NCBI GenBank assembly: GCA_964016885.1
Contig: OZ024740.1
Coordinates: forward strand, 293,818,001 to 293,882,000
Length of the DNA: 64,000 bases
DNA from: Eledone cirrhosa
Taxonomy: Eukaryota
Direction of reading: 5' to 3'
Shown here: piece after piece, positions 1-64,000 of the stretch
Layout of the letters: every line of letters starts with the position of its first letter
How positions within the stretch are numbered: the stretch's first letter is position 1
The notes under the pieces: generated by a model
What the model saw: the letters and a program-made list of their open reading frames with translations, nothing else
Told to the model about the DNA's origin: nothing
The model's database searches: none
Translations under genes and position numbers: made by a program

Positions 1-198
1 TAAAAACACTGCCAACACATGGCTTCGAATAAGGCCTTCAACTTTCTTTAGAGACGGCTTACGAAGCTGGAAGCATCGCCTTGTGAACTGTATTGATCTG
101 GATGGCAGCTATGGAGAAAAATAAATTGAAGGTAAATCATATTTTTTGAAAAATAGAATATTTTCTGAAAGATTCTGCGAACATTTTGATCCCCCCTC

Positions 199-201
<3 letters not shown>
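1..201 (+). mobile_element. 3' end of a mariner-type DNA transposon
   Basis: Frame 2 reads ...TWLRIRPSTFFRDGLRSWKHRLVNCIDLDGSYGEK* (mariner C-terminus pattern). Ends in TIR-like ACATTTTGATCCCCCCTCG followed by TA. Confidence 0.75.
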
Positions 202-236
<35 letters not shown>

Positions 237-297
237 TCACGTATATATCTATGATAAATTTACTGTTTTGTTCCTGGATCCCTATTTAATATTTCAT

Positions 298-484
298 AAT
301 TGTTTCTACTTTAGGCACAAGGCCAGCAATTACCCAGTGCATTACTGGGACTTTATTTTATCTACCCGCAAGGATGAAAGGCAAAGTCAACCTCGGCGGG
401 ATTTGAACTCAGATCGTAAAGGGACATAACTATGCTGGAAAGCATGGCGTCCGACCCTCTACCAATACTGCCAATCCACCGCCC
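298..484 (-). mobile_element. tRNA-derived SINE, family A, full length
   Basis: Minus strand begins GGGCGGTGGATTGGCAGTATTGGTAGAG (A box) with GAGTTCAAATCC (B box) and ends in an AT tail. TSD TATTTAATATTTCATAAT at 283-300 and 485-502. Related copies at about 5110-5205, 8021-8207, 16928-17070, 57931-58116 and 58570-58708. Confidence 0.85.
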
Positions 485-1605
485 TATTTAATATTTCATA
501 ATACATCTTAATAAGAACACCATGATATTTTTTTCTATATCCTATATGAGGTAAGAATCACATAGAAAGTGATTTTTATCCACAGTTTCCTGCTGTGTCA
601 TGGGTCATTTGGTACCCACATTCATATTCAATTGCTGGGTCACCCATAAAGAAGGATAAAGAGCAAATTGCCAAATTTAGGAGATCCTTGTCATTTTAAC
701 ATCCACTTACCCTTGCTAGGAAGGGTTGGACAGGTCTATATAGACCAAATTAGTACTGAAGCAGAATCACTGATCTCCCAAGCAAGCCAGGGACCAGTCT
801 CTTGCTTATGTAATCTCACATTCTGTCAAGTGCTCAAGAGAGGTTGTCAAGACTTTAACACAACTGAGAGTCCTCCCAACCCTTTGTTTGGCAAGATTTC
901 TATGGCTGGATATCCTTCATATCACCAACAGTGTCTACTGGGTGCATTTATCATGTAAATAACCAACACTGGGGAGGTTTTCATGCCCTTGACACAACTG
1001 AAGAGGCCTCCTGACCCTTTGTCTGGCAGGTTTTCTATGGCTGGATGCCCTTCCTGCCACCAACCACTTTACAGTGTGTACTGGGTGCGTTTATCATGTA
1101 AATCACGAACATTCTGTAATAAAAAAGATAAACATCTACAACACCAAACGTAGCAACAGGATGAAACACTAGCGCCCACCATAGCTTGGAAACTTTCATT
1201 GAAGGGGAAAAATCAAACAGAATAATTTGTAAAATTTAGGTTGGCTGTTACAATAAAATCAGAAAAATATTAAGTGCAAAGGAAGCTGATAAAAAAAGAC
1301 TTCTATTTTTTTCATCTTTTTAAAAAAAAGAAACTATTTTAGTTGCTATAATAAATCCTACACAGAAAGAAATGTTCTAATGTAACAAATGAGTCATTCC
1401 AGTTCCTAAAGGGCTCTTAACAAATAAAAAATGGAATGATCCACTGGATGGTTGCATGGGTTTTGAAGATATACCACTACAATCCTCCAGTGGGTTGTAT
1501 AAGTGCCGACATCTTAAAATATTACCAGCAGGAAGGAATTTTGTGGTAAGTTTTTTGCAATGCTCTCAAACCGATCATAATTATACTAATTACTGAAAAA
1601 TGAAA

Positions 1606-1850
1606 TCAATCTTCTGTAGTAAAAATGTACTCCATCTTCTGTAGTAAAAATGTACTCAATCTTCTGTAGTAAATATGTACTCCATCTTCTGTAGTAAAAA
1701 TGTACTCAGTCTTCTGTAGTAAAAAGGTACTCAATCTTCTGTAGTAAAAAGGTACTCAATCTTCTGTAGTAAAAAGGTACTCAATCTTCTATAGTAAAAA
1801 GGTACTCAATCTTCTGTAGTAAAAAATACCCAATCTTCTATAGTAAAAAT
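1606..1850. repeat. 25-bp minisatellite, about 10 copies
   Basis: Unit TCAATCTTCTGTAGTAAAAATGTAC with minor variants. Confidence 0.9.
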
Positions 1851-1884
1851 TTCAATAATAGATTCTACATATCACAGACATATT

Positions 1885-3855
1885 ATAATAATAATGAAAT
1901 TATTGTGTACAGTGCTCAGGTGCACTACAACTCGTCAAAGGTGCATGTATAGTACATAGAATAATATACAAATGTCAAGGAAGTGAATAGTGTATGAGTC
2001 ATGATATACATGTGTGTATGGAGGGGGAATATTAGGTGTAATGTTGGTGAATCTCAGGAAGCATGGAGGTTTTAAAGGATGCAGTGTCTCGACAGCTAAT
2101 AACTGATGCAGGTAATTTGTTCCATGCTTCAGCAACTCTGAGTGAAAAAATGTTTCCAAAAGTCATGGGAGCTGTGCTGTTTTCTGACTTTATGGGCATG
2201 CCCACATGTGTTAGATACAGGGAAATCGAAAAGGTACTCAGGGTTGTTGTTGGCAAGAGGGTTAATAATTTTGTTGGCGTTTACCAAGTCAGTTGCCAGG
2301 CGTCGGAGCTTCAATGTATCCATGCCCAGGGAAGCAAGGCGTTCAGAGTATGGTAGATGCCTGATGGAGGGTATCGCTTGGTTGCACGTCTCTGAACAGT
2401 TTCCATGTGGTCAATGTTCTGAGCAAGATAGGGGTTCCAGACTGGTGATGCAAATTCTAAGTGTGGCCGCACCATAGCTATATACAGCTTTAAATAGGTA
2501 GCTGGAGAGCAGCTGAGAAAGGTCTTGCTGAGTGATGCTAAGACACCCTCGGCCTTCTTGACAATTTTAGAGACGTGCTTCATCCAACGCAAATCACTGC
2601 TGACCATAATGCCCAGGTCACGTTCACAAGAAGACTTCTTGATATTAGTGTTGTGGAGGAAGTATGTGGACACTGGGTTTTTACTCCCAAAATGCATGGT
2701 GGTGCACTTGTCCACAGCTAGCTTGAGTTGCCAGTCTGCATTGTGTCCAGGTCAGATTGCAGGCAAGATCTATAGTGTTCAGGATCTGTCCTTTTTATCT
2801 CAAGGTACAGCTTGATGTCATCTGCATATTTCAGTACTGTGGCATTCTTTAAGTTGGCATCTATGTCATTAATATATGCCACAAACAAAAGGGGGCCAAG
2901 AACAGATCCCTGTGGTACACCAGATGACATCTCATATGGTGAGGAATGCCGTCCTAGAACCATGACTACCTCTCTTCGACTGAGAATGAAGGACTTCAAC
3001 CAGTTAAAAATATCATCCTTCACACCCATTGCAGAGAGTTTTGCCATAAGTCTTTTGTGTGGCACAGAATTGAAAGCTTTAGCAAAGTCAAGGTAAACAA
3101 CATCCACCCATGAGCCGCCATCAGTGATCCGGGTGATGTCTTCAAGAAACTCGATAAGTTAATCACAGCAGCTGGAGTTAGAGATAAATCCAAATTGCGA
3201 GGGCCGGTTAAGACTGTGAGAGTTCCAGAAGTTCCAAAGCATTTCCCTTACACAGGATTCCATCAGTTTGGCAATGCAGCTAGTAAAACTGACTGGATGA
3301 TAGTTCACAGGTGATAGGCGGTCACCCTTTTTGAACAGAAGAATGACACTGGCAGTTTTCCACTGTTCTGGAGTAACACCGTTGTTCAGACAGAATTGGA
3401 AGAAGCATGATAACTGGTGCAGAAGGATGTACCCACCATGTTTGAGAAGCAGGTACGTAACACCATCAAGACCAGGAGAGGCATGGTTGCATTTAGTTTT
3501 AAGCTGACGTCACAGCATTGCAGGTGAAAATTCCATAGTTGTAATAGAATCTGATGTCATAGGTGGTGGAGACGGTACACTCTGGTCTTCAATAGTGAAA
3601 ATGCCTGCATACCATTCAGCAATGAGCTCTGCGCATTCCTTGGGGTCGTCAGTAACCTGGCTTATGTGGGGATTGCAAGGAGGATCAACTGGAGAGTGCA
3701 GCCTCTGCTTTCAGTGAACATACTTCCAGAACACCTTACTATCAGGACTGGTTGCTATGCGCTGGTGAAATTGAAGCATTGCCTTTTTTATCACCTGTTT
3801 GAGATGATTGGATGATTTATTTCGCTTCTTCCTATTGATATCTGATACGTGGTTG
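1885..3855 (-). mobile_element. 5'-truncated, disrupted CR1-clade LINE
   Basis: RT fragments DVVYLDFAKAF, SGVPQGSVLGPLLF, YADDIKL, VRPHLEFASPVWNP and FFTLRVAEAWNKLP across frameshifts; (ATT)n tail at the left end. Confidence 0.9.
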
Positions 3856-3944
3856 CCTACTACATACATTAAATGTATATTTAAATTAAAGGTAATAACA
3901 TTCTTATCTGCAAAGTCAATTGATACATGGAGATCAAAACAGTG

Positions 3945-4886
3945 GAGGTGTGTGACTGAGTGGTAAGGGTGTTGGATTTATGATCATAATGCCATGGGTT
4001 CCAATCCTTGACTGGGTTGTGTGTTGTGTTCTTGAGCAAAACACTTCATTTAATGTTACTCCAGTATACTCAGCTGAAAATGAGTACCATCAATAGTTGG
4101 GAGTTTAACCCTGTGATGGACTGACATCCTGTAGTGAAATCTGTCCACACCTTGACCCCTAGGTGACAGTTAACGGTCATTTTCTGGGTTATCTCCTTTC
4201 GGGCATCGAAATGTCAGCCCTCTTTTCTCAAGTCTTGAGACAGAGGAAGCGACATAAATAGACAGCCTGCCATAGATCAGGCCAGTGGTAGTTTGGAGCA
4301 GATCTTGATAGAGTGAACATGTAAACTATTGCTTTCTACAAACCCCTTGGGGGTCTTACTGACTCTCTCTCGTTCACTCAATCTCTATCTCTTGGTCTCT
4401 CTCTTAACGAAGCCAGTGAAGTTCATGAAGTTTTCTAGGTAAATACAATTAATTCTACTTTTACAAACAAATAACATCCATAATTCTTGTATATGTTTCA
4501 TATAGCTCTGGTGAAAGCTATTTTCAATAAATTAATAATATAGCAGTTTGGTGTCATTGTGGTGCATTTATATATATTTATTATCTGCGTGATCAAGGAA
4601 CTATCATATCAACATCATCTTATTGAACACTTACTCACTTACCTACATACATGCAACCTCTGGTCACACTGTATCACATAACAGTGACCACACCACACAG
4701 AAGCTACAAGTGAGCACACACACAACAAACAAATCAACACCACAACACAATCAACTACCAACATGAACCATCAAATCCTTGCTATAGTTCTGTCAAGGGG
4801 GGATGTCTTGTACACTCAGTCACTTCACGCCACAAAGCCAGGATAAGTACCGGCCTGACAAGCTTCTTGGCTTGAGACAGACTTTA
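3945..4886 (+). mobile_element. tRNA-derived SINE interrupted by a 657-bp insertion
   Basis: Head GGAGGTGTGTGACTGAGTGGTAAGGG...GGTTCCAATCC. Body ...CCCTGTGATGGACTGACATCCTGT resumes after the insert as CTGTCAAGGGGGGATG...; CTGT is duplicated at 4129-4132 and 4790-4793. Confidence 0.65.
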
Positions 4887-5287
4887 CACATTAGATCAAA
4901 ACATAGTGTAGATCAAAATATTGAAAATAAAGTACATTTTGAAAGTGTGTCTCCCTCGCTGTCCTCTAGGGCAGTGGATTCTCCATCCTGTCAGCTGGGA
5001 CCCAGAGGCAGTTAGTTGTAGGTTGAGGATATTCGTTCAGATTTCACATAATTACATATACTTCATATGAAAATTGATAGCCTTTTCATGATTTCATATG
5101 AAAATTTATAATTGTTTCTACTTTTGGCACAAGGCCAGCAAATAGCCAGTGTATTACTGGTACTTTATTTTATCGACCCCGTAAGGATGAAAGGCAAAGT
5201 TAACCATATGAAAATGTATAATGTTATTAATTACATTTCTCAGATGTATAGATATTTAATAAATGTTGATATATTGAATAAACTCAC

Positions 5288-5467
5288 CTCAAACATAAAT
5301 GTGTCCACCTCTTCTCTTACCCATGTCTTGTCTATTTCACCTTCATGCAATTTATCAAGGAGACCATCCAAGAAAGCCATTTTTTTCTTACCAACTGTCT
5401 CATCTTTTTTGTCATTTGATTTTTTCTTTAAGTTTTCTAGATATACAGCTGTGCGTTCTTCAATCAC
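5288..5467 (-). CDS. CYP4V-like coding exon 7 (start of I-helix)
   Basis: TATAG|GTG...GAG|GTGAGT; 180 bp; VIEERTAVYLENLKKKSNDKKDETVGKKKMAFLDGLLDKLHEGEIDKTWVREEVDTFMFE, ending in the CYP4 signature EEVDTFMFE(GHDTT). Later exons not found in the window. Confidence 0.95.
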
Positions 5468-6034
5468 CTATAACAGTTAAAAGAAGTTGGATCAGTGATA
5501 AATCCCTAAGAGATAAAGAAAATAACGATAAGGGTATAGCCATGGGTTTAACAAAGTTCACTTTTCAGACACAAGTTCTGGGGTTAGATCCCATTGTATG
5601 TACTGTAGGCAAGTGTTTTTTTTTTGTGAGCTCAGGTTCACAAATACCTATGATGGAAACTGAATGAAATCCCTATGTATGTATGTTCGAAATAATAGGG
5701 ATGGATACCTGATCACGCAGTTAAACCACTGGGAGTGAAGGACCCATAGCCTTTGTCAGGGCATTCTTCTAGGAGAAGTCAACTCAGGAAACTGGGATAA
5801 CTCTGACATAAAACCTACGGCTCATTAGTTATCAATGATGTTGATCTTTTCTTCTTTTCGGGTTATAGCTACTGACGCTCAGAGAGTGGGATTGACTCAG
5901 TGCACAGTTCTTTCTCAGTTAAAAAAAATCTTCACACACAGGCATTACACGATAACATTAATTGATAATTATTAATAATGTTATATAGTGCAATGGCCAT
6001 ACTCGATAATGAGGGGGCAGCCATCATGTATGTA

Positions 6035-6486
6035 TAATAATGATAATAATAATAAAATTATTTTGTACAGTGCTCAGGTGCACTACAACTCGTCAAAGGT
6101 GCATGTATAGTACATAAATAATGTACAAATATCAGGAAAGTTAACAGTGTATGAGTCATGATATACACATGTGCGTGTGTATGGAGGGGGATATCAAGTG
6201 TAGTGTTGACTAAACTCATGAAGCATGGAGGCCTTAAAGGATGCAGTGTCTCGGCAGCTAACAACTGATGCAGGTTGTTTGTTCCATGCTTCAGCAACTC
6301 TGAGAGTGAAAAAATGTTTCCAAAAATCATGGGAGCTGTGCTGTTTTCTAACTTTGTAGGCATGCCCACGTGTGTTAAACATATGGAATTCAAAAAGGTG
6401 CTCAGGGTTGTTGTTGGCAAGATGGTAAATAATTTTGTGGGTGTTTACCAAGTCAGTTGCCAGACGTCAGAGCTTCAATGTATCCT
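6035..6486 (-). mobile_element. CR1 LINE 3' fragment
   Basis: Closely similar to 1885-2335, including the 3' end GTGCACCTGAGCACTGTAC and the ATT tail. Confidence 0.9.
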
Positions 6487-7464
6487 CTTGATATCTACAT
6501 TGACTTCATGGTTGGAAGCTGTACTATTGTAGCACTGTATGTGACGCCTTATGCTACTTTTCAGGCCCCACCCTGGACTATACACATGGCATGGGATGTG
6601 GTGACATTTATGCATGTGCTACTGTCATTTTTCATCAGCACAATGTGTGTGTATTTGTATATGTATGCATGTGTACATACATAAGGTTGATTGAGCTTAC
6701 ATGTGTGTGTGTGCATCTGCATATATGCACATGCACAATCATAAGCCTACACACATACCTAATATATCAGGCTCTGTTACTCTTTACATTGATCAACTTT
6801 CACACTCCCACACATAATCTTGTATATAGACAACAATGCACAGACAGTAACCCCTCTAACCACAGTAATGTTCTGGTGAGCATCACAATCTTTGTACTCT
6901 CACAGTTTTGTACAAACAAACATTCATATATATATATATTTATTCTTAACTCCTTGATGCTTATCTCTCCTCTGGTAACTATCAAACACACAAACTTCAT
7001 TCTGAAAAACTCACTTTCTAACATAGCTGATGAAATACATCTGCTTTCCTTCTATCTAATTATTCATATTTTCTTCCTCTCATACATACATCTTCATATT
7101 TCTTTTCTCTCTCAAACATACTCTCTTCTCTTTTTCATTCTATCTTCCAATGAAGAAATAATGCATGAAACATTAAGACTCTCTTCTTACAATATCCAGC
7201 CATAAACTAAAATATATTGTCATTGAATTATGTTGTTTTTCTGTTTTTTCCTTGTATGCTTTTCTTAAACCCCCCCCCCCCCCCACCCCCACCCACACAC
7301 ACACACATATATGTATGTATAAACTCATATGAGTGTCTAAAGAAAGGTCACTAATTTGATGCATCTTGCATTCTGGAGGTATATTCAAATTTGGGCCTTG
7401 AAACTTGGGTAACATGTATGAACATACATAAATAATATTATATATATGTATATATATATATATG

Positions 7465-7693
7465 CAGAGTGTTCCTAAAAAATGTATACACACTTTGATT
7501 ACCTGTATAGGAAAATTTATAGAAATATTTATTAGAATGCACAGCCTTTCCCCAAAATAAAATGATCTACAGACAGTATGTAAACATCCAAAAATGTTTA
7601 GATAATTTAACTAATGCATATAAAAAAGAATTTATTTTAATGCATTTTTTTTTTTTTCTGTTGAAATGTGTATACATTTTTTGAGACACCCTG
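7465..7693. mobile_element. Tc1/mariner-type MITE
   Basis: Imperfect TIRs CAGAGTGTTCCTAAAAAATGTATACACACTTT and (reverse) CAGGGTGTCTCAAAAAATGTATACACATTT in a TA-rich context; no ORF. Confidence 0.7.
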
Positions 7694-7699
7694 TACACC

Positions 7700-7739
<40 letters not shown>

Positions 7740-8020
7740 TGTGTTGGAGTTTGTTTGCTTGAAGCATTGTGGAATAGGAAATACAAATTTAAATAAGTTT
7801 AAATATTTGAAAGCCCTACAATGCGTACAAGATTAAAAGTGCCAAGGTAATAGGAATTATAAAGCAAAGAATGAGGACAATAGAATTTTACCTTAGCAAA
7901 TTTAATTATCTCAAATATTTTCGGGTTTAAAAAGGCATTATCAAGAGAGGATCCGGGTGTAGATGTTCAAAGAGCAATCGGAGAAGAGTTGATGTTTGGC
8001 TGGCAGATTTTATTTAATAA

Positions 8021-8207
8021 TAATTGTTTCTACTTTTTGGCACAAGGCCAGCAATTACCCAGTACATTACTGGTACTTTATTTTATCGACCCCGTAAGGA
8101 TGAAAGGCAAAGTTAACCTCGGCGGGATTTGAACTCAGATCGTTAAGGGGCATAACTATGCTGGAAAGCATGGTGTCTGACCCTCTACCGATACTGCCAA
8201 TCCACCT
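8021..8207 (-). mobile_element. tRNA-derived SINE, family A
   Basis: Close similarity to 298-484. Confidence 0.85.
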
Positions 8208-8679
8208 TATTTAATCCATTTTATTTAATAATAATAACTCCTATTACCTTGTCACTTTTAATCTTGTATGCATTGTAGAGCTTTCAAATATTTAAACGTA
8301 TTTAAATTTGTATTTTATATACATATATATATATGTGTGTGTGTGTGTGACACCATACATAAGTGAGATAAGTAGCTCTGCTTCAAAATGGGCTTGGTCT
8401 ATATTGACACCTTCCAGCCATTGATAGCAGGAAAAGCTGACGTTAAAATGACAATGATGATGACATATATAATTTGTGTATATATATACTATTCAGTGTT
8501 AATGTATACTAGTGTAAAATAGTCAATAGAGGGCGTGCTTTTGATTTGAAAATGTAAGACTTTGCCAAATGGTAAATAGAAATTAAAAAAATTAAAACCA
8601 GGCTAAAATAAGTTCTGAGATTGATATGTTCAACAAATTTCTGTAAGTGATGCACTAGTATATTTATGGATGTCTCTGG

Positions 8680-8893
8680 ATGGAATTTATAGGCAAAACC
8701 GACCGGCAGGAGAACCAGGAGTAAACACTGAGCAAGATAATTGGATAACATCATGAGCTTGGCTGGTCCCACTTGGGGATCCAGCTGGATTAGTTGGAGA
8801 TGGTTGCTTCTGACAGGATCTGCTGGAAGGAGAGTTTGAGGACTCTGGCCCATGACCCTCTAAGGAATAAATATGGGTGAAGAAGAAGAAGAA
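8680..8893 (+). mobile_element. RTE LINE 3' fragment
   Basis: Similar to 44170-44275; ends in a (GAA)n tail. Confidence 0.6.
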
Positions 8894-8924
8894 CATACAT
8901 ACATACATACATACATACATACAT

Positions 8925-9530
8925 GGTGGCTGCCAACTCGTTTTCGAGTACGGCCACTACCTTATATCCATGTAGGAGAACTCCTACCGATGCACTGAAC
9001 GAATGTGACTTTAGTCCAGCCAGCGACTTGAAAACTCTGGTACAAACACTACACTTGTGACAATTACTGACATATAGTGCTGGGCCCACGGTACCATGTG
9101 ATGACAAGTGCAGAGAGATCTCCAGATATAAAGCAATGCCTGTGCTGTGAAGCTTTTATAGTGAGCAAAGGCACTGCACAAAGCCAGTCCCACTCTCTTA
9201 ACCAAGATAATATTTACCAAAAAGAAGAACAAGTCAACATCATTGGATACCATCAGGGTTGCAGGTGTTATATCAGAGTTTTCCTTCTCCTAGAATTCTG
9301 CCTTGACAAAGGCTAAGGGGGTCATCTCTCCCAGTGATTTTGGATGGCCATTGACTCTTAAGAGCTCCTTTGCCCTTTGACAGGTTTTGTTTTTAGTCCT
9401 GCAGGATGTCCAAAGTCACCCTCCTCACCAAGAAACCTTAGTGGGGTTGCCAGTTTAGTTGCCAACGACCCGACCATGGGACAGGTTGTACTGGGATACA
9501 TGTTACCAGTAGCACCAACTGGTGACCTGA
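8925..9530 (-). mobile_element. Non-autonomous RTE-derived retroposon, copy 1
   Basis: RTE 5'UTR-like motif CTAGGAGAAGGAAAACTCTGA joined to a remnant C2H2 finger (CSVCTRVFKSLAGLKSH); flanked on both sides by (ACAT)n. Highly similar to 11261-11815. Confidence 0.7.
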
Positions 9531-9598
9531 CATACATACATACATACATACATACATACATACATACAAGTTAAATAAGAAAACATAAATTTGACTAC

Positions 9599-9725
9599 CT
9601 TCTTGGTAAAATCGTGAAGAATTTTCAAACATTTGGCTGCTTCTCTCCCCATAGGATGTAAATTGAAGAGTATATCAGGCCACAGCCATGGAGACCTGGA
9701 CCGGTGAGCAACGATATCACTCATT
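9599..9725 (-). CDS. CYP4V-like coding exon 6
   Basis: TTTAG|A...AAG|GTAGTC; 127 bp; MSDIVAHRSRSPWLWPDILFNLHPMGREAAKCLKILHDFTKK; phase 2 to 0. Confidence 0.93.
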
Positions 9726-10549
9726 CTAAAATATTACACAAAATTAATTATTAATTAATTTACTACAAATAAAATTAATTAATTAACATATCGGTGGTAT
9801 TTAACAAAATATTATGGATCTTGCATCAGTTTCAATGATGAGTGTTACAGTTATATGTGATCAACAGACCTACCTACTCATTTAATTAAGAGTATTCTAC
9901 AAACATGTGTACATTTAATGTAATTGTTGGTCAGATTCAACAGGGCACAATGTGTAACAGAGCCAGATCTTAGAATTACAGATCTTTTTTGTTTTTAAAT
10001 AGTTGAGGATTAAAGAATGTGATGTTTATAGTCTTTGCTATTTGCCAGAGAGTGATGAAGTTATTCACATGAGTTGGGTTGCCTTCACTGTGGCTTATAG
10101 AGCCCACGTCTACTCCATGCAGGCTTATTTATTCAGAATGATTGCTTTCCTTCAGAGGTCCTTTTTTTCCAAGGCTTGCAAAGACATCAGCCCTGTGCAG
10201 TCATGAGTTTATGGAGACATGTAGGAAGGTAGTAGATAGCTAGAGAGGAAGGGGGTAGGGAGGAAGATAAAGATGTGGAAGTTGCTAGTCAGATAAGAAG
10301 GTGGTGGAAAGGAGACAGGAGGGTGGTTTATGACAGCAATCAGGAAAGACCACTACAAAACCTATTATAAAATGATAATACTGGAATAGAAAATTTGAAT
10401 TAAAAAGAAAAAGATAAACTTACATACTTGATTTAAGTACAAACTAAGTAACTCACTCAAACCAGAAATACAGAGACTGGACATACAGTTTGAAAACATT
10501 GTATATATACCAGTGATGAGAGAGAGAAGTGAGGGAGAGGCTTCTAGAC

Positions 10550-12019
10550 CAAAGGTTCTCAGCAGGGGGTATATGCCCCCCGGGGGTCGTATCGGAGCTC
10601 CAGGGGGCGTTTTGGAGCAATGGGGCGTTAGGGGGCGTTTGAAGATTTAGGGGGCGCTGGAAGCCCCTTTAGTTTGGTAAGTTTTATAAGTCCTATTTGT
10701 ACGTCCCTTAGACAGCCAGTGTGAATGCATTTGAATGAAGAAAACAAAGAAAATAAATAAAAGAAGCTTGTCAACGAATTCCCTAGGGAGATAAAAGAAA
10801 AACAAAAGAAATCAAAGAAAATGAAAGTAAGAACAACGTCAACTTTTACAACAGTTACAAGAACAATTTCAACAGAAATGACAACAAAAAGAAGCAATGC
10901 ATACATACATACATACACACACATATATACACACACAGGCCTGCGTTAGTGTTTGATGAGGTTGAGAACCTGGTCAGCTTTCAGCCAGAGGTGTGGTATT
11001 TAATCTCCCTAGGTAATAAAATCTGGAGACAAAAAGTTTCTCCTTACCAAAAAAAAAAAACATAAATCATATCAACATCCTTACACACTTAAATATAAAT
11101 GCATGTATATATACAAATGTATAAATGCATAGCTATATACATACGTAAATGTATGTATGTATATATGTATGTATGTAGATTTATATATATATATATATAT
11201 AAATCTACATACATACTTATATATATATATATATAAATCTACATGCATACATATATATATCCATGTAGGAGAACCCCTACCGATGCGCTGAACGAGTGTG
11301 ACTTTTTAGTCCAGCCAGCGACTTGAAAACTCTGGTACAAACACTACACTTGTGACAATTATTGACACATAGTGCTGGGCCCATGGTACCATGTAACGAC
11401 AAGTGCAGAGAGATCTCCAGATATAAAGCAATGCCTGTGCCGTGAAGTTTTTATAGTGAGCAAAGGCACTGCACAAAGCCAGTCCCACTCTCTTAACCAA
11501 GATGATATTTACCAAAAAGAAGAACAAGTCAACATCATTGGATACCATCAGGGTTGCAGATGTTATATCTGAGTTTTCCTTCTCCTAGAATTCTGCCTTG
11601 ACAAAGGCTAAGGGGTCATCTCTCCCGGTGATTTTGGATGGCCATTGACTCTTAAGAGCTCCTTTGCCCTTTGTTTTTAGTCCTGCAGGATGTCCAAAGT
11701 CACCCTCCTCACCAAGAAACCTTGGTGGGGTTGCCAGTTTAGTCGCCAACGACCCGACCATGAGACAGGTTGTACTGGGATACATGTTACCAGTAGCACC
11801 AACTGGTGACCTGACACATATATATATACAAATCTACATACATACATACACACACATATATATATAAATCTACATACATACATATATACATACATTTACG
11901 TATATAGCTATGCATTTATACATTTTTATATATATATATACATGCATTTATATTTAAGTGTATAAGGATATATATATATGTGTGTGTGTATAATATATAT
12001 ATTACACACACACACATGT

Positions 12020-12050
<31 letters not shown>

Positions 12051-12612
12051 GGTGTGTGTGTGTGTATATCTATCTATGTATATATATAAGGAATACAGAT
12101 ATTTCTTTCTCACTGTCACCAAGCTTCTCAATTCATTCGTTGCTACGAGGTATTTTATTTTGCTAGGTACTATTTTCCCCCTGAGTTTGTGATTTCAGAG
12201 AAAGGTAAGAAATTTTTCATATTTTGCATCTTTTGTATTTTGACTTTACAGTTTGAATTGTAGAATTGTCTATCCACTCAAAATATTACAACAGCTAACA
12301 GTGAGATATAGAATTTTAAAAAAAAAAAGCTTTTTCGACTGAGATCAAATCTTTGAGAAGATTCACGTCTATTTTTCAAAAATATATAATTTGAAATAGT
12401 TTGCTTTTGTTTTGGACTGAAACTTTTTTGTATTTAATTTGTACGCGTATTTTTTAAAGGTTCTAACATAACTTGATTTGGCGGCCAGTAATCTACTGAT
12501 TTCAAAATCAGTAGTATATTGAAAAATGGAAAAATAAGGTGGGGGGGGGGGGCGTTTCGTGATTTTGAGGGGCAAAAGGGGGTGTTTGGTCGAAATGGGT
12601 TGAGAACCTTTG
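10550..12612. mobile_element. Non-autonomous hAT (Charlie-like) element with a nested retroposon
   Basis: TIRs CAAAGGTTCTCA...TGAGAACCTTTG; perfect 8-bp TSD TTCTAGAC at 10542-10549 and 12613-12620; GC-rich subterminal GGGGCG repeats. Confidence 0.9.
11261..11815 (-). mobile_element. Non-autonomous RTE-derived retroposon, copy 2
   Basis: Direct repeat of 8968-9530, nested in the hAT element within TA/CA repeats. Confidence 0.75.
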
Positions 12613-12734
12613 TTCTAGACCATTCCTAATAGTCATGCATGCATATGAATAAATTGAAAATACATTTGTATATATATACATATATATATATGGCCTCCTC
12701 CAAAGTATATCTTTGTTGGAGGTGTCTTGAGTGA

Positions 12735-13265
12735 TTTAATGATAGGGACCCAGTCCTATCATCTCATTTCTACAGCTGAGTAAACTGGAGCAACGTGAAA
12801 TAAAGTGTCTTGCTCAAGGAAACAACGCATCATCCAGTCCGAGAATTGAACTCACAACCTTTTGATTGCAAGCCCAATGCTCTAACCACTAAGCCATGCA
12901 CCTTCACATACACACACACATGTATATATATGGAGGCACATGGCTTAGTGGTTAGAGCATTGGCCTTGCAATCGAAAGGTTGTGAGTTCAATTCTCAGAC
13001 CGGGTGATGTGTTGTTTCCTTGAGCAAGACACTTTATTTCACATTGCTCCAGTTTACTCAGCTGTAGAAATGAGATGATAGGACTGGGGTCCATATCATT
13101 CCAGTGCAAAGTGGTCGTGGAGGTGCCACGGCAAAAAAGCACCCAGCACTCACTGTAAATGAGGTTGGTGTTAGGAAGGGCATCCAGCTGTAGAAATCAA
13201 GCCAGAATCAGTTCCCATCCCCCCCTTGCAAGAAGGGAAAAGCGGACGTAAAATGATGATGATGA
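12735..13265. mobile_element. Head-to-head pair of tRNA-derived SINEs, family B
   Basis: Plus copy 12932-13265 has GGAGGCACATGGCTTAGTGGTTAGAGC...GAGTTCAATTC and ends in an RTE-type tail GGACGTAAAA(TGA)n; an inverted head sits at 12735-12905. Further copies at about 19660-20005 (+) and 27260-27603 (-). Confidence 0.8.
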
Positions 13266-13550
13266 TATATATATATATATATGTATTGGAATGTCTAAAG
13301 AAATAAGGTATGTAAATAAGGTATGTTAATAAATAAACATTTAGAAATTTTCATTGTGTCACATTACCTAACTTATGTTATTACTCTCAGCATTAATTCA
13401 TTGATTTTGTCTCATTGAGTGCTTTTTTGGCAGCTTCCAAAAAATTCGATTCTGAACTTGCTACTCACAATTGCAACTTCGGTTATACTCACTATTATTA
13501 TTATTTTGTATTGTCCCCTACATGTCGGCCCTGGTGGCTAATAAATGAAA

Positions 13551-13588
<38 letters not shown>

Positions 13589-13589
13589 T

Positions 13590-15515
13590 GCATTTATCTT
13601 GCTTTATGTTTATACGAGTTATCACCAAGTCACAACCAGTGACCTCAAGAGACAACAAGGTCCGCCATGTTCAAGAAAGAACACACATATTCACACATGC
13701 ATCCTTAGTGTTTAGACTTGTGATGTACTTATATTGACAGGATCTTCCTTAGTATATGGGCAGTTCCCATTAGTACTATCTTTTGTATTTCTCCTATACG
13801 CGGGTTTCCTGGGATTTGCGATAAGTAGTCGTTAGACCCCTTAGGTATCATTCCCAGAGCGCCTACAACCACTGGTATTGTTTTAGTTCTCAATTTCCAC
13901 ATTTTTCCAATTTCTATCTCCAGGTCCTTATACTTGCTCAATTTTTCAAATGTTTTTATAGATACATTCTTGTCTATTGGAACAGACATATCAATTAGCA
14001 GGCATACCCTCCTTTGAAAGTCCTTCAATATTATATCAGGTCTATTTGCATCTATTTTTCGGTCTGTTTGGATGCTAAAGTTCCACAAGATTGAGATGTG
14101 ATCTTTTTCAAGTATGGGAGGTGGTTGATGCTCCCACCAATTCTTTTGATGGGGCAGGTCAAAATGCTTACACATTATCCAATGTATGTATTCTGCAGCT
14201 CTGTCATGCCTGTTTAGGTATTCGGTTGGAGCTATAGGACTGCACATTGAAATTATATGGTCAATGGTCTCTGGTTGTTTTTTGCATACACGGCATAATG
14301 GGCTGCACCCATTTTTTATTATGTTGGCTTGGTAATTTTTTGTTGGCAGACACTGATCTTGTGCGGATATAATCAGTCCTTCAGTCTCCGATTTCAGTCC
14401 AGAGGATGCCAACCACTGATGGGTTAAAGTTTTGTCAACATCAGGATTGTTAGCTCGCTCTGGGTATTTTCCATACAGAGGCTTTTCTTGCCATTTCTTA
14501 GCCAGTTTCTGTAGCAGTTCTTTCTTTGCAGTTACTTTTACCTGCTTTGCTTTTTCTGTGTTTTCCATTTCAGCAGTAAATGGGACTTCTGAAATTTGTA
14601 GTCCATTACTGTATCTTTGTGCATCTTTTGTAATGGAATATGATCTTTTGGTGCTTTCGTGTTTCAAAACGAGTTTGATCATCCAATCATGTGATTCCCT
14701 TAGATATGTGGATAATCCAATTGTTGCAGTTTTCAACGCAATGTCTAACTGGATTAACCCACGTCCTCCTTCTTTCCTAGGGAGATATATTCTATCTATG
14801 TCTGCCTTAGGGTGATGCATTCTGTGCATGGTTAAGAATTTTCGGATTTTTGTATCGAGCCTACGGATCTCTGTGCTTGACCAGTTGATGACATTGTAAC
14901 TGTAGGTTACTACTGGTATGGCAAGCGTGTTTATGGCATCGATCCTATTCCTTGCATTCAATTCCGTTCTTAAGATTGCTCTGACTCTGCGGTAACATTC
15001 CTTCCTTATCCTTTCCCTCATTGTCGAGTGCTTGATTCCGTCTCCTTCACAAACACCTAGATATTTGTAAGTTTGTTCTTGATCAAGCTCTCTTATCACG
15101 TTCCCCCGATCAAGATTAATGTCTGAACTCTTCAGCAGCTTTCCTCTGGTGAACGTTGCTTTGGCGCATTTATCCAGTCCAAACTCCATTTTAATGTCAT
15201 CACTGAACTGCTCCACAGTGGATAATAGCCCTTGCAATTGTTCATCATTTTTTGCAAATAGTTTCAGGTCATCCATGTAGAACAGGTGATTAATGGTTTT
15301 GTCATAGACTCTATATCCATGTTTTGTTTCATTGAGCATTTTACTTAATGGTATAAGTGCGATGCAGAATAAAAGCGGTGATAAAGAGTCACCCTGAAAA
15401 ATTCCACAATTAATGTTAACTTCTCCAGCTTCCAGTGATTTTGTTTCACTATTCAAAAGGAGTGTCGTTCTCCATGTCCTCATACTGAATGACAAAAACC
15501 TCCTGACAACGGGGG
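13590..15515 (-). mobile_element. Dong/R4-clade non-LTR retrotransposon, 5'-truncated with open ORF
   Basis: Uninterrupted frame (13729-15515) with GIFQGDSLSPLLF, YMDDLKL, zinc finger CRVC..ETIDHIISMC and restriction-like endonuclease RPDII..LIDMSVP..KLSKYKDL; flanked on both sides by (TAA)n. Confidence 0.92.
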
Positions 15516-15516
15516 A

Positions 15517-15549
<33 letters not shown>

Positions 15550-15552
15550 CAT

Positions 15553-16920
15553 TATCATTGTTCTTTGAGTCTCAGTCATTGATGTTATTAAACTGGAAAG
15601 TTTGTTCAAATGAACATCAAGCCGCTACCTGCAGCCTCAGATATTCAGAACATAGCGGAGGGTTCTTGCTGTTCCCAGCAAGCATGCCTTTTGAAGTGTT
15701 CCAAAAAAGGGGGCTGGACTAATGTTCTTCAATCATCCTTGAAAACTCTCTGAAATAGTACCTAGTGCTCCTATGACAATTGGGATGACCTTGATCTCAT
15801 GACAGTCCCAAATCCTTTTTAACTTCCACTTTAAAACCTGGTATTGGTTAATTTTCCCCTTCTTGCACTCTCGTGTAAGATGGGCAGGCTACATCTACAA
15901 TATGGCACAATCTTTTTTCCTTGTCAAAATCCACCAGGTCAGGCCTATTGTGTTCTAATTTCTTGTCCGTCTGTATCCTGAAATCCTATAGCCCCTTCAC
16001 TTGATCGTTTTCTATCACCGACTCTGGCTTACCCCTTCTCAGAATGTGGTAAATTGTTTAGTTTGCATAAATGCCAGTGAATCACCTTTACGGTCATATC
16101 GTGTCTCCAGCTTTTATAGTGAGTCTGGGCTAGGTGTTTACACTCAGATACAATGTGAGCCACAGTCTACTCTCTCTCTCTCCACAGATCCTACAAAGTG
16201 AGCTAGCCTCCTCCTTGTCAATACGGTGTTTCACCCACTTCATTCTGAGGCCTTGTGCAGCCATTAACATTCCTTCTGTAGCTTTTTAAAGGTCTCCTCT
16301 TTTTAACCAGTTCCATGTCTATGGATCTCTGAATTCCGTTTTCTTAAAGAAGGTGCTATGAAGGGATTTTTCATGAAGGTTGCTCTTCCTCCTTGGACGT
16401 CCCCTGGTCTATTGTCTTCTCCTTTAGTACAACTTTGAGCATTGGCTCCCTACTGTCAGACACATATTTGTGCAGACTGCTTTTCTCCATCTGAACACAG
16501 TCCTCTATGCTGATAAGACCTCTTCCACCTTCAGATCTCTTTAAGTAGAGTCTATCAACATCACTCCTATTTTGGAACATGATGTAGGTAGTCATCAGCA
16601 TCCTAATCTTCCTATCCATTTCCTATACATTTCAGAATTCCCATACTGCATCATAATAATAGACACAGCTCGGCAATTTACTACACTTATGATATTCTTA
16701 CTATTTAGATGTGATTTTAGTATGTTCCTTAATCTCCTTATGTAGTCAGATCTTAGCAATTCCTTCATTTTTTTGTTCTTGATGTCTGCCTCCAGAACAC
16801 CCAAATATTTGTTTCCTACTTCAGTGTCAATTTCCTTTATCATCTCACCTGTTGGTACCTGGATTCCGTTTCTTCTGTTCAATTTACACCTCTTCATCAC
16901 TAGGACTCCACACTTACTAA
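15553..16920 (-). mobile_element. Older, degenerate Dong/R4 element
   Basis: Broken frames KYLGVLEA, RSDVDRLYLKRSEGGRGLISIEDC and an endonuclease remnant near 15700-15980. Confidence 0.85.
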
Positions 16921-17073
16921 CACCATTAAATCCCGCTGAGGTTAACTCTGTCTTTCATCCTTACGGGGTAGACAAAATAAAGTTCCGTTCACGCACTGGA
17001 GTCGATTTGATCGACTTTCTTCTCCCCCAAAATTGCTGGCCTTGTGCCTATATAAGAAACCATTATTATTATT

Positions 17074-17130
<57 letters not shown>

Positions 17131-17453
17131 AATACATACATAGGTGGTGAGAGCAGACCTAAAATCGCTGAAACTCACGGTGGAGTTGACGAAGGACCGT
17201 GACAAGTGGAGAGATGCTGTGCTGAATAGGACCCATCCCACTCTTCCAAGCAGGGAAAAGCGGACGTAAAATGATGATGATGATGATGATGATGATGATA
17301 TATATGCGTGTGTGTGTAGCAATATATGTAAGTATGATAAAGGAAAAAGGAAAACAGTGCTCAATCGGGAGGAGAGCAGAAATATTACATTATTTATTTA
17401 TGTTCATTCACAGAACTAAAGCACGACCTAATGTTTCAAGGCCCAATATTGGA

Positions 17454-17513
<60 letters not shown>

Positions 17514-18254
17514 TTGTCTGCTGAATACAGAGCTTGACAAGATCAGTGTACAGGAAGTTTAGTTCTGGCATGAAATCTTATGTGACTTTAGACTAGATGT
17601 ACTTTTAAAAAGCTGTCTACATAAGCCACACATTAGTTTTGGTTCAGCTTGAACTGCCTGTGTTGAACTTTGAAAAGTCTCTTTAAACCTCCTCTATCAA
17701 AAGCCTTTTTGAGACACACAAATGCCAGGAGCAATGGCTTATTCTGAGCATTTCTGCAGTTGTCTCATGAGAAAGAGGGTTTTCGGTATTACAGTTACCT
17801 GACATAAAGCCAAACTGTAACTGATCTAACTTAATTTTGTCTGTTGATACTTGTGATAATCTGATCCATCAACTTGATTCCTCTGTAGTTTTCTTTCTCC
17901 AATGCATCATCTTTTCCATTGCAGTAGTTTACAATGATACTGTACCAGTCATTGGGTGTGACACCATCCCAAAATACTCGATTAATTTTGTATCTGACTA
18001 GATCATAACCTACCTTACCGTATATTTATAGCATCTTGGCAACTATACAGGATGGTCTAGCAGCCTTCCCTACCATCATATCCTTAATTGCTTTGTCTTC
18101 CCAGCTACTAACAACTTTTATGGCTGGCCCTATAATTGGTTGTGTGACTTTAGCAGGGTGGGTGGCTTTAAAACACTTTGAAGTGATACAATATATTTAA
18201 AATTATCTGTAAGAATGTATCAGAATAAAATAGTCACATAATATCAAAACCTAC

Positions 18255-18324
18255 CTTTTAACACTTTCAATGTATTCTGAGCTTTCATCAATTTGTGCAT
18301 TCACACATTTACCCATGGCAGTTT
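18255..18324 (-). CDS. CYP4V-like coding exon 5
   Basis: TTCAG|AA...AAAG|GTAGGT; 70 bp; ETAMGKCVNAQIDESSEYIESVK(R), the CYP4 ETAMG motif; phase 1 to 2. Confidence 0.95.
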
Positions 18325-18689
18325 CTGAAGTAATATATATACGTATATATATATATATATATATGATGATGATGATATATATATATAGATACACCTCCCT
18401 AATATGATGATGATGATATATATATGATGATGATATATATATATATACATATACCCCCCTAATACCCACACCTCTTTCCTACCAAAGCCCCCAGCCTATT
18501 CTGTAAATTGGTCGTGTTACGACAAAAAGCACCCAGTACTCACTGTAAATGTGGTTGTCATTAGGAAGGGCATCCAGCCATAGAAACCAAGTCAAAATCA
18601 TTTCTATATGAAAAAGACATGGTCATCTGACCTTGACTTGCCTCAGCTACATTTTAGCTGTTACATTATTATTAATCTTAGTATACACA

Positions 18690-19305
18690 CACACAGGTGT
18701 GCTGATATCACACTTAATTTTTTTTATTTTCAATCAGTACATAAGCCAACCAATCACATTATTTGTTGTATTTTATATATAATACACTGGGTCAGCATTT
18801 TAATACATTTTTTAGTATTATCATGGCTGCCATTTCAAACAAAAAACGTGCAAATAGCACCAAATAACTCTACTACTGGGTGTTCAAAAAACACTTGCCC
18901 ATAATGCAACAAGGGGCACTCTTAACCCAAACAAGTGACATGGAAGAACACACAAGATAAGTGTTCAAACAGACCTCATGATACACTGACGTGCACTGCC
19001 AAATCCAACTGCTTCCAGCTCATATATCCAAGCTCAATTTCTTCAGGACACAAACATATCATCTTCTACCATCTGACGATGGTGTGTCAAGGACTTTAAC
19101 CTTCGGGATTTTAAGCCATCTGCCAAGACTAAACTTTTAAATAAAAGCATCAAGGACTGTCTGTTGTTCTGCAACACTTATCGTCACTGGAATGTTGCTC
19201 AATGGGGTGAGGTAATGTTTAATGATGAAACATTAATTAGACAATTTGCCCCTAATAATCATATATAAGAAGACCATCTGGACAGCATTATAATTCTTGT
19301 TATGT
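18690..19305 (+). mobile_element. Degenerate Tc1-like transposase fragment
   Basis: About 19167-19250 reads FCNTYRHWNVAQWGEVMFNDETLIRQF, matching the Tc1 W..W..V.FSDE motif. Confidence 0.65.
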
Positions 19306-19324
19306 CTATATATATATAAAGTTA

Positions 19325-19625
19325 AGTTATGTCGGTACCACAACATCCAGTCCAAACTAATGAGATTGTGTAGGAGTCACGACAAAAAAACACACAGTCC
19401 ACGCTATAATGTGGTCATGTAGGAAACATGGTAAAAAGCTCCCAGTCCACATTATAAATGTGGTTGGTGTTAGGAAGGGGATCCAGCCATAGAAAACCTG
19501 CCAGATGGTACTATACGAGCGAGATACGGCCACCCAACCAACCTTGCCTCAAGTGGGGCAACTACCGTCTAACCTATGCTAGCGTGCAAGATAGACGTTA
19601 AACAATGATGATGATGATGTTGATG
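19325..19625 (+). mobile_element. RTE 3'UTR fragment
   Basis: Similar to 38920-39225; (GAT)n tail. Related pieces at about 690-1110, 18505-18600, 20680-21085, 24347-24570, 40050-40330 and 56375-56640. Confidence 0.75.
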
Positions 19626-21180
19626 ATATATATATATATGTTTGTATATATATATACCCGATCTGAGTTCTCATACCGGGTGATGTGTTGTTTCCTTGAG
19701 CAAGACACTTTATTCCACATTGCTCCAGTTTACTCAGCTATAGAAATGAGATGATAGGGACTGGGGTCCATATCATTCCACTGCAAAGTGGTCGTGGAGG
19801 TGCCATGGCAAAAAAGCACCCAGCACACACTGTAAAGTGGATGTGTAGGCGCCACGGAACAAAAGCACCCAGCACTCACTGTAAATGAGGTTGGTGTTAG
19901 GAAGGGCATCCAGCTGTAGAAATCAAGCCAGAATCAGTTCCCGTCCCACCCTTGCAAGCAGGGAAAAGCGAACGTAAAATGATGATTATGATGATGATGA
20001 TGATGATATATAAAGTTGTAGTTCCTGTCTGTTTGTTTATAAAATAGTCTGTATCATTTGTTTATTATTTCTTCATAGTTACATTTTAAACGTATAGCCT
20101 CGTTTAAATGATTATTTATGTGTTTGATTTCTATGGACTAGGGAGAGGAAAGACTGTATATATTTTATCTAAGAATTCTTCAAACTTGCAATTTTATATA
20201 TAGCTCCGATTAATAATTATTTGCTTAATTAATTCTTTCATTGAGCCACACCGTGAAAGGTAGCCACACTCATATATGTATCTGTGACTATGTCTAAATA
20301 TATACATATATCCCTTATGAATTTAATATATATATATATATGTATATAACAGAGGTGTTTAAGAAGGTTTACGCAGTATGCTTATTTATAATAAACATAC
20401 AAGTTTCACTTATTTATAAAACGGTGATGATGATGATGATGATGATGTAATTGGTACAGAGACAAGAATAAGCTACATCTCATATATAACTTTTTACACA
20501 TGAAACATTGGTTGGAGATGTTCATTTGTATAAAGTGAGAACTTGACTGGATATGGTGAACCATGCTATGTTAGTACTATTGTTAATTAATATGGTTGTG
20601 TTGAAGTGGCTTTCTTGGTAAAAGTGGAGGGTGGTATTTTTAATGATTTTAGTGATAGTGTTGCTGACTATGATGTTATGAACATCATCACTGTTTAATG
20701 TCCATTTTCCACATGAGCATGGGTTAGATGAGCTGTCCCATTGTGAGACAAACCAGGTCAGATGACTGTGTCTTGCTGATACAGAATTAATTTTGACTTG
20801 ATTTCTACGATTGGATGCCCTTCCTAATGCCAAGCCTATTTAAAGTGTGTATTGGGTGCTTTTGACATGACACCTACATGACTACTCTACAGTGTGGACT
20901 TGGTGCTTTTTGTCATGACACCTACACTTGTCATGTGGGCTAGGCACTTTTTATCGTGACACCTACACAACCAATTTACAATGTGGGCTGGGCACTTTTT
21001 GTCATGAGATCTAATTGACCACTTTAAAGTGTGACTGGGCACTTTTTTGTCATGACACCTATACAACCACTTTACAGTGTGGACTGGGGACTTGGGTGGG
21101 GGAGGTGTATGGGGATAGGGGAGATAGAACATATATAACATAATATAAAATAAAATAACAACAATTTAGAGATTACTTAC

Positions 21181-21371
21181 CTGTTATAACATCCAGTGTA
21201 AAATTTGAAATAAATGGGCAAATATCAAATTCACCCTTACCAACCATTTTGTCTAGTTTGTTACACAATATATTTGAATGTTCTTCCATTATAATTTGGA
21301 AACTATTTAAGATATTATAATGAAATGATGGTGTCAACATCTTTCTTGATTTCAACCATCTTGCTCCTGTA
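21181..21371 (-). CDS. CYP4V-like coding exon 4 (C-helix WxxxR)
   Basis: TTTCAG|T...ACAG|GTAAGT; 191 bp; TGARWLKSRKMLTPSFHYNILNSFQIIMEEHSNILCNKLDKMVGKGEFDICPFISNFTLDVIT; phase 2 to 1. Confidence 0.95.
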
Positions 21372-22118
21372 CTGAAAATAGTAAACAATAAATAGTATTA
21401 TATTTATCTTATGTTTTAAATAACAACTTTTATAAACTGAATTAGCTACAATTGGAAAACTCAGCCTAAACATTTTTGCTGTTTTTTTTTAAATATCTAG
21501 TCAGCCTAGGTTGTACAGACATATGATGTGAAGTATTCCAGCCCTCACCATACCATATGTTACCTTTTTTGAGTTTTTAGGATTGTGTGCTTTGGATCAC
21601 ATTATAAAATATTTAAGGCAATAAAGTTTGGTTTGTGAGAGATTTGGCTACAATTTCGAGCAAGGAGATGAAAGACAAGATATGACAAACTCATTGAGAT
21701 GGACCCAAAATAATTATCTAAATGTTGTAAACTATGTTGGTTCACTCAGATCAGTTCCCATCACTAGTCAATAAGGAAGCCTATACTCAGTTGTTCATCC
21801 TATAATGAATACCAGCAATACATATATATATATTTCTAGGGATTGTAACATTCAGTTCACCAGAGTGAGCACTTGATGCGTAGTTTCCAGTAAGAGTAGA
21901 GTTGTAGTACTGAGCAGAGTGTAATAATAATAAAAAATCGTCCTCTCTCTCTCTCTATATATATATATATGAAAAGATTCAGGACCCTGATGACTGAGCT
22001 CCGGCCAATTTGACAGCTAGTTCTGAACTAAAGCCATATTACCCACTCTACTACCCCAAGTATCAAGTACTCTGGTGGGTTATGGTCCGCCTGATTTTTT
22101 ACCACACCTTATCTGATA

Positions 22119-22180
<62 letters not shown>

Positions 22181-22563
22181 TATTAAAGGTGAAAATTAAT
22201 TGCGTCCATAGGCAGTATGCCAATATGAGCACTTGATCCTCTTGAGGAGCAGAGTACCAATAATAATAATATATAAGGAAACAAAGAATCAGTGTTGTAT
22301 CATATACATATTCAATTACATATTACATATTACATATTACATATGTTTCACTGTCGATCAGCTCGAGGAACAATCGATTAATGATTAAACCTGACTCTAC
22401 AATCGTAAGCTCCTGTGTTAACATGTAGACTCACGTCTAAGAGTGGTTGGATATTATCCTGATTCATTCTTTTATGCTGCCACAGACTCTATCAAAGGAG
22501 TGTGTCATCCCCACATTCTACTTATTCTATTTGTATTCAGTCAAATCACAGTTGGGGGCAGCC

Positions 22564-23396
22564 TATAACTTAGCAGATATTACTCCTGTCTGTGGTCAAG
22601 TTGGCATATTCATTCTTGTGTTGCAGCACGTCTGTCTGAAGTCTGCTGCTATAGTAAACATAATACTGTGTTAGAATGAAAACATAATTCAGTTTTTAAA
22701 AAAATAATATAGATGGATTAGTTGGAGATGCGACAGGAGTAGTGAAAGTCTGCTGGGGATAGTAAAATTAAAGCATAACTTGGTTAACCTCAAGTCCGAG
22801 ATCATCATGGCTTGCAGACACCAGTGGAGATGCACTTTTTCCACGCTTAACTTTCCTGGATAGGAGCTTAACAAGTGCATGGTGCATGTAGATAACGGAA
22901 GTCAGGCCCACCAGCGCACTGGGGTGTCCCTGAATTTTGCTAAACACCCGAACCAGCCTTTGGGCCCACTCTGCATGTATAATTTAGCACATATTACAAT
23001 GTATACATACATAGGGACATTCCCATGCACATACTATGTACTAGTACATAACATCTTACACAACGTAAGTTTATGTGTAAAAGCACACACATACACAATC
23101 ACACCATATGGGCACATAACCAACTTGTTCATACATCTTAGCTTTTGGAAATTTCCTTTCTACAAAGAATGCATTAACCGTCCGCTGGATTCTATTTGAA
23201 ATCAGTCTAGACTTTCACGACTCCTGTCGCATCTCCAACTAATCCATCTATATTATTTAAAAAAAATCTGAATTATGTTTTCATTCTAACACAGTATTAT
23301 GTTTACTATAGCAGCAGACTTCAGACAGATGTGCTGCAACACAAGAATGTATATGCCAACTTGACCACAGATAGGAGTAATATCTGCTAAGTTATA
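22564..23396. mobile_element. MITE-like element with long terminal inverted repeats
   Basis: Arms 22564-22751 and 23210-23396 (~188 bp) are near-perfect reverse complements around a ~460-bp non-coding spacer; termini TATAAC...GTTATA. Confidence 0.8.
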
Positions 23397-23708
23397 CACC
23401 TATGATTGCATAAACATCAGATGAAGTCACATGAATAACCATGTAACATAAATATATATAATGAAAGAAACAATTATGGTGATTTTATCCCGACTTAACT
23501 ACCATTATTTGATATATATATTGGCACAAAGCCAGTAATTACCCAGTACATTACTGGGTAATTGGCCAGCAATTACCCAGTACATTACTGGGTAATTGCT
23601 GGCCTTGTGCCAAAAGTAGAAACAATTATTTGATATATATATATTTATATATATATAAATTAAATGTTAGAGAAAACAATACCAAATTCTTGAACAAATA
23701 TATTTAAT

Positions 23709-23834
23709 GGCTTACAGTTGTTTCGGAAATCATATCAACATTCTGCACATACAGATGAAATGTATCGATTATATAATCGATAAGAGCAAATTATAATAAA
23801 AAGAAAAAATTGATATGGTCTCCTTTTCAGAGTC
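23709..23834 (-). ncRNA. Degenerate type I hammerhead ribozyme with extended stem II
   Basis: GACT-CTGAAAA-GGAGACCATATC...GATATGATTTCC-GAAAC-AACT-GTA-AGCC; 11 of 12 stem II pairs form, but core G8 is changed to A. Confidence 0.6.
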
Positions 23835-24344
23835 GAAAATAAAATAAATATAAAATACAAACATACATGTCAATGAAAATAGAGACTTCAATAAATGTAA
23901 AAAACGAAGCATACCATTCCACATATGAATAATGAAGCAGGATTAGGATACATCTTAAATTCAAAGAAGTTAACCGTTAAAAAAAATGGTGTAAGTATGA
24001 AACTAGAAGTAGACAGGCATATATAGTATGGCGTAATATTATGAGGAAAAGGAGATAATTACTAGAATTACAAATGAGTTATTTAAATAAATAATCATAA
24101 ATATGAGTGAGTTAAAGGGAGTATAGATAGGTGTAATAATTTGTGTCATGGCCAAAAGAGGTAGGGCAATAGGGATACTAATTATAACAGTAGAAAAATA
24201 AAGAAAATAGAAATTAAAGTTAAAATAATTAAATAAATAAAAAGAAGGGGTTTATAAGGAAAGAGTATTAAGTTAGTGACAAAAAGGGTAGAAGGGCCTA
24301 GATAGAGAGGGTTAAATCAAAAAAGAAAAAAGATAGAGGGATAC

Positions 24345-24382
<38 letters not shown>

Positions 24383-24574
24383 CCATTTTACGTCCGTTCT
24401 TCCACGTTAGCATGAGTTAGATGGGTTGCACTGTTGTAAGCAGTATCCAGTCGCTGACGTTGTCTTGCTGATACAGGAACTGATTCTGGCTTGATTTCTA
24501 CAGTTGGATGCCCTTCCTAACACCAACCTCATTTACAGTGAGTGCTGGGTGCTTTTTTTCCATGGCGCCTACAC

Positions 24575-26340
24575 CTTACTTTCATGACCTGGTCCATCAG
24601 CTTTATATCTCTATAGTTTCCTCTATCTAGTGCATCACTTTTACCCTTGTAGCAGTTGACAATGATGCTACTGCACCAATCTTTTGGTATGACACCTTCT
24701 AGTATTACCTGGTTAACAATACGTGTGGTTATGGTGTGACCTACCGACCCAGATGCCTTCAGCATCTCGGCAAATATACCCGATGGACCAGTTGCCTTCC
24801 CCGTCTTTATATCTTTGATTGTCTTACTTACTACACTGCTGCTGACTTGTACTGCTGGCCCCTCTATAGGATCCGCTTGGGGTAGGGTATCTTCTTCCCA
24901 TGCATTCTCCTCATTTAGTAATCTATCATAATGGCTCTTCCATGCATCTTTCTTCTCAACACTTGTGAGGGCAAGCTCACCTTTATCATTCCTGATACAC
25001 TTCTCTCCATGACATCACAATTCTCTCTGACACACTGCCTCGCAATCTTGAACACCTCCTATTTCTGGTCCTCACATTGCAAAACATGCTTGAATTTTCT
25101 ATCCTCTGCTTCCCTCCTAGTTATGTATACTTGTCGCCTAGCTTCCCTCCTGGTCTCTCTGTAATGTACCCTGCTTCCCCTGTTCTTCCATTCTTTCCAT
25201 GCCTGTCTATTAGCCTTAACTGCCTCATCTACCTTATTGTTCCACCACTAGGTCACTCTCCTCGTCCCTGTGGTCTTACTCCAGTCACAGATCTCGTCCA
25301 TCGCCTTTAGTAAGTTATGTTTTAGGAACTCCCAGTGCTCTTCTACATTGAATGTCTCTATCTGTTTTTCTTTACTGTCATAGGCGTTGAGTAAAATATC
25401 TTTAAATCTGTTAGTGGCTGAGGGGTCTTTCAGCTTCCAGATCTTTCTTCTCCAGATTGCCTTCTGTTTCCAAGTTCATCTAGTTTTGACAGTGAGGTCG
25501 TTGACAACTAAGTTATGTTGGGAGGTACATTCTTCACCAGGGAAGGCTTTCGTGTTTACAACCGTCCTTCTATCACGCCCTCTGATGAGGATAAATTCTA
25601 TCTGACTAGAATGCTCCCCTGATCTATTGGTGATCAGATGGTTGTCGGGTTTTTTGAAGTTTGTGTTACATATCAACATGTCATTGGAGTTGCAGAATTC
25701 CAGAAGCCTGAAGCCTTCTTCATTCTTTTTGCCAAACCCATGGCCTCCATAGAAGCTGTCACCGTGTTTACCAACATGTCCGTTAAAATCTCCTGCAGTA
25801 ATTAGGGAGTCATTGTCGTTTGTTAGGGCAGTAGTGTGCACTAGGGACTCGTAAAACCTATCCTTGAGTTTGTCTGACAACCCTGATTGGGATGCGTAAG
25901 CTGATATTATTGTGGAAATTGTTTTATTCAGGACTAGTCTGAGTTTAATGATTCTTGCGTTCACCCTGTTCACTGAGATTACCTTATCAACCCATTTGTC
26001 AGCTAATAGTATACATACACCACCCATCCCGTTGTCATTTCCCACCCAGAAAAATTTCTAGCACTGACTTTTGCCTACAAGGACTCAAGTGGACTCTCCT
26101 CTCCATCTAATCTCTTGCACACAGCATACATCAATTTCCTTTCGCTCTAGCATCTCTACAATTTCTCCTGCTCTTCCTTTCATTGTGCTTACATTGATGG
26201 TTCCAACTCGGAGTTTTGGACATTTGCCATCACTCGTAGGATGGGGTGAATTTTTGCGGGGGGTGGGTGTGTATGCTTCCAGTCTCTGGATTAAAGCTTC
26301 GCATGGGTGCTTGGTAACTCGTGGATTCATATTCATTTAT
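24575..26340 (-). mobile_element. RTE LINE 5' part (AP endonuclease and start of RT), disrupted
   Basis: LRVGTINVSTMKGR..VQEIRW, ISAYASQ, AGDFNGHVG, SQHNLVV and KDWCSSIIVNCYKGK; same family as 36466-39224. Confidence 0.9.
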
Positions 26341-27026
26341 TAATTCGGGGTTGTTCCATTTATCCTCAGTTCATCCATAGATATCAGTAAAAGAATTATT
26401 TAGTGCAGGGCTAGAAGGACAGTAGTAGTAGTAATGGCAGAGTTTGTTGGGGCTGGTAAGGGCTAGGAGTGCAGTAGTAGTAGTAATAGCAGTGTTTGTT
26501 GGGGCTGATAATGGGTTGAGGTTTGATTGGTCGAATAGCCTATGGTGGTGAGTGGGGGTGGGTGAGGGGGAAATTGTGAGAGAGAGAGGTAGCCATCACA
26601 GCGTATATCATCATAGGAGATTTGAGGGAAATAAGCCGGTGCAAGTAGGCATATTGGACAAGGCAAATATGCATAACCTAGCTTCATAAACATCGAAATG
26701 AATGTATGAGAGAAGAGGGAGGTGATGACAGGGGTTAGGGATGACTTTCGCAGAGAGAGAAACATAATGACCAACGTGGTGTATTTTGAAAAACAGGGTC
26801 GAAGTATATAAGTTGTGGCAACAGCGAATGATAATAGCAACAATAATAATAACGATATGAACAAGACATTTTGAAATTGAGGAAGACAGATACCTGCTGG
26901 AGAGGAGAAATAACCTATGGATGACTAAGATAGGTTGAAAGTATTTAGGAATCCATGTAGCCTTTCAGAAATCAGAAATCTCTCTGTCTGGCTTCGTACC
27001 ACTGGAATGAATGAGAGGGTGCAAAC

Positions 27027-27101
27027 GGGATGTAGCCATAGCAGATTTGAGGGATGTAGTCATAGCAGATTTGAGGGATGTAGTCATAGCAGATTTGAGG
27101 G
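27027..27101. repeat. 24-bp tandem repeat, 3 copies
   Basis: GGGATGTAGTCATAGCAGATTTGA x3. Confidence 0.85.
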
Positions 27102-29591
27102 AAATAAGCCGGTCACGGCGTATATCACAATAGGAAATGCATTATAAATAAATAATTATACATAAGAGTATGTTAAATTAAAAGTGAAAAGATAGGATAG
27201 TTAAAGAAGGAAATAAAGGAACTACCTATAAACTCAGAAATAGGGTATATAAGATTAAGAATCATCATCATCATCATCATTTTTACGTCCGCTTTTTCCC
27301 TGCTTGCAAGGGTGGACAGGAACTGGTTCTGGCTTGATTTCTACAGCTGGATGCCCTTCCTAACACCAACCTCATTTACAGTGAGTGCTGGGTGTTTTCT
27401 GCCGTGGCACCTCCACAACCACTTTGCAGTGGAGTGATAGGGACCCCAGTCCCTATCATCTCATTTCTACAGCTGAGTAAACTGGAGCAGTGTGACATAA
27501 AGTGTCTTTCTCAAGGAAACAACACATCACCCGGTCTGAGAATTGAACTCCCAACCTATTGATTGCAAGGCCAATGCTCTAACCACTAAGCCATGTGCCT
27601 CCAGAATAGGGGTTATAAATTAAAATAATATAATAGATGGGAATAAAGAAAAAAAATAATATTAATATAACATGAGTAAAAATAAATGATAAAAAATACA
27701 ATGTAAATTAACTAGGAAGAAAATTTAAACTAGTTAAAGTGTGAAAGTAAGATAAGTAGAGTGGGGATTAAAAAGGTATAGTAAAAAAATATAGACAATT
27801 TAACTAATGGAATCAAAGTGGGATCAAATATGCTGTTAGCGAACGAATATGTCAAACGATGATGGCAGTTAATTACAATCTCATTGCGATCATTTATTGG
27901 ACTGGGCTTAGACATAGTTATAAAATAAGCTTCGGATAAACAGAGATCAGAATGACCTTTAGAACCATTGTAAGGAGAGGGTTTAGCTAAGATATCCCAG
28001 ACGAAAGAGTATTCAATATTAGAGAGTTTGAGTTTATTTATATATCTGGCTAAAGAAGTAAAAAATTTCAAATTACTATTCTTGAAGGAATGTGTATGGG
28101 AATTAAAATGAGTTTTAAAAGAGGCAGCAGTAGCTCCAATGTACGTTTTAGTGTCACTATGGGTTTTAACAGTGAATCTATATACTGCATTATTAGTAAG
28201 ACATTGACCATCTAGAGGGCAGTTAATATGATTTCTACAATTACAGTTACGGTTAGAGACAGTAGAGATTGTAGGTAAGGAGATAGAATTAGTAGGCGTA
28301 TCAATTGAAGGTGAGTTGGTAGGAGAGTTAAAAGAGTAACTATTAATGTTATAATTATTTGTATATAAAGGGTTAAATGAACGAGATAAATTAACAGAAA
28401 GGGAGGCACTGTTTGTTTAGTTTCTTATTGTTACTGAAAACAATATAATCAGCCAGGTTAAGGGTAGTAGAGAAAGAAATCTTAACGCTATTTTTGTTAA
28501 ATAATTTATAGTACTTATGACTAGGAGGGAAACTGTTGCGTAAGATGGAGAAAAACCTTTTAGGGAGGTTAGAAGTGACACTATGGGAGAATGGTGAATT
28601 AAACCATAACAGATTACGAAATCCTTTTCTGTGCAGAGTACTAGCAGTATTATGAGGGTGTATAGATATATTTAGAGTATTTTTTAAGTTAATATGCATA
28701 CTACTGGAGGAATTCTTAGTATTACAGGAAGGCATTTCATTAAGGTGTCTATTAAAACCAATCCTGAACTCATTGCTAGGAGTAGGTAGCAAACCATTAT
28801 TAGGAGACCAGTTTTTCCATTGGTGTTTGTAAATCCATTATTACTAGAAAGACAACTCTGTGCAATTACATTATTATTATGTAAACTATGTGTGGTTAGA
28901 ACAGCAGGTAGGTAATAAATCTTATTCTTATAGCCTGATTTAGAAAGAGTCTCATTATAGTACCAAGTTATTTCATTAAAGAAGAAGAAATTAGTTATAT
29001 ACTGTTGTGATAGTAAGTACAGATGTTTTGGGCAATTATATTTTTCAAGAAAGCGAAAAATAGATGTGTCCTTTCTGACAAAAATATAGGATAAAAAAGG
29101 AAGAGATAGGGTTGATGGCATAGTTTGCTGATTTGCACATGTATGGGGGTGGGATGCAAGATGTGGCAAAGTGTTTGGAGAATGAGAGTAAAAGAATTGC
29201 TGTAGGTGAAGTGGAGAGAGAATAAATTCAATAATAGTAGGGTAGGCTAAAGGAGAAAGAAACTTTCATTAAAAACCAGAATATTTTAGTCTGCCTGGGT
29301 GTATGGTAGAAGATAATTTCTTATTGATAATGACATAAGATGTGAGATTGAACCTAAAACTACATATTATAAAGCAAATGTTTTAACTACACAACCATGC
29401 ATGTGCTCAATAACATATTGATGCCTCACACATAGAATTTTGCAACAAAGGAGCCTTTATACGGTCCCTTAATAAAAATATGTTCTCAACATTTTTAGTA
29501 TTCTGTTTAAAATATATATATAACACTTATAGAAACACATTTTATGTCATTATCAATAATCAGAAATAATTAAAACTTGCCTAATACATAC

Positions 29592-29677
29592 CTAGTAAGC
29601 AGACCAGATCCTAACCAGGGTTTTATAAATTTATAGAACATAATTTTTTCAATGTGTACTGAGTTACCGATTAAATC
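29592..29677 (-). CDS. CYP4V-like coding exon 3
   Basis: TTTCAG|GAT...TAG|GTATGT; 86 bp; DLIGNSVHIEKIMFYKFIKPWLGSGLLT(S), the CYP4 PWLGxGLLTS motif; phase 0 to 2. Confidence 0.95.
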
Positions 29678-30223
29678 CTGAAATGACAAGTAGTTAAATT
29701 AAGTAAAACATGTAAAAAAAAAGAAAATGTATGATATAATCAACTGTTCAGTTGTACACAATTTTTTTACTTTTTTCCTATTTAGAAATAATATAAATGC
29801 AATTTTATGCTAAAGAGAAATAAAGCATGCAGACTGAGAATTAAGGAGAACTGAAAGAATAAGAGATAGAGTGGGAGAGATAGAAAGTGAGATATAAAGG
29901 AAAGACAAAGAGTATAAGATAGAAGGGATGGATGAGTAGAAGGAAGTGGTGCTAATATTAAGAGAGAGAGGGAGAGAGAGAGAGAAGCTGTAATAGGCAA
30001 AGTAGTAAAATACATTGATTCAGCAATGTGATATGAGGAGAGAAATAGGAATAGTCACATACAGAAGAAAGAAGACAATGGAAACATGTAAAAGAAAGAA
30101 GAGGAGGAGATCTTTTACTACACCCCGACATTCAATAAATTCTTGATACATTTGGAAAAAACATTTAACCAAAGATTTAATACAATATACATATATATTT
30201 GTATTGGTGCTCCGACAATGATA

Positions 30224-30616
30224 TACATATTGTATATTGAATAATGTACGGAATGTTTGTGAAAAATATTTGAATGCCTTTAGCTATAAATTTCTAAGGT
30301 TGTAATCATCATCAACAGCCAACCTCAGCAAAAACAGGGGGAAGTAATCGATACGTTTCTCGCTTACTAGTGGTTATCGAAACTATATATCTCCCCATGT
30401 TTGCTAAGCTTTCAAGCTTACATTAGCCTCAGCAAAGACAGGGAGATATGTAGTTTCAATAATGACTAATAAGCGAGAAATACGTTGATTACTTGCTCCT
30501 GTTTTTGCTGAGGCTGAGTGTGTGATGGGGATCACAACCTTAGAAATTCATAGCGAAAGGCCTTCAAATATTTTTCATAAATATCCCATATATTATTCAA
30601 TATACAGTATGTACAT
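30224..30616. mobile_element. ~390-bp foldback palindrome (hairpin MITE)
   Basis: The left half is an imperfect reverse complement of the right half with almost no spacer, e.g. CCTCAGCAAAAACAGG / CCTGTTTTTGCTGAGG and TTTCTCGCTTA / TAAGCGAGAAA. Confidence 0.8.
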
Positions 30617-31298
30617 TTATTTGTATATTTCATTTAATGTTTCGAGTAAAGGTTAAAGTATGCTTCACATAATAAAGATAAATTCAATATGACCGAGATT
30701 TAAATTCGTAAGAAAAATGTGACCTTTAAATATTAGAAACAAAAATATTTGGTAATGATACTATCAAGTTAAAGTACATGCAGTTTCATCAAACTATCTG
30801 TTGCGTATGAACAATTTCATCTACATAATCAAACTACAGTTGTTGGATTTTTATATAATTACAATCTATATAATACTAAAACTCTGTGATTGCTTGCTTG
30901 CTTGCTTGCTTGTCTGTAGTGTAATACAGCCAAAGGGCGCATAATGGGAAAATACTTTGAAAGGAAGTTGACCCTGAAACGTGAATACAAAGGGAATAAA
31001 ACAAGTTTCACATAAATTGGTGCACGGGTTCCCGAGATACAGGGTTTTGCTAGGTACCTTCATAAATAGAGAGAGAGAGAAGACTAGAGAGAAAGAGATA
31101 GTGGTTGCGAGAGAGTAGATTGAAAGAGAGACATAGAGAGAGAGAAGGAAACTGAGAAGGAAAATGGAAGAGAGAGAGAGATGGTGATGTTGTTGAATGA
31201 AATTATAGCCGGTGAATTCCATGAAACAAATACAGCATTAGTACATCCCACTAAATAGAAAGGGTTTCTAAGTGTATGTGTGTATATGTGTGTGCGTG

Positions 31299-31344
<46 letters not shown>

Positions 31345-31373
31345 ACCGGTGTATATAGGTCACAGACAGCTGC

Positions 31374-31406
<33 letters not shown>

Positions 31407-31491
31407 TACGTTATTCCGGGTTGAATCGGAGGTAACCACAGTAAGTAAGGTACTCAATACATGGCAGAGTATAACAGTTTTAATATAGAAG

Positions 31492-31542
31492 AGATTCTAC
31501 AGGACTAGAACTGTTTCATTCATTAGAAATCATCAGGAATCT
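31492..31542 (-). ncRNA. Type I hammerhead ribozyme (Penelope-associated)
   Basis: AGATTC-CTGATGA-TTTCTAATGAAT-GAA-ACAG(TTCTAGTC)CTGT-A-GAATCT: 6-bp stem I, intact CUGAUGA/GAAA core, 4-bp stem III and GUA cleavage triplet. Confidence 0.85.
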
Positions 31543-32049
31543 GGGTATCAAAAAATAAATATGGTATTTATAGGTCTCTACAAGTGGTAGGAGAGGGTGG
31601 GGAGTGGGATGGGTGCAGGTCATTGGTTGATAGAAAAGGGAATTCATTAAAAGCTAATTCTACAAGGCTATAGTTTATTTTTATTTTTATTTATATTTAT
31701 TTATGTTTTTAGGGTAACAAAGGCAGACAGAATTCTATAAACAGGTTCCGGATGGCATATCATTCCTTGTCAATAAGTTTCTCTTAAGCTAACAGATGTC
31801 TATAAAGTCAGTGGGGGGTCAGTCATGGTCGATAGAATTAAAGAAAAGGGAGATTCTTTAAAAGCTAAAGTCATTAAGGTTCTACTAAGTGACAAAGGTT
31901 TAGAGAATTCTGCAGACAGATTCAAAATACTGAGTGCATATCTTACTATTATCTTCGAACTTCTCTTAAACTAATCAACTATATGCCAAAAATCAACAGA
32001 CACATTCACAAAAAAACAAAAAAACAAAAAAACAAAAAAAACACATACT

Positions 32050-34350
<2,301 letters not shown>

Positions 34351-34525
34351 AAATAGGTACTCAATAAATATACGCATATACGCAGGCACATAAAGACACC
34401 TCTACAGGCAGAAAATGTAGATACGAAAGAGGTACTCACATAACCATAGTGGCCGTGTTTCAGGTTGAGGAGGGGTGGGGGTAGGGTGGGGAGGAGGTAT
34501 AGGGGCCAATAGGGGGAGGTCGTTT

Positions 34526-36220
34526 TTAGCCATCGGGCTTTAACACTGGCTTAAAGTGTTTGAATGTTGCAAAGTTCTTGTGCATGCAGTTCGGGCAGTG
34601 TTCAGAGAGTTTGTTCAGTAGCGGGCCCTTGGCGAATAAAATTTCGTAGCTCTCTGAAATACAAAGGTCGCAGCCCTTGTGTCCTCCGTTGTAAGAGCGC
34701 GCTTTCTGGAGTATTTTCCAATTAAGCGTGAAGGGGGTGGAGTTCCTTTTGAGGTCCCAAACGTAGGAGGCGAGTGTTGTTTGATTTGATTTATCCGGTC
34801 TTCTGAAGGAGTGGGTATGGGCATACCAACGGGTCTTAAAGTTGTTGGAGGTCATGCCGATGTAAGTTTTTTTGCAATCCTCGGTGCCTGAGATGACATC
34901 GCATTTGTATACGATGTCATTTGTGAGGCATTTGTTTTCTAGTGGGCATGCTTCCTTATTAAGGCAATTACATAGAGCCCCAGTCCGGGGATTGGTTTCG
35001 GAGGTGGTTGGCTTATTTAGTTTAGAGTTGTGGTTGGCTATATTCCTAGCTAGGTTAGGTGTGGTGGAGTAAGACAGTCTTATAGTGTTCTTATTAAAGA
35101 TGGTGAAGTACCTATGTTGTATGGGGAAGTGTAATTTCAGTAAAGTGAAGAAAATCCTAGCTATCGGAGTAGATACCTCTCTATTGAAGGGAGGGTTGTA
35201 CCAGCTAATCTGCCTATGTCTATTCCTCCTCTGCAATTTTGCGGTGGTTTCTAGGTAAGTTATCTTATCTTTAAATCCGCTACGGGCTAGGGCGTCATTG
35301 TAGTAGGAGGCAGATGCATTAAAAATATCTTTGTTGGCGGAGAGGCCAGATATTCTAATAGAGACGCTTTTTACTAGGTTATCAGTGATGTTTTGGGGGT
35401 GGTTAGAATTAACATTAATATATTTAAGGGACTCGTTAGGTTTGTGGTACGGGTAATAGAGGGAAGTATCTAGGTCGAGAGTGACATCTAAGAAGTTGGC
35501 CCTAGTCAAATTAGAATCTATAGTTATACTAAATCCTAGATTAGAGAAGAAAGAGCTTAAGTTTTTCCGAAACCCATCGGTGGTTCTGGGGCTAACCTTA
35601 TGCAGGGCGAAGAGGCCGTCGTCTCGGTATAAACCTCCAGTTAGGCCGGTAAAGAGGTTCTTCAGGTTATGTAGGATGTACAGGCCCACAAGATCGCTAA
35701 TTTCAGCCGAGTCGCTCGCCCCCATGCTAACGTCAAATGGGGTCTGAGATTTCTTGTTGATCCAGTAAGATCCATCGTGGTATAGAAAGGTCTTACGAGC
35801 GTGGAGGATAATAACTTGCTCAGCATCGGTAATGGTGGTAAAATTCCTGGCAAAGTTAATTGCGTCCTTCAGGAGGGGCTCCGAGATAGAGGCATAGTAG
35901 TTTTCTATGTCGAGTTGCAGGAAGCGAGTGTGGTGTTTATCGGGTAATTCTTGGAACCATGATATTGCCTCAGATGTTCTACTCCAGAGTGGAAGTGGTG
36001 AGGCTGCCCGCAATGATGGTAGAACTCTATCCAGGATCTTCTTACTGATAGAGCCGATGTCAGAACGAGTGGGGTTGATAAGTCTGACTGATGGTTTGTT
36101 GAGGAAATTTCCCTTATGGTCCTTCAGGGTAAAGTGCGGGGTCTTTACCCTTAAAGGTTCGGTTCGGTCATGTAATTTAAGGGACTTGGCGATTTCTTTT
36201 CCGGCCGCGTTTGTCTCAGT
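34526..36220 (-). CDS. Penelope-like reverse transcriptase plus GIY-YIG endonuclease (N-terminally truncated)
   Basis: RT motifs [29 protein letters not shown] and GLYRDDGL; Cys linker CNC..CPLENKC; GIY-YIG motifs IVYKC..TYIGMT..R..H and CDLCISE; no stop over about 565 codons. Confidence 0.92.
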
Positions 36221-36465
36221 CAGTGTGTGTATACATATATGTATACACACACACATATATATATATATGGGCCTTCCAATTTCATTTTACATTATATACA
36301 TATCTGTGTATATTTTAGTTATTTAAACATTATTTTTAAGCGAACGTGACCCAACAGGTCACGGGTGGTGTAGTATTCAATAAAATTAAAAGTAGTGTAT
36401 GATAAGATATATAAACTGAGGCATGACATTTGACTTCAATGCACTATTTTCATTTTATACATAAA

Positions 36466-39191
36466 GAATGCATGAAGAATGCACCTCCCAACATAGACTG
36501 ATAATTAGCGACCTCATAGTCAGGACGAAACGTACCCGACAGCAGAAGAGGACTATCCTCAGGAGAAAAATATGGAAGCTAAAGGACCCTACAGCCAGAA
36601 ATAAATTTCAAAGCATATTACTTGATGCTTTCGACAGTAAGGAAGAGCATTTAGAGTCGTACAATATAGAGGAACAGTGGGAATTCCTGAAAGCAAACCT
36701 GCTGATGGCGGCAGACGAAGTCTGTGGCTGGAGCAGGCCTATAGGCAGGAGGAGAGTAACATGGTGGTGGAACAGTAAGGTGGAGGAGTCGATTAAGGCC
36801 AAAAAGCAGGCTTGGAAAGTATGGCGGGATGGGGGAAGAAGAGAAGACTATCAAGTGGCCAGGAGGGAAGCTAGGAGACAAGTGTACTTCGCAAGAAGGG
36901 AAGCAGAGGAAAGAAAGTTCAAGCATGTTCTACAACGCGAGGACCAAAAACGTGAGGTGTTCAGGATTGCTAGGCAATGTGTCAAGGAAAACCGTGATAT
37001 TATCGGGGAGAAGTGTGTACTAAATGATGATGGCGTACTTGCCATCACTGACGCTGATAAGAAGGTAGCTTGGAAGTGTCCCTACGAAAGGCTACTAAAT
37101 GAGGAGAATAAATGGGAGAAGGATAGTCTCCCCCATATCGATCCAATAGAGGGACCAGCAGTGTTAGTTGAAGGTAGTATAATAAGTAAGGCTATCAAAG
37201 ATATGAAGATGGGTAAGGCGGCTGGGCCTTCGGAAATAGTTGCTGAGATGCTGAAAGCCTCTGGAACGGTGGGACACACCATGGTCACCCAGATAGTAAA
37301 CCAAGTCATACAGAATGGGGTTGTTCCGAAGGACTGGCGTAGCAGCATCATCATTAACTGTTACAAGGGTAAAGGAGACGCCCTAGATAGGAGTAACTAT
37401 AGAGGCATTAAATTAATCGACCAGGTCATGAAGGTCACGGAAAAAGTAATAGCGCAACTAATCAGAGAGAGAATTGATCTAGATGAAATACAGTTCGGAT
37501 TTGTGTCAGGCAAAAGTACCACAGAAGCTCTTTTCATTGTACGACAACTACAGGAGAAGTACCTAGCTAAAAGTAAACCCCTATACTTAGCCTTTGTCGA
37601 CTTGGAGAAAGCGTTCGACAGAGTCCCCCGTTCCATTATCTGGTGGGCTCTTAGAAAACTAGGTGTTGATGAATGGCTTGTGAGAGCTATAGAAGCCATG
37701 TATAAAGAAACAGTCAGCAAGGTTAGAATTAACAACGAATATAGTGAAGAGTTTAGCGTAAAAGTTGGTGTTCATCAGGGCTCTGTTCTTAGCCCCCTAC
37801 TATTTATTATTGCCCTACAGGCTATAACAGTGGAGTTCAAGACCAGCTACCCATGGGAACTCCTATACGCAGATGATCTAACGCTCATAGCTGAATCAAT
37901 GGCCGAGCTAGAGAAGAAATTCCAAACATGGAAGCACGGCCTAGAATCAAAAGGCCTTAAAATTAACCTGGCTAAGACTAAAGTTCTAGTTTGTAGGAAA
38001 GAAAATAAGGCGTCGGTCCCTTCCGGGAAATGGCCATGCTCAGTGTGTAGGAAAGGCGTAGGTAGAAACTCCATTTTATGTCCCAAATGCAAAGTATGGG
38101 TGCATAAAAGATGCAGTGGGATCACAGGTAAGCTAACTAAGAACACAGATTTTACATGTGGCCGGTGCTCTGGTGCAATAAGTAGCAGCAAGTGCCCACA
38201 GAATACTAGCTCTTTCAATTGCGCAGAGGGTTCTATAGAAATAGTGAACAGCTTCCGTTACCTGGGTGACAAAATCAGCAGTGGAGGAGGGTGCTCTGAA
38301 AGTACAGTAGCTAGAGTCAGAACTGGATGGAAAAAGTTCAGAGAGCTTATACCACTATTAGCCGCTAAAGGGTTCTCCCTAAAAATGAAAGGCAGGCTGT
38401 ATGATGCCTGCATACGAACAGCGATGTTGCATGGCAGTGAGACCTGGGCTTTGTGTGCAGAGGATATACGCAGACTAGAGAGGAACGAAGCTTGCATGCT
38501 CCGCTGGATGTGTAATAGTAATATACGCGAACGGCAAAGCATAAACGAACTAAGGGAAAAATTAGAAATAAGAGGGATCAGATGTTGTTTAGTCGAGAGA
38601 AGGCTACGTTGGTATGGTTACGTGATGCGCATGAAAGACGACAGCTGTATAAAAAAGTGCAGGGCAATAAAGATAGACGGTAGCCACGGAGTAGACAAAC
38701 GCAGAAAAACCTGGGACAACCTGATAAATTCCGACCTCACACACTTACACCTCTCCAAGACAATGTCACTGGACCGAGATCTTTGGCGGTACTCAGTAAT
38801 AGAGAAGACCTGCCTTACCTGAAATACAAAGTAAAACCTACTACAGCAGTAGGCATCTCTAACAAAACACACCCCCGTCCCACCACCCCCACCCCATCCA
38901 CACCGCCCCTTTCAATGTAAAGTTATGTTGGTGCCACAACATCCAGGCCGAAACAAATGAGTTCGTGTAGGTGGCATGACAAAAAAAACACACAGTCCAT
39001 GCTGTAATGTGGCCATGTAGGCAACACGGTAAAAACCTCCCAGTCCCACACTGTAAATGTGGTTGGTGTTAGGAAGGGCATCCAGCTGTAGAAAACCCGC
39101 CAGACAGTCCTATGCGAGCAAGACAACCACTCTTGCCTCAAGTGGGAAAACTCTCGTCCAAACCCATGCAAGCATGGAACATGGACGTTAA

Positions 39192-39224
<33 letters not shown>
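36466..39224 (+). mobile_element. RTE-clade LINE, 5'-truncated, young
   Basis: 784-aa open frame, 3'UTR and (GAT)n tail; candidate TSD ACATAAA at 36459-36465 and 39225-39231. Confidence 0.92.
36468..38822 (+). CDS. RTE ORF2 reverse transcriptase with a Cys-rich PHD-like insert
   Basis: NYRGIKL, QFGF, FVDLEKAFDRVP, GVHQGSVLSPLLF and LLYADDL; CSVC..CPKC..WVHKRC..CGRC; endonuclease domain mostly missing. Confidence 0.93.
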   Translation: MHEECTSQHRLIISDLIVRTKRTRQQKRTILRRKIWKLKDPTARNKFQSILLDAFDSKEEHLESYNIEEQWEFLKANLLMAADEVCGWSRPIGRRRVTWWWNSKVEESIKAKKQAWKVWRDGGRREDYQVARREARRQVYFARREAEERKFKHVLQREDQKREVFRIARQCVKENRDIIGEKCVLNDDGVLAITDADKKVAWKCPYERLLNEENKWEKDSLPHIDPIEGPAVLVEGSIISKAIKDMKMGKAAGPSEIVAEMLKASGTVGHTMVTQIVNQVIQNGVVPKDWRSSIIINCYKGKGDALDRSNYRGIKLIDQVMKVTEKVIAQLIRERIDLDEIQFGFVSGKSTTEALFIVRQLQEKYLAKSKPLYLAFVDLEKAFDRVPRSIIWWALRKLGVDEWLVRAIEAMYKETVSKVRINNEYSEEFSVKVGVHQGSVLSPLLFIIALQAITVEFKTSYPWELLYADDLTLIAESMAELEKKFQTWKHGLESKGLKINLAKTKVLVCRKENKASVPSGKWPCSVCRKGVGRNSILCPKCKVWVHKRCSGITGKLTKNTDFTCGRCSGAISSSKCPQNTSSFNCAEGSIEIVNSFRYLGDKISSGGGCSESTVARVRTGWKKFRELIPLLAAKGFSLKMKGRLYDACIRTAMLHGSETWALCAEDIRRLERNEACMLRWMCNSNIRERQSINELREKLEIRGIRCCLVERRLRWYGYVMRMKDDSCIKKCRAIKIDGSHGVDKRRKTWDNLINSDLTHLHLSKTMSLDRDLWRYSVIEKTCLT

Positions 39225-39225
<1 letters not shown>

Positions 39226-40389
39226 CATAAACTTGTGGTGTCGCATTCAGTGATTTCATGATATATTTGAAGAAAAAAGAAACAGTTAAGCAGTGATTTA
39301 CCTCACCTGTATTTTATTTAATGTTTAAAATAATGGTATTTCAAGTCCTTTATGCATTTGCATAATAATAAAGATAAACACAATAACGATAGGAGTCAAA
39401 CATACAAATTAACTATGACCAGCTGGATAATAATGGAATGTAAAGGAAGAAAAATAGTCTGCTCAATACAAGGATGCAACTCTTGGTATTGGCATTAATA
39501 AAACCACAATGTATCCTCTTGCTTTTGACTTCAGAAATTAAAGAATAGATGGGACACACAGACAGACATTACAAATATAATAAGTAAAATATGATCAGTT
39601 TATACAATTTAGTTCTAGCATATACAGGTATATAAGATTGTAATATAGGCATGGTTGTGTGGTTAATTGGTTAATTGTTTTTTTATCATAGACTCAGGTT
39701 GTTCAATACATTGTGACTGGATTTTGGTAGACAGAAATTATGTAGAACCCCATCAAAATATCTCCCACCCTAACTGAGAGCCCCCTACTCCTCTCCCTCC
39801 CTGTCAAACTCCACCACACTCATCATTTCTCACTCTTCTCCTCTACCTTCTTTCTCCTACATCATACTTTGAACCCAGCACACCTATCATGCAACAAAGA
39901 CATTATACTTATCATTCCCCCATGACATTATACTTATAATACTCCTTCACTCACCTAATGTCACTTACCATTAACATCATGTTTATTACACTTCCTACCA
40001 CTTATCATTTAACCTTTATCCCATAGGATAGAGAAGGGATTTTAGTCCAGTCAATGTCCAACAACTTCCCTTGTGTTGGTGCCATGATGAAACATTCCCA
40101 GTTCACTTTGTAAAGTGGCCGGTGTTAAGAAGGGATTCCAGTCATAGAAATCCTGCAAAAAGGGTTGAGAGGGCCCTTCTAGTGTTGGTGCCATGTAAAA
40201 TGTATCCTGTATAACCTGTAAGGTGAATGGTGATAGAAAGGGCATTTGGTTGTAGAGACAATGCCAAAGTAGGATTGCGAGGGCTCCTCAATTGTGTCAA
40301 AGACATAACAACCTCCTAGTACATGGTGCATTCTGTAGAGTATAAGAACATGTGTAAGAGAGATGCAGCCTCCAGCCTATCTCAGAAAG

Positions 40390-41025
40390 CAGTGTGTCAG
40401 TGAAAACCAAGATGTTATTGGGAAAAAGTGCATTCACTGATGTTCAAAAGAAGGAAGCATGGCAATGATATTTTGAGAGTTGGATGAATGTATAGAATAA
40501 GTCGCAGAAGGAGTGACTACTTCCAGCTGACAAAACAGTGGGATCAGCTATCAAAATTAATAGTTATTGGGTCAAAGGAGCAATTAAGGAGATGAAAAAT
40601 GGCAAGGCCACTGGTCTGTTAGAGATAACTGCTGAGATGCTGGAATCTTCTCGAAAATAGTAGTGGAACTAGTCAGCTGCATAATTAATCAGTTAATACA
40701 TGATGTGGTCATACTCAGTGATTGGTACAGCAGTATACCCATTAATTACTACTAGGGAAAAGGAGATGTACTACAAAGTAACAAATACAGGGGCATAAAA
40801 CTGATGGACTAAGTTATATGATGGAAAGAGTTAATTAGGAAAGGAGCGAAATTAGATGAGATACAGTTTGGTTTTGCACCAGAAAGGAGCACCATAGATG
40901 TCTTCCTATTAGTGAGACAACTACAAGAGAAATTCATAGCTAAGTGTAAGCCACTATATCTAACTCTCATTGATCTGGAGATGGCATTTGACAGAGTACC
41001 ATGATCTGACATCTAGTGGTCCCTA
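40390..41025 (+). mobile_element. Degenerate RTE fragment
   Basis: Broken frames KYRGIKLMD, LDEIQFGFAPERSTID..VRQLQEK and IDLEMAFDRVP. Confidence 0.8.
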
Positions 41026-42049
41026 AGCTAAATACAATGAATATGTGGTAATAGAAAAAAATATTAAAGCAATAGTGATTTACTACTATTATATCGATTT
41101 TTTCGACAAGTTTGAGAGATTACTTAGGACATGCTTCAATACTATTAGACCTACTTAGTGAAGTATTGACTTCACTATAATACTCAATGTAGTGATGGGG
41201 GAATAACAAAGTCAATGGACAAGAATGAGCACTTATTTTATTTTTACAAGTGAATAGTATCTAAATAATTTATTATTTAAATGCTATTTTTTATTTCAAC
41301 ATGAAGTGCACATATTATATATTAACTTAGTAATTCTTCCATCACTATTTCAGAAAGTACTATGAACTTGATACTTTATTGAAGAGCAATAACACAACTA
41401 ATTCTTGTCTACAGATTTGATCTGTACACAGCTACATTATCTGATGTATAATTATTTATTTAAGTTGGTTGGCTGTTATTTGAGAGGAAATTGGCTGATA
41501 TTTCTAGCAGGTCTAGTGACTATTCAGAGGCAGACTTGTATTGAGCATTGACTATATTACTAGATGGAATTTAAGAGTAATTTATACTGCTATCAGTTTT
41601 TGTTAAAAACAATTGATAAATTATATCTCCACATAATCCTAAACTTGTAAATCTATTATTGAGAGAGATAGTAGCAGTAATAGGTAAAATGTAAAACACA
41701 TTGATTCAGTGCTGTGGTGGTAGCAGAGAAGCAGTTAATAGCTACATACTAAAGAAATAGGGCAATGGATACTCTACTTAATCATAAACTTGTAAATCTA
41801 TTTTTGTTATTTGTGCAGAATAACATAAACAACCAACTTTACCCAATAGCAACAATAATAGCTATTCATATTTACTTGTATATATTCATCTTTAAAGATA
41901 AAAAGGAATGTTTGTTGTTGCTTGTGCAGTTGTGGCAAGTATTCTTTCTTGTAACTTAATACATTAGTCACATGTTGATGGTCACATCTGACAACATGAA
42001 AAATCAACTTTACCCAATAGCAACAATATTAGTTATACAAGATACTTAC

Positions 42050-42162
42050 TTGTATATATTTATCTTTAAAGACAAAAATGACTGGCTGGATACCAACCCA
42101 GATGGACAGTATACCATATTCTCGAAATTCATCTGCAATTCTCATTAGATTTTTATAAAAGT
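42050..42162 (-). CDS. CYP4V-like coding exon 2
   Basis: TTGCAG|AC...CAA|GTAAGT; 113 bp; (D)FYKNLMRIADEFREYGILSIWVGIQPVIFVFKDKYIQ, resembling CYP4 LWVGPVP region; phase 1 to 0. Not in the ORF track. Confidence 0.9.
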
Positions 42163-42849
42163 CTGCAATAGAATTGTTTAAAAGTGAGAAAACTATTCAG
42201 TCAGAAAAGTGAGAAAGGTATTCAGTTGATGAATATAAATTCAATACTTTCTTAAAATACTTATATTCAAAAGAAATATTCTGTTTAAGTTTTCAGAGGG
42301 TTGACTTTTGTGGGGAGGGAGATTATCTACAGTGGGAAAGACATTTTGAGTAAAGAGAGCCTGGTGTATAGAGTAAGCCTTGGTGGCAGTGATTCAGAGA
42401 AACAGGGGTCATTGTAATAGTTATAAAGTTGTTCGATAGAGGAGTCAGCATATCTGTAAGCTATAAATTGTTGTGTTTTGGTGTGTAAGTAATAGAATAT
42501 ATTTCTTTGGGATGTTTGTTTATGTAACAGTAACACTGTTCCAGATCTGTGAACAGTATTCTGTTATAAGAGTTATTCAAGCTTTGTGGACAATAAGCAA
42601 CTCACCAAATCACAAATGATATGAATTTACTTGTTCCATAAAGTATACAATTTTTACTGAAAGCTATAAGAGTAAGTGGAAATACATAAAAAAGGCTAAA
42701 TAATATTGAAGAGGGAACAGAAAAAAGAACAAGATATAGAAAAGATAAATTGATAGTTATTTGAGAGAAAGATTTATCAATATTTATATAAATAACAATA
42801 TTTATATATATTTATATATTTATATATTTATATAGCTCCTAAGAAAACT

Positions 42850-44280
42850 TCCACAACCCAGTGACATAGCTGGAATGAGGGGAGTAAAGGCTGCCTCTAA
42901 TAAGAAGCCCTCCTACACACCTGCTATCAAGAATGTATTTGGGGTCCTCCTCTCTTCAGAAAGATGTATCCTCATGAGGTAGAGAGAATACTTTGCTAAT
43001 CTTCCAAACCCATCACAACAACATCTTCTGATGTAAATAAGGTGCATCTTGGAGCGGCGACTAATTTCTTGGAAGTTGAGGTCACAAGAGCAGTTAAAGA
43101 GCTCAAATGTGGCAAGACTGCTGGGTAAGACAAAATCCACCCCAAGATGTTAAAAACCTTAAATAAAGAAGGTATTCTCTGACTGACTCCTGTGTTCCCA
43201 GTGGCATGGATCTCTGGAAAGGCACATAAGCAATGGCAATTCGGAGTGATAATCCCAATTTTCAAAAAGGGAGACAAGAGAAATTGTTCCTATTACAGAG
43301 GGATCTCCTTGTTAAGCCTCCCTCGTAAAGTCTATGCTATGTATCTGGCAAAGAGATGCAGGGAGATTGTTGAGTCCAAGCTAGCTGATGAATAGTGTGG
43401 TTTTTCACCCCGGACGCAGCACAGCTGACCAAATATTCACACGGCGGCAGGTTTTCGAGAAATTGTGGGAGTATATTCTTGTATTGTCAACCTTGGAAAG
43501 GCAGATGGTCGAATTCCTCTGGACATACTGTGGAAGGTTCTGCAGGAGTATGGGATTGATGGTCAGCTTCTTAGTACCCTGCTGTTTCTATATGAATGCC
43601 TGAGTATTTGTGTTTAAATAAATGGTGCTAAATCGAAACCATTCAATGTGGGAGTCAGACTCCACCAAGGGTGCATACTATCACCTCTCCTGTTCATTAT
43701 TTTCATGAACATGATTGACATATGCAGCTGGGTTAGAAGTGATATCATGACTGGTGGGTTTAAAATCAGTCGGCTGGAATTTGCAGACACCTTGGTGTTA
43801 CTTAATTTGACAGAAGATGATTTTTGACTTGCACTCAATAGGTTTGATGCCGAATGCTGCATGGCTGGATGAAAATCAGTGCTGTGAAAATTGAGACAAA
43901 CTTGCTATCTTCAATTCGGTTTTCATGCCAACCCTTACCTATGGTCATGAATCTTAGGTAATGACAAAAGAATATGATAACAAATTCAAGTGGCCGAAAT
44001 AGGATTCCTCTGAAGTGTCTTTGAAGTAACGTTACTTGATAAAGTGCATATCTCAGGGATCAGAGAGTCACTCCTGGTAGAGCTGCTACTTCTCTGAATT
44101 GAAATTTCACAGCTGCGATTCTATGGGCCCGTGGTTAGAATGACTGAGACAAGAATTGCTGGACAGATTTTACAGGCAAAACCAACTGGCAAGAGACCCT
44201 GGGGTAGAACCTGAGCAAGATGGTTGGATAATATCCCTCAGCTTGGCTGGACTTACTTGGGGATCCAGCCAGATCATGAG
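42850..44280 (+). mobile_element. Degenerate RTE LINE of a different subfamily
   Basis: IIPIFKKGDKRNCSYYRGISLLSLP, PGRSTADQIFT and GVRLHQGCILSPLLF with many stops. Confidence 0.85.
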
Positions 44281-44559
44281 AGGGGGGGGGGGTCATCTGG
44301 TATTTTGTTTCGGGCCCAAGAGCTATGAAAGCCCCATAGCAAACATGTAACTTCCAAGGGGTCTTGTACCACCTTGAAAAATTTCTCTTGGGGGCCCTGC
44401 TTCTTACAGGATCTGTAGAAAGAAGAAGAAGAAGAAGAAGAAGAAGAAGAAGAAGAAGAAGAAGAAGAAGAAGACATTTGTAGCCTATTACGGGAAATAT
44501 TTCGATCAGAAGGCAGTTGTATAAGAGATGGTCTTTCACAACAATATCTAAGGCCAACT

Positions 44560-45345
44560 TAGACTCTCTTTTCAATCAGTCTGATCAGTTCCCAAGGTGG
44601 TGCCTACAGTCTGCTAGCATCAAATACTCAGGTGACAGAGTTGATGCCCTACCCATGGCTAACATAGTGGCCTACTCAGCTTAGAAGAGCTTTGTGTCTC
44701 CATTCCCCTCAGAGTGGGAGCCAAAGTATGTATGGGTCTGAAATGTCGGTGTGGTCAGCTCCTCGACTCCACAGGCCTTCACTGACTATCTTGCCACCTG
44801 AATGGGTGTCACACTGAGCTAAACCTTATCATCAAGAGAGCTTTGGCCTGGGCAAACTTCCCCTCAAATCTGGGTCGTCCAGAATTAATGGGAAAAAGCC
44901 TGACAGTCTTACCTTGTGGCTCAGGTCAAGAGGCAGGTGCCTTATCTGGGAAGTCACAGTTAGTGACTCTTTTGCATCGTCCCTCATCCTGGATGCAGCG
45001 GTAAGGGTGAGAGCTACTGGATCTGCAGCCAGACGGAATAAAATCCTAAAATGCTGTGATCTGTCGGCTGACTACATTTTCCAGGCAATGGCATTCGAGA
45101 CATTTGGGGAAGTTGGGCTGCTAAGTGCAAGGTTCTTGCCCTCACTGGCGTTTTTCCTAACCAAGGTAACTGGTGATGCTCGTGAAGGTGCTTGGATGTT
45201 CCAGTGCATCAGCTTCACCACACCCAAGGTAGCGCAGTAAGCATTCTGGCTTGCCTCAAAAATTGCTGCCAGTACAAAAGATAACGCTCTTCGCAATAGC
45301 GTTATCTTTTGTACTAGCAGCAATTTGTTTGTCACCTACCTTTTG
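44560..45345 (+). mobile_element. CRE-like non-LTR element remnant (restriction-like endonuclease)
   Basis: NGKKPDSLTLWLRSRGRCLIWEVTVSDSFA..YIFQAMAFETFG resembles the CRE-clade GKRPDGLT..W..G..LVWD.T..FAVETLG pattern. Confidence 0.65.
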
Positions 45346-45699
45346 TTGGATATGATCCTAGATGTGTGTATTACCAGCTTGTGTGTTTTTTCTTTTGTGT
45401 GTTTTTTCCATTCCCCTTTCTTTTCTTTTTTTTTCTCTTTATTTATGATATTATGATAACGGTTAAGTTGACATTACAAATTGTTTATAATTCATGTTCA
45501 AAATGTTGCCAACAGATTGTAAAATTACAGCCAATTACAACATTTTATCATGCTGATATAAACTTTTATGCAGCCTAGAAAATGTTGTGCAATGATTACA
45601 TGAAATTACATACCCCCTTGACAATTCAGTATAATATTTTTGACCTGCTAAAATATTTAAGAAAGAAATAGTGTTATTGCACAAATTACATACAACAAA

Positions 45700-48560
45700 A
45701 AAGTGTTTTAAAGATCATTTCATCTGCTAAAAATGAACTAGCCTTGCTAGCCTCGTGGCAATCTTCTATATTTTGCTCTATTTGCCTACATTTCCCTTCA
45801 TCAAATTCTTGGCTTTTATTTCCTATTCTAAGATCTCCAGCCATATTTTTCTTGATCTTCCACTTTCTTTGCATTCTTCTAAATTCCTTTTAATCATTTT
45901 TCTCATCCAGCCATTTTCATCTTTACTCCAAACGTGATCCAACCATCTCAATCCATTTTTCTTAAAAACATTCACCACAGGCTCTATTCCCATCATTCTC
46001 TACTATTCATTGTTTATCTTCTTCTCTCTCAGTGATACTTTACATCCACCAAACCATTCTTATTTCCATTCCTTCCACTCTCCTTTGCTGCTCCACATTC
46101 ATCACCCAAGTCTTGCTCCTATAAGTCATAGAACTTCTTGTCATGCAGCATACACTTTTCCCTTCAGTTTCAGAGACATTCCTCTCTTCAATATCATGCT
46201 ACTCAATTCCTAAAACTTCTTCCATATACATCTCAATCGCGATGTTGTTGCCAAGTCTGATCCTCCTTTTCATTCAACATGTTTCTTAGGTAACAAACTG
46301 TTTTCATATTTTCTACCTTCACACCATTCCCAATAACAAGCAGGATATCTGTAGCGCCCTCCATACACAGTTTACACTTAAATGTAGCTGTTATATTATT
46401 TAATAATAGCTTCACCACATTTGTTTTATGTATTCACCCAATGCCTATAATACATTTAATTAAGTTCATTCTAATTCCTTTCCTGCACACCACATACTGT
46501 CACATTCTTGTATTTTCTATCTCACTAAATGTTTTAGCACTTACCATCACCTTTGTTTGCAATTGTCACCTTCAAACCATTTGCCTCCAAACATTCCTTC
46601 CGCCTATTCATCTTCTCTCTCAGTCCATCCATACTCTCTGCCATGAACACTAGATCGTCTGCATAGAGTAACTCTCATGGTAAGCCCTCCTTTACAATGT
46701 TGGTTTATACATCTATTACAACTACAAATAACAGTGGATGTAATACTGACCCTTCAACCTTCACTTCAAAGGTGTCACAGTTCCCTTCCTTCTTCCTTAT
46801 GACTGTATATACTATCTTATATATTGTCATCACTACTCTAAGCAATCATTCTTCCATTCCTAACAATCTCAATGCCCATGTCACTACTTCACATGAACTC
46901 CATTGAAAGCTTTGTCCAGATCAACAAGCCACCAAAACAAATTATTCCCCTTGTTTCTGTAATTGCCTCAGAATAAAAGTTGCATCAGTTTTTCCTTTTC
47001 CCTGGCACAAATCTAATCTGCATTTCATCAGTCTTCACTTCTTTCTTTAACCTCTTCTCCACCACTTTTTCTACTTCATTTCAGTTTCAAACAACTTAAT
47101 TGCTCTATATGAGCCACAGTTGTGTGGATTGCCTTTCCTCTTGAACAAAGGGATGAAAATACTCAACTCCCAATCTATTGCAATACAGTCTTCTTTCACC
47201 ACCAACGTACAGTCGCCCTATTTGCCACAACTACATGCTGTTTTTAGCATATCTCCTACAATAGTTGGTCCTGCTGTTTCCCTACACAATCTTTCTGGAT
47301 GCTTCTAAGACTTCTTTCAACTCTGTTGGTTTGAGAACTGAATTTCTTTCTATGTTACCATTCCATCCATCCCCCACATTCTACAACCTCTCCATATATC
47401 TCTTCTACCTTATTTCCATTTGGTTCTATAACAATTTGTCCTACTTCATCCTTCAAGCAGCTCAACCCGGTCACATCATATCTCCATCTTGTAAATTTCT
47501 CTGTAAACTTGCTCTGAATAATTTCATTCTCTAAATATTTGTCTGCTTCCACTTCTTTCATTGCAGACGTTTTGGCTGCCTTGTAATTCTGATGAACTTA
47601 ACTACCTCTTCTGATGCCATATTTTCTGCTCTCTGCTATTCTCTGAATCTTACTCTTTTTCCATAAGTCCTCTTTCTAACTTAATCATCCTTCCTCCATG
47701 TTTCCAAATGTCTTTGTAGTTCTCTTGTCCAACCAAACATATCACCAACAGCTCCTAAAAAATTATATTTTGGAGACTTCTAAACGTTTTCAAGTTCATT
47801 CGTGTCATTTGCTGACAAAACACATTTTCTCTCTTTGAGCCTCTCTTACTGTTGTCTCTTTTAACCTCCACACCTTCAGCCTTGGTTGATATTTCTTCTA
47901 CTCAGCTCTTTTCCCACTTTTCACCTGAAATGTTATAGATAACTAGATGGTGCTGTGTAGCAACCTCCTTTCCTGGAATGACCTTTGTAACATGAAGGTA
48001 CCTTCTATCTTGCTCATATGCTACCAGATAGTTGACAGTTGATAACACTTTATGTCTATGTAGCAAGTTTATTGTCTTTTTTCTGGAATTGGGTGTTAGA
48101 TTGACATATTAAGTCTATCAGCAAATTATAAAATCCTTTCTTTGTTGCACACCAAAATTTGTCTTTCTGTTCAACATCCTGACAGTCTTGAGGGGCATAT
48201 CCTGATATGATATTCACTAAGAACTTTCCAATCACCAGTTTCACCATCATCAACTGTTCACTCAATATCATCATACACCATACTGTCTAGAAAACTACAG
48301 AAATTAAGACACCAACACCATGTACACCTTCTGGACACTCTTGCTATACAAATTTCTACTTTTGTCTTGGTTTTTTCCTCAACATTCACAAACCACTCCA
48401 CTTCCATTATGTCTTCTTCACACAACATATATCCACTCTTCTTCTATTCTGTGCCTCCATCATTCCCCCCAATCTTCCTGCCATCACATCCCTATTTTCT
48501 ATGTCACAAAATTCATATATTGGTCTCCACAATTGACACCAAACATCTGACCATCATAAA
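45700..48560 (-). mobile_element. Old, highly degenerate RTE LINE
   Basis: Remnants NIISGYAPQ (endonuclease), VATQHHLV, PGKGKTDATFIL and YADDLV on the minus strand. Confidence 0.8.
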
Positions 48561-49239
48561 TGACTTGAACTCAGTGTCTATCTAGTTTAGAATAGATACA
48601 TCTATCTCTGGTATTGTAAGAGGCAACTAAAAGAGTTGGTGACAGGGAGGGCATCTGGTCATAAAACACTGTCTCAAAAAGGATCTCATGATGAGTATGA
48701 TAATTACATAAATTACATCTAAGTTTATAATTTATTCATCTATTTCTTCCATTGGTATAATGTTTTTAATGAAATATATAGAAATATCAACTACATTTTT
48801 CTCAAATTATACACTAATATCCAGAAAGATGAAAACATAAATTGTATAATGTCATCATAATCAAAATCATTTTTACATCCATTCTTCCATGTTTGCATGG
48901 TCTGGCCTGATTTTTTACAGCCCAGAGGGGTTCAGTATTTTGAGATTAAACATAACACCTTTGCCCAGGTCTTCCTTGCTCTTATTCTATTGTAGATCAT
49001 TTGCTACTTCTTCATACAATGGTCATCATCCATGTACATCATGTGTCTATACCTGTGTAATCTTCTCTCATTGTTCACTTCATCTGATTCAACTTATGCC
49101 CAGTTGTTCTGTCAGCTGATCCATGTGTTCCTGTTCCTGCACATTAACATTAATCATCCATTGGAGCATGTGGAACTAATTTCAGTCCAGACTTCACATA
49201 TCATCTGCATTCACTGTATGTCTCACTTCTATAAAATAT

Positions 49240-52200
49240 CATACTTTACATACAGACATCATAGACTGTATATCTCACTACTACATTACCATACAACATC
49301 ACACTTCACATACAGACATCATAGACTGTATATCTCACTACTACACTACCATACAACATCACACTTCACATACAGACATCATAGACTGTATATCTCACTA
49401 CTACACTACCATACAACATCACACTTCACATACAGACATCATAGACTGTATATCTCACTACTACACTACCATACAACATCACACTTCACATACAGACATC
49501 ATAGACTGTATATCTCACTACTACATTACCATACAACATCACACTTCACATACAGACATCATAGACTGCATATCTCACTACTACACTACCATACAACATC
49601 ACACTTCACATACAGACATCATAGACTGTATATCTCACTACTATACTACCATACAACATCACACTTCACATACAGACATCATAGAGACTATATCTCACTA
49701 CCATACAACATCACACTTCACATACAGACATCATAGTCTGTATATCTCACTACCATACATCATCACACTTCACATACAGACATCATAGACTGCATATCTC
49801 ACTACTACACTACCATACAACATCACACTTCACATACAGACATCATAGACTGTATATCTCACTACTACACTACCATAGAATATCACACTTCACATACAGA
49901 CATCATAGACTGTATATCTCACTACCATACAACATCACACTTCACATACAGACATCATAAACTCTATATATCATTACCATACATCACACTTCACATACAG
50001 ACACCATAGTCTGTATGTCTCACTACTATACACCATCACACTTCACATACAGACATCATAGACTGTATATCTCACTACTACACTACCATACAACATCACA
50101 CTTCACATACAGACATCATAGACTTATAGTGAGGATTACTGGTTGTATGAATGTAACAAAACGAGACAATGTTTGTGTATATAATATTTAATTAACGGTA
50201 GATAGAATACTTGACATGTCAAAGATAGATGTTAGAATGAAACAAAGTTAGTAGTTACCGTTTTGATTGCCAGGCAAACGCGGCTGGCAGAGGGCGCCTG
50301 GCTAAGGCCAGGCGCCTGTTGGCCAAATTAATGGCAGAGCCAAATGAGAAGACTCTTGACCTGGTGCCGAAAAGGCAAAGAGAGAAAGGAAGCTTAAAGT
50401 TGTTAGTTTTATAGGGCTCTGACCGGAAGTTGCAGAAAGGGTTCCACTTCCCGTCTAGATCCTAATCAAAACAAGGGAGACAACCGCTACATAACCTCCC
50501 GCCAGAATTTTAGTGGATAAAAATCGAAATGAAAACATGTAGCAAGTTGGCGAGAATGTTGTAACAGGCATGAAAATTACGACAAAAGAATGTTTGGAAA
50601 AATCAATGATAGATATCAAGGTAGCCAACCGCTCTTGGCCAGAGAACGACTGGACATCCATCTATCCATCACCCAAAGATACAATGTAATAAAGTAAAAG
50701 TAATAGAAGAGCTCAAAGTTCAAAATATAGTTCACAGGTGTGCAATCACATGACAGCAGGAAAGAAAGTGTGTTCCAGAGAATGAATGCAGGTGGTTTCT
50801 GTTCTGTGGTATATCGTGAAATTTCCAACCTCCGAATGGATTTTCTCACAGGAAGAGTGCTGCAAAAATAAATTCTCTGGCTTTGGTGAAGCTGTATTGA
50901 TGTATTGCTGTTGCTGTTATATTGCTGTTGCTGCTGCTGTTGTCTCGCTGAGTGAGCGTATTCGGTGTTTAAATTCACAGTAAAAAAATTTTTTTTTTTA
51001 GAAAAAAATGAGTTGCGCAAAGTGCTAGAAATAGCAGCCGAAGTTGATGGTCGATGTTGAGAATGCGTTGACCTGGAAGGGTCAAGAGGCCAGCGACCAG
51101 AGAAATAAGCATTCTTAATAAATGCGCGGTTATCAACGGTAAATTTACATTGTAAATTTATAAACCGGCAAATAGAAGAATATAGCTTAAGGCTGAAGAA
51201 TCCTTGGGGGAGAAATGCTATCTCTGGCGTGCGGCTGTCTGTGCGTAGAGACATCTCAGTGAATCGAGAATTTATGCTGCCTACACGTGCCAATACAAGG
51301 TTGAAAAAAAATATTTCTAACGCGCGAGAAAATGATAGTGCAATTTTGAAAGTGACAATGATGAAAAAGAAAGGCTTCAATCAGCATAATTATAGGTGTG
51401 AACCTTGGAAAAAAACAAAAAACTTGAACGATGAAGAAAACGAAGAACAAAAGGCAATGGTTCATCGAAAATAAATGTTCCTGTTGAAATGTTTTTTAAA
51501 GAATATCAAATTTCTTTTTTTTTTTTTGTGTTTTGAAAGAGTTCGTTGTAAGAAACGAGAAACATATATATATATCGTGAAATGTTTTTTTTTTTTTTTG
51601 AAAGTGTTCGTTGTAAGAAACGAGAAACATATATATATATATTGGTGAAATGCGACAGTTAATTGATGCGTGAGAGAAAAAGTATGTCTGTGCGAATTCC
51701 ACATGTGCGTGTGTGCGTGTCCTTGAGTATTTTCATAGTTTGTCGCTAAATTTGCTGTGTATTCGTAATGTTACTCACAAAACCAGATGTGCTATTTTTT
51801 TATTTTTTTGGGGGGTGACCACTTATAGCGATGAACGGCTGCGTGTTCGTATCACGTCAGGGTTACCAATATAAGGGGGTTTACTGGGTGTATGAATGTA
51901 ACAAAACGAGACAATGTTTGTGTATATAATATTTAATTAACGGTAGATAGAATACTTGACATGTCAAAGATAGATGTTAGAATGAAACAAAGTTAGTAGT
52001 TACCGTTTTGATTGCCAGGCAAACGCGGCTGGCAGAGGGCGCCCGGCTAAGGCCAAGCGCCTGTTGGCCAAATTAATGGCAGAGCCAAATGAGAGGCTCT
52101 TCGACCTGGTGCCGAAAAGGCAAAGAGAGGAAGGAAGCTTAAAGTTGTTAGTTTTATAGGGCTCTGACCGGAAGTCGCAGAAAGGGTTCCACCTCCCGTC

Positions 52201-55200
52201 TAGATCCCAATCAAAACAAGGGAGACAACCGCTACAGACTGTATATCTCACTACCATACAACATCACACTTCACATACAGACATCATAGACTGTATATCT
52301 CACTACTACATTACCATACAACATCATACTTCACATACAGACATCATAGACTGTATATCTCACTACTACACTACCATACAACATCATACTTCACATACAG
52401 ACATCATAGACTGTATATCTCACTACCATACAACATCACACTTCACATACAGACATCATAGACTGTATATCTCATTACTACACTACCATACAACATCATA
52501 CTTCACATACAGACATCATAGACTGTATATCTCACAACCATACAACATCACACTTCACATACAGACATCATAGACTGTATATCTCACCACTACACTACCA
52601 TACAACATCACACTTCACATACAGACATCATAGACTGTATATCTCACTACCATACAACATCACACTTCACATACAGACATCATAGACTGTATATCTCACT
52701 ACCATACAACATCACACTTCACATACAGACATCATAGACTGTATATCTCACTACTACATTACCATACAACATCACACTTCACATACAGACATCATAGACT
52801 GTATATCTCAATACTACATTACCATACAACATCAACTTCACATACAGACATCATAGACTGTATATCTCACTACTACACTACCATACAACATCATACTTCA
52901 CATACAGACATCATAGACTGTATATCTCACCACTACACTACCATACAACATCACACTTCACATACAGACATCATAGACTGTATATCTCACTACCATACAA
53001 CATCACACTTCACATACAGACATCATAGACTGTATATCTCACTACTACATTACCATACAACATCATACTTCACATACAGACATCATAGACTGTATATCTC
53101 ACTACCATACAACATCACACTTCACATACAGACATCATAGACTGTATATCTCATTACTACACTACCATACAACATCATACTTCACATACAGACATCATAG
53201 ACTGTATATCTCACTACCATACAACATCACACTTCACATACAGACATCATAGACTGTATATCTCACTACTACACTACCATACAACATCATACTTCACATA
53301 CAGACATCATAGACTGTATATCTCACCACTACACTACCATACAACATCACACTTCACATACAGACATCATAGACTCTATATCTCACTACCATACAACATC
53401 ACACTTCACATACAGACATCATAGACTGTATATCTCACTACTACATTACCATACAACATCATACTTCACATACAGACATCATAGACTGTATATCTCACTA
53501 CTACACTACCATACAACATCATACTTCACATACAGACATCATAGACTGTATATCTCACTACCATACAACATCACATTTCACATACAGACATCATAGACTG
53601 TATATCTCACTACTACACTACCATACAATATCATACTTCACATACAGACATCATAGACTGTATATCTCACTACTACACTACCATACAACATCACACTTCA
53701 CATACAGACATCATAGACTGTATATCTCACTACTACACTACCATACAACATCACACTTCACATACAGACATCATAGACTGTATATCTCACTACTACATTA
53801 CCATACAACATCACACTTCACATACAGACATCATAGTCTGTATATCTCACTACTACACTACCATACAACATCACACTTCACATACAGACATCATAGACTT
53901 TATATCTCACTACTACATTACCATACAACATCACACTTCACATACAGACATCATAGACTGTATATCTCACTACTACATTACCATACAACATCACACTTCA
54001 CATACAGACATCATAGACTGTATATCTCACTACTGCACTACCATACAACATCACACTTCACATACAGACATCATAGACTGTATATCTCACTACTACATTA
54101 CCATACAACATCACACTTCACATACAGACATCATAGCCTGTATATCTCACTACTACATTACCATACAACATCATACTTCACATACAGACATCATAGACTG
54201 TATATCTCACTACTACACTACCATACAACATCATACTTCGCATACAGACATCATAGACTGTATATCTCACTACCATACAACATCACACTTCACATACAGA
54301 CATCATAGACTGTATATCTCATTACTACACTACCATACAACATCATACTTCACATACAGACATCATAGACTGTATATCTCCCTACCATACAACATCACAC
54401 TTCACATACAGACATCATAGACTGTATATCTCACCACTACACTACCATACAACATCACACTTCACATACAGACATCATAGACTGTATATCTCACTACCAT
54501 ACAACATCACACTTCACATACAGACATCATAGACTGTATATCTCACTACTACATTACCATACAACATCATACTTCACATACAGACATCATAGACTGTATA
54601 TCTCACTACTACACTACCATACAACATCATACTTCACATACAGACATCATAGACTGTATATCTCACTACCATACAACATCACACTTCACATACAGACATC
54701 ATAGACTGTATATCTCACTACTACACTACCATACAACATCACACTTCACATACAGACATCATAGACTGTATATCTCACTACTACACTACCATACAACATC
54801 ACACTTCACATACAGACATCATAGACTGTATATCTCACTACTACATTACCATACAACATCACACTTCACATACAGACATCATAGTCTGTATATCTCACTA
54901 CTACACTACCATACAACATCACACTTCACATACAGACATCATAGACTTTATATCTCACTACTACATTACCATACAACATCACACTTCACATACAGACATC
55001 ATAGACTGTATATCTCACTACTACATTACCATACAACATCACACTTCACATACAGACATCATAGACTGTATATCTCACTACTGCACTACCATACAACATC
55101 ACACTTCACATACATACATCATAGACTGTATATCTCACTACTACACTACCATACAACATCACACTTCACATACAGACATCATAGACTGTATATCTCACTA

Positions 55201-55682
55201 CCATACAACATCACACTTCACATACAGACATCATAGACTGTATATCTCACTACCATACAACATCACACTTCACATACAGACATCATAGACTGTATATCTC
55301 ACTACTACACTACCATACAACATCACACTTCACATACAGACATCATAGACTGTATATCTCACTACTACATTACCATACAATATCACAGTTCACATACAGA
55401 CATCATAGACTGTATATCTCACTACTACACTACCATACAACATCACACTTCACATACTGACATCATAAACTGTATATCTCACTACCATACAACATCACAC
55501 TTCACATACAGACATCATAGACTGTATATCTCACTACTACATTACCATACAACATCACACTTCACATTCAGACATCATAGACTGTATATCTCACTACTAC
55601 ACTACCATACAACATCACACTTCACATACTGACATCATAAACTCTATGTCTTACTACCATACAACATCACACTTCACATACA
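49240..55682. repeat. Tandem satellite of 60-bp and 52-bp monomers, interrupted at 50125-52236
   Basis: Unit CATACAGACATCATAGACTGTATATCTCACTA[CTACACTA]CCATACAACATCACACTTCA; about 4.3 kb of repeat, roughly 75 monomers. Confidence 0.97.
50125..52236 (-). mobile_element. Short non-autonomous LTR retrotransposon (Gypsy-like)
   Basis: Direct repeats 50125-50491 and 51824-52236; minus-strand termini TGTAGCG...CGCTATA; 4-bp TSD GACT at 50121-50124 and 52237-52240; PBS-like TGGTCACCCC at 51821-51812; PPT-like GGCGGGAGG beside the left LTR; 1.33 kb interior with no intact gag/pol. Confidence 0.88.
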
Positions 55683-55944
55683 GGTATCATTTGCCAAAAG
55701 AAATCATTTGTTGTATAATAAAGATTGACAAAGAAATACATAGTAACTCATTGATCATGAAATGTGTAACATGTAGGAAACTAAAGCAAAAGCTTTGTGG
55801 GAAAATATGATAATGTAGTTCCATATTCTGTACAAACACATGTGGGTAACATCAAATAACATGGTTTGCCTTTTTCAATAGCATCTGTTGTATGAAGCAA
55901 ATGTGTAACAAAGTGTTTTCTAATATTTGTGAGATACGTTTTGA

Positions 55945-56163
55945 GGCTGAGACAAATTTGCTGAGATACATTCATCAGTGATACATTCATGAGAGGCTGT
56001 GACAAATTTGCTGAGATACATTCATCAGTGATACATTCATCAGAGGCTGTGACAAATTTGCTGATACATTCATCAGTGATACATTCATCAGAGGCTGTGA
56101 CAAATTAGCTGAGATACATTCATCAGTGATACATTCATCAGAGGCTGTGACAAATTAGCTGAC
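55945..56163. repeat. 50-bp minisatellite, about 4 copies
   Basis: GACAAATTTGCTGAGATACATTCATCAGTGATACATTCATCAGAGGCTGT repeated. Confidence 0.9.
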
Positions 56164-57082
56164 ATTACATATTAATGGGTTTGTCACAGTCTCTGTGCAA
56201 CTAAATGTATCAGGTTTGTATCAGACTAAAGTGTTTACATACACTTCTGACAATGCAGTGTAAACTATAAAAAACACAACAGTGTTTATCAAAAACTGAA
56301 AACTGCTCATGATAACTGATTAGCATTTTCAAGATAATGATTATATTGATGAAATAAAAATATTATCTATATCTTCATCATCATCATCATCACCGTTTTA
56401 CATCCATTCTTCCATGCTAGCATGGGTTAGACGGGTTGTCCTATTGTGAGCAGTGCCCAGTCGGCTGATCTTGTCTTCTTCATACGGGAAATGATTCTGG
56501 TTTGATTTCTACAGCTGGATGCCCTTCCTAACACCAACCTCATTTACAGTGAGTGCTGGGTGCTTTTTATCCGTGACACCTACACGACCACTTTACAGTG
56601 TTGGCTGGGTGCTTTTTTGCTGTGGCACCTCCACCACCACTTTGCAAGCTTCGGCTTGTACCCGTGGGCACAATTAATAATTATAGAAAAGACTACATTA
56701 TCCAGAATGATATCATTCATTAACACAATGATAATGGGAGGTATGACTGAAAACATTTTCCAGTTTATGTTTAGACTACAAATTGAAAGTATTCAGTAAA
56801 GGAAAATATTAATAAATGGAACTATATATGATAATGAAAGAATTTTAAAAATTCAGTAATCATAATCTACACTTTGAAAATTGTATGTAGAAATTGAATT
56901 ATGGAGAAAATTACAGAGAAACAAATTTAGGTGCAGGCGGACTCAACTAAAAGATGGTATGATAATGTCTGGAATGATTTTGAACATAGGTCTGTTCAAT
57001 TAGTGCTGACTTAGAGCTTAACTGGAGGATAGAGTGAAGTTTACATATTTACCTCCATGGACATATTCAGTAAATTAATATC

Positions 57083-57925
57083 AAGCTAGCTGTGGACAAG
57101 TGCACCACCATGCATTTTGGGAGTAAAAACCCAGCGTCCACATACTCCCTCCACAACACTACTTTCAAGAAGTCTTCTTGTGAATGTGACCTGGGCATTA
57201 CGGTCAGCAGCGATTTGTGTTGGACAAAGCACATCTCTAAAATTGTCAAGAAGGCCGAAGGTGTCTTAGCATCACTCAGCAAGACCTTTGTCAGCCCCTC
57301 TCCAGCTATCTATTTAAAGCTGTGCATGGCTATGGTGCAGCCACACTTAGAATTTGCATCAGCAGTCTGGAACCCCTATCTTATTCAGAACATTGACTGC
57401 CTGGAAACTGTTCAGAGATGTGCAACCAAGCGAATACCCTCCACCATACTCTGAACGCTTTGCTTCCCTGGGCATGGATACATTGAAGCTCCGACATCTG
57501 GCAACTGACTTGGTAAACACCCACAAAATTATTAACCATCTTGGCAACAACAACCCTGAGTACCTTTTTGATTTTCATGTGTCTAACACACGTGTGCATG
57601 CCCACAAAGTCAGAAAACAGCACAGTTCTCATGACTTTCGGAAACATTTTTTCACTCTCAGAGTTGCTGAAGCATGGAACAAACTACCTGCATCAGTTGT
57701 TAGCTGTCGAAACACTGCATCCTTTATAACCTCCATGCTTCCTGAGATTTGCCAACACTACACCTAATATTCCCTCTCCACACACATACACACATGTATA
57801 TCATGACTCATACACTATTCACTTCCCTGATATTTGTATATTATTCTATGTACTATACATGCACCTTTGACGAGTTGTAGTGCACCTGAGCACTTTACAC
57901 AATAATTTCATTATTATTATTATTA
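57083..57925 (+). mobile_element. CR1 LINE 3' fragment
   Basis: Same family as 1885-2725 (DKCTTMHFGSKNP..CDLGITVSSDL..HLEFASAVWNP); ATT tail. Confidence 0.9.
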
Positions 57926-57930
57926 ATTAC

Positions 57931-58116
57931 GGGCAGTGGATTGGCAGTATCAGTAGAGGGTCGGACGCCATGCTTTCCAGCATAGTTACGTCCCTTTACG
58001 ATCTGAGTTCAAATCCCGCCGAGGTTGACTTTGCCTTTCATCCTTACGGGGTCGATAAAATAAAGTACCAGTAATGCACTGGGTAATTGCTGGCCTTGTG
58101 CCTAAAGTAGAAACAA
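57931..58116 (+). mobile_element. tRNA-derived SINE, family A, at the exon-1 donor
   Basis: Full-length copy flanked by the direct repeat TTATTATTATTAATTAC at 57914-57930 and 58117-58133. Confidence 0.88.
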
Positions 58117-58133
58117 TTATTATTATTAATTAC

Positions 58134-58296
58134 CTTTGTTTGCTCCAAGTAGTTTAGGTAAATCTCCAATTAAAGGCAACCAACTTTTCATGTATGGTAA
58201 GTGCCTAAAATCTGTCAATGATTTCGAATATTTGAGTAGTATATAAAAAGAAGAGCAGAAAATTGTAAGTAATATAAAAATATCAGTGAGCAACAT
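58134..58296 (-). CDS. Cytochrome P450 family 4 (CYP4V-like), first coding exon (membrane anchor plus Pro/Gly hinge)
   Basis: Translates MLLTDIFILLTIFCSSFYILLKYSKSLTDFRHLPYMKSWLPLIGDLPKLLGANK: hydrophobic anchor then LPLIG motif. Ends at AAAG|GTAATT (phase 1), in frame with the 42162 exon. An alternative in-frame ATG lies at 58350 and a possible acceptor at 58425, so the start is uncertain. Confidence 0.8.
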
Positions 58297-58919
58297 GTTT
58301 TCAAACTTCACGCTGCAAAATAATGAGATAAATCTGTGATATATTGTCATGCAGCTATTTAGATAGTGACTAATATTGAAATATAATTGAGGCCAGAGTT
58401 CATCTAACTGGGTCACTAGTTGTCTCTATAGATATGGGAAAATATATTTTATGTTTCTTAGAAATATATATTTTTTAATTTTTACCCTTTTTTAGTGTGA
58501 GAGATACATAATACTTTGCTTACATACAAAATGGACAGTGTATTATAGTGGACATTGTAAATTTGAATGAGTTACGTCCCTTTGCGGTCTGAGTTCAAAT
58601 ACCGCCGAGGTTAACTTTGCCTTTCATCCTCATGGGGTCGATAAAATAAAGTACCAGTAATGTACTGGTTAATTGCTGGCCTTGTGCCAAAAGTAGAAAC
58701 AATTATTAGAAACATTGCTTCATTTTTACATATCTAAGTATTAGTAAAATAACTAATAATTTCAAAAGTAATTTTTCAATTCCAATTGTTATGAACAGCA
58801 AAACATTAATAATAATTTTGTTCTAAGAAATATATATACATTTCTGTGTGTGTAATATATATACACACACAGAAATATATATATATACACACAGAAATAT
58901 ATATACATTTCTGTGTGTG

Positions 58920-58962
<43 letters not shown>

Positions 58963-58988
58963 GAAATATATATACATTTCTGTGTGTG

Positions 58989-59035
<47 letters not shown>

Positions 59036-59584
59036 GAAATATATGGGCATTTCTCTGTCTGTCTGTCTGTCTGTCTGTCCTTCCCTAAAACTCAAATGTA
59101 GGTGCTACAGAAATATTACCTTCCCCTTCCTTTCTCCACTTTGGTACTACCAAGAGAAACACTGTCGCTATAGAAACATTACCTTCCCCTCTCCACTGAC
59201 TTTGGTCACTGAGGCCGAGGGAATCGCTGGTTGCTATAGAGACACCTTGCACAAGCCAGAAGTAACCAGTTAGAGGCGGTTCTGACTTGACACCATGCCA
59301 AGGACCATTTGAAGAGATATTTCCATCGTTATATCATAACGTTTATGTATCATAACGTTTATATTTCCATCACTAATCTCTTTTTCTCCTTTTTCGTTTT
59401 AACATATATTTATTTCAAAGATTTCACCGTATAGATAACATATATATTTATACATGCATAAAAGACACACCGAGAGACGGTGAACATGTGGTGCCGAAAA
59501 CATTTCTCATCCAAATCTCAACAATATCAGTATATACACTAGATTTGCTAGCAGAAAACCGCCCACCGGGTGGTTTTCTGCTAA

Positions 59585-60711
59585 TCTATATATATAAAAC
59601 TGTAGTTGTCTGTGTGTGTGTCTTCATTTTTGCAAAGTCTATACAAATCCACATTTCTACTCAAACTTACATTTATATATTCCTAGCGGTCTAAAGATAT
59701 TAACTGAAGCTTTTATTTTTCAATTTTCTGTTGTTAAAGGGGTGTTAGGTGCCAGTTATCGATCTTCGGTGCGCTCTTATAATATCTGTCTGTATACCTG
59801 GCTGTCTGCATTACGACATTCTGACGAACATTGACGACGTATTATTTTCCGGTCATTGCCAGGGAACGTCTTCAGGAACCAAAGTATCGTCTTCCTGTTT
59901 TCCTTCGGTTGCAACGTTTGTCTAAATATTTACTTCTGCATTCACAGATTGATGTTTTTAGTTTCAGAAGATCCCATTAAGGGTGAAAGCAACGATTCTT
60001 TGCTTAAACTTTACTCTGTTATTTTAATCCATATATATAAAACTGAGGAAGGATGTATGTATGTATGTATGTATGTATGTATGTATGTATGTATGTATGT
60101 ATGTATGTATGTATGTGTGTGTGTGTATGTGTGCGTGGGGGGGGGGGTACCCGAAAAGTACCCAACCGATTTTTTTCAAACTTTACTTGTGTATTATTTG
60201 TTTCCGGGAGTGTTATGCACATACAAAAATTCTACTTTTTGATCCTCTATTAGGTGAAAAACTGCGTTTTTTTTCAGCTTTTTAGGTTTTTTTTTAGGCG
60301 TTACGTGAGACCGATTTCCTTGAAATTGTAACTATGTATTAGTTAGTCTTTTCTTCATACCGTGAGCAAAGAAAATCCAACTTTTTTATGGCCTAGGGTC
60401 CGCATTAGGTGAAACACTTCATATTTTCAGCTTTTTAGGGCTTTTTTGAGGCGTTACGTCTAGCCGAATTTCAAGGCATATTATGCACATAAAAAAAATT
60501 CATTTTCTTGATCCTCTAGGGACCGCATTAGGGGAAAACCTACATTTTTCCTGCTTCATCAAGGAAAATCTTAAAGATTATCCAGCCATCAGAGTATTCG
60601 GTTTATTTTCTTTACATATTGTCCAGGCATGAAGTTTTTCCATGATTAGGTCTGTTGGCGGCCCGCGTTCCAAAATATCTTATCCCATGAAACGCCAGGT
60701 ACCACTGCTAG
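59585..60711 (+). mobile_element. Non-autonomous Helitron-like element(s)
   Basis: 5' end A|TCTATATATATAAAACTG (a second similar start at about 60028) followed by (TG)/(TATG)n and internal tandem sub-repeats; 3' end CCCATGAAACGCCAGGTACCACTGCTAG|T; no TSD. Confidence 0.65.
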
Positions 60712-61689
60712 TACTATTTATAATTATAATAATAATTATTTCTATTGTTGGCACAAGGGAATGAACATATAGAGGGTGGACATGAAATTATAGGGACTTG
60801 GAATGGAATGAAAGTATAGAGGATGACAATGAAATTATGGGGCTGAGAATAAAATTAGAGGAGGTGAGAATGAAAGTAGAAAGGCTGGGAATAAAATTAT
60901 AGTGGACTTGAAATTTATGTGTAGAAGATAGGAAGGAAAATATGGGTGGTTGATATATACATATAAGGGCGTAGGATGAAATTATAGGGGATATATATAA
61001 AACTACAGTGGCTAGGAATGAAACTATAGGGAATGAGAATGAAACAATAGTGACCATGTAGTGTTGACCTGGTTAGGTCTTAATACATGTCTCATGATCC
61101 AGGGACTGTTGATAGACAATGGATCTGCATTAGGAAGATTCTTTCCAAGTTGCAAATCTATGTAAGATTTTTATAAAAACCTATGCATGTAAATCTCTCT
61201 TGTCCATATCAACATTTTCTGCCTATCCACTCATTTAAAATCATATATATGAAAAAAGAAAAAAGAATTAAAATGCCAAGTTAAAAGGCAAAGTGATCTA
61301 ATTAGTGTAGAGTGGATAATATTCACATTAGATTACTTGTTTATCTTAAGTTAAATCATTTCAACCCTCAGATAAAGTGATTTAATTAGTACAAAGAGTA
61401 TATATCCATATTAGATTACTTGGGTATATGTTTATTGGGTTAGATTTTAGTTCAAATCCTCTCATGGTCAGTGAAACAAGTTTCAGAAATTTCATGCAGT
61501 GTATTGGTGGAAGGTTAATATACTTGATATTACTCTTTGCTTTAGCCCATTGTATAGACAAGATGCAATACACTGACTGCCATAGACCATACAGCTGTAA
61601 AATGTTTGCAATTCAGTCAAGTGGTTAATAGAATCTAGGTATAAAAATGTTTGATTCCAATTTGATAAAAAAATATGTGTGTATGTGGA

Positions 61690-62480
61690 ACGCAACCCAT
61701 CTAGGACAGTAATGACTCTGATAAAAAATGACTGCATGGAGCAGACATGGAATCTGTAAGCTGTTGTCAAGGCAACCCATCTAGGAGGGCAGTGATTCCG
61801 ATTAATAACGATGACACAGGACAGAGGTTGGGCAACATAAGCCATAGGGAAGGCAACCTGTCTAGGAGAGTAGACACTCCAAATAAAAACTGATACAGGG
61901 TGGAGAGGACTCTGGAAACCAGTAATACAGCCTCTCTAGTGTTGGTGGCATGAATAATGCACCCAATCCATGCTATAATGTAGTTGGTGATAGGAAAGCC
62001 ATCCAGACAGAAAAACCCTACCAAGGAAACGTGATCAGCACAAGTATGATTCTCAATAATTGTGTATACAAGGCTGACACTAGTTGGTGCTGCACGTGGT
62101 TGTGGGGTGGCTAGAGTAGCCATGTGTGAGAATAGCTTGACCATGATCAACCAACTGCACAACCACTTTCCCTTTCAGAAAGGAACAACTGTCAAGGTAC
62201 AAACCTCAGGACTGCCACCCTCTATGTTGGCACCCTGAAGGTAAATTAAATCAATTTGTGGAACGGTTAGAGAGAAGAGGTGTAGATGTATGCTGTGTAC
62301 AAGCAGTGTGATGGAGGGGTGCCTCAGCAAGACTAATCACAGGCAAACAGATTAGATATAAACTCTACTAGGTAGGAAATGACAATGGGGTAGGTGGTGT
62401 AGGAATCTTACTAGCTGAGAAATGGATATTAAGGTAATAGATAGTTAGAGTAAGTGAGAGTATCGTGAAACTTAGAAAAG
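61690..62480 (+). mobile_element. Degenerate RTE 5' region
   Basis: Repeated GCAACCCATCTAGGA motif, then endonuclease remnants LRTATLYVGTLK, VDVCCVQAV*WRG and GNDNGVGGVGILLAEKW. Confidence 0.7.
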
Positions 62481-63499
62481 CTGTTATATTTAAAAGCACA
62501 CTGCTTGAGTGCTTGTGGTAATCATTATATTTTTTCAATGTGAATATGTTTTGCTAACATGATTCCCTGTTTCATCAGACCTGGCTTACCTCCTCTTTGA
62601 TGTGTGGTCATGCATCACTAAGGAGCTTACTGCTACCCTTACTTGCCACTAGCAACTGAGAGAGCATTATGTATCTTTCATAAGCAGGGAGATGAAACGG
62701 CACAGCGCTGAATTATGTAATGTGTACTATTGTTACCTAATTTTCTGAACATGGCTGCACCTTTCAGTGCATGACCAGTAGTCTGGGCACCATATCATCT
62801 GATCCACACAAAGTCGTTTGCCTCCTTGCATTATTAAGGTCGACTGCATGCAGGAATCAAAGTCGAAGGTGTACTTCAAAGGGTTAAGATACTGGTAAAT
62901 GAAGACAGTGAAAACCATAGAGCATTAATAATTAACACAAAAGGAAAACTATGGTTGTTATTCAAATTCCAGTTGTGATTTCTACAATTGCTTCTTTGGA
63001 GATAAATGTAGTGCCAGTAGAAAGGATCAATGAATCACTTGGTCAAACAGTTAATAATTAATAAGTTAAATGTCACTCAAGGATTAATCCCCATTTCGTC
63101 AGGAAAAAATAGATAGATACATTGAGTTACTTAACACATCCAGAAAAACTAAAGGTAAGCTTTTGAAAAGTGAACAGAACACGTGAGAAATATGGAGCAA
63201 GTGATTTGTGTAATTAGAGAATAGTGTATTAATATAAGCATTATAGATGAAGTTGTATAGTAAGGAAGCATATTGTTAGATGCTGGCATGTTCAGTTTGA
63301 AATAAAAATGCATATTTAGAATGATTATATGAATTATGTGAACATTCTAGTGTACTATGCTTAAAAGCATATTTCACTGTCAATTCTGAATAAAGCCATG
63401 TTGGATAAAGAGTAGAAAAATGAAATAATCAGTACTATGTTATGTGTAATCTTCATTTCTTCCTGCAAATAATGTACAGATATGGCCGGTTTAAATGCA

Positions 63500-64000
63500 A
63501 AAGGGTTAAAAAGCTGCTAATAAAACTTTAAACTGACAATCTTCTAGGATTGCAACAAATCCCCTCACCTCTGCTAATTCTGAAGCAATCCAAACCTCAG
63601 TATTTTCTAATATTGTTGAAAATAGCTCAGAAAGAAAATTTTCGATGGAAGCGTTTTCATCCTTGAGTGTCTATGTAAAGATATTGGATTTCAATGGCTA
63701 GAAATGTGAGATGAAATCAGTTTATGCTGCAAATTAAACAAACGTCAAGCATCCAGCAAGTCGCAGACATAATATGGAACCTTGAACTAAATCAAGCTCT
63801 GGCAGAAGTGACACAATTATTACGCCTGGTTCGGAATATACCTGCCACATCTGCTTCATGTGAGAGATCGTTTACTTCAATAAAGTGAGTGAATAGTTAT
63901 ATGTATTCTCAAATGAAAACCTTTTGAAAATGATGAAGGTAGAGCGTGGTGCTGATACATTTTATAGGAAAGTGATCGATGAATTTGCCAAAAAGAAACG
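63500..64000 (+). mobile_element. hAT transposase remnant (C-terminal dimerisation domain)
   Basis: About 63818-63915 reads LLRLVRNIPATSASCERSFTSIK*VNSYMYSQM, the hAT PATSASCERSFS motif. Confidence 0.75.

What the first reader, a model, noticed from the sequence alone, without database searches (positions are those of the whole stretch)
48865..55725. Satellite array amplified in situ from about 17 codons of RTE ORF2
Seen: on the minus strand the 52-bp monomer reads GTC TAT GAT GTC TGT ATG TGA AGT GTG ATG TTG TAT GGT AGT GAG ATA = VYDVCM*SVMLYGSEI. This matches LYDACIRTAMLHGSET in the intact RTE ORF of this same window (about 38398-38445). The unique DNA on both sides of the array continues the RTE alignment in the correct order: LL..K.F.L upstream, then ML.WM, ERRL..Y, RKTW and the RTE tail downstream. 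Inference: one short piece of a dead LINE was amplified about 75-fold where it lay. The 52-mer is ancestral and the 60-mer arose by an 8-bp slippage insertion (CTACACTA). TE-derived satellites are known in general, but here progenitor flanks and array are preserved together in a P450 intron.
Basis: partly seen in the sequence, partly recalled or inferred. Interest (0 to 1): 0.8.

Follow-up and report, generated by a model that had tools for sequence, protein, structure and literature searches.

The report
LINE hot spot that breeds minisatellites
The tandem array is a short piece of a dead retrotransposon's coding sequence repeated about 76 times between its own flanks, and the same short tract has given arrays at dozens of other places in this genome, many sharing one derived junction that likely spread from locus to locus by off-site recombination.

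Summary
Largely confirmed, but neither single-locus nor rare. The 52/60-bp array (76 units) sits inside a truncated LINE remnant. Monomer and downstream flank align in order to the window's RT-encoding ORF (63%, E 1e-20); the upstream flank is a real but short piece (~30 bp).

The larger result: the same ~100-bp ORF tract seeded arrays of 23, 47, 52/60, 54 and 98 bp elsewhere. A doubled motif gives 1,743 matches (18 loci on C1+C2), against 2 and 0 loci for neighbouring control motifs. 13 of 70 sampled LINE copies carry an array there. Of 30 ~47-bp arrays, 25 share a derived junction although their host copies are not a clade, which suggests interlocus transfer. Copying of whole array-bearing remnants also occurs, so transfer is not proven. 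The window's array has its own junction: an independent birth.

TE-derived minisatellites are well known. The scan earlier noted a LINE-tail minisatellite in another genome.

The parts
55691..55725 (-). Short 5' piece of the LINE remnant upstream of the array (LL..K.F.L region); about 9 bp shorter here than in the three paralogs
   Evidence: 0/300 shuffles, 1/300 genomic controls against 53 single-copy flanks; paralog starts
52237..55690 (-). Array, 5' block: about 60 units of 52/60 bp; includes a 432-bp identical block repeated 1,048 bp away
50125..52236 (-). 2,112-bp LTR-bounded element inserted in a 52-bp unit. LTRs 51870-52236 and 50125-50491 differ at 12 of 366 sites; 4-bp target duplication at 52237-52240 and 50121-50124; no protein family found in its one long ORF; dispersed family; absent from the three paralogous arrays
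49224..50124 (-). Array, 3' block: about 16 units; the last unit runs on into LINE sequence
48950..49223 (-). Downstream LINE ORF remnant (ML.WM, ERRL, RKTW), frameshifted and with stops
   Evidence: (tblastn linked E 9e-8; blastn E 1e-20)
48855..48905 (-). LINE 3' tail with degenerate (GAT)n
   Evidence: aligns to 39164-39213
58134..58296 (-). Predicted coding exon 1 of the CYP4-like host gene; also present beside all three paralogous arrays (91-97% amino-acid identity)
42050..42162 (-). Predicted exon 2 of the CYP4-like gene; the array lies in the predicted 16-kb first intron, same strand as the LINE remnant
   Evidence: family label from exon 21176-21397
36465..38822 (+). Reference LINE ORF (RVT_1, PHD-like finger); a distant relative used for comparison, not the progenitor; hot tract about 38395-38515

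Best explanation
The array is a 52-bp piece of a 5'-truncated LINE ORF repeated 76 times between its own LINE flanks; it likely began as a local slippage or unequal-exchange duplication at a short microhomology and likely grew by unequal exchange. Order of events: (1, shown) a truncated LINE copy lies in the predicted first intron of a CYP4-like gene. (2, inferred) After decay, a duplication joined the sequence just after GSET back to the sequence just before YDAC, at a 3-4-bp match. (3, shown) An 8-bp insertion made the 60-mer before the gene was duplicated, since all four paralogs hold both lengths. (4, shown) The paralogs now hold about 76, 52, 11 and at least 17 units. (5, shown) An LTR element inserted into this copy only. 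The array is most likely neutral, a variable-number repeat with no function of its own (inferred). It is one independent birth at a genome-wide hot spot: the same ORF tract gave units of 23, 40/47, 54 and 98 bp elsewhere (shown). The commonest family there, the 47-mer, likely spread its junction between LINE copies by non-allelic recombination (inferred, about 0.4; see the section on the most novel reading).
For: Colinearity. Paralogs with shared flanks 2.5-3.1% diverged, LTR pair 3.3%, within-array divergence 2.7-8%, block duplications. Unit-region contigs from a public run reach depths of 161-509 against 31-38 for the two flank contigs beside them, so the repeat is in reads (that run may be the source sample). 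Hot spot: doubled motif 1,743 matches vs 0 reversed control, 18 loci on C1+C2. Upstream control 12 matches at 5 loci (2 on C1+C2) although it has 23,600 single matches. Downstream control 136 matches, none on C1-C8, first 100 rows all one array. Edge-anchored sample: 13 of 70 copies carry an array at the tract; 7 of the first 52 consecutive rows. Independent units with LINE continuation: 23-mer on C10, 54-mer of ~12 kb on C1, 98-mers, two-copy seeds L036 and L080.
Against: The upstream LINE flank is ~30 bp and no convincing target-site duplication was found (best 7 bp), so the remnant's 5' end is not fixed. The pre-amplification allele of this locus was not seen: all four paralogs carry the array. 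Density of 4-bp direct repeats does not single out the tract (18-22 per 100 bp vs 13-24 elsewhere); only TG content is higher (16 vs 6-7 upstream, 8-14 downstream), so why this tract is hot stays unexplained. No genome-wide single count was run for the hot motif; in a small sample it matched 9 of 16 copies vs 3 and 4 of 16 for the controls, so part of the excess is motif conservation. Two controls only.
Confidence: 0.85

Rival explanations
1. The 47-bp family (not the window's array) descends from one or a few array-bearing LINE copies that were themselves copied around the genome, by retrotransposition of a non-autonomous master with the duplication or by segmental duplication, and then expanded locally. 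The hot-spot count would then be inflated by one founder event.
For: L091, L121 and L124 share the whole remnant at 91-97% with similarity ending at the LINE limits; L220 (C8) and L228 (C28) share array, LINE flanks and further downstream DNA at 90-96%. First unit ancestral and later units derived, as a master would give, in the two-copy loci L187, L218, L221. Most hosts are in subfamily B, whose tree is star-like, so a master without diagnostic sites cannot be excluded. The label is slightly clustered (10 of 500 shuffles as low).
Against: Hosts are not one clade (p-AU 0.004, 13 vs 78 rows; 10 label changes). No diagnostic downstream column among 976 tests (best p 0.008); host-host distance 0.195 vs host-single 0.203. 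The derived junction occurs with A-subfamily unit bodies in L122, L126, L206 and mixed in L188, and with both states of a B sub-lineage column. The junction varies less between loci than the unit body (10 of 315 vs 36 of 336). It cannot explain the 23, 52/60, 54 and 98-bp arrays.
Confidence: 0.4
2. The shared junction arose again and again in place, because its two derived bases strengthen a small hairpin and such units expand preferentially.
For: The derived junction folds at -3.4 kcal/mol vs -1.8 for the locally expected one. Single copies carry the G variant at 5 of 100 listed edges.
Against: Two-copy loci already have both changes (L187, found without selecting on the junction). Further variants inside arrays do not move toward a perfect palindrome. 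The energy difference is small.
Confidence: 0.1
3. The window's array came from elsewhere as a mobile satellite block and landed in a LINE remnant; its likeness to the ORF is incidental or ancient.
For: Upstream LINE flank is short; TG-rich sequence aligns easily.
Against: The last unit runs without a seam into 250 bp of LINE. Among the 40 candidates scored, the 52/60-mer array was found only at the four paralogous loci. The closest single units are LINE copies at about 90% over 41-47 bp.
Confidence: 0.04
4. The array, or its four copies, is an assembly artefact.
For: No long reads were examined; copy numbers rest on the assembly.
Against: Paralog flanks differ by 2.5-3.1% with distinct indels; units carry locus-specific variants; the LTR insertion has a target duplication; unit-region contigs are several times deeper than flank contigs.
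Confidence: 0.02

Closest known systems
TE-derived minisatellites in the human genome (Ahmed and Liang 2012, PMC3389668; parts 1-3 of 4 read, main text complete, supplements not seen)
   Same: Arrays expanded in situ inside a TE copy with the TE continuing on both sides; 7,276 cases, 601 from L1; a 52-bp x 17 AluJo example; 185 multilocus clusters.
   Different: They found no hot spot in AluJ or AluY and only broad preferred regions in AluS; the LTR12 hot spots were put down to repeats already in the master. Here one coding tract of a LINE gives arrays in roughly one copy in eight of an edge-anchored sample.
Alu-, B1- and MaLR-derived minisatellites; microsatellites at a common site in L1 ORF2; Haber-Louis origin model (seen only as passages, table rows and reference titles in reviews PMC6947457 and PMC9659126; primary papers not read, Ames et al. 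2008 not held)
   Same: Recurrent tandem repeats from one part of a retroelement, started at short flanking direct repeats; LINE ORF2-derived repeats are listed (PROsat, Pvc 20).
   Different: PMC9659126 states that there is no conclusive evidence that specific TE portions are used preferentially; this LINE family gives a counted case. I could not check whether Jurka and Gentles or Ames et al. describe junctions shared across host subfamilies.
[quoted passage not shown] 2020, PMC7403614; passages read)
   Same: One junction shared by clusters at many loci, read as a rare founding event followed by interlocus gene conversion or eccDNA reintegration at homologous landing sites. This is what the 47-bp family works like.
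   Different: There two unrelated satellites are joined; here the landing sites are single dispersed LINE copies and the unit is the host's own sequence. They had eccDNA and synteny data; I have neither.
Earlier scan note e1-554160 (LINE-tail 150-bp minisatellite in another genome; AI note, not checked)
   Same: A LINE piece amplified at one spot.
   Different: 3' tail rather than ORF; single locus; no hot spot reported in the lines shown.

Membership tests
TE-derived minisatellite amplified in situ | Head-to-tail units of 10-100 bp in an array of up to about 100 copies | tested here: met
   76 units of 52/60 bp
TE-derived minisatellite amplified in situ | Unit at least 70% similar to a TE segment | tested here: met
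   about 90% over 41-47 bp to single LINE copies; 0 of 500 shuffles against the window ORF
TE-derived minisatellite amplified in situ | TE continues colinearly on both sides | tested here: met
   downstream about 340 bp to the tail; upstream only about 30 bp
Haber-Louis origin (5-10 bp flanking direct repeats) | Unit bounded by a 5-10 bp direct repeat in the progenitor | tested here: inconclusive
   only a 3-4 bp match can be read for the 52-mer, and the upstream boundary is altered in this remnant; 4-mer repeat density is not raised at the tract
Satellite DNA in the classical sense (long heterochromatic arrays) | Very long arrays, high genomic copy number | tested here: not met
   four short arrays, about 155 units in all among the candidates scored
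RTE-clade LINE (progenitor) | Reverse-transcriptase domain | tested here: met
   Pfam RVT_1 E 9e-31 on 36465-38819
RTE-clade LINE (progenitor) | RT phylogeny places it in the RTE clade; APE endonuclease upstream | not tested
Non-autonomous LTR element (insert) | Direct terminal repeats, target-site duplication, dispersed copies, no coding domain | tested here: met
   LTRs 96.7% identical, 4-bp duplication; 40 of 40 scored hits at 95% or more, 1,586 candidates; no Pfam hit for the 254-aa ORF
Non-autonomous LTR element (insert) | Primer-binding site complementary to a host tRNA | tested here: inconclusive
   a TGG-starting stretch follows the 5' LTR by 1 base and a purine run precedes the 3' LTR; Rfam gave no tRNA match
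Satellite spreading by interlocus conversion or eccDNA (Rsp-like type), for the 47-bp family | Same derived junction at many loci in unrelated hosts | tested here: met
   25 of 30 arrays; hosts not a clade, p-AU 0.004
Satellite spreading by interlocus conversion or eccDNA (Rsp-like type), for the 47-bp family | Landing site present without the array in relatives; repeat found on circles or in de novo events | not testable with these tools
   no relatives held for G000

The most novel reading that the evidence does not exclude
A 47-bp minisatellite 'homes' among dead LINE copies: a junction born once is copied by ectopic break repair from an existing array into single LINE copies elsewhere, duplicating the host's own segment and seeding new arrays, mainly near chromosome ends, across different LINE subfamilies and at least 13 contigs. 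The LINE family acts as a genome-wide set of landing pads, and the window's 52/60-mer is a separate birth at the same tract.
Probability: 0.4. Interest if true: 0.65.

Novelty: new variant of a known kind. Interest (0 to 1): 0.42.

Why it matters
The locus alone is a tidy but ordinary TE-derived minisatellite. Its use is as a dated series: four paralogs with 11 to 76 units and an LTR insertion as an internal clock. The wider result bears on an open point, how minisatellites begin and whether parts of a TE are preferred. Here one LINE tract can be followed from single copy to two-copy seed to 12-kb array at many loci, with neighbouring tracts as built-in controls. If the shared junction moved by ectopic repair, dispersed LINE copies would be shown to exchange sequence between chromosomes and to pass on a repeat without any transposase or endonuclease of its own. 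That is testable by comparing orthologous loci in congeners.

Tried and rejected
The upstream-flank test is valid for the window and L015 only; the anchor failed for L013 and L014, so those two rows are void (their starts were read). The first flank tree picked the wrong LINE copy for L130, L133 and L139 and was replaced, which kept 91 of 115 rows (18 of 32 array rows); the rest lacked enough LINE flank. Regular-expression P450 motifs (recalled) found nothing; 5 of 6 exon ORFs had no Pfam hit. No target-site duplication for the LINE remnant. Microhomology density does not mark the hot tract. Concordance of unit body with the B sub-lineage column was not significant (p 0.18 and 0.5). An upstream column at p 0.0002 of 732 tests lies near the search motif and is probably ascertainment, but was not checked. 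No drive toward a perfect palindrome inside arrays. A 10-bp array on C10 (L017) may come from the same tract but has no clear ORF flank; not counted. No RNA holder listed for exon 1. Rfam found nothing credible in the LTR element. Literature: 'minisatellite+RTE+octopus' 0 papers; 'cephalopod+satellite DNA+RTE+tandem' 3 listings, none on this; searches listed no report of this family (listings only). The octopus and cephalopod search words were my guess from recall; no call names the organism. Two look-ups for Ames et al. 2008 failed. Sequence search of earlier findings was blank.
Full report
OBSERVATION. Tandem Repeats Finder gives two blocks, 52249-55690 and 49224-50128. Cut at a fixed anchor they are 76 units: 51 of 60 bp, 22 of 52 bp, one 59, one 49, and one 52-type unit split by an insertion. 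A natural 52-mer aligns to the window's LINE ORF at 38400-38442, and none of 500 shuffles scores as well against the whole ORF. The last unit and the DNA after it align without a seam to 38400-38658 (63%, E 1e-20; score 129 vs shuffle maximum 40), continue to RKTW and end in the LINE tail. Other family copies match this flank at 69-75%, so the window's ORF is a relative, not the source. The upstream flank was not picked up against the window's ORF. Against 53 single-copy family flanks it scores above 300 of 300 shuffles and 299 of 300 genomic 45-mers. It is about 30 bp long, so the LINE copy was 5'-truncated just before the amplified piece. Single copies and the first and last units lack the 8-bp insertion: the 52-mer is ancestral.

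First, 50125-52236 is not array but a 2,112-bp element with two LTRs differing at 12 of 366 sites and a 4-bp target duplication inside a 52-bp unit. It belongs to a dispersed family (40 of 40 scored hits at 95% or more; 1,586 candidates). Second, the array is at four loci on C1, near 293.74, 293.87, 296.75 and 296.83 Mb. They share flanks at 2.5-3.1% divergence, hold about 52, 76, 11 and at least 17 units, and only the window's copy has the LTR element. All four hold both unit lengths, and three share a 49-bp variant or its 101-bp pair. Each has the same first exon beside it. The host gene has a Pfam p450 exon closest to CYP4B1 among solved structures, and exons 1 and 2 have GT/AG ends in phase around the array. 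So the P450-intron claim holds as a prediction from sequence.

HISTORY OF THIS LOCUS. LINE insertion and decay came first (about 25% from the nearest family copy). A local duplication followed (inferred), then the 8-bp insertion and growth to at least about ten units, then gene duplications and the LTR insertion at about the same time (3.3% between LTRs vs 2.5-3.1% between flanks; not separable). Later growth was by block duplication, such as a 432-bp identical stretch repeated 1,048 bp away. Contigs of a public run show unit-region depth of 161-509 against 31-38 on the adjacent flank, so the repeat is not an assembly invention, although that run may be the source sample.

THE TRACT IS A HOT SPOT. 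The monomer search also hit a 23-bp array on C10 that runs on into LINE sequence and a 54-bp array of about 12 kb on C1 with LINE sequence at both ends. A doubled 16-base motif from the GSETW codons gives 1,743 matches, 0 for the reversed control; the rows for C1 and C2 fall into 18 loci. Built the same way, a motif about 100 bp upstream gives 12 matches at 5 loci, 2 on C1+C2, out of 23,600 single matches. One about 50 bp downstream gives 136 matches, none on C1-C8, the first 100 all one array. Caveat: the hot motif is two to three times better conserved in a small sample (9 vs 3 and 4 of 16), and its own single count was not run. To avoid selecting on repeats I anchored on the unique 5' edge (103 matches, 100 listed) and examined 70. 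Thirteen carry an array at the tract. Fifty came from the first 52 consecutive rows (the other two were already held and are arrays: 7 of 52); 20 were hand-picked from later rows (8 of 20). For 98-bp units the anchor lies inside the unit, so they are over-sampled. By eye, only one other repeat of period 25 or more lay in LINE-aligned sequence in that sample. Of 20 loci fetched, plus L091, most show LINE flanks on one or both sides.

A SHARED JUNCTION. In 25 of 30 ~47-bp arrays at least half of the internal junctions carry a G where single copies have A; only 5 of 100 listed edges have that G. Neither end of the host supplies it. The other five arrays and the window's array have their own junctions. 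A search for a derived last unit followed by LINE sequence found 28 loci on 13 contigs; of 20 fetched, 18 are arrays of 2-46 units and 2 are single copies. For transfer between loci: the hosts' downstream flanks are not a clade (13 vs 78 rows, p-AU 0.004; bootstrap not settled, 60 of 88 branches open). No downstream column marks them (best p 0.008 of 976 tests), and they are as diverged as array-free copies (0.128 vs 0.128). The junction sits on A-subfamily unit bodies in three loci and on mixed bodies in a fourth, and hosts show both states of a B sub-lineage column. Among 21 loci not selected on it, the junction differs at 10 of 315 sites vs 36 of 336 in the body (p 0.0002; B hosts only 7 of 240 vs 21 of 256, p 0.011), while host ends show mixed CpG decay. 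On C1 and C2, 16 of 16 such arrays lie within 30 Mb of a contig end vs 2 of 30 array-free edges; exceptions exist, such as C28 at 46 of 136 Mb. Against transfer: whole array-bearing remnants have been copied (L091/L121/L124; L220 on C8 with L228 on C28), most hosts are in one star-like subfamily, and two-copy loci look as a duplicated master would. I put ectopic transfer and a mobilised master at about 0.4 each, and both may act. Repeated origin through hairpin gain (-3.4 vs -1.8 kcal/mol) gets about 0.1.

KNOWN WORK. In-situ TE-derived minisatellites are common: 7,276 in human, 601 from L1, with weak or no positional hot spots outside LTR12 (PMC3389668). Reviews list Alu, B1, MaLR and L1-ORF2 cases and the Haber-Louis model (PMC6947457, passages), and one says preferred TE portions are not established (PMC9659126, passages). 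Spread of a shared junction by interlocus conversion or circles is described for Rsp-like in Drosophila (PMC7403614, passages). My ten searches listed no report of this family; Jurka and Gentles 2006 and Ames et al. 2008 could not be read and may hold close parallels in Alu. No supplements were seen.

VERDICT. What lifts it is the counted hot spot and the possibility that one junction spreads among LINE copies. Novelty: new variant of a known kind. Interest 0.42; 0.65 if transfer is shown.

Noticed in passing
window 50125-52236 and G000-wide: Young, abundant LTR-bounded family with no coding domain found in this copy (40 of 40 scored hits at 95% or more, 1,586 candidates); a TGG-starting stretch follows the 5' LTR.
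   Followed up: partly
G000:C1 293.73-293.89 Mb and 296.73-296.83 Mb (L013-L015, L082, L084, L085, L087): Cluster of recently duplicated CYP4-like genes; two extra exon-2 copies (L082, L085) carry the same in-frame stop.
   Followed up: partly
window 55943-56170; L013 6261-6540, L014 5165-5312, L015 3820-4355: A second minisatellite (50 bp) in the same intron also varies between paralogs: 4.6, 5.6, 3.0 and 10.7 units.
   Followed up: no
G000:C1:102895306-102907677 (L077, L078): About 12 kb array of a 54-bp unit from the same LINE tract, with LINE sequence at both ends; the longest seen.
   Followed up: partly
L135, L136, L173 (C2) and L210 (C26): 98-bp units covering the same tract at several loci, two of them next to 47-bp arrays; whether they share one junction was not tested.
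   Followed up: no
G000:C9:53146537 onward; G000:C4:47582555-47582922: Arrays from the two control tracts: a ~41-bp unit with a variable (GA)n run over more than 5 kb, and a 44-bp unit in about nine copies.
   Followed up: no
L220 (C8:33.63 Mb) and L228 (C28:46.15 Mb): Composite segment (LINE piece with 47-bp array plus other repeat DNA) shared between contigs at 90-96%.
   Followed up: partly
window 13729-15624 (-), 34526-36286 (-), 24529-26336 (-), 45440-48500 (-): Other retroelement remains in the P450 introns: a 631-aa open RT ORF 99% identical to a copy on C10 (L016), a 586-aa ORF with a weak GIY-YIG hit (Penelope-like by recall), and two further broken LINE copies.
   Followed up: no
window 41753-42196: Pieces of the exon-2 region appear repeated in tandem just downstream of the predicted exon 2.
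   Followed up: no
window 32119-34293: A 2.2-kb degenerate (AT)n/(AC)n field.
   Followed up: no
G000:C1 first 4.2 Mb: The upstream LINE motif is about three times denser here (100 matches in 4.2 Mb) than the genome mean (23,600 in 2,996 Mb), whereas array-free copies with the edge motif are rare near contig ends; unexplained.
   Followed up: no
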